From Alphaproteobacteria bacterium (GTDB lineage Bacteria; Pseudomonadota; Alphaproteobacteria; UBA7887), in assembly GCA_965200095.1 (NCBI GenBank), contig OZ241350.1, positions 3,100,159 to 3,164,158 of the forward strand: a stretch of 64,000 nucleotides of DNA, given 5' to 3'. Numbering within the stretch: position 1 is the first letter of the stretch; every line of letters starts with the position of its first letter. The notes under the pieces are model-generated. The model saw only the letters and a list, made by a program, of their open reading frames with translations. It did not search any database and was not told where the DNA came from. This document shows, in pieces, positions 1 to 64,000 of this stretch. Position numbers and translations under genes: made by a program.

Positions 1-2244
1 GCGCAGATGCTGCCCAACGGCATGCTCGCCGGCAAGGCGCGGGCCGCCGCGATGGCGCAGCCCAACCTGTTCTGCGCCATCGATTCCGACGGCACGGTGA
101 CCATCACCTGCAGCCGCAGCGAAATGGGCCAGGGCGTGCGGACGGGCATTCCCATGATGCTCGCCGACGAGCTCGAGGCCGACTGGAACCGCGTGAAAAT
201 CTGGCAGGCGCCGGGCGACGCCGAGAAATACGACCCCGCCGGCCAGGACGCGCAAAACACCGACGGCTCGCGCAGCACGCGCCACCATCTGGACGTCATG
301 CGCGAACTCGGCGCCCAGGCCCGCGACGTGCTCGAACGCGCCGCCGCCGAAATGTGGGGCGTCGACGCGAGCGAGGTCTATGCCCGCGACCATCGCCTCT
401 ACCACACCGGTTCGGGCGAATCCTTCGACTTCGGCGAGGTCGTGGAGACCGCCGCCGGCGTCGAGACCATGGAGTCGGTCCCGCTCAAGGACCCGTCGCA
501 GTGGCGCTACATCGGCAAGGACATGCCGGTGGTCGACAATTTCGACATGAGCACCGGCGGCGGCATCTACGGCGCCGACGTGTCCATCCCCGGCATGAAG
601 ATCGCCGTGGTCGCCCGCTGTCCGGTCTATCGCGGGCGGGTCAAGTCGTTCAACGCCGACGCCGCTCTCGCGGTGCAGGGCGTCGAACAGGTGGTGGAAA
701 TCCCGCCGCTTCCCATGGATACCCCGGCGGAGTTCCGCGCCCTCGGCGGCGTCGCGGTGATCGGGACCAACACCTGGTCGGTTCTCGAAGGCCGCAGGCT
801 GCTCGAGATCGACTGGGACATGGGGCCGAACGTCGCCCACTCCTCGAGCACCTACAACGACATGCTCCGCGAAGCGGCGCGCAAGGGCGCGACCGAAGAC
901 AGCGGCGTGGTGGTGCGCGACCGGGGCGATTTCGACTCCGCCTTCGCCGCGGCCGACCGCACCTTCGAGGCCGAGTATTTCGTGCCGTATTTCATCCACA
1001 CCACCATGGAGCCGATGTGCGCGCTGGTCGACGCCACCGTGGACCCGGTCCAGGTGTGGGGTTCGGTGCAGTCGCCGAACGATGTGCGGAAATACGTCGC
1101 GGACGCCCTCGACATGAAGGACGCCGACGGCAACCCCGACGCCTCCAGGGTGGAGTGTAACGTCACCCTCCTCGGCGGCGGCTTCGGGCGCAAGTCGCAG
1201 AGCGATTTCGCCTGCGAGGCGGCGATCCTGTCCAGGATGATCGGCGCTCCGGTCCGCATGCAGTGGACCCGCGAGGACGACATCCAGATCGGCTACTACC
1301 ACACCGCGAGCGCGCATTCGCTCAAGGCCGGGGTGGACGCCGACGGCAAGGTCACGGCCTGGAAGCACTCCGGCGCATGGCCGTCGATTCTCGCGCTCTG
1401 GGTCCCCGATCAGAAGGTTGGCTTCGGCATCGAATACGGCCTCGGCCTCGTCGATACGCCGTACAACGAAGTGCCGAACATCCGCATCGAGAACGGCGAG
1501 GCGGACCCGATGATCCGCATCGGCTGGTACCGGTCGGTCAACAACATCCAGCATTCGTTCGCGATGAACGGCTTCGCGCATGAAATCGCGACCGAACTGG
1601 GTCAGGACCCGGTGGAATTCCTCGCCCGCATGATCGGCGAGTCCGACAATATGGACCTCGCCGCCGACGGCGTGGAGGACTACTGGAACTACGGCGACCC
1701 GGTGGAGAAGTGGCCGATCATGCCGAACCGCCTGACCAATGCGCTGCGCATCGCCGCGGCGAAGGCGGGCTACGGCAAGCCGCTGCCCCCGGGGCACGGC
1801 ATCGGCGTCGCGGCGCACCGGTCGTTCCACGCCTATGTCGCGACCGCCGTCCACGTCGCCGTGCGCGACGACGGCACGCTGCATGTGGTCCAGGTCGACA
1901 CGGCCTATGACGCCGGGCGCTACGTGAACCCGGAGGGCATCAGGAAGCAGGTCGAGGGCGCGGCCATCTACGGCCACACCATCGCCCTGCACGGCCAGAT
2001 CACGACCACCGACGGCGCGGTCGATCAGAGCAACTTCCACGACTACCCGATCACCCGTATCGGCGATGCGCCGCTGAACGTGCGGGTGCACCTGGTGGAA
2101 GACTTCGTGGACCGTCCGCCGAACGGCGTCGGCGAACCGGGCGTTCCGCCCTATGCGCCGGCTCTGGCCAACGCCATCTTCGCGGCCACCGGCAAGCGGA
2201 TTCGCAACCTGCCGATCCGCCCCGAAGACGTCGCGGGCGCGTAG
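1..2244 (+). CDS. Xanthine dehydrogenase-family molybdopterin-binding subunit (isoquinoline 1-oxidoreductase beta/IorB-like); N-terminus probably begins upstream of the window
   Basis: Motifs RSEMGQG, LGGGFGRK, QWTREDD, WYRSV, QSNFHDY and GVGEPGVPP..PALANAIFAATGKRIR; frame open from the window edge. Confidence 0.9.
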   Translation, partial: AQMLPNGMLAGKARAAAMAQPNLFCAIDSDGTVTITCSRSEMGQGVRTGIPMMLADELEADWNRVKIWQAPGDAEKYDPAGQDAQNTDGSRSTRHHLDVMRELGAQARDVLERAAAEMWGVDASEVYARDHRLYHTGSGESFDFGEVVETAAGVETMESVPLKDPSQWRYIGKDMPVVDNFDMSTGGGIYGADVSIPGMKIAVVARCPVYRGRVKSFNADAALAVQGVEQVVEIPPLPMDTPAEFRALGGVAVIGTNTWSVLEGRRLLEIDWDMGPNVAHSSSTYNDMLREAARKGATEDSGVVVRDRGDFDSAFAAADRTFEAEYFVPYFIHTTMEPMCALVDATVDPVQVWGSVQSPNDVRKYVADALDMKDADGNPDASRVECNVTLLGGGFGRKSQSDFACEAAILSRMIGAPVRMQWTREDDIQIGYYHTASAHSLKAGVDADGKVTAWKHSGAWPSILALWVPDQKVGFGIEYGLGLVDTPYNEVPNIRIENGEADPMIRIGWYRSVNNIQHSFAMNGFAHEIATELGQDPVEFLARMIGESDNMDLAADGVEDYWNYGDPVEKWPIMPNRLTNALRIAAAKAGYGKPLPPGHGIGVAAHRSFHAYVATAVHVAVRDDGTLHVVQVDTAYDAGRYVNPEGIRKQVEGAAIYGHTIALHGQITTTDGAVDQSNFHDYPITRIGDAPLNVRVHLVEDFVDRPPNGVGEPGVPPYAPALANAIFAATGKRIRNLPIRPEDVAGA

Positions 2245-2266
2245 CGCCGCGAGCGTCCGAAACCTG

Positions 2267-2298
2267 CGCGGCTGCCTTCGGGCAGCCGCGTTTTTCTT
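2267..2298 (+). terminator. Rho-independent terminator
   Basis: Perfect 10-bp stem CGCGGCTGCC-TTCG-GGCAGCCGCG followed by TTTTTCTT. Confidence 0.85.
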
Positions 2299-2316
2299 GT
2301 CCGCAGGGCGAAGCGC

Positions 2317-2730
2317 ATGACCGATATCCTCGACAAGCACGCGAAAGTTTCCCGAAGCGACGCGGAGTGGCGGCGCCTCCTCACCCCCGAACAGTTCAGG
2401 GTCGCGCGCCGCGGCGGCACCGAACGCGCCTTCACCGGCGCCTGGTGGGACAGCAAGACGCCGGGAACCTATGACTGCGTCTGCTGCGGCGCGGCGCTGT
2501 TCTCCTCGACCGACAAATTCGACTCGGGGACCGGCTGGCCGAGTTTCGTTCGCCCGCTCGACGGCGCCGCGGTGGCGACGGCGCGCGACGAATCCTGGGG
2601 CATGATCCGCACCGAGGTCCTGTGCGCGCGCTGCGACGCGCATCTCGGCCACGTCTTCGACGACGGGCCGGCGCCGACGGGCTTGCGCTATTGCCTCAAC
2701 TCGGCGTCGCTCAAACACCGGCGCGCGTGA
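2317..2730 (+). CDS. msrB: Peptide-methionine (R)-S-oxide reductase
   Basis: [44 protein letters not shown]. Confidence 0.95.
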
Positions 2731-3893
2731 GCGTTCCCCTCACGGAGGAACGGCAGCGTATCGTCGAGGCGGTTTCGCGCGTCTGTAGCCGCTTCGACGC
2801 CGCCTGGTGGCGCGAACGCGAACGCACTCATTCGTTCCCGCACGAATTTCACGCCGCTGTCGCCGAGGCCGGCTGGCTCGGCATCGCCATGCCGCCGGAA
2901 GTCGGCGGCGCGGGCCTGGGAGTTACCGAAGCGGCGCTCATGATGCGCGCCATCGCCGAGTCGGGCGCGGCGATGAGCGGCTGTTCGGCCGTCCACATGA
3001 ACATTTTCGGCCCTCTCCCCATCGTCGCCTTCGGCACGGAGGAGCAACGGCGGCGGTTTCTGCCGCCGCTGATCGAGGGCCGCGAGAAAGCCTGCTTCGC
3101 GGTGACCGAGCCCGACGCCGGCCTCGACACGACTCGGGTGAAGACCCGCGCGAGGCCGCAGGGGAACGGTTACGTCATCGACGGGCGCAAGGTCTGGACA
3201 TCGACCGCGCAGGTCGCCGACAAGATGCTGATTCTCGCGCGCACGACGCCCATAGAGGACTGTGCAAAGCCCGCGGACGGTCTGAGTCTGTTCTATACCG
3301 ACCTCGACCGCGGCGCGGTGACGGCGCGCGAGATCGTCAAGATGGGTCGCCATGCGGTCGACTCGAACGAACTGTTCATCGACGGTCTCCGGGTTCCGGC
3401 GGAAGACCGGATCGGCGAGGAGGGCAAGGGCTTCCGCTATCTGCTGCACGGCCTCAACCCCGAGCGCATTCTTGTCGGGGCGGAGGGCGTCGGCATCGGC
3501 CGCGCGGCGCTCGGGCGCGCGGCGCGCTATGCCCGCGAGCGCGTCGTTTTCGGGCGCCCGATCAGCGCGAACCAGGCGGTCCAGCACCCGCTCGCCGAGA
3601 GCTGGGCCGAGCTCGAGGCGGCGGAGCTCATGGTTTTCGAGGCGGCGCGGCGCTACGACGCGGGCGAGCCTTGCGGCGTGGAGGCGAACGCCGCGAAGCT
3701 TCTGGGCGGGCGCGCCGGCTACCGCGCCTGCGAACGCGCAGTCTTCGCCCATGGCGGTTTCGGCTACGCGGCGGAGTTCGACGTGGAGCGTTTCATGCGC
3801 GAAATATGGATCGCCCGTCTCGCCCCGGTTTCCGAGCAGCTAATCCTGAGCTACATCGCCGAACGCGCTCTGGGGCTCCCGAGATCCTACTGA
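2727..3893 (+). CDS. Acyl-CoA dehydrogenase
   Basis: GTG start overlaps msrB stop (GTGA); [31 protein letters not shown]. Confidence 0.9.
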
Positions 3894-3931
3894 AGGCGCG
3901 TCCTTTCTCGCTACCCCGCGGAGAGTCTTCA

Positions 3932-5023
3932 ATGCCTCGTGCGAAGCCGAACTCGGTGTTGTTCCTGACGGTCTGTTCGCTCACCAAGGCGAGTGGCGGC
4001 GCGCCCGCATACGATGAAGGGTTGGCGATAACCTCCCTGCTGCCGTCGAAATTGAAGGCCCGGCTGCTGGAACGTCGCGAAGAGGCAAGGCGCCTCGTGC
4101 GGGGCGAAAGAGACTTGGACTGGCAAGGAATTCCCTTGTCCGAACTGGAATTCAACCGCGATCTGGCCGAGGGCGCTGACTTCGGGGGACGCCGCCGCGC
4201 GGCATATCTGCCGGCCGTGTATCGTTACGACGGACGCTTCTTTCAGACATTGGGGAATGAAGGCAGACGAAAGATCGCGGAAGGAGAGTATCCCACGCTG
4301 ATCCTCTCCGGCTTATACGGGTTATTGCTCCCCACCGAGCCGATTCAACTCTACAGCTGTCCTCTCAGCGATCAAATTTCAGAACTGTGGCGTTCGGATT
4401 CCCTGCTCACGGAAGTCTTGTGTGAATACATAAGAAGGCGCGATATCGCCCGGATATTCGATTTGACCGCCATCGAAGGCTATTCGCAACTCATCGACTG
4501 GGCGCGGATTACGGTCACGCAAACGGAAGTACTGCGTTGCGCCGACAGCATGGCGGCAGGGGATTACGCTTTGACGTCCTTCGGACGCCTCCTGAGAACG
4601 ACAATGCTCGAAATGTCCGAGGACGAGCTGATCGATATTCAACCGGAGACCAGAATAGAAACCGTCAATTTTGCGCCGTTCGAATATCCCGCATCTCCGG
4701 CGCATGGTAGAGAACCCGTTCCCCCGGGCGGATCGACCGCCGTCGAGGGAGTCGAAAAGCGCGGTTGGCGTGTAAGAATTACGTCGAATTTCTTGAAGTA
4801 TATGAAGCAACACCCCGAAACATTCGATCCGACGAGCCGGGCGGTCGAGGAAATACGGCAAGACCCGCTATCTCTGCGCGGCGATACAATCAAGCCTCTT
4901 TCGCACGATCTGAAGGGAAAGTGGCGGTATCGGATTGGCGATTTCCGTATCGTATACGAAGCGGACCTCGAGCGGAAGATCGTGCGTCTGTTGGACGGCG
5001 GCCCCAGAAGCGGTATCTACTGA
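3932..5023 (+). CDS. YaaA/DUF328-like N-terminal domain fused to a C-terminal RelE/ParE-family toxin domain (363 aa)
   Basis: ATG at 3932 after GGAGAG; YaaA-like motifs PAVYRYDGRFF and ILSGLYGLL.P.EPIQLY; C-terminal IKPL..DLKGKWRYRIGDFRIVY...GPRSGIY typical of RelE; lower GC than neighbours. Confidence 0.75.
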   Translation: MPRAKPNSVLFLTVCSLTKASGGAPAYDEGLAITSLLPSKLKARLLERREEARRLVRGERDLDWQGIPLSELEFNRDLAEGADFGGRRRAAYLPAVYRYDGRFFQTLGNEGRRKIAEGEYPTLILSGLYGLLLPTEPIQLYSCPLSDQISELWRSDSLLTEVLCEYIRRRDIARIFDLTAIEGYSQLIDWARITVTQTEVLRCADSMAAGDYALTSFGRLLRTTMLEMSEDELIDIQPETRIETVNFAPFEYPASPAHGREPVPPGGSTAVEGVEKRGWRVRITSNFLKYMKQHPETFDPTSRAVEEIRQDPLSLRGDTIKPLSHDLKGKWRYRIGDFRIVYEADLERKIVRLLDGGPRSGIY

Positions 5024-5140
5024 AGTCCCTGTCGACACAGAGTATCCGGTTTTCTTGACGTTCTCGTAGCGGATGCGGAGATACACTTTCGCTACGGCGC
5101 TCGGGCCGCAGGCGGACGTGCAAAACTGGACCACTCCCGT

Positions 5141-5962
5141 TCAACGCCGGGCGTTCCAGGGCGGGTCGAATTCGCGGATCAGCGCAGATTCCAGGCGCTG
5201 GGGTTCGTCGGTTTCCCGGATCCACAGGTCGATTGTCCGGTTTTCGCGCGTCGCCAGCAGGATCGCGTTGTTGATCTTGCAATTCGTCGATTGTCCGCCG
5301 CTGTAGCAGTTTGCCGGCTGTATGCGAGTGTAGCCTTGCCACCGTCGGCGCAGATCTTTTTTGGCCATACCCACATAGGCCACGATCCGCCGGTCGACGA
5401 CGACCGCGTACACGCCGGGGGCAGTGGGCAATTCGGGCTCCGGGAACCGACAGAACGGCCCATGGCCGTTCGGATTGAGGGGTTTCCGCCCAGCCTTCTT
5501 GTAGCGCTTTTGCGGCATAAACTCCTTCGGCCTGCCGCCAGCCCACGCTTCCGGCTCGATGCTGTCGAACCGGCGGAATCCCCACCCGGCCAACCCCGGC
5601 GCCGTCGCGTCAACTCCTGTCGGCGGCTCTTCGACCGGGCGCCTGGCGCTACGGTCGGGGCGGGCGGCGGCCGGGCGGAATCGATGACGGCGATCGCCGG
5701 CGGCCGACGCAAGCGGAGCGCCGCGGCGGCGGAACACGACCGTCCCTTGCCGAACATTCACGTCGCTTGTGCGCCAGCCGGCGTTCATCCACGCGGAGGC
5801 CTGGCTATGGCTCTCGTCGTTCGACCACCAGACGGGATACTTTCTCGCGGAAGGCGGCAACACGCTTCCGAGAACGGCTTCGACATCGCGAAATGTCGCC
5901 GGCCACAGGGGCGATTGCAGCGCCCCGAGATGCCGTCCAAGTCTCTCATATTTGCCTGCCAT
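5141..5962 (-). CDS. DUF7662-like N-terminal domain plus GIY-YIG nuclease domain
   Basis: N-term KY..L..HL...TF.DVE.VLG..LP.SA....WWSN...HSQA.AW..AGW; C-term PGVY..V....AYVG.A..L.RR...Y...TN.KIN...LE..LI....PPWN. Confidence 0.75.
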   Translation of the reverse strand: MAGKYERLGRHLGALQSPLWPATFRDVEAVLGSVLPPSARKYPVWWSNDESHSQASAWMNAGWRTSDVNVRQGTVVFRRRGAPLASAAGDRRHRFRPAAARPDRSARRPVEEPPTGVDATAPGLAGWGFRRFDSIEPEAWAGGRPKEFMPQKRYKKAGRKPLNPNGHGPFCRFPEPELPTAPGVYAVVVDRRIVAYVGMAKKDLRRRWQGYTRIQPANCYSGGQSTNCKINNAILLATRENRTIDLWIRETDEPQRLESALIREFDPPWNARR

Positions 5963-6005
5963 CGCATACTCCTGCGGGATGCGCCGCTCCGCACCTGCCG
6001 ACCGC

Positions 6006-6034
6006 TTGAAACGCCGGCCGCGCCGCGTTAGGTT
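6006..6034 (+). promoter_or_regulatory. Putative sigma70 promoter for the DUF1244/acyl-CoA operon
   Basis: TTGAAA-17 nt-TAGGTT, ~115 nt before ATG 6151. Confidence 0.5.
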
Positions 6035-6057
6035 GCGTCCGCCTCGGGGGAACCCTT

Positions 6058-6121
6058 CCGATCCGGGATAACGGGTTGATGCGGAACATTATCTCACGGT
6101 CGGCACCTCCGATGGACCCGA
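6058..6121 (+). ncRNA. Candidate structured cis-regulatory 5' UTR RNA (possibly sul1-motif-like)
   Basis: Stem CCGA-t-CCG-GGATAA / TTATCT-ca-CGG-TCGG; loop CGGGTT (6072-6077) complementary to GACCCG (6115-6120), a possible pseudoknot. Confidence 0.35.
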
Positions 6122-6150
6122 CGGCGGCCCGCGACCCTCAGGAGACAGCG

Positions 6151-6435
6151 ATGGACCCGAACACGAAAACCGAGATCGAAGCGGCGGCGTTCCGGACGCT
6201 TGTGGGGCATTTCCGGGAGCGGACCGATGTGCAGAACATCGACGTCATGGAACTGGCGGGCTTCTGTCGCAACTGCCTGTCGAAATGGTACCGCGCCGAA
6301 GCCGAAGCGCGCGGCGAAACCCTGAGCTACGAGGACGCGCGGGAAATCGTCTACGGCATGCCCTATGCCGAATGGAAGGCGAAATACCAGACCGCCCGCC
6401 CGAAAGACGGCGCCGGCGACTCGGCGGGGGCGTGA
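6151..6435 (+). CDS. DUF1244 family protein
   Basis: EIEAAAFR.L..H...RTDVQNID.M.LAGFCRNCLSKWY...AREIVYGMPY.EWK; GGAG RBS. Confidence 0.9.
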   Translation: MDPNTKTEIEAAAFRTLVGHFRERTDVQNIDVMELAGFCRNCLSKWYRAEAEARGETLSYEDAREIVYGMPYAEWKAKYQTARPKDGAGDSAGA

Positions 6436-6441
6436 ACGGCG

Positions 6442-7263
6442 GTGGCGGCGTTCGGACAATATCGCGACCTCGGGGTCGTCCTGGAGGACCATGTGGCGCT
6501 GGTGGAGATCCGGCGCCCGCCGCATAACTTCTTCGACCACGCGCTGATCGGCGCCCTCGCCGACGCCTTCGAGGCGCTCGACCGCGAGGGCGACTGCCGC
6601 GCCATCGTGCTCGCGTCGCAAGGCAAGTCGTTCTGCGCCGGGGCGGATTTCGCGTCGGGCGGCGATTTCAGCGAACGCCAAGCCGCCCCGGCGGACGGCC
6701 GCGGCGGCGCCGAACCGCTCCGCGCCGACTCCCTCTATCGCGAGGCGGTGCGCCTGTTCCGCACAGGCGCGCCGATAGTCGCGGCGGTGCAGGGCGCGGC
6801 GGTCGGGGGCGGGCTGGGGCTGGCGATGGTCGCCGACCTCCGCGTGACCTGCCCGGAGGCGCGCTTTTGCGCCAATTTCACCCGGCTCGGTTTCCACCCC
6901 GGCTTCGGGTTGACGGAAACCCTCCCCGCCGTAATCGGGCCGGGCAAGGCGGGGCTGATGTTCTATACGAGCCGCCGCGTCAAGGGCGATGAGGCGTTCC
7001 GCTACGGCCTCGCCGATGTGCTGGCGGCGGATCGGGAGAGCGTTCGCCCCGAAGCCATGAAACTGGCGGCGGAGATCGCCGAAAACGCGCCGCTGGGGCT
7101 GACGGCGACGCGCGCGACGATGCGCGCCGGCCTCGCCGACCGGGTCGCTGCGGCGACCGACCGGGAGCTCGCGGAACAGACCCGCTTGCGGGCGACGGCG
7201 GATTTCGCCGAAGGGGTAAAGGCGATGGCGGAGCGGCGAAGACCGGACTTCGCGGGGCGCTGA
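6442..7263 (+). CDS. Enoyl-CoA hydratase/isomerase family protein
   Basis: FCAGADF, AAVQGAAVGGGLGLA..AD.R, LGFHPGFG, DFAEGV.A..ERR.P.F. Confidence 0.92.
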   Translation: MAAFGQYRDLGVVLEDHVALVEIRRPPHNFFDHALIGALADAFEALDREGDCRAIVLASQGKSFCAGADFASGGDFSERQAAPADGRGGAEPLRADSLYREAVRLFRTGAPIVAAVQGAAVGGGLGLAMVADLRVTCPEARFCANFTRLGFHPGFGLTETLPAVIGPGKAGLMFYTSRRVKGDEAFRYGLADVLAADRESVRPEAMKLAAEIAENAPLGLTATRATMRAGLADRVAAATDRELAEQTRLRATADFAEGVKAMAERRRPDFAGR

Positions 7264-7266
7264 GCG

Positions 7267-8346
7267 ATGGCCGCGCCGGAGGCGGTCGAACGAACGGTCG
7301 ACCCGGCGCTGGTCGAGGGCGTCGCGCGCATCCTGCGCGATCTGGCGGATCCGCGCGACGTTAACGCCGCTGCCGACGGCGCCTGGCGGGCGCCGTTGTG
7401 GCGGGCTCTCGAAACTTCGGGCGCGACCCGGCTGTGGTTGCCCGAGGCCGCCGGCGGCGCCGGCGCTTCGCTGGCGGAGGGGTTCGCGGTCCTGCGCCGG
7501 GCCGGCGCCTTCGCGCTTTCCGCGCCGCTGGCGGAAACGCTGATCGCCGCCCGCCTGCTCGCCCGCGCCGGGCTCCGCGTCCCCGAAGGACCGCTTGCGG
7601 TCGCGGAACTGCCGCCCGACGCGCTGGACGGCGGCGTGCTGAAGGGGAAGGCGACGGCGGTTCCCTTCGCGGCCGAAGCGCGGTGGCTGGCGGTGTCCGC
7701 CGGCGGACGGGTGGCGCTGGCGGCGCGCGAGGCGTGCGGTATCGGGGCGGGCGCGAACCTCGCCGGCGAGCCGCGCGGCGACGTAACGTTCGACGGGATA
7801 CGCCCCGCCGCGGTGGCGATGAGGGAAATCGACCGGCGGGAATTGCGGACGCTCGGCGCCGCCGCGCGGGCGGCGCAAATGACCGGCGCGCTGGAGGCGC
7901 TGCTCGACATGACGGTGAGCCACGCCCGCGAGCGGGTCGCTTTCGGACGACCGATCGCGAAATTTCAGGCCGTGCAGCACGAATTGGCGAAACTCGCGGG
8001 GGAAACCGCGGCGGCCATCGCAGCGTCGGGCGCCGCCGCGGCGGCGCTGGCGGAAACCGACGGCGGAGACCGCATGGACGACCGCGCCTGGATGGAAGTC
8101 GCGGCGGCGAAGGTCCGGGTCGGCGAGGCCGCCGGCGCCGGCGCCGCGATCGCCCATCAGATGCACGGCGCCATCGGTTTCACCGCCGAACATGTCTTGC
8201 AGCGCTATACGCGCCGGTTGTGGTCGTGGCGCGACGATTTCGGCGCCGAAAGCCGCTGGGCGGAGGAACTGGGGCGCATGGTCGCGGCGGCGGGCGCGGA
8301 CGCCCTGTGGCCGACCCTCACGCGGCCGGCGGGGAGCGCGGCATGA
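7267..8346 (+). CDS. Acyl-CoA dehydrogenase family protein (short, likely one subunit of a two-gene ACAD)
   Basis: RVAFGRPIAKFQAVQH, HQMHGAIGFT.EH. Confidence 0.88.
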   Translation: MAAPEAVERTVDPALVEGVARILRDLADPRDVNAAADGAWRAPLWRALETSGATRLWLPEAAGGAGASLAEGFAVLRRAGAFALSAPLAETLIAARLLARAGLRVPEGPLAVAELPPDALDGGVLKGKATAVPFAAEARWLAVSAGGRVALAAREACGIGAGANLAGEPRGDVTFDGIRPAAVAMREIDRRELRTLGAAARAAQMTGALEALLDMTVSHARERVAFGRPIAKFQAVQHELAKLAGETAAAIAASGAAAAALAETDGGDRMDDRAWMEVAAAKVRVGEAAGAGAAIAHQMHGAIGFTAEHVLQRYTRRLWSWRDDFGAESRWAEELGRMVAAAGADALWPTLTRPAGSAA

Positions 8347-9497
8347 GCATTCCGCTGCGTTTCGACCCGGCGCCCCTGCCGCCGGAGGCGGAGTCCCTGC
8401 GGCGCGACGTGCGCGCCTTTCTCGAGGCCGAGACGGCGGCCGGAACCATCGATCCGAACGGCGGGCGCGACGCTTTCGACCGCGGTTTCAGCCGCCGCGT
8501 CGGCGCGCGCGGCTGGATCGGCATGACATGGCCGAAACGTTACGGCGGCGGCGAGCGCAGTTTCCTCGAACGTTATGTGGTGAACGAGGAAATGCTGGCC
8601 GCCGGGGCGCCGACCCAGGCGCATTTCGTCGCCGACCGCCAGTCGGGGCCGGTCTTGCTGGCCTATGCGACGGAAGAGGTGAAACGCGATGTGCTGCCGC
8701 GCATCGTCCGCGGCGAATGCGCGTTCTGCATCGGCATGAGCGAGCCGGAGGCGGGCTCCGACCTGTTCGCCGCCCGCGCCCGCGCCGCGCGCGCGGCGAA
8801 CGGGTGGCGGCTGGACGGGCGCAAGGTCTGGACCAGCTACGCCCATCGCGCCGACTACATGATCGGCCTGTTCCGCACCGCGCCGGCGACGGCGGACGAC
8901 CGCCGCTACGGCCTCAGCCAGTTCCTCATCGACATGAAGACTCCTGGCGTCGAGGTCTCGCCGATCCCGTTCATGACCGGAGAGAGCGAGTTCAACGAAG
9001 TCGTGTTCGAGGACGCGCGACTGCCCGCGAACGCGCTGCTGGGCGAAGAGAACATGGCCTGGAAACAGGCGACGGGCGAGCTCGCCTTCGAACGCAGCGG
9101 GCCGGAGCGTTTTCTCGAAACCTTTCAGGTGCTGACGGGCCTGGTCCGGGCGCTGGGGCCGGCGCCCGACCGGCGCGGCGCCGAGGGGCTGGGGCGGCTC
9201 GCCGCGCAGCTCAATACCTTGCGCCGTATGTCGATCGCGGTCGCGGGGATGCTCGCCGCCGGCGAACGACCGGCGCTTGAAGCCTCGCTGGTCAAGGACC
9301 TCGGGAGCAATTGGGAGCAGGCGCTGCCGGCCGTGGCGCGCGATCTCGCCGCCTTCGTCGAACGCGACGCGGGGAACCGCCCCGATTTCGAAGGGATTCT
9401 CGCCCATGCGACGATGATCGCCCCGAAACTCACTATCCAGGGCGGGACCCGCGAGGTGCTGCGCGGCATCGTCGCGCGCGGCCTGGGGCTGCGCTGA
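8343..9497 (+). CDS. Acyl-CoA dehydrogenase
   Basis: ATGA overlap with upstream gene; IGMSEPEAGSDL, GRKVWTS, FNEVVF, TIQGGTREV. Confidence 0.92.
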   Translation: MSIPLRFDPAPLPPEAESLRRDVRAFLEAETAAGTIDPNGGRDAFDRGFSRRVGARGWIGMTWPKRYGGGERSFLERYVVNEEMLAAGAPTQAHFVADRQSGPVLLAYATEEVKRDVLPRIVRGECAFCIGMSEPEAGSDLFAARARAARAANGWRLDGRKVWTSYAHRADYMIGLFRTAPATADDRRYGLSQFLIDMKTPGVEVSPIPFMTGESEFNEVVFEDARLPANALLGEENMAWKQATGELAFERSGPERFLETFQVLTGLVRALGPAPDRRGAEGLGRLAAQLNTLRRMSIAVAGMLAAGERPALEASLVKDLGSNWEQALPAVARDLAAFVERDAGNRPDFEGILAHATMIAPKLTIQGGTREVLRGIVARGLGLR

Positions 9498-9502
9498 GCG
9501 AG

Positions 9503-12500
9503 CTACCCGGCGGCGGCGAGTTCGACCGACACCAGCTGCGACACGCCGCGCTCGCCCATCGTCACGCCGTAGAGACGCTGCATCCGCGCCATCGTGTGGC
9601 GGTGGTGGGTGACCACCAGGAAACGGGTTCGTGTCTCGGCGGCGATGTCGTCGAGCAAATCGCAGAAGCGTTCGACGTTGGCGTCGTCGAGGGGCGCGTC
9701 GACCTCGTCGAGGACGCAGAGCGGCGCCGGACGGGTGCGGAACACGGCGAACAGCAGCGCCAGCGCCGCGAGCGCCTTTTCCCCGCCCGACAGCAGAGAC
9801 AATGTTTGCGGGCGCTTGCCCGGCGGGCTGGCGACGATCTCCAGGCCGGCCTCGAGGGGGTCGTCCGCGCCGACGAGGGACAGATGCGCGCGGCCGCCGT
9901 CGAACAGGCGCGCGAAAAGCTCGCGGAAATGGCCGTCCACTTCTTCGAACGCCGCCGTCAGCCGCGCCCGGCCCTCGCGGTTGAGAGAGCCGATGGCGTC
10001 GCGCAGGCGGGCGACGGCGGCAACCAGGTCGTCGCGCTCGCGGCGCATGGCGCCGATGCGCTCGTCGAGTTCCGCCGCCTCGAGTTCGGCGCGCAAATTG
10101 ACCGCCCCCATGCGGTCCCGTTCGCGGCGCAGGGCGTCGGCGCGGCGTTCGAGGGTCCCGGCGTCGTCGAGCTCCTCCACGCCGCCGGCGCCGGCGATGC
10201 GGAAAGCGTCGGCGGGACCGCAATCGAATTTGTCCGCGATCCGCTCGGCCTCGAGTTCGACGCGGGCGCCGGCCGCCTCGCGCGCCCCCTCGGCGCGGAC
10301 TTTCTCCTCGCGGCTTCGCGCCAGCGCGCGGTTGGCGTCTGCGAGCGCGCGGTCCGCCCCGGCAAGGCGGGTTTCTGCCGCCGCGAGAAACTCTCCGGCG
10401 CTGCGCTGCGCGGCTTCGGCGGCGCGGAGGTCGTCGTCGAGCGCGGCGCCGCGTCGTTCGAGGCGCGCCGGCCGGGCGCGCAAGTCCCGAAGGCGCCGCT
10501 CGGTTTCGGCGCGACGGTCGGCGAGGGTTCGAAGGCGTTCGGCGGCGCCGGCGCGGCGCCGGCGCCAGTCGGCGGAATCGGCGTCCAGCGCCGCGAGCCG
10601 CGCCGCGCGGGCCTCGGCGGCGCGCGCGAGGGCGGCGTGGCGGCGCAGCAATATGTCGAGGTCGTTGCGCGCCGTCCGGTTCGCATAACGACGGGCGGCG
10701 ACGGCGGCGCGCAGCGCGCCCCGGTCGGGCAGGGCGGCGAGCGCGCGGGCGGTCTCTTCGCGTTCGGCGGCGGTTTCGCGCCGGTCGCGGTCGATGGCGG
10801 CGGCGGTTTCGCCGAGCGCCGCAAGTCGCGCCTGCCCGGCGGCGCGCCGGCCGGCGGCCGCGTCGCGGCGTTCGCGCGCGGCTTCGAGCGCCCTTGCGGC
10901 GCCGGCGGCGGCGCGGGCGCCGCGCGATTCGGCGCTGCGGGCGGTTTCCAGCGCGGCCAGCGCGGCCCCCAGGACGTCGGCGGCGCGAGCGGCGCCGGCC
11001 TCCGCCGCCTCGCGGCGCGCCGCGAGCGCGGCAGCCTCCGATTCGAGACGCGCCAGCCGGCGGCGTTGCGCAAGGCGCGCCGCCGCGCCGCCCCGGGCCT
11101 CGGCGGCGGCGACGAAACCGTCCCAGCGCCACAGGTCGCCCTCGCGGCTCACCAGGCGCTGACCTTGCGCCAGCGCCGCTTGCAGCGCGGGCCCGTCGGC
11201 GCGCGCCGCCAGCCCCACCTGGCGGAGCCGCGGCGCGAGCAGCGGCGGCGCCCGGACGACGTCCGCAAGGGGTTGCGCCCCTGCGGGCAAGGGAGGCGTC
11301 TCGGGGCGGTCATCGCCGGGTAGCGCGCGCCAGTGCGCCGCCGCGCCGGCGTCGTCGCTCGCCAGCAGATCGTCGCCGAGCGCCGCCGCTACGGCGAGGA
11401 CGAGCGGTCCGGGCACATCGAGACGGTCGAGCAGCGGCCGCCGCGAGCCGCCCGCGAGCAGCGTGGCGAGCGCGTCGCGTTCGGCGGCGGCGCGTTCGTG
11501 AGCCACCGCGGCGTCCCGCAGCGCTTCGCGTTCGGCGCGTTCGGCGGCGGCTGCGGCGTCGCGGCCGCGCGTGGCGGCGCGCACCGCCTTTCTGCGGGCT
11601 TTCAGGGCGTTCGCCCGCGCCTCTTCGCGCTCGCGCGCAGCGGCGTGCGCAGCTTCGGCCGCCGCGCCTTCGCCATCGTCGCGCAGCGCCGAGGCGACGG
11701 CGTCGCGTTCCTGTGCGACCGCGGCGGCGCGGCAATCGAGCGTCGCCATGCGCGCCTCGAGCGCCGCGGCGCGACGGACGGCGGACTCGCGCCGGGCGCC
11801 GGTTTCCGCCAGCGCCCCGGCGGCGGCAGCGAGTTCTCCCTCGATCCGTTCGACGCGCCGCCGCCCGGCGGCCAGCGCGAGTTCGGCGCGGGCGCGGCGG
11901 TCGCCCTCGGCCGCGCGCGCGGCGCGCAACCGCCGGGCTTCCCCGGCGAGACGGCCGTCCGCGGCTTCGGCTTCGGCGGCGAGCTCGCGCTCGCGGGCGG
12001 AGGCTGTCCCGGCGGCGTCGAGCCGGGCGCGCGCCGCTTCGGCGGCGTCCGCCAGACGGCGGAGTTCCTCGCTCACCTCGCGACGTTCGGTTTCGAGCCG
12101 CCGCGCCGCCGCGGCGGCCTCGGCTTCGGCGCCGCGCAGGGCCGGAACGGCGGCGGCCGCACGGCCTTGCGCCGCCGCGGCCTCCTCCGCGCCGCCGCTG
12201 CTCTCATTCACCGCGAGGGTTGCCCTTGCGAGCGCGGTTGCGGCGTCGCCGGCGGCGGTCTCGGCCTCGGCCCAACGGTGGCAATACAGCCCCGCCTCGG
12301 CGCGCCGCAGGCGCCGCCCCAGGGCGCGGTAGCGGGCGGCCTGGCGCGCCTGACGCCGGGTTTCCGCCAGATGGGCGTCCTCGGCGGCGATGATGTCGTC
12401 GAGGCGTTCGAGATTGGTTTCCGCGGCGCGGAGGCGGAGTTCGGCCTCGCGCCGGCGCCCGTGCAGCCCGGCGATGCCGGCGGCTTCCTCGATCAGGCGG

Positions 12501-13003
12501 CGCCTTTCGGTGGGTCTTGCGCCGATGAGCGCGCCGATTTCGCCCTGACTCACCAGCGCCGACGAACGCGCGCCGCCGGTCGCGTCGGCGAACGTCAGCT
12601 GCACGTCGCGCGCGCGGGTCTCGCGCCCGTTTATCCGGAACACGGAGCCGCCGCCGCGCTCCATGCGCCGCGCGATCTCGATCTCGCCTTCTGTCTCCAC
12701 CCCGGTTCCGCCGTCGCCGGCGCGACCGTCCGCGCCCTGCGGAGCGCCGACCAGCGCCAGACTGACTTCGACGAGGGCGCTCGGGGGGCGCCCGCCGGCG
12801 CCGGCGAAGATGACATCGTCCATTTCGTCGCCGCGGATGCGGCGGGCGGCGCTTTCGCCCATGGCCCAGCGCAGCGCGTCGACGAGGTTGGACTTGCCGC
12901 ACCCGTTGGGTCCGACAATGCCGGTCAGTCCCGGTTCGATACGGAGTTCGGTCGGCTCGACGAACGATTTGAAGCCGGCGATTCTCAGTCGGGCGAGGTG
13001 CAA
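9503..13003 (-). CDS. smc: Chromosome segregation SMC protein
   Basis: GFKSF, Walker A GPNGCGKSN, long coiled coils, LSGGE signature, Walker B VLDEVDAPLD; TTG start. Confidence 0.95.
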   Translation of the reverse strand: MHLARLRIAGFKSFVEPTELRIEPGLTGIVGPNGCGKSNLVDALRWAMGESAARRIRGDEMDDVIFAGAGGRPPSALVEVSLALVGAPQGADGRAGDGGTGVETEGEIEIARRMERGGGSVFRINGRETRARDVQLTFADATGGARSSALVSQGEIGALIGARPTERRRLIEEAAGIAGLHGRRREAELRLRAAETNLERLDDIIAAEDAHLAETRRQARQAARYRALGRRLRRAEAGLYCHRWAEAETAAGDAATALARATLAVNESSGGAEEAAAAQGRAAAAVPALRGAEAEAAAAARRLETERREVSEELRRLADAAEAARARLDAAGTASARERELAAEAEAADGRLAGEARRLRAARAAEGDRRARAELALAAGRRRVERIEGELAAAAGALAETGARRESAVRRAAALEARMATLDCRAAAVAQERDAVASALRDDGEGAAAEAAHAAAREREEARANALKARRKAVRAATRGRDAAAAAERAEREALRDAAVAHERAAAERDALATLLAGGSRRPLLDRLDVPGPLVLAVAAALGDDLLASDDAGAAAHWRALPGDDRPETPPLPAGAQPLADVVRAPPLLAPRLRQVGLAARADGPALQAALAQGQRLVSREGDLWRWDGFVAAAEARGGAAARLAQRRRLARLESEAAALAARREAAEAGAARAADVLGAALAALETARSAESRGARAAAGAARALEAARERRDAAAGRRAAGQARLAALGETAAAIDRDRRETAAEREETARALAALPDRGALRAAVAARRYANRTARNDLDILLRRHAALARAAEARAARLAALDADSADWRRRRAGAAERLRTLADRRAETERRLRDLRARPARLERRGAALDDDLRAAEAAQRSAGEFLAAAETRLAGADRALADANRALARSREEKVRAEGAREAAGARVELEAERIADKFDCGPADAFRIAGAGGVEELDDAGTLERRADALRRERDRMGAVNLRAELEAAELDERIGAMRRERDDLVAAVARLRDAIGSLNREGRARLTAAFEEVDGHFRELFARLFDGGRAHLSLVGADDPLEAGLEIVASPPGKRPQTLSLLSGGEKALAALALLFAVFRTRPAPLCVLDEVDAPLDDANVERFCDLLDDIAAETRTRFLVVTHHRHTMARMQRLYGVTMGERGVSQLVSVELAAAG

Positions 13004-13069
13004 CGCGCCCTCCGCGCCGGCGGTTTCCCGGCGGTCGCCCGCCGTCGGGGCGCGGGAGCCCGCGGGGCG

Positions 13070-13738
13070 CTACTCGGCGCGCGCCGCGACTGCGCGTTCG
13101 AGGTCGCGGTCCGTCGGCGGGTCGTCCAGCCGTTCGCCGTTGAGGACGAAACTCGGAGTGTGGTCGATATCGTATTCGGCGATGGCTTCGGCGCGCGAGC
13201 GCAGCAGGGCGTTCTGGAGGTCGACATCGCACAGACACTCGCCGACGCGACGCTCGCTCATGCCGCCCTTGCCGCCGAGTTCGGCGAGTTTCTCCCAGAT
13301 TTCCGGCCATTCGCTGCGCGGGCAGTCCGCCTCGAGAAAGGCGTTCCAGCTGTCGCCCGTCATGCCGAAAGCGGCGGTCGCCCATTCGCGCTGCGCGGCG
13401 AAGATCAGGTCGAGCCAGGCGAAATAGCGGTCGGGAGCGGCGCAGTGGGCCAGCGCGCCGCCGAACACCGCGGCGCCGTTGAGCGGAAAGTCGCGGAACT
13501 CGAGCTTCACCATGCCGGTGTCGATGAACGTCTCCTTGATCTCCGGCAGCCGCTGGCTGTGGAAGGCGGCGCAATGGGGGCAGCTCATGGACGCGAATTC
13601 GATCAGCGTGACCGGCGCATCGGGGTCGCCGAGGGTCTTGGGCGAGGCGTCGACGGCCGCGTCTTCGGCCAACGCAGACGACAGCGCGGCGATCAGACCG
13701 GACAGAAAGGCGGCGGCTGCGAAACTGCGACGAAGCAT
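13070..13738 (-). CDS. DsbA-family thiol-disulfide oxidoreductase
   Basis: Signal peptide, G...APVT.IEFASMSCPHCA.FH, RDFPL, HTP cis-Pro motif. Confidence 0.9.
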   Translation of the reverse strand: MLRRSFAAAAFLSGLIAALSSALAEDAAVDASPKTLGDPDAPVTLIEFASMSCPHCAAFHSQRLPEIKETFIDTGMVKLEFRDFPLNGAAVFGGALAHCAAPDRYFAWLDLIFAAQREWATAAFGMTGDSWNAFLEADCPRSEWPEIWEKLAELGGKGGMSERRVGECLCDVDLQNALLRSRAEAIAEYDIDHTPSFVLNGERLDDPPTDRDLERAVAARAE

Positions 13739-13756
13739 GGTGCGGTCCTCGGCGGG

Positions 13757-14344
13757 TTACGGTTCGTTCGACCACGGGCTCGAGTCGCCCGGAGGAATGG
13801 GAACGACGGGTTCGGCACTATCGCCCGCGCGCCCTTGCGGCACAAGCGCCGGGCGGTTCGCCGCGGCGACGCGGCGGCCGAGCCGCTCCAGCGCCTCTCG
13901 CAGCGCGCCGTCGGAAACCGTCGCCAGCGACGCCCGGGCGCCGGCGGGCGCGTCGCGCGCCGGCCCGGGTTCGCGCCGGGCGGCGGGCGGCGGCGGAAGC
14001 GGTTGCTGGCGACAGACGAGGCGCTTGACGGCTTCGTAGCCGGCAAAGACGGCGATCCGCTCCCGCAGCTGGGGCTCGACATGCTGCAACAGGAGCGCGG
14101 TCGGGCCGTCGGCGCGCAGCACCAGCGTGCCGTCCCGGCGCAATTTTTCGGGGGCGCAGCGGGCGGCGAAGTCGGGTCCGACGATCGCCGCCCACTCGGT
14201 CAGCAATTTCGCCTCGCGGAAACCGCGCGCGGCGAAAGCGCGGCCGCCGACGCGCGCCACGAGGCCGCCGATACGGCGGACTTTGCCGCGCGGCAGGGCC
14301 GGCGCCGCTTTCTCCCTGCGGTGTCGCGCGCCGCTGCGTCGCAT
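13757..14344 (-). CDS. DUF721/DciA-family protein (start approximate)
   Basis: GF....L...W..IVG...A....PEK.....L...GP.ALLLQH..P.L.ERI....GY..V; position between dsbA and mutY. Confidence 0.75.
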   Translation of the reverse strand: MRRSGARHRREKAAPALPRGKVRRIGGLVARVGGRAFAARGFREAKLLTEWAAIVGPDFAARCAPEKLRRDGTLVLRADGPTALLLQHVEPQLRERIAVFAGYEAVKRLVCRQQPLPPPPAARREPGPARDAPAGARASLATVSDGALREALERLGRRVAAANRPALVPQGRAGDSAEPVVPIPPGDSSPWSNEP

Positions 14345-14607
14345 CGTCCCTCCCCGCCAGCAATTCTCATTTGGCCCGTAGCGATGCGGCGGACCGGTCG
14401 CGGCCGCCCCTGGGAGCGCCGGCGTCTCGCCGGCATCTGTGTCGTCGCACGCTTCGCGCGCATGCCGGCGAGACGCCGGCGCTCCCAGGGAGGGCGTGTC
14501 CATCGCCATAATGAGAACCGCTGCCTCCCCGCCGCCGTCCGCTTGTCCGTCGCTTCGGGCCGGCTACGCTGGGCGGGAGTCTACCGCCACGCGACCGGGG
14601 CGCGCCA

Positions 14608-15687
14608 ATGTCGGAGCACGGGGCCGGCGAGAACGCCGCGGCGGCGCTGCTCGCATGGTTCGACCGCCACCGCCGCGACCTGCCGTGGCGCGCCGCGCCG
14701 GGCGTGCGACCGGACCCTTACGCCGTCTGGCTCAGCGAAACGATGCTGCAACAGACCACGACAACGACCGTCGCGCGCTATTTCGGGCGCTTCCTCGCCG
14801 CATGGCCGACGGTAGAGGCGCTTGCGGACGCCGATCTCGACGCGGTCATGCGCGCCTGGTCGGGCCTCGGCTACTACGCCCGCGCGCGCAACCTTCACGC
14901 TTGCGCGCGGGAAGTGGCGCGCGCGCATGGCGGGCGGTTCCCGCCGGACGAGGCCGGCTTGCGCCGGTTGCCCGGCGTCGGCGCCTATACGGCGGCGGCG
15001 GTGTCGGCCATCGCCTTCGACCGGCCGGCGGCGGTGGTGGACGGCAATGTCGAACGGGTCATGGCGCGGCTTTTCGCGGTGGAGGCGCCCCTGCCCGGGG
15101 CGCGGGCCGAGTTGCGCGCCCGCGCCGCCGAACTGACGCCGCAGCGCCGCCCCGGCGACTATGCGCAGGCGGCGATGGACCTCGGCGCGACGGTCTGCAC
15201 GCCGCGCCGGCCGCATTGTCTCGATTGTCCGTGGCGGGAACGGTGCCGGGCGCGGGCCCGCGGAACCGCCGCCGAACTGCCGCGCCGGTCGCCGCGGCCG
15301 ATGCGGCCGCTGCGCCACGGCGTCGTTTTCTGGATCGTGCGCAACGACGGCGCGGCGCTGTTCGTGCGCCGCCCGCCGCACGGCCTGCTGGGGGGCACGG
15401 TGGGGCTGCCGACGACGGAGTGGGGCGACGCCCCGGTCGTCGATGCCGAACCGCCGGCGCCGGCGCGGCGGCTCCGCACCCTGCCCGGCGTCGTGACTCA
15501 TGGTTTCACCCATTTCCGCCTCGAATTGCGCGTCCGCGCCGGAGTTGCGCAGGGCCCCGCGCGTTCCGGCCTGTGGCTCGCTCCCGGGGAGATCGACGCG
15601 CAGGCGTTGTCGACACTGATGCGCAAGGCGGTCGCCCATGCGCGCGCCCGCGCCTCCGGGTCCGACGGCCACGAGCAACTGTCTTGA
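14608..15687 (+). CDS. mutY: A/G-specific adenine DNA glycosylase
   Basis: LPWR, MLQQT, GLGYYARARNL, LPGVG.YT, VDGNV.RV, C-x6-C-x2-C-x5-C Fe-S motif, HGFTHF. Confidence 0.95.
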   Translation: MSEHGAGENAAAALLAWFDRHRRDLPWRAAPGVRPDPYAVWLSETMLQQTTTTTVARYFGRFLAAWPTVEALADADLDAVMRAWSGLGYYARARNLHACAREVARAHGGRFPPDEAGLRRLPGVGAYTAAAVSAIAFDRPAAVVDGNVERVMARLFAVEAPLPGARAELRARAAELTPQRRPGDYAQAAMDLGATVCTPRRPHCLDCPWRERCRARARGTAAELPRRSPRPMRPLRHGVVFWIVRNDGAALFVRRPPHGLLGGTVGLPTTEWGDAPVVDAEPPAPARRLRTLPGVVTHGFTHFRLELRVRAGVAQGPARSGLWLAPGEIDAQALSTLMRKAVAHARARASGSDGHEQLS

Positions 15688-15765
15688 TTCGGCGACGGCG
15701 ACAGAGTATCGGGCGGCTTCGTGTTCCGTCGCGCGGCAACGGAAGATTCGGCGCGGACCCAGGTC

Positions 15766-17130
15766 ATGTCCCGTCCCCACATCACGGACGGCCCCGATTT
15801 CGCCCCGCCATTGTCGGTCGCCGTCGTCGGGGCCGGGCCGGCGGGGTTCTACGCCGCCGACGCCTTCCTGCGGCGGGGGGCGCCCTGTCGCATAGACATC
15901 ATCGACCGCTTGCCGACGCCGTTCGGACTGGTGCGGGCGGGCGTCGCGCCCGATCACCAGAGCACGAAGAACGTCACGCGGGCCTGGGAGCGCGTTCTGC
16001 AACGCGACGAGGTGCGCCTCATCGGCAATGTCGCGCTCGGCGAGACGGTGGGCTACGACGAGCTCCGGCGCCTCTACGACGCGGTGGTGCTGGCCTTCGG
16101 CGCGCCGATGTCGCGTCGGCTCGGCGTCCCCGGCGAAGGGCTCGAGGGGGTGTGCGACGCGGCATCGTTCGTCGCCTGGTATAACGCGGTTCCCGGCGCC
16201 GGAGACCTGTCGGCGCGGGTGCGGCGGGCGCGCGCCGCGGCGGTGGTGGGCAACGGAAACGTAGCGCTGGATATCGCGCGTCTGCTCGCCAAGACCGGCG
16301 ACGAGCTCGCCGAGGGCGACATCGACCCTGCGGCGGCGGCGGCGATGGCGGCGGCGCCGCTCCGGGACATCTACGTCATCGGGCGCCGCGGCCCCTTGCA
16401 GGCGAGTTTCACCGCGCCGGAACTCGCCGAATTCGCCGGTCTCGCGGAAGCCGGCGCGGTGGTCTCCGCAGACGACCTGCCGGAGAACGCCGACTCGGCG
16501 CCCGAGGAAGAGCGGACGAAGAAGCGGCGGAACCTGAAGATACTGCGCGGCTACGCCGACGCGGCGACGGCGCGCCCGGTGCGCGTGCGCTTCGTGTTCA
16601 ACGCCTCGCCGGCGGCGGTTCTCGGAAACGGGCGCATGAGCGCGGTGCGGCTGGAGCGCAACCGACTGGAGGCCGGCCGCGCTGTGGGAACGGGAGAGAC
16701 CCGCGAGATCGAGGCGCAGCTGCTGGTGACGGCGATCGGCTACCGCGTCGCCGATATCGCGCCGGGCCTTCCGCTGGACCCGCGCGGAACGGTGGCGAAC
16801 GCCGGGGGCCGGGTGGCGCCGGGGGTCTACGTCACGGGTTGGGCGCGGCGCGGACCGACGGGGGTGATCGGGACCAATCGCAACGACGCCCGCGGGGTGG
16901 TGGAGCGCATCTTCGCCGACGGCGTTGCCGCCGCCAAACCGGGTCCCGCGGGTCTCGATGCGCTGCTCGCGGCGCGCGGGGCCCGTTGCGTGGACTATTC
17001 GGGGTGGCGGCGCATCGACGCTGCGGAAGTCGCCGCCGCGCGCGCGGCGGGCGGCGCGGGGAAGCGCCCGCGGGTGAAGTTCACGCGCGTCTCCGACATG
17101 CTGGAGGCCGCCGGCGTGGCGGCGCGATGA
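15766..17130 (+). CDS. Ferredoxin--NADP+ reductase (FprA/adrenodoxin reductase type)
   Basis: GAGPAG, PFGLVR.GVAPDH, FV.WYN, GNGNVALD.AR, GW..RGP.GVIGTN. Confidence 0.9.
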   Translation: MSRPHITDGPDFAPPLSVAVVGAGPAGFYAADAFLRRGAPCRIDIIDRLPTPFGLVRAGVAPDHQSTKNVTRAWERVLQRDEVRLIGNVALGETVGYDELRRLYDAVVLAFGAPMSRRLGVPGEGLEGVCDAASFVAWYNAVPGAGDLSARVRRARAAAVVGNGNVALDIARLLAKTGDELAEGDIDPAAAAAMAAAPLRDIYVIGRRGPLQASFTAPELAEFAGLAEAGAVVSADDLPENADSAPEEERTKKRRNLKILRGYADAATARPVRVRFVFNASPAAVLGNGRMSAVRLERNRLEAGRAVGTGETREIEAQLLVTAIGYRVADIAPGLPLDPRGTVANAGGRVAPGVYVTGWARRGPTGVIGTNRNDARGVVERIFADGVAAAKPGPAGLDALLAARGARCVDYSGWRRIDAAEVAAARAAGGAGKRPRVKFTRVSDMLEAAGVAAR

Positions 17131-17816
17131 CGACAGGGCCGCGCTTCCCCGACCTCGGGATCGTCATACCCACCCTGGACGCGGGGGCCGTGCTGGGTCC
17201 CACATTGCAGGCCGTCGCCGGAGTCGCGGGGGACATCGTGGCGGTGGACGGGGGGTCCGCCGACGACACGCGCGAGCGGTTGCGGGCCGCCGGAGTCCGC
17301 ATCGCGACGGCGCCGCGCGGGCGCGGGACGCAACTCGCCGCCGGCGCGGCGGCGGTGCGCGGCGACTGGCTCCTGTTCCTGCACGCCGATTCGCGCCCGG
17401 GCCGCGGCTGGCTCGAGGCCGCGGCGGGGTTCATGCGCAGCCGCGACTCGCATCGGCGCGCGGCGGCGTTCCGTCTGGCGCTGGACCTGCCCGGGCGCGC
17501 GGCGCGGCGCCTGGAGCGCGCCGTGGCGTGGCGCTGCCGCGTCTTCGGACTGCCGTGGGGCGATCAGGGTCTGCTGATATCGCGCCGCCTCTATGACGAG
17601 ATCGGCGGTTACCGCCCCATGCCGCTGATGGAAGACGTGGATATGGCGCGGCGTCTGGGGCGGCGGCGGATCGTCATGCTGGACGCGGAGATGCTCACTT
17701 CGGGGCGGCGCTACCGGGGCGGCGTGGCGGCGCGCGGACTGTTCAATCTCGGCTGTCTGGGGCTGTATTTCCTCGGCGTCCCGCCGCGCGCGCTGGCGCG
17801 CCTCTACGCGCGGTGA
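17127..17816 (+). CDS. Family 2 glycosyltransferase, TIGR04283-like
   Basis: VIPTL, VDGGS.D, GRG.QL, FLHADS, GDQGL, PLMEDV, TSGRRY. Confidence 0.85.
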   Translation: MTTGPRFPDLGIVIPTLDAGAVLGPTLQAVAGVAGDIVAVDGGSADDTRERLRAAGVRIATAPRGRGTQLAAGAAAVRGDWLLFLHADSRPGRGWLEAAAGFMRSRDSHRRAAAFRLALDLPGRAARRLERAVAWRCRVFGLPWGDQGLLISRRLYDEIGGYRPMPLMEDVDMARRLGRRRIVMLDAEMLTSGRRYRGGVAARGLFNLGCLGLYFLGVPPRALARLYAR

Positions 17817-18469
17817 CGCCGCGTCGCCATCTGGTCGTCTTCGCGAAAGCGCCGCGGCGGGGCGCGGCGAAGACGCGGCTGGCGCGCGATATCGGCCGCG
17901 CGGCGGCGTGGCGGTTCGCCCGCGCTCTGGCGCGCGACCTGCCGCGGCGTCTCGACGGCGGCGGGCGCTGGCGGCTGCTGATTGCGGCGACGCCCGACCG
18001 TTTCGCGCGCGAGGGCCGTTTCTGGCCGCCGGGAGCGGCGCGCGTCCCGCAGGGTCGGGGCGACCTCGGCGCGCGCATGGCGCGGGTGTTGCGGCGCTTG
18101 CCGCCGGGCCCCGCCGTCGCGGTGGGGTCGGACATCCCGGAGATCGCGCCCCGCCATATCGCGGCGGCGTTCCGCGCGCTGGGCGCCCGCGACGCGGTGT
18201 TCGGCCCGTCCCCCGACGGCGGCTACTGGCTGATCGGGCTGCGCCGCCGGCCCTCGCCGTCGGCGTTTCGCGGCGTGGCGTGGTCGACGGAGCGCGCGCT
18301 GGCGGGAACCCTGGCGACGCTGCCCCGCAACGCGCGGGTCGGCTACCTGGAAGCGCTGGAGGATGTCGACGACGGCGAGTCCTGGCGTCGCTGGCGCGCC
18401 CGGTCGTCGTCCCCGCGCTCGCGCAGGCGCGGCATGAGTTCGACAAGGTTGCAGGGCCTGAGCCGGTAA
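17813..18469 (+). CDS. DUF2064/TIGR04282-like glycosyltransferase
   Basis: FAKAP..G.AKTRL, QG.GDLG.RM, GSDIP, GP..DGGYWLIG, WST, DVD. Confidence 0.85.
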   Translation: MTPRRHLVVFAKAPRRGAAKTRLARDIGRAAAWRFARALARDLPRRLDGGGRWRLLIAATPDRFAREGRFWPPGAARVPQGRGDLGARMARVLRRLPPGPAVAVGSDIPEIAPRHIAAAFRALGARDAVFGPSPDGGYWLIGLRRRPSPSAFRGVAWSTERALAGTLATLPRNARVGYLEALEDVDDGESWRRWRARSSSPRSRRRGMSSTRLQGLSR

Positions 18470-18942
18470 TCGAGCTGATGCGCGAGAATCCCGTCCCAGG
18501 CGTCCTTGCAGGCGCCGGGCGACCCCGGAACCGCGAAGAGATAGACGCCCCCGGCGACCCCGGCGGTGGCGCGCGACTGAAGGGTCGAGGTCCCGATCTT
18601 GTCGTATGAGATCATGCGGAACAGCTCGCCGAAACCGGGGATGGATTTGTCGTAAAGGCTCTCGAAGGCCTCCGGCGTGACGTCGCGCCCCGTGACGCCG
18701 GTGCCGCCGGTGGCGATGACGGCGTCGATTCCCGGGTCGGCGATCCATGTCTCGAGGCGCGCGGCGATCGCTTCGCGGTCGTCGCGGACGATCGCCCGCG
18801 CGGCGACGACATGCCCGGCGGCGGCAATGCGCGCCGCCAGCAGCGCGCCCGATTCGTCGTCCGCCTTGCCGCGCGTGTCGGAGACGGTCAGCACGGCGAT
18901 ATTGACGGCGAGGAACGGCCGGCGTTCGTCGAGGCCCGGCAC
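18343..18942 (-). CDS. moaB: Molybdenum cofactor biosynthesis protein B
   Basis: IAVLTVSDTR, TGGTG.TGRDVTPE, IPGFGELFR, QSRA, PGSPGAC, RPCNLVE. Confidence 0.92.
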   Translation of the reverse strand: MPGLDERRPFLAVNIAVLTVSDTRGKADDESGALLAARIAAAGHVVAARAIVRDDREAIAARLETWIADPGIDAVIATGGTGVTGRDVTPEAFESLYDKSIPGFGELFRMISYDKIGTSTLQSRATAGVAGGVYLFAVPGSPGACKDAWDGILAHQLDYRLRPCNLVELMPRLRERGDDDRARQRRQDSPSSTSSSASR

Positions 18943-18944
18943 GG

Positions 18945-20828
18945 TCAGCGCGGCGCCGACAGATCGACGAATTGCCGCAGCGTGTCGTGCGCGTGATAGG
19001 TGGGCCAGCGCCCGGCGGCGAGTTCGTCGAGCGAATCGGCGTGCTGGCCGAGGCGGAAGCGATAGATCCAGAGATTGGCGAGGACGCGGCGCACGAAGCG
19101 ACGGGTTTCCACGAACGGAATGCTTTCGAGGAACAGCAGCGGGTCGGGCTCGTCGAGGTCGCGCCGCCAGCCGGCGAGGCGCGACGGGCCGGCATTGTAG
19201 GCGGCGAACAGATAGACGAGGTTGCTGGAGACGGCCTTGCGGCCCATCAGGTGGTCGAGATAGCGCTGCCCCAGGGACAGGTTGAGGCCGGGCGCGAGCA
19301 AGGCGTCGGCGCCGCCCTTGCGGTAGTCGGTCTTGCCGTCCATCTCGCTCGCAGTGGCGGGCATGATCTGCAACAGGCCGCGGGCGCCGGCGGCGCTGCC
19401 GGCGGTCGGCTCGAACATCGATTCCTGGCGGGCGAGGGCGAAGATCAGCGCCCGGTCGATACGGAACCCGTCGTCGGGCCGCCAGCCGGGGACCGGGTAG
19501 AGGGCGCGGTCGTGCCGGCGCCCGTCGGCGACGGCGAGTTCGCTGCCGAGACGCAGCCCCACGGCATGGAGACCGAGTCGCTCGGCGAGCACGACGAGCG
19601 CGGAGATCGCTTCGGCGCCGACGCGCGGGTAGAGGGCGCGCAATTCGGCTTCGGCGCCGGCGGGGTAGCCGGCCTCGGCAAGGGCCATGGCGCGCCGCGC
19701 CGCCGGGCTGCGCTCGAGCAACCGCGCCGCCACCGCGCCGAGACGCGGCGGGTCCCAATCGAAGGCGGGGCGTTGTCCGAGCCGGCGCAGCGCCAGAAGA
19801 CCGTAAAGGGAGCGCGGGCTTTCGGCGGCGGCGCGCAACATGCGTTCGGCGGCTTCGGCGCGGCCGAGCGCCTCGTAGGCCCGCGCCGCCCAGAAGGCGC
19901 CGGACGCGGCGAACGGCGAAGAAGGCGGACGGGCCTCGGCGAGCGCCGAGAAATGCCGCGCCGCGGTGCGCGGATCGTCCCGCCGCCACGCCGCCAGCCC
20001 GGCGATCCAGTGCGCGTCGGGCACGAGGTTGCCGGAGCGCTTCGCGGCGGGCGCGGCGAGCCGCACCGCCGCATCGTCGCCGCCGGCCGCGAACCAGGCG
20101 CGCGCAATGCGCGCCGCCAGCGCGTCGCTTTCCGCCGCGGTGAGCCAGCGCCGCGCGGGCGACGCGGCGAACGCCGCTTCGGCGGCGGCCGGGTCGTCCC
20201 GATTCGCGGCGCCGTGAACGGCGAGGCGCAGCGCCTCCACCGCCGCGCGCTCCTTCCTGCCGAGATCGCGCGACGGCAAGGGCGGCGGCGGGTCGGGCGC
20301 GGGCACGCCGTGTCCGACCAGGGCGTCGTCATAGGGCGGCCGGGGCGGCATGACGGCGCCGTCGGGCCGGCGCCGCTGCGCCAGGCGCCAGATGCGGGCG
20401 GCGCCGGGATGATCGGCCCAGACGCGCAGCCAGCCCGCCAGCTCGTCGAAACTCGACCGCCACGCGGTGGGGTGCATGTAACGCTGGAAGAGCACATGTC
20501 CCACGAGCAGCGGATCCGAAACCGTGGCGACGACGCGGTCCGCGCGCGCCCAGTCGCCCGCTCGCTGCGCCGCGAAGACCTGCCGGTAGCGTTCGGCGTC
20601 CGCCGGGTCGAGGATTCGGGGCAGGGGGACGACCGGGTCCGCCCATGCCCGCGGGTCGGTGAGACGGGCGACCCGCAGCGGCGCGTCCGGCTCTGCCCCG
20701 GCCCCGGCGGCGGAGACGTCGGCGGAGTCGGCGCGCGCGCAGCCGACCGGGCCCAGACCGACGACCGCCGCGAGCGCCGCCGCGCCCATAACGGCGGCGC
20801 TGCGCGCGCGCGGCGTCGCCCGCTTCAT
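18945..20828 (-). CDS. Soluble lytic transglycosylase (Slt domain)
   Basis: Signal peptide, TPR-like helices, RQES.F, GLLQIMP.TA, AYNAGP, ESIP..ETR..V. Confidence 0.9.
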   Translation of the reverse strand: MKRATPRARSAAVMGAAALAAVVGLGPVGCARADSADVSAAGAGAEPDAPLRVARLTDPRAWADPVVPLPRILDPADAERYRQVFAAQRAGDWARADRVVATVSDPLLVGHVLFQRYMHPTAWRSSFDELAGWLRVWADHPGAARIWRLAQRRRPDGAVMPPRPPYDDALVGHGVPAPDPPPPLPSRDLGRKERAAVEALRLAVHGAANRDDPAAAEAAFAASPARRWLTAAESDALAARIARAWFAAGGDDAAVRLAAPAAKRSGNLVPDAHWIAGLAAWRRDDPRTAARHFSALAEARPPSSPFAASGAFWAARAYEALGRAEAAERMLRAAAESPRSLYGLLALRRLGQRPAFDWDPPRLGAVAARLLERSPAARRAMALAEAGYPAGAEAELRALYPRVGAEAISALVVLAERLGLHAVGLRLGSELAVADGRRHDRALYPVPGWRPDDGFRIDRALIFALARQESMFEPTAGSAAGARGLLQIMPATASEMDGKTDYRKGGADALLAPGLNLSLGQRYLDHLMGRKAVSSNLVYLFAAYNAGPSRLAGWRRDLDEPDPLLFLESIPFVETRRFVRRVLANLWIYRFRLGQHADSLDELAAGRWPTYHAHDTLRQFVDLSAPR

Positions 20829-20931
20829 CGCTTCCCTCCCCATCGCATGGGAACAACATAGGCCGTCCGCGGCGGTAGCGCCAGCCGCCCGGCGCACGGC
20901 AGACATGCGCAAGGCGACCGCGGGAGCGGGG

Positions 20932-21729
20932 TCAGCGGCCCAGGTGGTCGCGAATCGCCAGCAGATCGCTCCACGCCAGGCGCTTGTGCGCCGGCTGGCG
21001 AAGCAGATAGGCGGGGTGGAACAGGGCGGCGGCGGCGACGCCGTCGGGGTCATCGGGAGGGAAACGGAACCAGCGGCCGCGCAGCCGGGTGATCCCGGCG
21101 GTCCGGTCGAGGAGATTCTTCGCGGCGACGCCGCCGACGCAGACGAGCACGCGGGGCCGGACCAGCGCGATGTGCCGATCGACGAAGGGCCGGCACAGGG
21201 CGATCTCCTCGGCGGAGGGCGCGCGGTTTCCCGGAGGACGCCAGAACAGCATGTTGGCGATGCGCGCCGTGCTCCGGTCGCGCCCGATCGCCGCGAGCAT
21301 GAGGTCGAGCAGGCGCCCCGCCGGGCCGACGAAGGGCAGCCCGCGACGGTCCTCCTCGGCGCCGGGCGCTTCCCCGACGAGCATCAGGTCGGCGTCCGGG
21401 GCGCCGTCGGCGAACACCGTGTTCCGGGCGGTGCTCTTGAGCGCGCAGCCGTCGAAGGCGGCGACCGCCGCGGCGAGGGCGGCGACATCCGCGGCGGCGG
21501 CGGCGGCGGCGCGGGCTTCCTCGATCAGCGTCTCGGTGGGGACCAGGGCGGGTTCCGCCGCGCGCCGGGGCGGGGCGGGGCGGGGCCGCGGCGGCGCGAC
21601 CGGCGCCGGGATTTCGGGCGTCGCGAAACGGTTGCGCGGGGTCTCGTCGACGGCTTCGTCGGCGCCCATCGCGACGAGCCAGCGCAGCGCCGCGGCGTCC
21701 TCTCCCGCCGGGGGACGCGCTGGCGTCAT
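20932..21729 (-). CDS. Uracil-DNA glycosylase family 4
   Basis: GEAPG..ED..G.PFVG.AG, WRPPGNR.P, HPAYLLR. Confidence 0.92.
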   Translation of the reverse strand: MTPARPPAGEDAAALRWLVAMGADEAVDETPRNRFATPEIPAPVAPPRPRPAPPRRAAEPALVPTETLIEEARAAAAAAADVAALAAAVAAFDGCALKSTARNTVFADGAPDADLMLVGEAPGAEEDRRGLPFVGPAGRLLDLMLAAIGRDRSTARIANMLFWRPPGNRAPSAEEIALCRPFVDRHIALVRPRVLVCVGGVAAKNLLDRTAGITRLRGRWFRFPPDDPDGVAAAALFHPAYLLRQPAHKRLAWSDLLAIRDHLGR

Positions 21730-21736
21730 GCGGGGA

Positions 21737-21931
21737 TCAGATACGACGCCAGGAAAGCGGTTTGCCGCTCGGGTCCCTGACCAGCGCGCCCTTGTCGTCC
21801 TGCGCCGCGACGTAACGCCCGTGGCCGACGAGGGAGCCGACATAGAGCACGGGCTTGACCGTCTTGCCGTCGAATTGCTTTTCGGCGCCGCTGCCCCTAC
21901 TGCGCCGCGCCGGGTTGTTTCTGCTCGCCAT
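21737..21931 (-). CDS. Small basic hypothetical protein (64 aa)
   Basis: GGAG..ATG; natural-looking sequence KQFDGKTVKPVLYVG..VGHGRYVAAQ..KG.LVRD..GKPL.W; stop 8 nt before udg start. Confidence 0.6.
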   Translation of the reverse strand: MASRNNPARRSRGSGAEKQFDGKTVKPVLYVGSLVGHGRYVAAQDDKGALVRDPSGKPLSWRRI

Positions 21932-22197
21932 TGTTTCCGCTCCGGGCGGTTTGTCGTCCGCGGCGCCGGCGCCCCGGCGCAGGCCGCAACCATAGCGCGA
22001 GCGCGCCGCAGCGGTCAAGCGCGTGTACTGGTTCCCGACCGACGGTCTGCGCGCGGCCGCCGCATTCGCGTTGACAGCCCATGGGCCGATGCGGATACTC
22101 CTCACTATGGCCAGTCTGGCATGCTACTGGCTGCCGGGTCCGCCGGTTTTGCGCGAATTGAAGCGGGCGTCGGCGCACTAATGTTGGAATCGGGAAT

Positions 22198-24411
22198 TTG
22201 CTCATGCCCATTTTCGACTACCCCGGACGCCTCGCCGTGGCGGTCCGACCGATCCGCGCGATAGCGCGCCGGTATTGGTATGCACTGGCGTGCGCCTGCC
22301 TGATCGTAACGGCGGCAGTGTTACGCCTTTATGGGTTATCGGATCATTTCCTTTGGTATGACGAGATCCAGGCGGCAAACAATTCGGCATACACCCTCTC
22401 GGATACGTTGGCAGATACGCGCAACCACAATTCGAGCCCCATAATTTACCCTGTTTTGCTGTGGATTGTACAAAAAATCAACGTTTCCGCCTTCAGCCTT
22501 CGCCTGACGCCCGCGGTCGCGAGTATCCTCGTGGTTGCAGCGCTTCTTCTCTTGTTGCCGCGGGTGGGCGTCGATCGCATGGTCGCATTCTTTTCCGCAC
22601 TCCTCGCGACCGTTTCCGTTTCAGCCATAAAACACGCCCAGGACGTCAGGGAGTACTCGGTCGACGCTTTCGTTGCTACACTAATGATCGCAGGCTTGCT
22701 GGCGTTTTTGAAGGACGGCCGTAAATTTCTTCTTTGTGCATCTCTGTTTGTCGCGCCGCTGATTCAGTACGGATTGGTCTTTTTTGGCGTTGCCGTTATC
22801 GCGACTGCAGTCACGATACAAACGATTGCGCTACTGCAAGAGAGCCCTTTGCGAGGAGATTGGATCGCGGCGCTCTTCCGCATATGCAACCGTCTTTTTC
22901 TACCCGCCCTTTTCTTCTCCCTGGCCTGTGTTACGAGTTATGCGCTCACTTTTTATCACCAATGGACCATTAAAGGTTTCTCCCGCATGATATCCTCCGA
23001 TATTGTTTATGGATTGGATACATATTCGGGCGTCTATAGCGACGTTCTGTCGATTTTGGAGTTTTTCGCATACAGAACGGCTTTGTTCATGCAGTTCCAT
23101 TTGCCGGAGACCGTCGCTATATTCATTGTCATGCTGCTGATCGGCGCCGCTCTCCTGCACGCTGCCCGGGGGCGGATTCGCTGGACAGCTATTCCCACAT
23201 TATTCGTCTTCTCCATTGCAGGTGCGGTGTTGGCCGGCCTATTTAAATTATATCCCTTCGGCTCTATCCGTCAGACAATGTATCTATCCCCGATTCTTTT
23301 TCTGATTGCTGGGCACTCGTTGCATTCTATACTCGGTATCCGTTACGCTTTCGTGCGCAGGGGATGTGCAATTTTGCTTGCCGGATTCATTATACTGGCT
23401 GGAGCAAACAATATTCTGGCAAGCGGAGTCCTCAAAAAAAGCAATGGACAACATGACCAGGAGCGCTATTTCAATGGAATGCTGGGTATGTTGGAGCGCA
23501 CACCTGAAAGCGATGCGATCTGGTTGGCCGGCGATTATCGCACCCAACAATTCCTTTTCTTTTATTACAGAAAGCACTACGCTGTGCGCAATAGGGGTGT
23601 TTTTATTTCTGAGGACAAGAGACCGGAGTCGGGGATGTTCAGGTTTCGCCAGGGAGATTGCAATCTGCTCGTAGAGACTATTGAAGAGTGTTTGCAGAAA
23701 TACTCCCGGGATTTCTTTCCGGGGACATCGCGCCCGCTGCACCGGAGGATAGACCGACTGTGGATTATTACCGACATACCGTTCACACCTTGGCGCCATC
23801 AAAAATTATTAGCCGCCGTTAATCGGGACGGTGCGACGCCGCGTGAAATTCCGCTAACGTCTCGAAATGCAAGCGGACTGCCGGTCGATGTACGATTTGT
23901 GTACACACATAGGGAATCGATGAGTTCATCGGTTTTGACGCCGTATAAGCTTGTATCACTGGTCAGGGTTGAGAATTTCGACCGGTTTTACGAACCGACG
24001 CTTGAGCGGCTGCTGCACATTGGTGACTCCGACCGAATTCTGATCCGGTCGTTATTCGACGTATATATCCGCCATGGACGCCGATTGATTTATGTTAAGG
24101 AACCGTGTAGCGCCGAAGATACGCGGCAGCATTTCGATCTCTTCATTTATCCCGATCGCCTGGATGATCTCAACGCCGGCCGCAGGGAGAAGGGCTTTGA
24201 ATCTTTCTATTTCCGTTTTGGGCGCCACGGCGTGCGGTACCGGAGTCGCTGCGTCGCGGCGGTCGACTTGCCCGAATACGACATCGATCGAATCCGTACC
24301 GGTCAGTATTTCAGACGAGTTATTGGCTCCGAAAGGGAAACCGTGCGCGTATGGGAGGGCGATGCTATTTTTCCCGACTCGCTCGCCGGCATTCGTCCCG
24401 ACGATGGATGA
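22198..24411 (+). CDS. Multi-pass membrane GT-C-like glycosyltransferase (PMT/ArnT-like) with an extracytoplasmic C-terminal domain
   Basis: LR......LWYDE motif after TM1, R.YS motif, ~11-12 hydrophobic helices; visibly lower GC than flanks. Confidence 0.65.
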   Translation: MLMPIFDYPGRLAVAVRPIRAIARRYWYALACACLIVTAAVLRLYGLSDHFLWYDEIQAANNSAYTLSDTLADTRNHNSSPIIYPVLLWIVQKINVSAFSLRLTPAVASILVVAALLLLLPRVGVDRMVAFFSALLATVSVSAIKHAQDVREYSVDAFVATLMIAGLLAFLKDGRKFLLCASLFVAPLIQYGLVFFGVAVIATAVTIQTIALLQESPLRGDWIAALFRICNRLFLPALFFSLACVTSYALTFYHQWTIKGFSRMISSDIVYGLDTYSGVYSDVLSILEFFAYRTALFMQFHLPETVAIFIVMLLIGAALLHAARGRIRWTAIPTLFVFSIAGAVLAGLFKLYPFGSIRQTMYLSPILFLIAGHSLHSILGIRYAFVRRGCAILLAGFIILAGANNILASGVLKKSNGQHDQERYFNGMLGMLERTPESDAIWLAGDYRTQQFLFFYYRKHYAVRNRGVFISEDKRPESGMFRFRQGDCNLLVETIEECLQKYSRDFFPGTSRPLHRRIDRLWIITDIPFTPWRHQKLLAAVNRDGATPREIPLTSRNASGLPVDVRFVYTHRESMSSSVLTPYKLVSLVRVENFDRFYEPTLERLLHIGDSDRILIRSLFDVYIRHGRRLIYVKEPCSAEDTRQHFDLFIYPDRLDDLNAGRREKGFESFYFRFGRHGVRYRSRCVAAVDLPEYDIDRIRTGQYFRRVIGSERETVRVWEGDAIFPDSLAGIRPDDG

Positions 24412-24450
24412 ATGTCAGCCGGCGTCGGAAGGCGACAGGGAGTCCGGCCT

Positions 24451-25833
24451 ATGAGTATTCCGCCCCGCCAGCGGACGGCGGTCATAGGAGCAGGTTTCTG
24501 CGGCCTCGCGGCTGCCTGGGAACTCGCCCGGCGCGGGCTGCGGGTCGTTGTCCTGGAAGAAGAGGAGGAAATCGGCGGACTTGCGGGAAGCTTCCACGCG
24601 GGCGGGGCGCGCCTCGAGAAATTCTACCACCACTGGTTTGCCAGTGACGATGAAGTGATCCGCATGGTTGCAGAGTTGGGCGTGTCCGATCGCGTGACGT
24701 ATCGTCCAACGCGCACAGGAATGTATTACAAACACGATTTTTTTAATTTATCGTCCCCTTTGGATCTACTGCGTTTTCGACCGCTGCCGTTTGCCGACCG
24801 CGTCCGGCTCGGCCTGCTGGCGCTACGGGCGCGCAGGGTGCGCGACTGGCGGTCGCTGGAAGATCGCACCGCTGCAGACTGGCTTCGCGAACTGGGTGGG
24901 GAGCGCGTCTGGCGTGTGGTGTGGGAGCCGCTTCTCCGCGGCAAGTTCGGACCTCTGGCGGAGGAGGTGGCGGCCGTCTGGTTCTGGAACAAACTTAAAT
25001 TGCGCGGCGGCAGCCGCGGCCAGGGGGGAGGGGAGCGCCTCGCCTATTACCGGGGCGGTTTCGCCGCTTTGGCCGAAGCGCTCGCCGATGCGATACGCGC
25101 CCGGGGGGGAGAGATACTGACCGGATGTTCCGCGATTGGGTTGCAAGTGGAGGCCGGGCGCGTGACGGGGGTCGCCACGCCTGACGGGGTGCGGAAGGTC
25201 AACGGCGCGATCGCGACTCCCGCATTGCCGATCATCGCCGATCTGGTCGCGCCCCATGCGTCGCGCGCCTGGGTGGACAAGCTGCGGGACATCCGCTACC
25301 TTGCCAACGTGTGCGTGGTCCTTGAGCTGGATAGAAGCCTTTCGGAGATCTACTGGCTGAATGTCAACGACCCGGATTTTCCTTTCGTCGGAGTGATTGA
25401 GCATACGAATTTCGAGCCGGCATCGACCTATTCGGGCCGGCATATCGTGTATCTCTCTCGATATCTTCCGGAAAGCGACGCGATGTGGCGAATGTCGGAG
25501 CGCGAGGTGATCGCTTTCACGCTCGGACATCTGCGTCGGATGTTTCCCGACCTGACCGATAAGCATGTTCTGACCGCTCACGTTTGGCGCGCGCGCTACG
25601 CACAACCCGTGGTGGATCGGGGCTACCGTCGGCGCATTCCCGGCCGGCGAACCCCGATAGAGAACTTGTATCTGGCGACGATGGCGCAGATCTATCCGCA
25701 GGACCGCGGCACTAACTACGCGATCCGGCAAGGCCGGGACGCCGCCCGCGAACTCGCAGAGGCCCTGGGCGCCGGTTTTCACGGCAACCATCGCACCGGA
25801 AGGGATTCGAGTGTCTCCCGCAACAGGGTTTGA
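24451..25833 (+). CDS. FAD-dependent oxidoreductase (amine oxidase/HemY-like, often in glycosylation clusters)
   Basis: GAGFCGLAAA, GGLAG, LEKFYHH, YWLN...FPF.G.IEHTN, AQPV, YP.DRG.N. Confidence 0.85.
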   Translation: MSIPPRQRTAVIGAGFCGLAAAWELARRGLRVVVLEEEEEIGGLAGSFHAGGARLEKFYHHWFASDDEVIRMVAELGVSDRVTYRPTRTGMYYKHDFFNLSSPLDLLRFRPLPFADRVRLGLLALRARRVRDWRSLEDRTAADWLRELGGERVWRVVWEPLLRGKFGPLAEEVAAVWFWNKLKLRGGSRGQGGGERLAYYRGGFAALAEALADAIRARGGEILTGCSAIGLQVEAGRVTGVATPDGVRKVNGAIATPALPIIADLVAPHASRAWVDKLRDIRYLANVCVVLELDRSLSEIYWLNVNDPDFPFVGVIEHTNFEPASTYSGRHIVYLSRYLPESDAMWRMSEREVIAFTLGHLRRMFPDLTDKHVLTAHVWRARYAQPVVDRGYRRRIPGRRTPIENLYLATMAQIYPQDRGTNYAIRQGRDAARELAEALGAGFHGNHRTGRDSSVSRNRV

Positions 25834-25965
25834 ACCGACACCCGCGCTCCGGGTGAAAATATCCACATTTGGGAATCTTGATCGATCCACTGCCTTGAGA
25901 GGAACTTGCCTCTCAGAGCCGTTTACCGTTCGCCTGGAGAGCGTTCGTTGCGTTTGCCCGGTGCG

Positions 25966-26289
25966 TCATTTCCCACCGGCGAGGAAATCCACGATCTCTC
26001 GCGCCTGGTTTTCGGAAATTCCGGTATTCGGCATCCGGCTGCCCGGAGCAAATTCCTCCGGGGCTGTCAGAAACGCCACAAGGCTTTCTTTAGTCCAGAT
26101 TTCGGCAAGATTATCGAACGCGGCCGAAAAATCGTAGCCGGCGACCGCGCCGGCGCGACGCCCGACCGCGCCGACAAGGTGAGGACCGACATTGTGCTGC
26201 CGGTCGCGCACACGGTGGCAGCGCGCGCAATGGTCGGCGAACAGCGCGACGTCGCTGGCGCGCAGCGGCGATACATTGTTGAACGCCAT
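25966..26289 (-). pseudogene. Class I cytochrome c (c2-like) domain, probably a truncated remnant
   Basis: CARCH heme motif, GPHL.G..GR.AG....Y.FS, W....L..FL..P....PGSRM; no signal peptide. Confidence 0.6.
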
Positions 26290-26588
26290 GCTCGCGAGAA
26301 AGGGGCGGACACAGGCCCCGAACGGCAGCGCCGCGCCAGAGCAGCCAGCCGAACGCCGCCGCGGCCGCCAAACCCGCCGCCCCTTTCAGAAATCTCGCGT
26401 GCGACCAAGGGGAGATCGCTCCGTTTCGAGAGGGCGCATGGCGGCCGTTGTTCCGACGCACGGAAGGGCGCAACCTATCCTACGACTCGCCGCTGCGCCG
26501 GGCCCGCTCGCCGCAGCCGCCTTTCGGCGGGCGACGACCTTCCGCGGGGGGCGAGTATCCGATCCGTTCCTTCACCAGGTAAAGCGGC

Positions 26589-27737
26589 TGTACTGGTTCA
26601 CGACATATGAGACGTGGGGCGGTCGGTGGGGGTCTCGTTTGCTGTGAGGGATTGAAGGTATTGAGCGGGGGTGCGGTTGTCGAGGGCCTGGTGGGGTCGG
26701 AAGTTGTTGAACTCGTCGGCGAAGGCGTCGACCCAGCGGTTGATTCGGTTGAGGTCGTTGTCGGGGAGGTCCCATGTTGCGTAGAACTCATATCGCCATG
26801 CGCCGTTGTTGCGTTCGACGGAGCCGTTGAGTTTGGGGGATCGGGGCGGGAGTTCGAAGAGGTCGATTCCCCTGCTTTGGCATTCGCGTTCGAAGTCGGC
26901 TTTGAACTCGGCGCCGCCATCGACCTGGATGGCTCGGATGGGGAAGGGCATGTCTTCCTGGAGTTTGTCGAGGAAGCGTTTGGCGTTGTGAGCGGTTGCG
27001 CGCCTCCAGGCTTGCGCGCATGTCCAGCGGGTGACGGGGTCGTATGCGGTGAACTGCTTGATGGTCGGTCGCCCTGCGGTCCGGGTTATGGAGAGGGTGT
27101 CGAGCTGGACGATTTCTCCGGGTTGGGAGGGTTTGCATCCTTTGGGCAGGCGCGTGGCCCAGGGGCGTTTTCGTCGTGCGGCGCGGGGGGCGTTTCGGCG
27201 GAGGTCGGGGACGGGGAAGACGTGTCATTTTTCGACGAGGGTTTTGAGGATGCGGCCCACCGTGCTTTCGCTGGCGTCGAAGCCCTGGCGTTGGATGAGG
27301 ACGGCGATTTTGGCCTTTCCCCACATGGGATAGTCGTTGCGGGCCTCGCGCACGGCCGCGACCAGCGCCGGCGCCCATTGCGCCCGGCGCACGCGGCGGG
27401 GGCGGCGCGAGAACGGTTCGAGGCGTCCGCGTTCGGCGCGTTTTCGCCAGCGGTAGAGGGTCGACAGGGGCACTCCGACCGCAGCCGCCGCCGAGCGGGC
27501 GTTCAGGCCGTCCGCGCGGGCCTGCTTCCAGCGTTCGATGGCGTCGCGTCTGTGCGCCCCTTCGCTACGCTCAGCGGCGCACAGACGCGACGCCAGGCGT
27601 GCTCCTTGTGTAATCTGTCTCGGCAGGCCGACAACCTGCATGGGGGCCTCCGTCGGCTGTTTCGTCACACCAAACAGCTTCGGAGACCCCCACCCCGCCT
27701 GCAAGCCTCCCCCCTCACATGTGTCTGAACCAGATCA
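26589..27737 (-). mobile_element. IS481-family insertion sequence
   Basis: Imperfect terminal IRs TGTACTGGTTCACGACATATGAG / TGATCTGGTTCAGACACATGTGAG flanking an HTH+rve transposase. Confidence 0.8.
26598..27641 (-). pseudogene. IS481 transposase with in-frame TGA at 27225-27227
   Basis: HTH (STLYRW), PMWG..KI, then ..LVEK*HVFP..PGEIVQLDT..IQVDGG.EF..PP.SPKLNG.VER..N..RPHQAL, all in one frame. Confidence 0.85.
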
Positions 27738-27747
27738 CGCCGCAATA

Positions 27748-27823
27748 GATTCCCGCTTTCGCGGGAATGACAAATATTTGCAAGGCTGTTCGATTTCTTC
27801 ACATGCTCTTTCGCGGGAATGAC
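27748..27823. repeat. REP-like palindromes (one full, one partial)
   Basis: GATTCCCGCTTTCGCGGGAATGAC at 27748-27771 (ATTCCC-N8-GGGAAT) and CTTTCGCGGGAATGAC at 27808-27823. Confidence 0.7.
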
Positions 27824-28128
27824 GAGGAAGAAAATCAGATTTATCGTGAGAAACACCCCGGTTTCGACTGCGTAGACCGTTCCGGTGCGCAGCGTTCACC
27901 CATGTCGGTGGATTTTTACACGAACCTTCGCGGAACGAATACGCCGGAACGACGACAATCCGGCTCGAATCGAAGCGCCCGTCCATCCTGTCGACGTCTT
28001 GCAACGCCGCCGGAAATCCGGGCTTCATGCAGAGGGCTCGTTTTATTGAATCGCCCTGCGGCGAGAGCTCTCCGGTAATGCGCGCCGGGTCGGAGAATGG
28101 GGTGGGCGCCGATTCGGGCGGCGCGGGA

Positions 28129-28620
28129 CTATTCGGCGGCGGCGGCTGCGGCGTCGGCCGGGCGCATCGTGAGTTCGGGGAACGGGCGTCCGAGGGCGCC
28201 GGCCACTGTGCCTTCGGTGCGCGCCATGCGTTCGTTGATGCGCGACAGGTCGGCCCGCGCGGCGTGCAGTTCGGCGCGCAGTTCGGCGTCCAGTCCGTCC
28301 ATGCGCTCGCGCAACTCGTTCTGCGCGGCTTCGATGCGCATCAGGCGCTCACCGTGCGCCGACAGCGCCGCGCCGTGTTCGGCTTGCGTCGCCTTGATGC
28401 GCGTCAGGCGTTCGCCCTGTTCGGAAAGCATTGCGCTGTGCGCCGACAGCATTGCGCCGTGCGCGGACAGCGCCGCGCCGTGTTCAGCTTGCGTCGCCTC
28501 GATGCGGTCCATGCGCTCGTCAAGGCGGTCCATGCGTCCGCCCATGTCGATGCGCAGCCACGCCACGAGCGTCACCATCAACGCCGCAAGGCCGATGAAG
28601 CCTGCCAGGTCCGGGTCCAT
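28129..28620 (-). CDS. Membrane-anchored coiled-coil protein with 7-aa repeats, copy 1
   Basis: GGAG RBS, N-terminal TM helix, heptads AEHGAAL/SAHGAML/SEQGERL. Confidence 0.75.
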   Translation of the reverse strand: MDPDLAGFIGLAALMVTLVAWLRIDMGGRMDRLDERMDRIEATQAEHGAALSAHGAMLSAHSAMLSEQGERLTRIKATQAEHGAALSAHGERLMRIEAAQNELRERMDGLDAELRAELHAARADLSRINERMARTEGTVAGALGRPFPELTMRPADAAAAAAE

Positions 28621-28665
28621 GCCGGTCTCCGTTCGCAGCCCGCGCGACGGGGCGGACGACGGCGG

Positions 28666-28694
28666 AGCATAGGGGGCGGGGCGTCGTCCCGCAA
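28666..28694 (-). promoter_or_regulatory. Putative sigma70 promoter of copy 1
   Basis: TTGCGG-17 nt-TATGCT on the minus strand. Confidence 0.5.
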
Positions 28695-28716
28695 CTTGTT
28701 GCCGGGCGGCGCGGGG

Positions 28717-29181
28717 CTATTCGGCGGCTGCGGCGTCGGCGGGGCGCATCGTGAGTTCGGGGAAGGGGCGTCCGAGGGCGCCGGCCACTGTGCCTTCGGT
28801 GCGCGCCATGCGTTCGTTGATGCGCGACAGGTCGGCGCGCGCCGCGTGCAGTTCGGCGCGCAGTTCGGCGTCCAGTCCGTCCATGCGCTCGCGCAACTCG
28901 TTCTGCGCGGCTTCGATGCGTATCAGGCGTTCGCCGTGCGCCGACAGCATTGCGCCGTGTTCGGCCAGCGTCGCCTCGACGCGCGTCAGGCGTTCGCCCT
29001 GTTCGGTTTGCACAGCCTCGATGCGCGCCAAGCGTTCGCCGTGTTCGGACAGCGTCGCCTCGATGCGGTCCATGCGCTCGTCGAGGCGGTCCATGCGTCC
29101 GCCCATGTCGATGCGCAGCCACGCCACGAGCGTCACCATCAACGCCGCAAGGCCGATGAAGCCTGCCAGGTCCGGGTCCAT
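28717..29181 (-). CDS. Membrane-anchored coiled-coil protein with 7-aa repeats, copy 2
   Basis: N- and C-termini near-identical to copy 1; one fewer and reshuffled heptads. Confidence 0.75.
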   Translation of the reverse strand: MDPDLAGFIGLAALMVTLVAWLRIDMGGRMDRLDERMDRIEATLSEHGERLARIEAVQTEQGERLTRVEATLAEHGAMLSAHGERLIRIEAAQNELRERMDGLDAELRAELHAARADLSRINERMARTEGTVAGALGRPFPELTMRPADAAAAE

Positions 29182-29226
29182 GCCGGTCTCCGTTCGCCGT
29201 CCGCGCGACGGGGCGGACGACGGCGG

Positions 29227-29255
29227 AGCATAGGGGGCGGGACGCCGTCCCGCAA
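29227..29255 (-). promoter_or_regulatory. Putative sigma70 promoter of copy 2 with overlapping palindrome
   Basis: TTGCGG-17 nt-TATGCT; perfect GCGGGACG-C-CGTCCCGC at 29237-29253. Confidence 0.5.
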
Positions 29256-29280
29256 CTGTTGCGGGCGGCGCGTGTCGCTA

Positions 29281-30129
29281 GGCTCAGGACCCATAAAGGG
29301 GGTTGCGTTGGGTTAGGATGTGTGGTGTGCTGCCACCAGATACAGGGGGTGCACCATGTCCGACCACCAAGTCTGGCTCTCCGAGACCCAATTTGATCGC
29401 ATCCGGCCGCTGCTGCCCAACAAGGTCCGCGGCGTGCCCCGGGTCGATGACCGGCGCGTCATCTCCGGCATCATCCATGTGATCCGATACGGCCTCATCC
29501 GGCGTCACGCGCCCTCCGAATACGGTCCCCACAAGACCCTCTACAACCGCTTCGTGCGGTGGAGCGAGGCCGGCGTGTTCAACCACATCTTCGCGGCCCT
29601 GGCGGCGGAGGGCCGGGCAACGGGGACGGTGATAATCGACGCCACCCATCTGAAGGCGCACCGCACCGCAGCCAGTCTGCTAAAAAAGGGGCTCTTTCGC
29701 GCTGTATCGGACGCACCCGGGGCGGCCTCAACTCGAAACTGCACGCGGTCTGCGACGGCGACGGCAAGCCCCTGATCATGCTGCTGACCGAAGGGCAGGT
29801 CAGCGACCATCGCGGCGCCGCGATGATGTTCAACGCCTTGCCGCCGGACGCGAATGTCCCGATTGGCGACAAGGGCTACGACAGCGACCGCTTCCGCGAA
29901 GCCCTGGAGGGACGCGGGATCGCCCCCTGCATCCCCGGACGGGCGCACCGCAAGAAGCCGGTCGCCTGCGATGCCGGGCTTTACAAGCAACGCAACCTCG
30001 TTGAGCGCATGTTCGGTCGGCTCAAGGACTGGCGACGCATCGCCACGCGATACGACCGCTGCGCGCACACCTTCTTCAGCGCCATCTGCATCGCCGCAAC
30101 CGTCATATTCCGGTTATGAGTCCTGAGCC
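29281..30129 (+). mobile_element. IS5-family (IS427-like) element, apparently intact
   Basis: 16-bp IRs GGCTCAGGACCCATAA / GGCTCAGGACTCATAA; TA on both flanks. Confidence 0.9.
29356..30119 (+). CDS. IS5 transposase, two ORFs joined by -1 programmed frameshift
   Basis: PRVDDRRV.SGI, YG..KT.YNRF.RW, IDATHLKAHR, AAAAAAG slippery site at 29682-29688, GR.RGG.NSKLH, DKGYDSD, YK.RN.VER.F..LK.WRRIATRYD. Confidence 0.9.
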
Positions 30130-30176
30130 TAGAAAGGACGCCGTCGCCCTCCCAGCCCCGCGCCGCCTCCGGCGAC

Positions 30177-33100
30177 GCTTCAATGAGGCTGGGGCGCAAA
30201 CGCCCCAGAAAGGCCTCGATGCTCGCGGACGAGGAACACGCGACTATCGGCTTCAATGAGGCTGGGGCGCGAACGCCCCAGAAAGACCTCGCCGGTCCGG
30301 TCGGGCGCGAACGCGTCGGCGAGCTTCAATGAGGCTGGGGCGCGAACGCCCCAGAAAGACCGACGCGACAATCGGCGCCGACGCCGTGAACCTCGCTTCA
30401 ATGAGGCTGGGGCGCGAACGCCCCAGAAAGGCAAAATGCTCCGCTGCCTCGTCACGATATGGGACCGGCTTCAATGAGGCTGGGGCGCGAACGCCCCAGA
30501 AAGGCGTCGTCCTCCGCGCCCTCGGCCGCGACGCCGAAGGGCTTCAATGAGGCTGGGGCGCGAACGCCCCAGAAAGGACGCGGGCGCCTCCGGGGGCGCT
30601 TCGGCCTCGGCGCTTCAATGAGGCTGGGGCGCGAACGCCCCAGAAAGGAAACAGAATCGGCGACTGGCAAGAAGAGACATGGGAGCTTCAATGAGGCTGG
30701 GGCGCGAACGCCCCAGAAAGGGTGGAGATGATGCGGACGCGGCCGCCCCAGGCCCGGCTTCAATGAGGCTGGGGCGCGAACGCCCCAGAAAGGCTCAGTG
30801 GTGAAGGCGGCGGTATCGGATCGCTGTTGCTTCAATGAGGCTGGGGCGCGAACGCCCCAGAAAGGCCTAGACTTGCGGCGGCGCAAGACTCGGCGCGGCG
30901 CCGCTTCAATGAAGCTGGGGCGCGAACGCCCCAGAAAGGCCAAAATGCCTGCTTGCCGTGAACGCGGATGTCGGCGCGCTTCAATGAGGCTGGGGCGCGA
31001 ACGCCCCAGAAAGCTGTCCATCATGCGGCGTTCCGGCGCGCGTTCGTGCGGCTTCAATGAGGCTGGGGCGCGAACGCCCCAGAAAGCATCGGAATGACCG
31101 TCGACCTCGACCCCGCCGACCCCGCTTCAATGAGGCTGGGGCGCGAACGCCCCAGAAAGGGGCCGTGTCGCCGCGCCAGCGCTCGCGGACGGCGAGGCTT
31201 CAATGAGGCTGGGGCGCGAACGCCCCAGAAAGCAACCGCGCCACCGCCGCCGAAATGGGATCCCCCGCGTTGCTTCAATGAGGCTGGGGCGCGAACGCCC
31301 CAGAAAGATTCGACGAGTGCGTCCTCGGCGGATTTGATGCCCTCGCTTCAATGAGGCTGGGGCGCGAACGCCCCAGAAAGCCAGCCGATGCGCTATCGGC
31401 GCGCCGCAGTCCAGGCAGCTTCAATGAGGCTGGGGCGCGAACGCCCCAGAAAGCCAGCTCGACTTCGCACGGGGTAGCCCAACCGCTGTCGCTTCAATGA
31501 GGCTGGGGCGCGAACGCCCCAGAAAGAGCGCGTCGCCGAAATCGCCGCGACGCGCGAACAGGCGGCTTCAATGAGGCTGGGGCGCGAACGCCCCAGAAAG
31601 GCGGTAGCGCGCGACCTGGAGGGCGAGCGCGAAGCCGCTTCAATGAGGCTGGGGCGCGAACGCCCCAGAAAGGTGGTCGCCGGCGCGATTCCGCCGGTGA
31701 TCGCGCTGCTTCAATGAGGCTGGGGCGCGAACGCCCCAGAAAGCGGGGGAATGCGCCGCGCCACGACCCGCGTCGCCGCGCGCTTCAATGAGGCTGGGGC
31801 GCGAACGCCCCAGAAAGGGCGCGCGGCGCGTTCCATCGGCGCGACCGCGCCCTAGCTTCAATGAGGCTGGGGCGCGAACGCCCCAGAAAGGGCTTCAGCG
31901 GATGCGCGACATCCGTCCGGTGACGGAGGCTTCAATGAGGCTGGGGCGCGAACGCCCCAGAAAGGCATCTCTACCGCCGCGCGGATTGCGAGGGTCTGGC
32001 GGCTTCAATGAGGCTGGGGCGCGAACGCCCCAGAAAGGCGCGCGCTCGCCGACGAAGCGCGCAAGATCGCCGACGCTTCAATGAGGCTGGGGCGCGAACG
32101 CCCCAGAAAGGGGGGGAGGGTGCGATGAACGCATCGCCGGCGATACCGCTTCAATGAGGCTGGGGCGCGAACGCCCCAGAAAGGCGCCGGCCGCGACTCC
32201 CTCGTCAAGGCCGGCGTCCGCGCTTCAATGAGGCTGGGGCGCGAACGCCCCAGAAAGGCCCGTCGTGGGCGAGTGGTGCGCGCTGGCGAACAACGGCTTC
32301 AATGAGGCTGGGGCGCGAACGCCCCAGAAAGGCCGGTCCCGGCTCGAGCGCGCGCGCGCATGCGCGAGGCTTCAATGAGGCTGGGGCGCGAACGCCCCAG
32401 AAAGGGGTCAGCGTGTCGCCGCGCGCTTCCCCGGCCCATGCGCTTCAATGAGGCTGGGGCGCGAACGCCCCAGAAAGGCTTGCGCGACGACTTCGCGAGA
32501 GACGTGCGAACCGCATGCTTCAATGAGGCTGGGGCGCGAACGCCCCAGAAAGGACTCCCGGTCTGAAGGCCAGCGCCGCGAGGCGACGCTTCAATGAGGC
32601 TGGGGCGCGAACGCCCCAGAAAGGCCGGCGTCGGTCGGCAGGTTTGCGGGTTCCTATTGTTGCTTCAATGAGGCTGGGGCGCGAACGCCCCAGAAAGGGA
32701 TCACTCGCACAATCGGGCAGAACTCGCCGAACCGGGGCTTCAATGAGGCTGGGGCGCGAACGCCCCAGAAAGTTCCAGAAACCGGGACGAGCCAACCGGA
32801 ATCAGCGTCTTCAATGAGGCTGGGGCGCGAACGCCCCAGAAAGCGAACGCCGCTGGCCACGGGTTCGCGGGATATTGGATCTTCAATGAGGCTGGGGCGC
32901 GAACGCCCCAGAAAGGGCTGTGTCGGAACTCGGCTATCGGCCGGCAAGCGAGGCTTCAATGAGGCTGGGGCGCGAACGCCCCAGAAAGGCTTGCGTCGTC
33001 AGGGAACAGCATAGCCGGCCCCTAGCTTCAATGAGGCTGGGGCGCGAACGCCCCAGAAAGGACGACACCGGCATCAACTTCTCGTTGGACCACGAAGCTT

Positions 33101-36100
33101 CAATGAGGCTGGGGCGCGAACGCCCCAGAAAGAATTCCAATGGACGTTGTTACCGGAATTCGTGAAGACGCTTCAATGAGGCTGGGGCGCGAACGCCCCA
33201 GAAAGTCAGATACGGAATCTCCAGGCGCGTATCGCCGTCGCCGCTTCAATGAGGCTGGGGCGCGAACGCCCCAGAAAGGAACGGGAAAAGTGGGAGAAGG
33301 TAGACCCGAATTCCGTGCTTCAATGAGGCTGGGGCGCGAACGCCCCAGAAAGGTCGCGGGCAAAGCCCATAACCTCGCCGAAGACATCGCTTCAATGAGG
33401 CTGGGGCGCGAACGCCCCAGAAAGGGCACCCAATGCGCGCCGAATTGCGCGCTCAGAGACCGGGCTTCAATGAGGCTGGGGCGCGAACGCCCCAGAAAGG
33501 TCTTTGCGGCCACCTTTGGGGGAAACTTCTGTGGGAGCTTCAATGAGGCTGGGGCGCGAACGCCCCAGAAAGGCAAGCGACGAAAAACCAGCAACAACGG
33601 ACTCACGACGCTTCAATGAGGCTGGGGCGCGAACGCCCCAGAAAGGCCCCATGAAGCACGGCAGAAAACGCCGCCGCCCCCCGCCGCTTCAATGAGGCTG
33701 GGGCGCGAACGCCCCAGAAAGGGACGCTCGCTTCGCCTGCGACCGGCGCGATGCATCCGGGCTTCAATGAGGCTGGGGCGCGAACGCCCCAGAAAGGGAC
33801 GCATCAGCACCGACCTTCAAGGTAGCAGAGTCGCTTCAATGAGGCTGGGGCGCGAACGCCCCAGAAAGAACACGCAACCGCGCGTGGCGCATCCGGCGCT
33901 GGCCACGCTTCAATGAGGCTGGGGCGCGAACGCCCCAGAAAGGGCGACCGCGCCATCGTCGACGAGGCCGCCTGGATCGCTTCAATGAGGCTGGGGCGCG
34001 AACGCCCCAGAAAGCGCGGCGTCGGTATCGAGCCAGTGGTGGCCGATGTGGCTTCAATGAGGCTGGGGCGCGAACGCCCCAGAAAGACCGAGACCGAAAT
34101 ACGAGTTCAGCGAGCGATCACTGATGCTTCAATGAGGCTGGGGCGCGAACGCCCCAGAAAGGCGCGCGTCGGAAATTCAGGGGCAAAATCGATGAATATG
34201 CTTCAATGAGGCTGGGGCGCGAACGCCCCAGAAAGGGCGCGGGCGCGGGTGGCGCTGAGCCGGGACGAGGGGGCTTCAATGAGGCTGGGGCGCGAACGCC
34301 CCAGAAAGGCCTTCGACATCCGGCCCCGCACCGGATGATGAGCGCGGCTTCAATGAGGCTGGGGCGCGAACGCCCCAGAAAGGGATGAAGCCGCCGCCCG
34401 CGAGTGGGCCGCCGCCGCGCCGCTTCAATGAGGCTGGGGCGCGAACGCCCCAGAAAGGACCTCGGCGATGCGCTTCGCGCGGCGCGAGAGCGCCGCTTCA
34501 ATGAGGCTGGGGCGCGAACGCCCCAGAAAGGCATCCCGTCGCGGGCGCGGGCGTGGAGGCCCAGCGCGGCTTCAATGAGGCTGGGGCGCGAACGCCCCAG
34601 AAAGGCCTGCCCGGCTTGCGATCCGACGCGCCGGAGAACCCGAGCTTCAATGAGGCTGGGGCGCGAACGCCCCAGAAAGGCCGCTGACTGGCGCCGTTGG
34701 GAAGCGCACTGCGAGCGCTTCAATGAGGCTGGGGCGCGAACGCCCCAGAAAGGGTCGAATTCGACGGGCCCCACAGCGTCCAGCGCGGCGCTTCAATGAG
34801 GCTGGGGCGCGAACGCCCCAGAAAGGCGGACGGGCCGAGCGCCATCTTCGCGGCCCAGTCCTCGCTTCAATGAGGCTGGGGCGCGAACGCCCCAGAAAGG
34901 GCGAACGCACCGTCGACAACCCCCGCGCCTGCGTCGCCGCTTCAATGAGGCTGGGGCGCGAACGCCCCAGAAAGGGCGAACGCACCGTCGACAACCCCCG
35001 CGCCTGCGTCGCCGCTTCAATGAGGCTGGGGCGCGAACGCCCCAGAAAGGGTCGTCGGCGAGGCGCAGGCCGAAGCGAAGCGCCGGGCTTCAATGAGGCT
35101 GGGGCGCGAACGCCCCAGAAAGCCAGCTCTTCCCTTTTTTTGGCAAAGCCACGAACAGGCGCTTCAATGAGGCTGGGGCGCGAACGCCCCAGAAAGGCGA
35201 CGGTCCAGGAGGCGATCACGAGGTGCGACGCGCGCTTCAATGAGGCTGGGGCGCGAACGCCCCAGAAAGTCGTCGATTTCGGCGGCGGGGCGCCCGGAGC
35301 CGGCGAGCTTCAATGAGGCTGGGGCGCGAACGCCCCAGAAAGCACGGAGGGCTAGATGGCGATTTCGAATCACGAGAAGCTTCAATGAGGCTGGGGCGCG
35401 AACGCCCCAGAAAGGAGAGGTGCACGTTGTCCAGATTGACGCCAAGGTCCAGCTTCAATGAGGCTGGGGCGCGAACGCCCCAGAAAGAAGCCGGCGGCGA
35501 CCAAGCCGGCGGCCAAGCCGGCGGCGCTTCAATGAGGCTGGGGCGCGAACGCCCCAGAAAGGAAGGGAGTCACAAATATGAATGACCGCATCCTGACGCC
35601 GCTTCAATGAGGCTGGGGCGCGAACGCCCCAGAAAGGAAGGGAGTCACAAATATGAATGACCGCATCCTGACGCCGCTTCAATGAGGCTGGGGCGCGAAC
35701 GCCCCAGAAAGGACCCTTAGGACCTTCGAAATGGCCCGTAGAACGCCCCGCTTCAATGAGGCTGGGGCGCGAACGCCCCAGAAAGGCAGGCAAGGTTCCG
35801 CCTTAACGGCCCGCAGGTTTGCCGCGCTTCAATGAGGCTGGGGCGCGAACGCCCCAGAAAGCACCCTCGGGTTGCGGTACATCTGATTACAGAGCGCGCT
35901 TCAATGAGGCTGGGGCGCGAACGCCCCAGAAAGTGTCGGGCTCCCTGTTTCGTGAATGTGACGATGACCGGCTTCAATGAGGCTGGGGCGCGAACGCCCC
36001 AGAAAGTGTCGGGCTCCCTGTTTCGTGAATGTGACGATGACCGGCTTCAATGAGGCTGGGGCGCGAACGCCCCAGAAAGGGAATTTGCACAAAATGCTAG

Positions 36101-39100
36101 TTGTTATGTTTGTTGGGCTTCAATGAGGCTGGGGCGCGAACGCCCCAGAAAGGGTGGGCGGAGATTACCATTTTGAACGATGTCCAGACGCTTCAATGAG
36201 GCTGGGGCGCGAACGCCCCAGAAAGATGTCGGCTAGGTGTCAACTTTGCTATCAGTAGGAAGCTTCAATGAGGCTGGGGCGCGAACGCCCCAGAAAGCGG
36301 CGATCCGCCCGAGGGCATTACGCCCGGCAACTAGCTTCAATGAGGCTGGGGCGCGAACGCCCCAGAAAGCGCGCCTTCCCACAGACTTGCTCACAGACTT
36401 GCACACGCTTCAATGAGGCTGGGGCGCGAACGCCCCAGAAAGGGTCGGCATCGACACGATCGTGTGGAACGCCGCCAACTTGCTTCAATGAGGCTGGGGC
36501 GCGAACGCCCCAGAAAGGGGTGGTGGGCGACCCCCGCCGGGCCATCCGTGGCCTCAGCTTCAATGAGGCTGGGGCGCGAACGCCCCAGAAAGCGACCCAG
36601 AATTGGTCCAGCATGCGGAGGCCGGACATGGCTTCAATGAGGCTGGGGCGCGAACGCCCCAGAAAGGGATACGACATTGATAAACGGGGTCGCGGTAGCC
36701 CAGGCGCTTCAATGAGGCTGGGGCGCGAACGCCCCAGAAAGGCATACCTGCGCCCGACTCCAGTTCGCCGTTGATTAGCTTCAATGAGGCTGGGGCGCGA
36801 ACGCCCCAGAAAGGCCCTCTTTCCGATTATCTACCAGGGCGTGTTCTCGTCGCTTCAATGAGGCTGGGGCGCGAACGCCCCAGAAAGGATTACTGGGAAG
36901 AATGGTATTGAGATTTTCAACCCGCTTCAATGAGGCTGGGGCGCGAACGCCCCAGAAAGCGCCCGCCGTGAAAGTCTAAATAATTCAAGATAACGCGCTT
37001 CAATGAGGCTGGGGCGCGAACGCCCCAGAAAGGGTTGGTGCACACCGACGACGGGTTCGTGTCGAGGTAGCTTCAATGAGGCTGGGGCGCGAACGCCCCA
37101 GAAAGGGAGGCCATCGACGATAAGCCCAACTTCGCGTTCTTCTGCGCTTCAATGAGGCTGGGGCGCGAACGCCCCAGAAAGGCAGGCGGCGATGGAACGC
37201 GAACGCGAGAAGGCGGCGCAGCTTCAATGAGGCTGGGGCGCGAACGCCCCAGAAAGTACGACGGCTCTTTGAACAAAAATATCGAAGAAGCGGCTTCAAT
37301 GAGGCTGGGGCGCGAACGCCCCAGAAAGCCCCGAAAAGGTGGCCGAGCGCGCCAAGAAGGGCGGCGCTTCAATGAGGCTGGGGCGCGAACGCCCCAGAAA
37401 GCTCGCCGACGACCCGGAGGTCAGTGACCAGTTGAAAGCTTCAATGAGGCTGGGGCGCGAACGCCCCAGAAAGGGTCGTCGACGACCCGCCAGTAGCGCC
37501 ACAACGGCCCGGCTTCAATGAGGCTGGGGCGCGAACGCCCCAGAAAGAACTGCTGAGTCTGGAACACGGCATTATAGGACGGCGCTTCAATGAGGCTGGG
37601 GCGCGAACGCCCCAGAAAGCGAGAACATCAACATCGACAACGACGCAAGCGATCGAGCTTCAATGAGGCTGGGGCGCGAACGCCCCAGAAAGACAGGGGC
37701 GGAGGGATACAGCAGCAGAAGAGACCGGGCTTCAATGAGGCTGGGGCGCGAACGCCCCAGAAAGCATTCCAGGGACGACGGAGCTTGGGGACCGGGAGAC
37801 CGCTTCAATGAGGCTGGGGCGCGAACGCCCCAGAAAGCACCGAACGGGGGGACCACCGAGCACACACACTATCGCTTCAATGAGGCTGGGGCGCGAACGC
37901 CCCAGAAAGGACGATGGCGCCGCCGACTATGCGCAGAAACACGCCGCGCTTCAATGAGGCTGGGGCGCGAACGCCCCAGAAAGCGCGGCTTCGTCGTCGT
38001 CGTCATCCCGCAAATGCCAGTCGCTTCAATGAGGCTGGGGCGCGAACGCCCCAGAAAGCCAACGAAGTGATCCTGATGACCGAAGGCGAGCAGACGCGCT
38101 TCAATGAGGCTGGGGCGCGAACGCCCCAGAAAGGGCGACCGGGGGGCCGCGCGCCGGCGCGGGCCAACGCGGCTTCAATGAGGCTGGGGCGCGAACGCCC
38201 CAGAAAGCAGGACTCGGAGCGTATCGACTATGCGAACCTGAAGCAGCTTCAATGAGGCTGGGGCGCGAACGCCCCAGAAAGGGACCTCGTACCAGCGCAC
38301 CCCGCCGCTGTCGCGCCGGATGCTTCAATGAGGCTGGGGCGCGAACGCCCCAGAAAGCGCCTCCACCGCGGCGGCGTCGCCGGGCTGCGCTCCGACGCTT
38401 CAATGAGGCTGGGGCGCGAACGCCCCAGAAAGGGGACGCCATCGCGCGGCGCTGTCCGTGGCGCGCGGGCTTCAATGAGGCTGGGGCGCGAACGCCCCAG
38501 AAAGTGGCCACGAGACGCCACAGCCATCGACGAGATCAGAGCTTCAATGAGGCTGGGGCGCGAACGCCCCAGAAAGGGCGCCCGACGGCTGACGGTCGCC
38601 GGAGAGGCGACAAAGCTTCAATGAGGCTGGGGCGCGAACGCCCCAGAAAGGGCAGCTGCCCGCCCGCCGCGCCTGTCCCACGGAGGACGCTTCAATGAGG
38701 CTGGGGCGCGAACGCCCCAGAAAGGGGGCCTCTCGCAGACACAGGTTGACGCCCGGATCGCCGCTTCAATGAGGCTGGGGCGCGAACGCCCCAGAAAGGC
38801 GGGTCTCCCGCGAATTGAAGAGCGCAACTGCTCGACGCTTCAATGAGGCTGGGGCGCGAACGCCCCAGAAAGGTCAGGTAGAACCGCCCGAAGCCCGTCT
38901 CGAACCGGCGCTTCAATGAGGCTGGGGCGCGAACGCCCCAGAAAGGGCCCCCGCGTCGAACGCGCCCCCGATTCGCCCCCGCGGCTTCAATGAGGCTGGG
39001 GCGCGAACGCCCCAGAAAGCGATCCGCGCCCACCTCTGGGTCGCCTGGGTCCTCGCTTCAATGAGGCTGGGGCGCGAACGCCCCAGAAAGGAATGCCTTG

Positions 39101-42100
39101 ATGGCCTTCCACATGGCGGAATACCTGGCTTCAATGAGGCTGGGGCGCGAACGCCCCAGAAAGGCCGGGGTTTCCAGGTAGCGTAACGGCCAAAAGAATG
39201 CTTCAATGAGGCTGGGGCGCGAACGCCCCAGAAAGCTTTGACATCGCGGAGCGGTCCGAGGACCTCGGACCCGCTTCAATGAGGCTGGGGCGCGAACGCC
39301 CCAGAAAGAGATCGAAACCGCCGACGGCGGCGAACGCACCGTCGAGCTTCAATGAGGCTGGGGCGCGAACGCCCCAGAAAGGCCGCCGAGGGCGATGAGG
39401 ACGGCGAGGAGGCCGGCGCTTCAATGAGGCTGGGGCGCGAACGCCCCAGAAAGACGTCGGCGCAATCTCGAGCGAGCACGCCTCAACCGCCGCTTCAATG
39501 AGGCTGGGGCGCGAACGCCCCAGAAAGATTTGCCGAGGCGGATCGGCTGGCCGTAGGCCTCGGCGCTTCAATGAGGCTGGGGCGCGAACGCCCCAGAAAG
39601 GCCAAAGTCCGGCTCTACGACGGGTTATCGTCCCTCGCTTCAATGAGGCTGGGGCGCGAACGCCCCAGAAAGAGAGAAAGAGCGACCCGGCGGTCGTGGC
39701 GAGAGCTGCGCTTCAATGAGGCTGGGGCGCGAACGCCCCAGAAAGCGTCCGACCGACGAGCCGGTCTGGCGCCGGCGCGTCTTCGCTTCAATGAGGCTGG
39801 GGCGCGAACGCCCCAGAAAGCCACGGCAACCGCCGCCGCGCCCTCGTCGCCGACCTGGCTTCAATGAGGCTGGGGCGCGAACGCCCCAGAAAGGCCGCGG
39901 CGGCGCTGGAGGGTAGCTACGAGGCGCTCGCGGCTTCAATGAGGCTGGGGCGCGAACGCCCCAGAAAGACGGCCGGCGTCGCGGGTTGCGGCGGCAGGTC
40001 CGGCTCGCTTCAATGAGGCTGGGGCGCGAACGCCCCAGAAAGGAGGGCGACGGCCTCGACCCCCTCATCCGCGCCCTCGGGCTTCAATGAGGCTGGGGCG
40101 CGAACGCCCCAGAAAGCGACTCGTCCCGGATGCAGTCGAAGCCGAACAGCATGCTTCAATGAGGCTGGGGCGCGAACGCCCCAGAAAGCGCGACGACCTC
40201 CCTCGCGGGGCGCCGCCGCCGCCCGGCTTCAATGAGGCTGGGGCGCGAACGCCCCAGAAAGGCGGACGAAGGCGCAAGAAGGCGGCTACGAGACGACGCT
40301 GCTTCAATGAGGCTGGGGCGCGAACGCCCCAGAAAGCGAGGATGTCCGCGTGCCCATCGGCGTCGACCCCGGCTGCTTCAATGAGGCTGGGGCGCGAACG
40401 CCCCAGAAAGGCCGCCGAGGACGCCCTCGTCGAATCCCTGCGCGGCCGGCTTCAATGAGGCTGGGGCGCGAACGCCCCAGAAAGCGAGGCCCTCGAGGCC
40501 ACCCCCCGCCACGCCTTCGAGCTTCAATGAGGCTGGGGCGCGAACGCCCCAGAAAGCGGGCTTTGTCGCCGGGCGCTGGCACGGGCGCTCTCGCTTCAAT
40601 GAGGCTGGGGCGCGAACGCCCCAGAAAGCCCGTATTCCCTCCGCGCCCGCGCCGGCCGCGCCGTCGCTTCAATGAGGCTGGGGCGCGAACGCCCCAGAAA
40701 GGCCGGCTTCGGTACGGACCGGGGCGTGTGCTACGACGGGCTTCAATGAGGCTGGGGCGCGAACGCCCCAGAAAGTTCGCTCGCTATACTCTACGCGAAC
40801 GGTGATAAATACGCTTCAATGAGGCTGGGGCGCGAACGCCCCAGAAAGCCGCGGTCCACCTGCAGCACCGGCCCGCCTATCGTGGGCTTCAATGAGGCTG
40901 GGGCGCGAACGCCCCAGAAAGAGGCCGGCCCGACGCGCCCGACACGCGCCCGGTCGCCGCTTCAATGAGGCTGGGGCGCGAACGCCCCAGAAAGGAAACG
41001 CGGGCGGCGCTGCGGGCGTTGATCGCCGGGCTTCAATGAGGCTGGGGCACGAACGCCCCAGAAAGCCAGCACGCCTGCGGTGGCGAGCACGCCTCGCCTG
41101 TGCTTCAATGAGGCTGGGGCGCGAACGCCCCAGAAAGGCCGCCGCGAAGGCGAGCGCGGTTCCCCGCCAGCGCCGGCTTCAATGAGGCTGGGGCGCGAAC
41201 GCCCCAGAAAGGGCCGCTTCGTGGGCGGCGCTGCGGACGGACGCGCGCGCTTCAATGAGGCTGGGGCGCGAACGCCCCAGAAAGCGCGGCGCTGCGCTTC
41301 GTGGGCGGCGCTGCGGACGGCGGGCTTCAATGAGGCTGGGGCGCGAACGCCCCAGAAAGAGCGCGGAAAGGTTGTCTCCTCGGAATACAAGGAAGAGCTT
41401 CAATGAGGCTGGGGCGCGAACGCCCCAGAAAGGATTCCCACACTTGGAATGAGGGCAAGAATCGCTGGGCTTCAATGAGGCTGGGGCGCGAACGCCCCAG
41501 AAAGAGCGCCTCGACATCGACGACGTGGCTGACCTGAATGGCTTCAATGAGGCTGGGGCGCGAACGCCCCAGAAAGTTCGCGCTCCGCGGTCGCTTCCGG
41601 AAGCGCTGTTCGGGCTTCAATGAGGCTGGGGCGCGAACGCCCCAGAAAGCAGACAGATTTGCTAGTGCGAACGATAGCGAGTTCACGCTTCAATGAGGCT
41701 GGGGCGCGAACGCCCCAGAAAGTGGGCGTGTGCGGAGTCGCGCGCGACGTCGCCAAGGCTTCAATGAGGCTGGGGCGCGAACGCCCCAGAAAGACAGCAA
41801 GCCGGCGCGGCCCGCGGCGCGGTTGAAGATCGCTTCAATGAGGCTGGGGCGCGAACGCCCCAGAAAGCGCCCCCGCCCGCGTCAGCCGGCGCCGCCGCTG
41901 GGGGCTTCAATGAGGCTGGGGCGCGAACGCCCCAGAAAGTCTCCTCACCCATGACATAGGCCAGAGCGCGGTTAAGCTTCAATGAGGCTGGGGCGCGAAC
42001 GCCCCAGAAAGAAAGGCCCGCGCCGGCGATGTTCGAGCCGATACGACGCTTCAATGAGGCTGGGGCGCGAACGCCCCAGAAAGCCCTCCGAAACGCCCCG

Positions 42101-45100
42101 CGTCACCCCTCGATAGACTGCTTCAATGAGGCTGGGGCGCGAACGCCCCAGAAAGCGACTGTTCGACCCCGAAGAAGGCGAAAGATGAAAAGCTTCAATG
42201 AGGCTGGGGCGCGAACGCCCCAGAAAGAGGGTAATCGAACGCGGGGGGCCGGGCGGCTTTCGCGGCTTCAATGAGGCTGGGGCGCGAACGCCCCAGAAAG
42301 GTTCAAGTTCGAGCGTCATAGCGCGAATACCGAAAGGGCTTCAATGAGGCTGGGGCGCGAACGCCCCAGAAAGTTAATATAGACGCAGAGACGGGAGTAG
42401 AAATATCCGCGCTTCAATGAGGCTGGGGCGCGAACGCCCCAGAAAGGACGCCTTCGACGCGCGACGGGCCACTATTCTATTCTTTCGCTTCAATGAGGCT
42501 GGGGCGCGAACGCCCCAGAAAGGGTTTCGCGCGGCTTTACTCATCAATTGGTAAGGACCCGCTTCAATGAGGCTGGGGCGCGAACGCCCCAGAAAGGAAA
42601 CTCGGCTGGATTCTCGAAGCCTCACACCATCTCGCTTCAATGAGGCTGGGGCGCGAACGCCCCAGAAAGATGCTTTCCGATTTCGTCGAAGCCGGAACCG
42701 GTATCCGCTTCAATGAGGCTGGGGCGCGAACGCCCCAGAAAGGGGGCGTCTTACCGGCGCGGCGCCGGCGCTGTGCGACGCTTCAATGAGGCTGGGGCGC
42801 GAACGCCCCAGAAAGCCCTCGCTGCCGGGGGGAGAGGCGGCGGAATACGACGCTTCAATGAGGCTGGGGCGCGAACGCCCCAGAAAGGCCGCGACGCGCG
42901 CCGCGACCACTGTCCGCGCCAATGTCGCTTCAATGAGGCTGGGGCGCGAACGCCCCAGAAAGGAGGACCACGAGGAGACGACAGTCGATTTCATCATCCG
43001 GCTTCAATGAGGCTGGGGCGCGAACGCCCCAGAAAGCTCGCAGTACACGCGAGGGCCCATCGAGCCGACGCTGCTTCAATGAGGCTGGGGCGCGAACGCC
43101 CCAGAAAGGCGAACGGGAAACAGGAGCCCGACATGACCAAGAAGCAGCTTCAATGAGGCTGGGGCGCGAACGCCCCAGAAAGCGGGAGAAATCAGATGGC
43201 CTCCACCTCCACCACCTAGCTTCAATGAGGCTGGGGCGCGAACGCCCCAGAAAGCACGGCGCGGCGCGCGCCGGCTTCGGCGTCGCGGTCGGCTTCAATG
43301 AGGCTGGGGCGCGAACGCCCCAGAAAGGCCCCACGTTCGTCGCACAGCGCCGGCGCCGCGCCGGGCTTCAATGAGGCTGGGGCGCGAACGCCCCAGAAAA
43401 GGCCGGCGCCGCCCTGCAGCCACGCCAGATGCGCCCGCCCGCTTCAATGAGGCTGGGGCGCGAACGCCCCAGAAAGGCCGCCGCCGCATCGGCCGTGTCG
43501 CCGCGCGCGAAAGGACGCTTCAATGAGGCTGGGGCGCGAACGCCCCAGAAAGGGCGGCGTCGCCGTGCTGGCCGGAGAGGGCGGGATCGCGCTTCAATGA
43601 GGCTGGGGCGCGAACGCCCCAGAAAGTCCAGCGGGTTGACCGCGCGCGCGCGCGTAGCTCTGCTTCAATGAGGCTGGGGCGCGAACGCCCCAGAAAGCCG
43701 GGCGGCCCCGGGGGCGCCTCTCGATCGCGACGCCGCTTCAATGAGGCTGGGGCGCGAACGCCCCAGAAAGCCTGGCCGACATCCAGCAGCCCCCGCCGCC
43801 GCAACCGCGGCTTCAATGAGGCTGGGGCGCGAACGCCCCAGAAAGAAGTGCAGGAGCGAACGCGTGAACGCGCAGCAACGCGCTTCAATGAGGCTGGGGC
43901 GCGAACGCCCCAGAAAGGCGCCCTGGCTGAGCGACACCGTGCGGGCGCTGATCGAGGCTTCAATGAGGCTGGGGCGCGAACGCCCCAGAAAGGACGGCGT
44001 CGAGGTCTTGCCCGTCGCCCCGAACTCGTAGCTTCAATGAGGCTGGGGCGCGAACGCCCCAGAAAGTCAGCACGAACACGGGATTCAAGATCGAGGCCGT
44101 CTAGCTTCAATGAGGCTGGGGCGCGAACGCCCCAGAAAGGCCGTAACCCGCACCCACAGGTCGGCGGGCGGCGACGAACGCTTCAATGAGGCTGGGGCGC
44201 GAACGCCCCAGAAAGCGGAGGAGACGTATTTCTATGTAAGGAAGAAGGCGCGGCTTCAATGAGGCTGGGGCGCGAACGCCCCAGAAAGCGTCGTTGCCGT
44301 AACGCGGCGCCGACATATACCCGGCGCTTCAATGAGGCTGGGGCGCGAACGCCCCAGAAAGACGCCCGCCGGATGGGGAGTCGAGAACGCATCCGCGCGC
44401 TTCAATGAGGCTGGGGCGCGAACGCCCCAGAAAGCCGGCAGTGATAGCTGGCGCGCGCGCGACTTCCCATAGCGCTTCAATGAGGCTGGGGCGCGAACGC
44501 CCCAGAAAGGGCGACCATCACCCGCACCGCGGTTTCCGGCCCGACCAGCTTCAATGAGGCTGGGGCGCGAACGCCCCAGAAAGGACGGGTTTGCTCGGGT
44601 CGCCGTGGGGCATCTGGGTGCTTCAATGAGGCTGGGGCGCGAACGCCCCAGAAAGGCGCGCTGATCTGTCCGGTGCGCAGAAGGCTCAGGTCTGGCTTCA
44701 ATGAGGCTGGGGCGCGAACGCCCCAGAAAGGTGGCCGAGATGCGTTCGGCGATGAGGCCCGTCGAGGCTTCAATGAGGCTGGGGCGCGAACGCCCCAGAA
44801 AGGGAATCTACGAACCGGGCCAGGAACCGCCTCTCGCGGCTTCAATGAGGCTGGGGCGCGAACGCCCCAGAAAGCACTCCAACACGAGATCACGATCCGG
44901 AAACACCGTCGGCTTCAATGAGGCTGGGGCGCGAACGCCCCAGAAAGTCGGAAGGCGATTATTGTTCCGACACTTCGAATCCACGCTTCAATGAGGCTGG
45001 GGCGCGAACGCCCCAGAAAGCCTGTTCGCATATCGCCGTCGTCGAGCGCGGCGGTCGCTTCAATGAGGCTGGGGCGCGAACGCCCCAGAAAGGCGCGCCC

Positions 45101-48100
45101 CACCTCGAACGCGCCGCCGATTCGCCGTCGCTTCAATGAGGCTGGGGCGCGAACGCCCCAGAAAGCAGCGCTGGTGGCCCCTGTCGCTGGTCTCCCTGCC
45201 GGAGCTTCAATGAGGCTGGGGCGCGAACGCCCCAGAAAGGAGCCTGGCCCGTCGCCGACATCGAACGCGAGTGCAGGCCGCTTCAATGAGGCTGGGGCGC
45301 GAACGCCCCAGAAAGCCAGCGGTCGCCGCGCTCGGCAAGGGGAGTCCACGCGGGCTTCAATGAGGCTGGGGCGCGAACGCCCCAGAAAGCATTTCTGACG
45401 CGTTGCAGGAGGCTCCGTCGCCTTTTGGCTTCAATGAGGCTGGGGCGCGAACGCCCCAGAAAGGCTGACCGGCGCGGATAGGCCCACTGGCGGACCACAT
45501 CGCTTCAATGAGGCTGGGGCGCGAACGCCCCAGAAAGCGCGCCCGACCGGGCCAGCGGTATCAGCCGCTGCGGCCGGCTTCAATGAGGCTGGGGCGCGAA
45601 CGCCCCAGAAAGGGCGGAAGAGGCGAAAAAGAAGGGATTCTCGTGGGACAGCTTCAATGAGGCTGGGGCGCGAACGCCCCAGAAAGAACGCTTGTCGAAA
45701 CGAAACGCCGCGCCCGAAGCCCGCGCTTCAATGAGGCTGGGGCGCGAACGCCCCAGAAAGACGGAACGCCGGCACCGTATCCACCCGCGCCGTCGTGCCG
45801 CTTCAATGAGGCTGGGGCGCGAACGCCCCAGAAAGAGCGCGCCTTGCGCGTGGCCGTCGCGGAGGGCGTCAAGCTTCAATGAGGCTGGGGCGCGAACGCC
45901 CCAGAAAGTGCGCCGTTCGTGGCGAATGCGGGTAGCGCGCTACACGCTTCAATGAGGCTGGGGCGCGAACGCCCCAGAAAGTTCTTCGGAGGGGTTTCGC
46001 CCGCTTGCTCTTTCTTACGCTTCAATGAGGCTGGGGCGCGAACGCCCCAGAAAGTTCGCCTATGTCCCCAGCGCGTTCGTGACCGCTTACGAGCTTCAAT
46101 GAGGCTGGGGCGCGAACGCCCCAGAAAGCCGGCTTTACAGCGTTGCGTAACTCTTATTTCCGGAAGCTTCAATGAGGCTGGGGCGCGAACGCCCCAGAAA
46201 GAAAGCAAGGATGCCGAAAAGAGGAAAATCGATAACCTGAAGCTTCAATGAGGCTGGGGCGCGAACGCCCCAGAAAGGGTGCGCGCAATGCTCGGCCTCG
46301 AGGTCCCCGGCCCCGCTTCAATGAGGCTGGGGCGCGAACGCCCCAGAAAGCTGCGCTCCGAAACATCGGCGCTCAATCCGATACTGGCTTCAATGAGGCT
46401 GGGGCGCGAACGCCCCAGAAAGGGCTGCCGGAGGCGACGCATGCGCTCACCGGGGGGGTGCTTCAATGAGGCTGGGGCGCGAACGCCCCAGAAAGGCAGC
46501 GTCCGCCGGCGATCACCGTCGAGGAACAGCGGCTTCAATGAGGCTGGGGCGCGAACGCCCCAGAAAGCAATCGTCGCGCCCCCCGGAGATCGTCTTGTTC
46601 TTGATGCTTCAATGAGGCTGGGGCGCGAACGCCCCAGAAAGACACACGCTCCAACCACGGCACGGGATAACCATACTGGCTTCAATGAGGCTGGGGCGCG
46701 AACGCCCCAGAAAGCGGCCTCCAGCGCTTCAATCCGGGCCACCCGTTCTCCGCTTCAATGAGGCTGGGGCGCGAACGCCCCAGAAAGGTCATCGGGGAGG
46801 AGGTCGCTAACCACCTGCGGCTCGTCCGCTTCAATGAGGCTGGGGCGCGAACGCCCCAGAAAGATGAAGTTCCGCGCGACGCCGATGCCGGTGAAACCGC
46901 TTCAATGAGGCTGGGGCGCGAACGCCCCAGAAAGATTGCCGAGCTCAACGCGTGCTTGCCGTGAGTCAGCTCGCTTCAATGAGGCTGGGGCGCGAACGCC
47001 CCAGAAAGCGCCGTAGAGTGTCCCCCGCCATACAGCCGGCCCTTTGCTTCAATGAGGCTGGGGCGCGAACGCCCCAGAAAGCGATGACCGAAACATAATC
47101 GCTTCAATCCGGATTGTGCTTCAATGAGGCTGGGGCGCGAACGCCCCAGAAAGGTTACGGGGATCGCCGGCGCCGCGGACGGTATGGGAGCTTCAATGAG
47201 GCTGGGGCGCGAACGCCCCAGAAAGCGGACTTCGACGCCTGGTACGATGAGCTGGCGGGGCGCTTCAATGAGGCTGGGGCGCGAACGCCCCAGAAAGTCC
47301 CGCCCCCAGGCCGATGAGTCCTGGGAGGGCTCGCTTCAATGAGGCTGGGGCGCGAACGCCCCAGAAAGGCGCGCCGACATGCCTTCGGTAGTGGCAGCCA
47401 TCGACGCTTCAATGAGGCTGGGGCGCGAACGCCCCAGAAAGAACGGGCGCTGAGGCACGCCGACAACCGCCGGTATCTGCTTCAATGAGGCTGGGGCGCG
47501 AACGCCCCAGAAAGTGAGGACGTAGAAGCCCCGGATTCCGGGGCCCGCAATCGCTTCAATGAGGCTGGGGCGCGAACGCCCCAGAAAGCGCGCCACGCGC
47601 CGGCGGGCCCCAACCGAAACAATCGGCTTCAATGAGGCTGGGGCGCGAACGCCCCAGAAAGTATTTGACTAGTGTAGCACGGGCGGTTGGAGGGCTAGCT
47701 TCAATGAGGCTGGGGCGCGAACGCCCCAGAAAGCGCGTCGAGCGCGCCGAGAGAGCGTCGGAAATTCCGGGGCGCTTCAATGAGGCTGGGGCGCGAACGC
47801 CCCAGAAAGAAGGCCGGCGGGGGGATTACTGGTCTCATCGCTATGCGGCTTCAATGAGGCTGGGGCGCGAACGCCCCAGAAAGGTCGATGAGGCCGTCAC
47901 CTTTGCCGGCGTCACGTTCCCCGAGCTTCAATGAGGCTGGGGCGCGAACGCCCCAGAAAGCTGTTCGACCCCCCGCTCTGCGACGTCACGCTGACAGGCT
48001 TCAATGAGGCTGGGGCGCGAACGCCCCAGAAAGTACGCCAGAGAGAACGCGCAGCCCGCGTCATCCATGTCGAGCTTCAATGAGGCTGGGGCGCGAACGC

Positions 48101-51100
48101 CCCAGAAAGGCGCCGAGACACGGCACAGCGAGAAGCAGCGCATCTGGCGCGCTTCAATGAGGCTGGGGCGCGAACGCCCCAGAAAGAGTGAAAATCACTC
48201 AAGCAACTATCGGTGGGTATATGCTTCAATGAGGCTGGGGCGCGAACGCCCCAGAAAGAACCTCGAACGCGCTACCGAAATCGCCTATCTCGCCTCGCTT
48301 CAATGAGGCTGGGGCGCGAACGCCCCAGAAAGCTTTCGATTGGGGCGGCGGGTTCGCGCCGCGTTCGAGCTTCAATGAGGCTGGGGCGCGAACGCCCCAG
48401 AAAGGCCCCGCGTCGCCGGCCTCCCGCGCCAGCCGCGCGCTATCGCTTCAATGAGGCTGGGGCGCGAACGCCCCAGAAAGACCCCGGCTCCGATACGACC
48501 ACGACGATTCAGGCTCTCGCTTCAATGAGGCTGGGGCGCGAACGCCCCAGAAAGCACGCCAGATGCGCCCGCCCGAAGCGCGCCACGACCTCGCTTCAAT
48601 GAGGCTGGGGCGCGAACGCCCCAGAAAGCGACGTCGACGTCGAATTCCATGAGCATCCTGTCGAGGCTTCAATGAGGCTGGGGCGCGAACGCCCCAGAAA
48701 GGCCCCGCCCGAAGGCGGGGCCAGGCGGGGCTAGGCGCTTCAATGAGGCTGGGGCGCGAACGCCCCAGAAAGAAAGCGCGGGAGCGCGAACGCCGGGCCA
48801 ACGATCCCGCTTCAATGAGGCTGGGGCGCGAACGCCCCAGAAAGGCAGTTGCCCGTGCTGCGAAAACGCGGCCGCCGCCAGCGGCTTCAATGAGGCTGGG
48901 GCGCGAACGCCCCAGAAAGGCCGGCGACCTGTTCGCATGGGCGGCGCAACCGCGCGGCGCTTCAATGAGGCTGGGGCGCGAACGCCCCAGAAAGGCTGCA
49001 CGATCCGGGCCTGCAGCGTGTAGGTATCGCCGGGCTTCAATGAGGCTGGGGCGCGAACGCCCCAGAAAGCGAGGCGCTCTCCCGCGGGTTCGATGTCCCC
49101 GACGTGCTTCAATGAGGCTGGGGCGCGAACGCCCCAGAAAGGCGCCCCGGTCGCACAACGCACTCGTCTGGAGCACGAGCTTCAATGAGGCTGGGGCGCG
49201 AACGCCCCAGAAAGGAGGGCGGCGGCGACCACAGGAGCGCCAGTTTCACCGCGGCTTCAATGAGGCTGGGGCGCGAACGCCCCAGAAAGGGTGCTGACGC
49301 ACTGCGGAGGCGAGTAGGCCCCGCGCTTCAATGAGGCTGGGGCGCGAACGCCCCAGAAAGCTCGAAACCCGGCCAGTTGCCGCTATGATCGATGAGGCTT
49401 CAATGAGGCTGGGGCGCGAACGCCCCAGAAAGGTCGAGGCGCGCCCGGGCCAGCGCCATGAACGCCGCGCTTCAATGAGGCTGGGGCGCGAACGCCCCAG
49501 AAAGCGCCTTTCGCCGGCCTGTCCCTGTAGCTCACCTGCCGGCTTCAATGAGGCTGGGGCGCGAACGCCCCAGAAAGGCCGGCTCGTTGCATCTTGGCCC
49601 ACTCGGTAAGCGCCCTCGCTTCAATGAGGCTGGGGCGCGAACGCCCCAGAAAGCCCCGCATCGTCATATCCACAAGGAGACCACCAATGCGTGCTTCAAT
49701 GAGGCTGGGGCGCGAACGCCCCAGAAAGGCAGGCGCTGCGGGGCAAAGGGGAAAGCGGTTCACCAGCTTCAATGAGGCTGGGGCGCGAACGCCCCAGAAA
49801 GCTGGCGGACGGCTGCCGAGAGAATGCGCAACACGATGATCGGCTTCAATGAGGCTGGGGCGCGAACGCCCCAGAAAGCTATGTCGGCGGGGACTTCGAC
49901 ACGAATACGGGATTGCTTCAATGAGGCTGGGGCGCGAACGCCCCAGAAAGACAACGTTGATTGTGTCCCCGCTATTGGGGTCAACCGCTTCAATGAGGCT
50001 GGGGCGCGAACGCCCCAGAAAGGTCGCGTAGATGCGCGCGACGAGGCGGCGGCGGTCCCCCGCGCTTCAATGAGGCTGGGGCGCGAACGCCCCAGAAAGG
50101 CCGCGGCGAGTTCGGCTGATCGTGGTCCGACAACCGGCTTCAATGAGGCTGGGGCGCGAACGCCCCAGAAAGGAAGCGATCGCGACGCTCAACCCCAAGA
50201 CGGCGTCGCTTCAATGAGGCTGGGGCGCGAACGCCCCAGAAAGTCGGCCGCCCCGACGCCGAAGTCTTTCCATTTCCCGCGCTTCAATGAGGCTGGGGCG
50301 CGAACGCCCCAGAAAGGTCGCGCAAGATCGGGGCGATCACCGACGTCGGGCGGCTTCAATGAGGCTGGGGCGCGAACGCCCCAGAAAGGGCGGCGGATAT
50401 CTCCGTTCGTCGGAAGCCCCCCGGGCTTCAATGAGGCTGGGGCGCGAACGCCCCAGAAAGCTTGATGATCTTCACAGGCATGTCTTCTCTCCCTTGTAGC
50501 TTCAATGAGGCTGGGGCGCGAACGCCCCAGAAAGGCGCCTGGCCAGGGGATTCGTAAAAAAATATCTCGCGGCTTCAATGAGGCTGGGGCGCGAACGCCC
50601 CAGAAAGCCGGGTCCTTCCCGATGCGACGCATGCGCGCGCCGGGGGGGTGCTTCAATGAGGCTGGGGCGCGAACGCCCCAGAAAGTTGTGCGGGCAACTG
50701 CAGCACGATCTCGAAGAGAAAACGCTTCAATGAGGCTGGGGCGCGAACGCCCCAGAAAGGGACGAGACCGACGCCCTCAAATTCACCGCGCCATCGGGGC
50801 TTCAATGAGGCTGGGGCGCGAACGCCCCAGAAAGGCAAGTCACGGGCGCCGTCGTTCCCGAATGGGTAGAGGCTTCAATGAGGCTGGGGCGCGAACGCCC
50901 CAGAAAGGAACGCGGCGTGAAGGACGACAGCACGGGCCAGTGGAGGCTTCAATGAGGCTGGGGCGCGAACGCCCCAGAAAGCTCGACGGAGAGGCTGCCC
51001 GGACCGGGACGCGGGAGCTTCAATGAGGCTGGGGCGCGAACGCCCCAGAAAGTCACCGGGCGGGTCGTGGACGTCTATCGGGCGGGAACCGCTTCAATGA

Positions 51101-54100
51101 GGCTGGGGCGCGAACGCCCCAGAAAGATGACCGCGCGGGACGCATGGGCGCGTCTGCGCAGCGGGCTTCAATGAGGCTGGGGCGCGAACGCCCCAGAAAG
51201 GGACGCTCCAGGTGACGGGAGACGCCCGATGAACACGCTTCAATGAGGCTGGGGCGCGAACGCCCCAGAAAGTGCGCGTCTTGCGAAATCTCCGAAGACA
51301 AGACCCGGGCTTCAATGAGGCTGGGGCGCGAACGCCCCAGAAAGAGCGCCCCTGGCAACGCGGCGCGCCCTGCTATGTCCGCTTCAATGAGGCTGGGGCG
51401 CGAACGCCCCAGAAAGATTGAATGCGCCGGCATTGACCCAGATGCCCCACGGCGCTTCAATGAGGCTGGGGCGCGAACGCCCCAGAAAGGGCGCGGTCTG
51501 GGTCCTGGTGTTGCCGTGCGTGTCCGCGGCTTCAATGAGGCTGGGGCGCGAACGCCCCAGAAAGCTGGCGTTGACCGGAAGGCCGTAGGAAGGCCGTAAA
51601 GCTTCAATGAGGCTGGGGCGCGAACGCCCCAGAAAGCACGGGAAAATAGAGGACCTTCGAGGCGATACCAAAGCTTCAATGAGGCTGGGGCGCGAACGCC
51701 CCAGAAAGCCCGGAGCTTGCGAAGACGATAAGCGGTTTCTTGACCACGCTTCAATGAGGCTGGGGCGCGAACGCCCCAGAAAGAGACCGGTAACGAACCA
51801 TGCCGGCGGATTGAGTCGAGGCTTCAATGAGGCTGGGGCGCGAACGCCCCAGAAAGTCCGGCTCCGCGTGGGCCGGACCCGCGTAGATTCCTCCGCTTCA
51901 ATGAGGCTGGGGCGCGAACGCCCCAGAAAGTTGACCAGATTGCGCCGGCGCTCGAAGGAATCGACGCTTCAATGAGGCTGGGGCGCGAACGCCCCAGAAA
52001 GATCGATGGCCCAAAGACCAAAAGACCCGACGCGGGCCCGCTTCAATGAGGCTGGGGCGCGAACGCCCCAGAAAGAGTTCGGCGCGGTTTCGGGCCACCC
52101 CGACTCCGGCGGGGCTTCAATGAGGCTGGGGCGCGAACGCCCCAGAAAGGAAGAACAACCTCGCTCAGGCTGCCAAGGCTAACAATGCTTCAATGAGGCT
52201 GGGGCGCGAACGCCCCAGAAAGGTTGTCGGGCTACGATGTCGACGGCACCACCAGCGAGCTTCAATGAGGCTGGGGCGCGAACGCCCCAGAAAGTGGCCG
52301 CCCGAGGGCACGCGCGTGCCGAACCACCAGAGCTTCAATGAGGCTGGGGCGCGAACGCCCCAGAAAGGGCGTGAGCGCGGGTGATATGGCCGTCCCCCGA
52401 CTTGCTTCAATGAGGCTGGGGCGCGAACGCCCCAGAAAGCGAAACGCCGCGCCCGAAGCCCGCGAACCGAAGATGCTTCAATGAGGCTGGGGCGCGAACG
52501 CCCCAGAAAGCCAACGAGCGCCCGCTGACGGGCCTCGAAGCCGAAGTGCTTCAATGAGGCTGGGGCGCGAACGCCCCAGAAAGACCGGAACTCGCCCGTG
52601 TGCCGCCACGGCCCCCGGTGCTTCAATGAGGCTGGGGCGCGAACGCCCCAGAAAGGCCATCGGCCGCTGCGGATCCGACGCGGAGGAGCGGACGCTTCAA
52701 TGAGGCTGGGGCGCGAACGCCCCAGAAAGCGGTCTCACCGGGGTCACCTGGTGGATCGTCCGCGCCGCTTCAATGAGGCTGGGGCGCGAACGCCCCAGAA
52801 AGGCCAGCACGGCGCCAACCCCGGCTCCCTTGGGGCCGGCTTCAATGAGGCTGGGGCGCGAACGCCCCAGAAAGAACAGCGCCAACGCGCGCGCACGCGC
52901 GAAGGCAAGGCTTCAATGAGGCTGGGGCGCGAACGCCCCAGAAAGTCTGCGGGGCCCCGAGGGTCTGGAGGAGGACGAACGGGCTTCAATGAGGCTGGGG
53001 CGCGAACGCCCCAGAAAGGATACCAGCGCCGAATCGGTCGCCAGGACGCTCCGCGCGCTTCAATGAGGCTGGGGCGCGAACGCCCCAGAAAGCGTGAAAT
53101 CCAGAGGCTTTACTTTCTTTGCGCCCATGCTTCAATGAGGCTGGGGCGCGAACGCCCCAGAAAGTTGCGGTTCATGGGTCGCCCAGAATCTCCGACGCCG
53201 AGCTTCAATGAGGCTGGGGCGCGAACGCCCCAGAAAGGTCGCCCACCAGATCCTGTTCCACGGGCGCTTTGGCGAGCTTCAATGAGGCTGGGGCGCGAAC
53301 GCCCCAGAAAGTCCCCCGACTCCCCCGCCTGCCGAGCCTGCGCCGCCGCTTCAATGAGGCTGGGGCGCGAACGCCCCAGAAAGGCTGGCGGCCGTCTGGC
53401 CGACGGCCATGCCCGGCGGCGCTTCAATGAGGCTGGGGCGCGAACGCCCCAGAAAGGATGCTGCGGCGGAGCTGGGCGCGGGAGCGGTGGCGCTTCAATG
53501 AGGCTGGGGCGCGAACGCCCCAGAAAGGCTCATCGTGACGAGCGGGTTTCGCGGCCCCGACCAGCTTCAATGAGGCTGGGGCGCGAACGCCCCAGAAAGG
53601 CCGCCCGTGCTCGGCGGAGCGTCGGCGGGTAGATTCGCTTCAATGAGGCTGGGGCGCGAACGCCCCAGAAAGCCGGTACGCGCAATGGCGTCACTTCTGG
53701 CGTCTCGCCGCTTCAATGAGGCTGGGGCGCGAACGCCCCAGAAAGTACAATGCGTTCCGCGCGACGCGCCAGGGCCCGGCCGCGCTTCAATGAGGCTGGG
53801 GCGCGAACGCCCCAGAAAGGCCCCGGCCGCCCCAACCGCCTTGCTCACGAGTTCGTGCTTCAATGAGGCTGGGGCGCGAACGCCCCAGAAAGCGAGTCTT
53901 ATCATGTCTCTCCAAGGAGACGCTCAAAGAGCTTCAATGAGGCTGGGGCGCGAACGCCCCAGAAAGAACACGGGCAGGGTTGGATGTCCCACCATTGAAC
54001 TGCTTCAATGAGGCTGGGGCGCGAACGCCCCAGAAAGCTGGCCAGCCCCGGCGGCTCGTGTGAGGCGTACCGCCCGCTTCAATGAGGCTGGGGCGCGAAC

Positions 54101-55794
54101 GCCCCAGAAAGGTCGCCGTCACCTGGTGGGGCTGCCAGGTGATCGAGCCGCGCTTCAATGAGGCTGGGGCGCGAACGCCCCAGAAAGGCCTCGCGCCTCC
54201 TCCCCCGCACGTGGGTCGAGCGCGGGCTTCAATGAGGCTGGGGCGCGAACGCCCCAGAAAGCCAGGCCGCCGGCGACGGCCGCCCGCCGCGCCGCTCCCA
54301 GCGGCTTCAATGAGGCTGGGGCGCGAACGCCCCAGAAAGGACGATATGCCCGATGCCGGCAAGAATACTGCCGACGCTTCAATGAGGCTGGGGCGCGAAC
54401 GCCCCAGAAAGAGGGGTTTGGGGTTTCCCCAATCGGGGTCAAACTTCGAGCTTCAATGAGGCTGGGGCGCGAACGCCCCAGAAAGAACGCGTTCCGCGCA
54501 ACGACGAAGGGCCCGGCCGCGCTTCAATGAGGCTGGGGCGCGAACGCCCCAGAAAGCCTTCAGCAAGAGCCGCGCCTTGCGGTAGCTGAACATGCTTCAA
54601 TGAGGCTGGGGCGCGAACGCCCCAGAAAGCGGGCCGGCCGCGCAGCCCGACCATGAAGCAGCCGTCGCTTCAATGAGGCTGGGGCGCGAACGCCCCAGAA
54701 AGGAGCAAGGTCGTGAAGCACACGCGCGTTCCCGGTCCGCTTCAATGAGGCTGGGGCGCGAACGCCCCAGAAAGGCCGCCGCGGTTGCCCGCCGCGAGTC
54801 CGAAGAGGCGGGGCTTCAATGAGGCTGGGGCGCGAACGCCCCAGAAAGAGCGCACCCTCGAAGCCGGCTTCGTTGGTCTGGTTCCTGCTTCAATGAGGCT
54901 GGGGCGCGAACGCCCCAGAAAGGGTGACAGCCGAGCCGGCAATCGCCGCCCGCATCATGCTTCAATGAGGCTGGGGCGCGAACGCCCCAGAAAGGCACAC
55001 TACGACGCCACAGGAAGAAGCATGGCGGGGGCTTCAATGAGGCTGGGGCGCGAACGCCCCAGAAAGCCTCCCCCCGAATCACTCGCTGGAGGCTCTCATG
55101 AAGCGGCTTCAATGAGGCTGGGGCGCGAACGCCCCAGAAAGCACGTACGCCGGCGGAAGCCAGTGGCGGCTCGATCCGCTTCAATGAGGCTGGGGCGCGA
55201 ACGCCCCAGAAAGTACAACAAGTTTCGCGCGACGCGAGGCCCGGCCGCGAGCTTCAATGAGGCTGGGGCGCGAACGCCCCAGAAAGAACGGGCGCGCTCC
55301 GTCGCAGCGTCAAGGTGCGGTTGCTTCAATGAGGCTGGGGCGCGAACGCCCCAGAAAGAGAGCAAGGCGCGCTGGGGTGAGAGCGCCCACAATCTGCTTC
55401 AATGAGGCTGGGGCGCGAACGCCCCAGAAAGCTCGAACCGCGCATCGACGCGATGGGGATGCACGCGGGCTTCAATGAGGCTGGGGCGCGAACGCCCCAG
55501 AAAGCGAGAATCGGAAAATCGCCAAAAAGGTCGTTTCGATGCGGCTTCAATGAGGCTGGGGCGCGAACGCCCCAGAAAGCCTTCGACGCGCGACGGGCCG
55601 CTATTCTATTCTTTGCTTCAATGAGGCTGGGGCGCGAACGCCCCAGAAAGCCCGAAACTCGAATACCTGGCCAGGCCATATTCTCAAGCTTCAATGAGGC
55701 TGGGGCGCGAACGCCCCAGAAAGAACGCCACGGCGTCGACCAACCTTTCGGCTGGAGAGCTTCAATGAGGCTGGGGCGCGAACGCCCCAGAAAG
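30177..55794 (-). CRISPR. Type I-G (I-U) CRISPR array, about 350 repeats, spacers ~35-42 nt
   Basis: 36-bp repeat GCTTCAATGAGGCTGGGGCGCGAACGCCCCAGAAAG (minus strand CTTTCTGGGGCGTTCGCGCCCCAGCCTCATTGAAGC, hairpin CTGGGGCG/CGCCCCAG, ATTGAAGC end), ~73-bp period; cas2 and cas4/1 adjacent. Confidence 0.98.
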
Positions 55795-56058
55795 CCGCAC
55801 GCTACAACAGCTTGCATTGGCACGCAAATTTCGCTCGGTTTCAAGAGGGGGCGCGCATCGCTCCAATTATCAAGCCGGAGCGCGCCGGTCAAGCGATTCA
55901 CGATGTCAAATACCCAAGCAAAACCAACGCGTTAACCAAATTCGAGCGACCCCCGGCAAACCTGCGTCACCGGGCCGCTCGAAATCGTCCGGCGGTTTCG
56001 CCTGCCAATGGCGGCCCCGCCTCGCCCTCGCGCCGCGAGACACCACCGGCGACCGACA
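55795..56058 (-). promoter_or_regulatory. CRISPR leader
   Basis: Lower-GC non-coding stretch between last repeat and cas2; IHF-like AACCAACGCGTTA (55922-55934); inverted repeat TTCGAGCG/CGCTCGAA (55941-55983). Confidence 0.75.
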
Positions 56059-56358
56059 TCATATCACGGTCGCGCTCCGCTCCAGCGCGGAAAACGTCTT
56101 GCCGATGCTGGTCACGGCCAGATCGGTCTTGTCGGCCGGGCCCACATCGATGAGCAGGACGTGGTCTTCCCCCGCCTTCACCAATTCGCCCAGACGCGCC
56201 TCCAGCTCCGCGCGCCGCCGTCGAGACATCCGGCATTGGAAGACCGAAAGCTGAAGCCACTCGCCGAAGCCGTTCATCGTCTTGAAAACACGGCGCCAGC
56301 GCCGCGTATCGGAGATGTCGTAGGTCACGATGTAGGTGCGGTCGTCGTTCGCGCTCAT
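56059..56358 (-). CDS. cas2: CRISPR-associated endonuclease Cas2
   Basis: YIVTYDISD.RRW..VFK.M.GFG..LQLSVF.C. Confidence 0.95.
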   Translation of the reverse strand: MSANDDRTYIVTYDISDTRRWRRVFKTMNGFGEWLQLSVFQCRMSRRRRAELEARLGELVKAGEDHVLLIDVGPADKTDLAVTSIGKTFSALERSATVI

Positions 56359-56375
56359 GCCGGCTCCGCCCGCGG

Positions 56376-58112
<1,737 letters not shown>

Positions 58113-58433
58113 GAATCCGCTGTCGTGAACCGCGCCGCGACGGTGTGCCCGCCGCCCGGCAGGAAACGGCGCCGGTCCACGCCGAAGCGCGGTCGCGCCT
58201 TGCTGTCGAATTATGTCGCCGGTCCGTCCCGGCAAGTGGGAAGCGGCGGCAAGAACGGCCGAAGGCCGCCAGGGGCGAGACGGCGATGCGGGCGCGCCAT
58301 GGCGTTCCGCCGGCCCCGGATTACGTTGCCGCCCGCGGACTCCTGCGGCGCGCTGGACACGCGCGCGAACTTGCCCAAGAGTAGCGTCGAGACGGGCGAG
58401 CGCGCACGCCCCCGGGGAACGCGAGGGAGAGTT

Positions 58434-59768
58434 ATGGCCGACCGGAAGCCCGGCGTCCGCGAGATGTACCGCGCCCTCGTCGACGATCCGGTGTCGGTCT
58501 ACCGTCATGTCGGCCGCGGCGAATTCCGCCCGACCCGGCGGATGTTCGACCGTGTCGCCACTACCGCCGACCCGCGCATCGTCCACCACGTCCTCGTCGC
58601 GAACGCCGCCAACTACCGCAAGACCCCTATCGCCCGTTCCCTCCTCGAACCCATCCTCGGGCGCGGTCTGCTGACCAGCGAAGGGGATTTCTGGCGCCGC
58701 CAGAGGCGCATTGCCGCGCCGGCGTTTCATCGCAAGCGTATCGAGGCGTTCGCCGACATTATGGCGGGACTGGCCCATGACATGACCGAAAGCTGGGAAG
58801 CCGCCGCCGGGTCCGGAGAACCGCTCGACCTCCAGTCGGAAATGTCGCGCGTCACCATGAAGATCATCGTCCGCGCGATGTTCTCCGACCGCATCGACGA
58901 AGCCGAGGCGCGCGGCGTCAGCGACGCGATGCGCACTCTCGACCGGCACCGGTTGCGGTTCCGCGACTTCATCGGCATCCCCGAATGGATACCCCGCAGG
59001 CGCGACCCCGCGGTGCGCGCGGCGGTGCGCACCATCGACCGCACCGTGAACCGCATCGTCGCCGAACGCCGCGCCCGGGGCGGCGACCGGGGCGACCTCC
59101 TCAGCATGATGATGCTCGCCGAGGATGCGGAGACCGGAGAACGCATGACCGACCGCCAGTTGCGCGACGAAACGATCACCATGTTTCTCGCCGGCCACGA
59201 GACCACGGCGACCGCGCTGGTCTGGACCTTCTACGCCCTCAACCGGTTCCCCGAGGCCGAAGCGCGCCTGCACGCCGAAGTCGACTCCGCCCTGGGGGAT
59301 CGCCCGCCCGCCCTCGCCGACCTTGAAAACCTGTCATGGACGCGCATGACCATCGAGGAAACCATGCGCCTCTACCCCACCGTCGCGATGATCTCGCGGC
59401 AAGCCGCCGCGGACGACGAAGTCCTGGGCGTGCGGGTGCCCCGCGGCACGATTGTCAACCTGAATATCTGGCTTGCGCACCGGGACCCCGGGCATTGGCC
59501 CGACCCGGAGCGCTTCGACCCCGAACGTTTCGACCCGGCGCGTCGCCGCGAGCGGCCGAAGCATGCCTATTTCCCGTTCGGCAGCGGCCCGCGCATCTGC
59601 ATAGGCAACGCCTTCGCGATGATGGAGGCCCAGTTGATCCTCGCCTGCGTCGCCCGCCGCTGGCGCCTGCGCGCCGTCGGCGACGGCGAACCCCGCGCCG
59701 TCGGCAACGTCGTCCTCCGTCCGCTCGGCGGCCTGCCGGTCACCCTCGAACGCCGCCGCGCCGCCTGA
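58434..59768 (+). CDS. Cytochrome P450
   Basis: GLLTSEG..W.RQR, AGHETT, ETMR, F.PERF, FG.GPRICIG; GGAG RBS. Confidence 0.95.
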   Translation: MADRKPGVREMYRALVDDPVSVYRHVGRGEFRPTRRMFDRVATTADPRIVHHVLVANAANYRKTPIARSLLEPILGRGLLTSEGDFWRRQRRIAAPAFHRKRIEAFADIMAGLAHDMTESWEAAAGSGEPLDLQSEMSRVTMKIIVRAMFSDRIDEAEARGVSDAMRTLDRHRLRFRDFIGIPEWIPRRRDPAVRAAVRTIDRTVNRIVAERRARGGDRGDLLSMMMLAEDAETGERMTDRQLRDETITMFLAGHETTATALVWTFYALNRFPEAEARLHAEVDSALGDRPPALADLENLSWTRMTIEETMRLYPTVAMISRQAAADDEVLGVRVPRGTIVNLNIWLAHRDPGHWPDPERFDPERFDPARRRERPKHAYFPFGSGPRICIGNAFAMMEAQLILACVARRWRLRAVGDGEPRAVGNVVLRPLGGLPVTLERRRAA

Positions 59769-59825
59769 ACCGGCCCAGCGAAGGACTGCGCCCGGGCGTC
59801 CGGCGGGCCCGGGCCCGTTCCGGAT

Positions 59826-61196
59826 TCAGCCGCCGTCTATCTCATCGACGATGGGAACGGCGGTCTCGGCGATCTTGCGAAGCTCGTCTGCGAAATATTT
59901 CGTAATCTCGCCGTCGCCGTTATTGCACTCTTCCCACAGGGCGGGAACGAGAGGTCCCCATTTCCGATATTTTTCATCGGCGAATTTGAAGCACGGCCAA
60001 ATATTGCCTCTTTTGCCGAGTTTCTTCGACTTGACTTCACGCTCGAGTCGTTCGCGTCGCGCCCGTTCGTCGGCCGTCAGATCCGAAATGCGTATGCCGG
60101 AACACACGCCAAAAATCCAGTGTTCGGGTCCTTTCCCGTCGTTGTCCAGGCGAATCTCCGTGCGGTGTCGATCCGGTCCATACGGCTTCCAGCTCGCACG
60201 GTAGATCGAGATATGGCTTTTGGACTGACGTTCGCGCTCGTCGTAACGGATTTCAACTTCGAGATCGCGAAACGCCGACTCTCGCCGGAGACTGTCGGCG
60301 ACCATTTGCAGCGCGTCGGAACAAACCTGCGCTCTGATCCGGGGCCAGGCTTCGTAGACCGCAAGGGCGGTTTCCATATTTTGCTTGCCGGAACGGACGA
60401 ATTTGGAAACCGTGTCTATTTCTACAGGCGCCATGGCGTGCCTCCCGAATTCCCGTTCGCACCAAGTCTCGGCTTCCCGCAGGAACCAGCGCAACCTGTC
60501 CACGTCGCATTGCTTGCGACAGTCGGCCATCCACCTCGTAAGCGAGTAAGCCGTGCGGAAGCTGTCGAACTCGTCTTCCCGGGTTCCGTTGCCATGGTAC
60601 GGCATGATAACGAAACGGCGGCCCGCTTCCAGCCTTTTCAGGGTAGACAGTCGGACGCTGTAGGCGTCCGGCGGCTCGCCCCGCGGCGACAGATAGATCA
60701 GAACGAAGCGCCTGTACCGTCGCTTCAACCAGTCGAGATAGTCCCTGACCTGATCTTTCTGATCCCCGGCCCAGGGCTTGTTCTCGATGGCGAGGCCGTG
60801 ACGTTCGTCGACGTGAACATGAATATCGAGCCGCCGGTCGTCGTCGATCGTCTCTTCAAGCGTCACATGCGCCCGGTTCAGGTCGTCCGGGGCGTCGAAC
60901 CCCTGCAATCCATTGAGCAAGGTCCTGAGAAACAACGCTCCCTGTCCATGCGCGCCGCGCGGGTCCAGCAGGTCGCCGACGATGCGTGAGAGTCCGAGTT
61001 CGTCGGTGCGCAGATAATCGAAGGCGCTGAAGCGGCGCGCCAGTCGGGAATCCAGTTCGCGCTCGAGCGTCCGCGCCGTCTCGAGCCGGGGCGCCAGTCC
61101 ATCGAAGAACCGTTCGTATTGGCGCAATCGGGCGGCTTGGGCGCCCCGCAGGCAATCATGCAACTCGTCGAAGAAGCGTTCCGGGTCGACGGCCAT
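59826..61196 (-). CDS. PD-(D/E)XK nuclease family protein (PDDEXK_4-like)
   Basis: E..LS.....LLDP.G.HGQG..FL, RRLDI, IENK..A.DQ..Q..DY, IYLSP.G; GAGG RBS. Confidence 0.8.
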   Translation of the reverse strand: MAVDPERFFDELHDCLRGAQAARLRQYERFFDGLAPRLETARTLERELDSRLARRFSAFDYLRTDELGLSRIVGDLLDPRGAHGQGALFLRTLLNGLQGFDAPDDLNRAHVTLEETIDDDRRLDIHVHVDERHGLAIENKPWAGDQKDQVRDYLDWLKRRYRRFVLIYLSPRGEPPDAYSVRLSTLKRLEAGRRFVIMPYHGNGTREDEFDSFRTAYSLTRWMADCRKQCDVDRLRWFLREAETWCEREFGRHAMAPVEIDTVSKFVRSGKQNMETALAVYEAWPRIRAQVCSDALQMVADSLRRESAFRDLEVEIRYDERERQSKSHISIYRASWKPYGPDRHRTEIRLDNDGKGPEHWIFGVCSGIRISDLTADERARRERLEREVKSKKLGKRGNIWPCFKFADEKYRKWGPLVPALWEECNNGDGEITKYFADELRKIAETAVPIVDEIDGG

Positions 61197-61248
61197 ATTT
61201 TCCTCGCGCCGCGCGGGACGGGACCGGGCAACGGCAGGCAACGCCGGC

Positions 61249-62106
61249 TTACGCCGGCACCGCGCGCACCCCGGCGCCGATGCGCACATGGGCGCGGATC
61301 GCGTAGCGGTCTCCCGAAAGATGCGTCGCGAAGGCCGCCTCCAGATGCGCGTCGAGCGCCGCCCGCCGCGCCGGCGAAAGTTCCGCCGTCTCCTCCGCGA
61401 ACGACATCTCCAGATTCGCGTTCCAGAACGCCGACCCCGCCGGCGGCGACCCGTCGAAATACAAATCGCGCTCCGTCACCGATGCGAACCCCGCCGCCTC
61501 CAGCGACCGCGCCAGCAGACCGGCTTCCCCGAAACGGAATTGCGGCAGCGCCACATCGCGCGGAAGGTCCAGAAACGCCCGCGCCTCACGCTGCAATACG
61601 GCGAAAACCGTCGTGTCCGCCAAGGGGCCCCACACCATCCATGCGCCCCGTCCTCCCGGCTTCAGCACCCGCAGCGCTTCGCGGAGCGCCCGCTCGGGCT
61701 CCGGCGCGAACATGATCCCGAAGCGGCACACGACGCGGTCGAACGAAGCGTCTCCGAACGGCAGGTCCTGCATGTCGGCGGTCTCGAACCGCAGCTGCGC
61801 AAGCCCCGCGTCCGCCGCCCGACGCCGCGCCGCGGTCACCATCTCCGCCACCAGATCCGTCGCCGTCACCGCGCCCGACGGGCCGACCGCCCGCGCCAGC
61901 GTCATCGCCGGCTCTCCCGCCCCCGACGCGAGGTCGAGCACGCGCATCCCGGCGCCGACCTCCGCCGCTTCGACCAGAGGGCCGTTGAACCGCCCCGTCA
62001 TGCGCTCGATTTCGGGCGCCAGACGCACCCATACCGGCGCGCGTCCCACCCAGTAGTCGCAGGCCTCGTCTCCGTCGAGGGGCGCCGGGCTCCGTTCCGT
62101 ATTCAT
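61249..62106 (-). CDS. Class I SAM-dependent methyltransferase (UbiE-like)
   Basis: VLDLASGAGEP, DL..EM, D...LPF.D.SFD.V.CRFG.MF, RVLKPGGR. Confidence 0.9.
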   Translation of the reverse strand: MNTERSPAPLDGDEACDYWVGRAPVWVRLAPEIERMTGRFNGPLVEAAEVGAGMRVLDLASGAGEPAMTLARAVGPSGAVTATDLVAEMVTAARRRAADAGLAQLRFETADMQDLPFGDASFDRVVCRFGIMFAPEPERALREALRVLKPGGRGAWMVWGPLADTTVFAVLQREARAFLDLPRDVALPQFRFGEAGLLARSLEAAGFASVTERDLYFDGSPPAGSAFWNANLEMSFAEETAELSPARRAALDAHLEAAFATHLSGDRYAIRAHVRIGAGVRAVPA

Positions 62107-63287
62107 CCCCGCTGCGCCGCGCCCGCATTGCCGTAGCGCCGATAGACGAACGCCGGGGCCTCGCGCCCCGCCTCGCCCAGCGGCTCGTCGAGCACGCCGC
62201 GGTCGGGCGCCAGCGCACAGGCCGGGTCGGTGCGCGCCGCATCGCCGGTCAGCATATAAGCCTGGCAGCGGCACCCTCCCCAGTCGATCTCCCGACGCTC
62301 GCAGCCGCGACACGGTTCCGGCATCCAGTCCGTGCCGCGGAAGCGGTTGAAACTCTCCGAATTCTCCCAGATGTCCGCCAGCGAGCGCTCGCGCACCGAC
62401 TCGAACCGCATGTCGGGGATCACCTCCGCCGCGTGGCACGGCAGAACCTTTCCCGAGGGCGAGATGTTGATGAACTGCCGTCCCCAGCCGCCCATGCACG
62501 ATTTCGGCCGCTTCGCATAATAGTCCGGGACCACGAAATCGAAGGTCAGCACCCCCTTCAACCGCTCGCGCGCCTCCTCCACCACCCGCACCGCCTCGTC
62601 GAGCTGTTCGCGCGTCGGCAGAAACGCCGCCCGGTTGCGGAAAGCCCAGGCGTAATACTGCACCTGCGCCACCTCGATGCGCTCCGCGTCGAGGTCCACG
62701 GCGAGCGCGATCATGTCCTCCAGGTGGTGCAGGTTCTGCCGGTGCATCACTGCGTTCACCGTCAACGGAAGCCCCGCCGCGCGCACCCAGCGCGCGGCGC
62801 GTTTCTTCTTCTCGAACGCGCCCCGGTAGCCCGCCACCCGGTCGCCGAGCTCCGAAGTCGAGTCCTGGAAACTGATCTGGACGTGGTCGAGCCCCCTTTC
62901 GGCGAGCCGTCGCACCCGCGCCTCGTCGAGCGTCACAGCCGAGGTGATCAGGTTGCTGTAAAGCCCCACCTTCGCCGCATGAGCCACCAGATCTTCGAGG
63001 TCGCGCCGCACCGTCGGTTCGCCGCCCGAGAAATGCACATGCAGGACGCCGAGCTCGACCGCCTCGTCCATCACCCGCCGCCACTCGTCGGTGGTGCATT
63101 CGCCGCTCGCCCGCTCGAGGTCCAGCGGGTTCGAACAGTAGGGGCACTGCAACGGGCAGCGATGGCTCAGCTCCGCCAGAACCGCATACGGAACCAGCCG
63201 ATCCGGCGCCGCCCCGGAAACCGCCTCAGGCGCCGCCTCGGGCGCCGGCCGTTCGGCGACCCCGCCCGTCTCGCTCATGTCGCTCAT
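62103..63287 (-). CDS. pqqE: PQQ biosynthesis radical SAM enzyme
   Basis: LAELSHRCPLQCPYCSNP, FSGGEP, PDYY..RPK.CMGGWG, LPCHAA, SPASM Cys (C..C.....D.GGCRCQA). Confidence 0.97.
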   Translation of the reverse strand: MSDMSETGGVAERPAPEAAPEAVSGAAPDRLVPYAVLAELSHRCPLQCPYCSNPLDLERASGECTTDEWRRVMDEAVELGVLHVHFSGGEPTVRRDLEDLVAHAAKVGLYSNLITSAVTLDEARVRRLAERGLDHVQISFQDSTSELGDRVAGYRGAFEKKKRAARWVRAAGLPLTVNAVMHRQNLHHLEDMIALAVDLDAERIEVAQVQYYAWAFRNRAAFLPTREQLDEAVRVVEEARERLKGVLTFDFVVPDYYAKRPKSCMGGWGRQFINISPSGKVLPCHAAEVIPDMRFESVRERSLADIWENSESFNRFRGTDWMPEPCRGCERREIDWGGCRCQAYMLTGDAARTDPACALAPDRGVLDEPLGEAGREAPAFVYRRYGNAGAAQRG

Positions 63288-63574
63288 GTCACGATAAACC
63301 CCTTGTCGGCGAGGCCTTGCAGCATCGCCGTGACGTCATCGGCGATGGTCCGGCGCGGCGCTCCCTCGAACTTCGCCGCCAGCGAATCGACGATCTCGCC
63401 CAGCGTGCGTTCGCCGTCGCACAGCGACACCACCCGGCGCGCAATATCGTCGAGCTCGAAGACGCGCTCCGGCGCCAGGATGATCCAGCACCCCCGCGGC
63501 TTGTCGAAACGCAATTTCGCGTGGCGCGGAAGGCGCGGCGCACACGCCTCGTCGAGTATCGTGCGCCCGCTCAT
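63284..63574 (-). CDS. pqqD: PQQ biosynthesis peptide chaperone
   Basis: LRFD..R..W..LAPER......A..V...CDG.R....I...L...F; position between pqqC and pqqE. Confidence 0.92.
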   Translation of the reverse strand: MSGRTILDEACAPRLPRHAKLRFDKPRGCWIILAPERVFELDDIARRVVSLCDGERTLGEIVDSLAAKFEGAPRRTIADDVTAMLQGLADKGFIVT

Positions 63575-64000
63575 CCGGCGTCCGCCCCGGCGCCTTCCGG
63601 CACGAAGGCGCCCGGCGGAATCAACCCCGGCTCCACATAAGCCATATACAGCGCGTCCAGTTGCGCCCACAGCACGTCGGTCTTGAAGCGCACGGCGTTG
63701 AGCACCGCCTCCTGCTTCTCGCGCGTGTCGGCCTCGCCGATCACGTAGTCCCGGCCGAACTCCGCGTCCTTCGGCGCCTCGCCCAGCCGCTTCCTGAAAT
63801 AGGCGAGCGCATGGTCGTCGGCCCATTCGTAATGCCGCGACAGGCCCGAAATGCGCTCCTTGTGGATCGCCGGCGCGAACAACTCCGTCAGCGACGACGC
63901 GATCATCTCCAGCCGCGAGCGCTCGGCGACGAAATGCACATAGGCGTCCACCGCAAAGCGCGTCGCCGGCAGGATTCCCACCGTCGACGTCACATAGTCC
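63571..64000 (-). CDS. pqqC: Pyrroloquinoline-quinone synthase, C-terminal part (5' end beyond window)
   Basis: LPATRFAVDAYV.F, ASSLTELFAP.IH..R, YF..RL..A..D, FK.DVLW.QLDAL..AY. Confidence 0.95.
   Translation of the reverse strand, partial: DYVTSTVGILPATRFAVDAYVHFVAERSRLEMIASSLTELFAPAIHKERISGLSRHYEWADDHALAYFRKRLGEAPKDAEFGRDYVIGEADTREKQEAVLNAVRFKTDVLWAQLDALYMAYVEPGLIPPGAFVPEGAGADAG

Follow-up and report, generated by a model that had tools for sequence, protein, structure and literature searches.

P0001 encodes a 363-aa protein in which an N-terminal YaaA-like domain is fused to a C-terminal RelE-like toxin domain. The best explanation for this protein, to which we give a probability of roughly 0.4, is a standalone defence or abortive-infection protein, whose N-terminal domain would read nucleic acid and gate a RelE RNase. 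A role of P0001 in conflict or defence is in itself fairly probable, and the family probably comprises undescribed, horizontally mobile, standalone conflict proteins of the anti-phage abortive-infection type. The features of the locus are listed in Table 1, with positions counted in the window, i.e. the whole stretch of 64,000 nucleotides that was analysed.

Table 1. Features of the P0001 locus, with the evidence for each.
Feature	Position	Strand	Evidence
Fusion gene P0001, 363 aa	3932..5023 (stop codon included)	+	ORF list and translation
Shine-Dalgarno-like GGAGAG, 6 nt 5' of the ATG	3920..3925	+	Direct sequence reading; putative function
N-terminal YaaA/DUF328-fold ('cantaloupe') domain, residues 5-251	3944..4684	+	Pfam, 5caj fold match, conservation
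Pro-rich linker, residues 252-276, predicted disordered	4685..4759	+	pLDDT; length variation in homologues
C-terminal RelE-fold domain, residues 277-363	4760..5020	+	PDB profile match, fold match, residue counts
Two-gene accessory islet of lower GC, acyl-CoA dehydrogenase to DUF1244 gene	3894..6075	.	GC profile, congener comparison
P0002, 273 aa: DUF7662, disordered linker and GIY-YIG nuclease domain	5141..5962	-	Pfam, motifs, fold
DUF7662 of P0002, residues 1-80	5723-5962	-	Pfam 6e-14
GIY-YIG domain of P0002, residues ~125-273	5144-5590	-	Motifs, fold match

The called start of P0001 agrees with its homologues, which share the N-terminus MPRA/MPRT...VLFL in the alignment. A longer frame from position 2807 was rejected, as it overlaps the upstream acyl-CoA dehydrogenase gene out of frame. 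The translation contains PAVYRYDGRFF, ILSGLYGLLLPTEPIQLY, the linker YPASPAHGREPVPPGG and WRYRIGDFRIVY, so that the YaaA motifs, the Pro-rich linker and the R.RIG.FRI.Y-type strand named in the first-pass annotation are all present. The AlphaFold2 model has a mean pLDDT of 84.1, with values below 50 in the linker (residues 253-276), and the length of the linker varies between homologues in the alignment. The scan of positions 3600-6300 revealed no promoter-like sites and four terminator-like sites (2.8 expected), and the expression look-up for the locus returned no RNA dataset among the 21 runs listed.

P0001 is almost certainly a real, conserved fusion protein. The search revealed 278 full-length relatives at E<=1e-3; identity to P0001 is 42-88% in the 120 listed, mostly over 95-100% of the length. 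The alignment of 38 sequences has 42 invariant columns, found in both domains; conservation is higher in the N-terminal domain than in the RelE domain. Positions 3800-5093 and 4369-5281 are spanned without gaps by contigs of two other studies. A singleton or read-through artefact, a possibility raised in the first-pass annotation, is ruled out because of the 278 relatives and the independent metagenome contigs that cross the junction without indels. The single-gene YaaA-RelE fusion proposed there was thus recovered in its ORF, in both folds and in its conserved relatives. No model of PADLOC 2.0 matches P0001, and no description of a YaaA-RelE fusion was found in a literature search that left subscription journals largely outside.

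The N-terminal domain matches the Pfam family YaaA (PF03883) at residues 91-200 with 29.8 bits, just above the cut-off of 29.6; as only profile positions 72-185 of 236 are covered, membership is marginal. The score against DUF6884 (PF21818) is 12.3 bits, below the cut-off of 30, and P0001 is not assigned to this family. The fold is that of the cantaloupe superfamily, since the AlphaFold2 model (a predicted query, pLDDT 84) matches E. coli YaaA 5caj with a Foldseek E-value of 1.3e-7 and, in VIA, with Z 15.7, rmsd 3.7 Å and 216 of 261 residues aligned. In the structural alignment, P0001 and E. coli YaaA are only about 15% identical. The expected match of the N-terminal part to DUF328/DUF6884 was therefore obtained through PF03883 and the 5caj fold, with DUF6884 below its cut-off, and the two halves of the model match YaaA 5caj and RelE structures, respectively.

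Both DUF6884 motifs, CxxxK and LSAxxG, are present in P0001 as C15-S-L-T-K19 and L125-S-G-L-Y-G130 (Gly for Ala); they were proposed as active-site motifs in PMC11701544. The C15-S16-x-x-K19 and S126-G-L-Y-G130 regions are invariant in the 38 relatives, and among 143 wider N-domain representatives C15 is kept in 97, S16 in 118 and K19 in 122. The much-conserved polar residues of the domain are S16, K19, R49, N75, D83, R98, Y129, Q139, W153, W190 and H202. Residue 202 is His in 37 of the 38 close relatives and in 120 of the 143 wider representatives, and among the close relatives it is Arg in P0001 alone; because R202 replaces this near-invariant His, the N-terminal domain of P0001 may be altered. 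So many invariant polar positions agree with an enzyme no less than with a passive sensor. A Pfam YaaA search of the genome of P0001 detected no canonical YaaA, and the weak score level was reached solely by the two fusion paralogues. P0001 is not a single-domain, vertically inherited YaaA, being a fusion gene of low GC that is present in two out of 41 related genomes (its own genome counted).

The C-terminal domain of P0001 scores 21.9 bits against the Pfam family ParE_toxin, below the cut-off of 23, while many homologues exceed it with 24-34 bits. The sequence assignment to RelE/ParE comes through the family profile, although P0001 itself stays below the Pfam cut-off; this profile matches the PDB entries of Rv2866 (RelE2, 3.8e-8) and RelE1 (4.9e-7). 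Residues 277-363 also possess the RelE/ParE fold, with VIA matches to RelE1 (Z 12.9), T. thermophilus RelE (12.2) and E. coli RelE (11.7). Conserved residues among the 38 sequences are R339 (38), Y342 (38), R359 (37), R334 (36), Y363 (34) and R332 (33), and the R and Y of the domain align with the R and Y of Rv2866 in the profile alignment. In sequence the domain belongs to the RelE subfamily, as the basic residues and the C-terminal Tyr are kept in 33-38 of the 38 sequences. We take R332, R334, R339, R359 and Y363 to be the counterparts of the E. coli RelE active-site residues; to our knowledge, ParE toxins lack these basic residues and the C-terminal R-x3-Y. The RelE domain of P0001 is a predicted RNase. 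When the N-terminal domain (1-252) and the RelE domain (277-363), taken from alignment A1, were submitted to complex prediction, the score was 0.00 and no answer was returned.

P0001 is separated by 38 nt from the upstream gene and by 117 nt from the convergent downstream gene, which encodes the 273-aa P0002. The upstream flank of the islet harbours MsrB and an acyl-CoA dehydrogenase, and the downstream flank DUF1244, enoyl-CoA hydratase and two acyl-CoA dehydrogenase-like genes, in agreement with the fatty-acid setting described earlier, to which MsrB and DUF1244 are to be added. The lower GC noted from the sequence was found as well, with 0.55-0.58 over positions 4000-5250 versus 0.67-0.75 in the flanks. 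The islet stretch is absent from five congeners, in which more than 190 kb separate the two flanks, corresponding to a synteny break. Taken with its distribution, this supports P0001 as a horizontally acquired accessory gene. The islet borders carry only short chance-level repeats and no integration signature, and no tRNA was found in positions 1-20000. The search of 50,697 phage records gave no match to P0001, and that of IMG/VR viral contigs no relative; three Synechococcus plasmids gave matches, to the RelE domain only.

No antitoxin gene adjoins P0001 in the window. The all-against-all comparison of ORFs of at least 50 aa within 3.5 kb, in 30 loci, detected no conserved small neighbour beside the fusion gene in the 29 related genome loci. 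P0001 therefore lacks the adjoining cognate antitoxin of type II toxin-antitoxin systems, as claimed in the first-pass annotation, which however overlooked the convergent gene for DUF7662 and GIY-YIG at 5141-5962.

The same architecture was searched for, as suggested beforehand, and recovered, and its relatives lie among defence genes in about half of the loci. In 15 of the 29 related loci, a PADLOC-model match was present among the first two ORFs to the left or right, a raw count with no matched random-locus control; over the same distance, the other 14 loci showed no recognised defence gene. The 29 loci are not independent, as three of them (L001, L003, L004) belong to one genome and two (L002, L005) are near-duplicates. 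In seven loci the fusion gene lies directly beside PDC-M57A and PDC-M57B (DUF6884 and GIY-YIG), with model matches at 8.5e-35 for A and 1.6e-78 for B. Other PADLOC neighbours include type I RM, a type II methyltransferase, AbiEi, a methyl-directed REase, NsnA/PD-T4-2, a BrxH-like helicase, PDC-S11 and ZacB, and those detected with Pfam include Xre/MbcA antitoxins, PIN, Uma2, DUF559, AbiU2, HEPN and IS1595. Family members were found directly 3' of hsdS-hsdM (L022) or hsdM (L026), and Lon protease genes directly upstream of the fusion gene in L018 and L024. CARF or Cas matches were absent among the neighbours of the fusion loci, and NCBIfam left the DUF6884, GIY_YIG_3 and HEPN-like neighbours without a name. 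The neighbourhoods in other genomes suggest that P0001 may be an undescribed kind of anti-phage protein.

The N-terminal domain is combined with different partners in its wider family, in which 998 representatives (50% identity level) match at E<=1e-3. For 124 representatives with C-terminal tails of at least 90 aa, BLAST clustering of the tails gave as largest groups RelE-like (31), HEPN-like with RNxxxH/Y (31; the call is based on the motif as spotted by eye) and unknown (18), followed by Schlafen/AlbA_2 (13), HEAT/TPR (7), PDC-M34B/HEPN-like (5) and NERD (2). Profiles of the two largest unidentified C-terminal groups (A3 and A4) matched only YaaA in the PDB. In P0102 and P0106 the RelE domain is followed by HicA, and the paralogue of P0001 in its own genome carries a domain similar to the C-terminus of DruE (1.4e-31). 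Standalone N-domain proteins also occur, e.g. with 235-247 aa. Interchangeable nuclease-type partners are what a sensor-effector layout would predict. However, HEAT/TPR repeats usually act as sensors or scaffolds, and in fusions of this kind the effector may be the YaaA-like domain.

The layout had been presented as one without described precedent; however, Cami1 is an antitoxin-free, ligand-activated CARF-RelE fusion (PMC11229360). Cami1 resembles P0001 in that RelE is controlled by a fused sensor with no antitoxin, and may serve as a functional precedent; its structures 8phb and 8phj are weak matches to P0001 in fold searches, via the RelE part. Nonetheless, Cami1 has a CARF sensor that binds cA4 and its gene lies in CRISPR loci, whereas P0001 possesses a YaaA-fold N-terminal domain, with no cyclase or CRISPR context seen, and does not belong to the CARF/type III group. 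The RelE/RelB toxins (M. tuberculosis RelE1 and RelE2, E. coli RelE) share the fold and the basic and Tyr residues with P0001, but in P0001 the toxin fold corresponds to the C-terminal third of 363 aa and has no antitoxin neighbour.

E. coli YaaA (DUF328, 5caj), the best structural match for residues 5-251, carries a basic depression, and dsDNA was recovered with it on purification (PMC4834066). It is a single-domain, OxyR-regulated housekeeping protein, whereas P0001 is an accessory fusion and, like DUF6884 and unlike E. coli YaaA, possesses a Cys ahead of S-x-x-K. DpdC (DUF328/DUF6884) is the sole member of the fold superfamily with a demonstrated reaction; it acts on preQ0 in DNA (PMC12235509) and converts preQ0-DNA to ADG-DNA, a reaction on a modified base within DNA (PMC10164549). 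P0001 is not a DpdC, since it has a toxin domain, no dpdA/dpdB neighbours in the window and no match to the PADLOC DpdC models at E<=1. E. coli YaaA, the reference chosen in the first-pass annotation, thus holds for the fold, but the nearest biochemical reference for the N-terminal domain may be DpdC rather than the peroxide-stress YaaA. Binding to abasic and ribonucleotide lesions is described for YfjM, a DUF6884 protein (PMC10220248, PMC11701544). The PADLOC candidate system PDC-M57 is similar to P0001 in coupling a cantaloupe-fold domain with a nuclease, but consists of two genes and has a DNase-type partner. Anticodon nucleases of the PrrC/RloC type are embedded in type I RM loci, and by analogy the family members in L022 and L026 could be placed as latent RNases guarding an RM system; folds and targets differ, however, and the copy in the window has no RM neighbour.

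In the proposed mechanism, the N-terminal domain would most likely read a nucleic-acid feature via a basic cleft or pocket with conserved polar residues, and would be wired to a ribosome-dependent mRNA endonuclease of the RelE type. Without any antitoxin, this RNase would stay silent at rest. The cue would be foreign, modified or damaged DNA; once it is met, the RelE domain would be released or activated, mRNA would be cut on the ribosome and translation would stop. We hold this sensor-gated mechanism tentatively, at somewhat less than even odds, and infer gating by the N-terminal domain, the identity of the cue and protection against phages. The reading is supported by the two folds, the retained RelE residues, the missing antitoxin, the accessory status, the defence neighbours and the effector swaps. 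A broader, rather unlikely reading is that the cantaloupe fold (YaaA/DpdC/DUF6884) is a general immune sensor of modified or damaged bases in invading DNA, wired to many effectors, with the RelE fusion acting in modification-dependent abortive infection. An example of a cue would be the 7-deazaguanine bases used by many phages, and the effectors would include RelE, HEPN-like, HicA, Schlafen, NERD and DruE-C, besides the GIY-YIG DNase in PDC-M57. Such a logic would be that of type IV restriction, with translation arrest replacing DNA cleavage.

The convergent gene raises the alternative of a two-gene system of P0001 and P0002, mirroring the cantaloupe-fold and GIY-YIG proteins of PDC-M57. P0002 possesses the conserved motifs G183-V-Y185, Y196-V-G198, R207, E258 and N270, and its fold matches T4 EndoII (1.8e-5) as well as the GIY-YIG domain of UvrC. 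The fusion gene abuts DUF6884 and GIY_YIG_3 genes in the seven loci named above, these two being fused as one protein in L001 and L012, and the DUF6884 protein of L013 shares the DUF7662 N-terminus of P0002 (45% over 80 aa, E 3e-20). An independent contig links P0001 and P0002, and relatives of both, 76-77% identical, occur on contigs of 3179 nt each; it is solely this equal length that suggests that the pair travels together. However, none of 80 P0002-type metagenome loci (flanks up to 4 kb, many contigs being short) had a YaaA-like, RelE-like, DUF6884 or GIY_YIG_3 match, no P0002-type gene adjoins the 29 related fusion genes, both genes are convergent and form no operon, and PDC-M57 also occurs alone in the genome of P0001. 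P0002 was rejected as an obligate partner on the 0/80 count; it appears to be an independent module, and a two-gene system is quite improbable. The PDC-M57A/B models match neither P0001 nor P0002, and the literature search found no mention of DUF7662 or PDC-M57.

An enzyme with two activities, in which the N-terminal domain would be catalytic (a base hydrolase or modifier) and RelE a second effector or an RNA/ribosome-targeting module without sensor gating, is unlikely. DpdC, an enzyme on DNA-borne preQ0 from the same superfamily, speaks for it, together with the higher conservation of the N-terminal domain, its invariant polar set including C15, S16 and K19, the proposal of CxxxK and LSAxxG as DUF6884 active-site motifs by the Pfam authors, and the existence of HEAT/TPR fusions. 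Nevertheless, an ungated RelE that retains its catalytic-type residues should be toxic, P0001 is unmatched by the DpdC models and has no dpdA/dpdB or preQ0 genes beside it within the window, and Cys15 is not universal (97/143). The absence of a separate antitoxin would also fit a fused toxin-antitoxin or stress module, whose N-terminal domain or linker is a cis-antitoxin lost under stress (proteolysis, oxidative damage). This module would yield growth arrest or addiction instead of phage sensing. The participation of E. coli YaaA in the peroxide response (PMC4834066), the Lon genes in L018 and L024 and the long disordered linker ahead of the RelE domain agree with it, but a large conserved N-terminal domain with many non-RelE partners is unlike a dedicated RelE antitoxin, standalone N-domain proteins exist, and both Lon genes resemble housekeeping Lon, which makes this module improbable. 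Very improbable is a RelE fold without RNase activity (ParE-like or a binding module) in a non-toxic DNA-maintenance factor. ParE structures do align nearly as well with residues 277-363 (VIA Z 10-11.4 versus 11.7-12.9), and the Pfam match, sub-cut-off in P0001, is named ParE_toxin; the profile, however, matches RelE, RelK and YoeB and no ParE at E<=1, the family keeps the basic residues as well as the R-x3-Y at the C-terminus, and the other partners of the N-terminal domain are mostly RNase or nuclease folds.

If the sensor-gated reading of P0001 is true, the protein would extend the known single-protein defence systems by a new sensor module and, after Cami1, would be the second case in which a fused sensor instead of an antitoxin controls a RelE RNase. 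PDC-M57 is flagged as a related, testable system. As this large modular family is absent from PADLOC 2.0, a test in E. coli could open the whole family. The sensor-gated reading, if true, would moreover offer a way into the biology of the YaaA/DUF328/DUF6884 superfamily, which has one proven reaction (DpdC) so far.

The gene of the fusion protein P0001 is preceded by the sequence GGAGAG 6 nt before its ATG, and the alignment of P0001 homologues shows the same N-terminus as that obtained from the start at 3932. A longer frame from 2807 was rejected as start, since it overlaps the acyl-CoA dehydrogenase gene upstream in a different reading frame. All motifs quoted in the first-pass annotation, which described a fusion of YaaA and RelE domains without an antitoxin, were found in the translation. 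Residues 91-200 match Pfam YaaA (PF03883; 29.8 bits, cut-off 29.6) and residues 303-354 match ParE_toxin (21.9 bits, cut-off 23); the DUF6884 match has only 12.3 bits. NCBIfam gave weak YoeB/RelE matches, and no PADLOC model matched P0001.

The AlphaFold2 model of P0001, built on 38 homologues (mean pLDDT 84.1, pTM 0.68), comprises two folded parts and a linker (residues 253-276) with pLDDT below 50. Residues 5-251 resemble E. coli YaaA (5caj; Foldseek E 1.3e-7; VIA Z 15.7, rmsd 3.7 A over 216 residues). Residues 277-363 resemble RelE-family toxins, namely M. tuberculosis RelE1 (VIA Z 12.9), T. thermophilus RelE (Z 12.2) and E. coli RelE (Z 11.7), followed by YoeB, YafQ and ParE (Z 10-11.8). 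By sequence, the family profile matches RelE2 (3.8e-8), RelE1 (4.9e-7), then archaeal RelE, RelK and YoeB, and it matches YaaA at 0.019; ParE was not among its matches at E<=1. The residues aligned with the basic and Tyr positions of RelE are conserved in the 38 sequences (R339 and Y342 in 38, R359 in 37, R334 in 36, the terminal Tyr in 34, R332 in 33); in E. coli RelE these positions are catalytic. RelE toxins cleave mRNA on the ribosome.

Both folds in the model and homologues of near full length confirm the fusion. A read-through artefact, considered in the first-pass annotation, is ruled out by these homologues, many with both Pfam domains, and by gap-free contigs of other studies. Among 278 homologues at E<=1e-3, the 120 listed have identities of 42-88% and query cover of mostly 95-100%, and many of the best 120 possess both Pfam domains. 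One contig from another study's run spans 3800-5093 with 3 differences and one spans 4369-5281 with 7, both without gaps. When 1.84 billion representatives were searched exhaustively, 998 matched at E<=1e-3, of which 360 reached <=1e-10 and 102 reached <=1e-30; near-identical copies are present in marine and sponge metagenome runs. The 29 fusion loci from species-representative genomes belong nearly all to alpha- and gammaproteobacterial MAGs, with one labelled Heimdallarchaeota and one Chloroflexi.

ORFs of at least 50 aa within 3.5 kb of the fusion gene were compared all-against-all in 30 loci. This comparison detected no conserved small ORF beside the fusion gene; therefore, the family is truly antitoxin-less, as had been noted for the single gene. 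With overlapping-frame shadows of the fusion gene set aside, the sole recurring neighbours were a gene pair in seven loci (L001, L002, L005, L008, L012, L013, L020). The product of one gene matches DUF6884 strongly (Pfam E 1e-42 to 1e-48), and the other gene encodes a protein of about 250 aa, assigned to GIY_YIG_3 by ESM Atlas (score 0.97) and without match in the local Pfam copy. PADLOC names the pair PDC-M57A (8.5e-35) and PDC-M57B (1.6e-78), of the candidate defence system PDC-M57. Purpose-built HMMs confirmed the pair in 7 of the 29 loci and gave one further, weak match in L003.

Pfam and PADLOC scans of the two nearest ORFs on each side (101 of 111 candidates, the ten known PDC-M57 ORFs being left out) revealed the neighbours in the table. 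Lon-to-BrxL matches (L018, L024) and an ABC-transporter-to-mad3 match (L028) were discounted as housekeeping look-alikes. A PADLOC-model neighbour, PDC-M57 included, is present in 15/29 loci, a raw count without random-locus control and from loci not all independent (L001, L003 and L004 are one genome, L002 and L005 near-duplicates); on this count the proposed defence association holds. The three-copy genome is a gammaproteobacterial MAG (one record), in which one fusion gene adjoins PDC-M57 and two adjoin Xre/MbcA-type antitoxin genes. The position directly after hsdS/hsdM genes in L022 and L026 resembles that of PrrC-type latent RNases within RM loci; in L022, PDC-S11 (DUF4268, NucS-like) comes after the fusion gene.

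Features of the window, the own genome (G000) and the fusion loci
Feature	Position or locus	Strand	Basis
P0001 gene, open frame of 363 codons	3932-5023	+	ORF listing and translation
P0002 gene, 273 aa, convergent to P0001 gene	5141-5962	-	
477-aa paralogue, YaaA-like N-domain + DruE-C-like domain	L031 775-2208 (G000:C1 about 2167130-2168563)	-	
GIY_YIG_3 (PDC-M57B-like) + DUF6884 + Rx4H-motif (HEPN-like) genes	L032 366-3092	-	
DUF7662 match in 141-aa open frame	L128 (G000:C1:201461-201688)	+	61.7 bits
Stretch with fusion gene directly after hsdS/hsdM genes	L022 1358-7418; L026 1697-3862		
Type I RM subunits	L022, L026		Pfam/PADLOC
Type II methyltransferase	L010		Pfam/PADLOC
AbiEi	L012		Pfam/PADLOC
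Methyl-directed REase-like protein	L017		Pfam/PADLOC
NsnA/PD-T4-2-like GmrSD + HEPN protein	L019		Pfam/PADLOC
BrxH-like helicase + MkoA fragment	L021		Pfam/PADLOC
PDC-S11/DUF4268	L018, L022		Pfam/PADLOC
ZacB-like	L023		Pfam/PADLOC
Xre/MbcA antitoxins	L003, L004		Pfam only
PIN	L009		Pfam only
Uma2	L006		Pfam only
DUF559	L007		Pfam only
AbiU2	L017		Pfam only
IS1595	L015		Pfam only

The N-domain is combined with different C-domains. Among the best 150 of the 998 representatives, 26 possess a RelE-type C-domain (HMM built here), and short single-domain proteins were also found. Clustering of 124 C-terminal tails of at least 90 aa gave 31 RelE-like tails, 31 with a helical domain carrying an RNxxxH/Y motif (HEPN-like by eye), 18 with a domain without known identity, 13 Schlafen/AlbA_2, 7 HEAT/TPR, 5 resembling PDC-M34B/HEPN_SAV2148 and 2 NERD, the rest being singletons. 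In two close relatives, P0102 and P0106, the RelE domain is followed by HicA; these triple fusions place two RNase-toxin folds on one sensor-like domain. Two large YaaA-like groups (27 proteins in alignment A3, 17 in A4) have C-domains without assignment, one helical with the RNxxxH/Y motif (HEPN-like), the other with a conserved RDIPVTSGxHxTIF...GPGK and no PDB or Pfam match.

N-domain positions conserved across 143 representatives are S16, K19, R49, N75, D83, R98, Y99, S126, Y129, Q139, Y141, W153, D177, W190 and H202, and Cys15 is present in 97. Codon 202 of P0001 (4535-4537) encodes Arg, the sole Arg-for-His among 38 close relatives; His occupies this position in 37/38 of them and in 120/143 wider representatives. 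No variant at this codon was found among the rows listed for four runs. Judged from the sequence, the N-domain of this Arg202 copy may be altered.

The own genome also harbours a second paralogue, whose N-domain is 38% identical to that of P0001 and whose C-terminal half corresponds to the C-terminus of Druantia DruE (PADLOC DruE3, 1.4e-31). The separate L032 cluster, judged by its predicted gene content, combines a PDC-M57-type system with a putative RNase. Canonical YaaA was not found in this genome.

GC falls to 0.55-0.58 over the P0001 gene, in agreement with the lower value noted before. P0001 matches are present in 2/41 related genomes, own included; one of five congeners has a match, at a different place. 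The islet holding the P0001 and P0002 genes (3894-6075) lies at a synteny break, with the left (MsrB, acyl-CoA dehydrogenase) and right (DUF1244, enoyl-CoA hydratase) flanks separated by over 190 kb in each of the five congeners, none of which matched 3900-6160. No tRNA, repeats or integrase were found at the islet borders.

P0002, overlooked in the first-pass annotation, consists of DUF7662 (Pfam, 6e-14), a disordered linker and a GIY-YIG domain, whose motif residues are all conserved in 35 relatives and whose fold matches T4 EndoII and the UvrC N-domain. The family of this GIY-YIG domain is large, with 510 metagenome stretches confirmed by tblastn, and DUF7662 can precede or follow the nuclease domain. 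DUF7662 is also the N-terminus of the L013 DUF6884 protein, which links the three families. Joint action of P0001 and P0002 is unlikely: no YaaA-like, RelE-like, DUF6884 or GIY_YIG_3 gene was found near P0002-type genes in 80 metagenome loci, nor a P0002-type gene at the 29 fusion loci. Therefore, sequence comparison suggests a small defence islet in which P0002 is a second single-gene module, independent of P0001.

Regarding mechanism, Cami1 is an example of a RelE fold governed by a fused ligand sensor, not an antitoxin (PMC11229360), and YaaA, of the cantaloupe-fold superfamily, has a basic depression and co-purifies with dsDNA (PMC4834066). The DUF6884 protein YfjM showed enrichment at lesions of the abasic and ribonucleotide type (PMC10220248) and has been modelled flipping a base (PMC11701544). 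DpdC, which turns preQ0-DNA into ADG-DNA in vitro (PMC10164549), is assigned to DUF6884 (PMC12235509) and also to DUF328 (bioRxiv 2025.10.09.681413). The P0001 N-domain would read a nucleic-acid feature and gate the RelE domain. Alternatively, the N-domain may itself be an enzyme effector, a view favoured by its many closely set invariant polar residues and by the HEAT/TPR fusions.

The proposal of a DNA-sensing abortive-infection protein thus stands in part, in its architecture (homologues), antitoxin absence (30-locus comparison) and defence association (15/29 loci), with sensing and auto-inhibition as putative elements. P0001 is a single-protein system of known type, with a putative sensor domain and a toxin domain, and its putative sensor module is unreported. 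Behind P0001 stands a large, modular, uncharacterised family.
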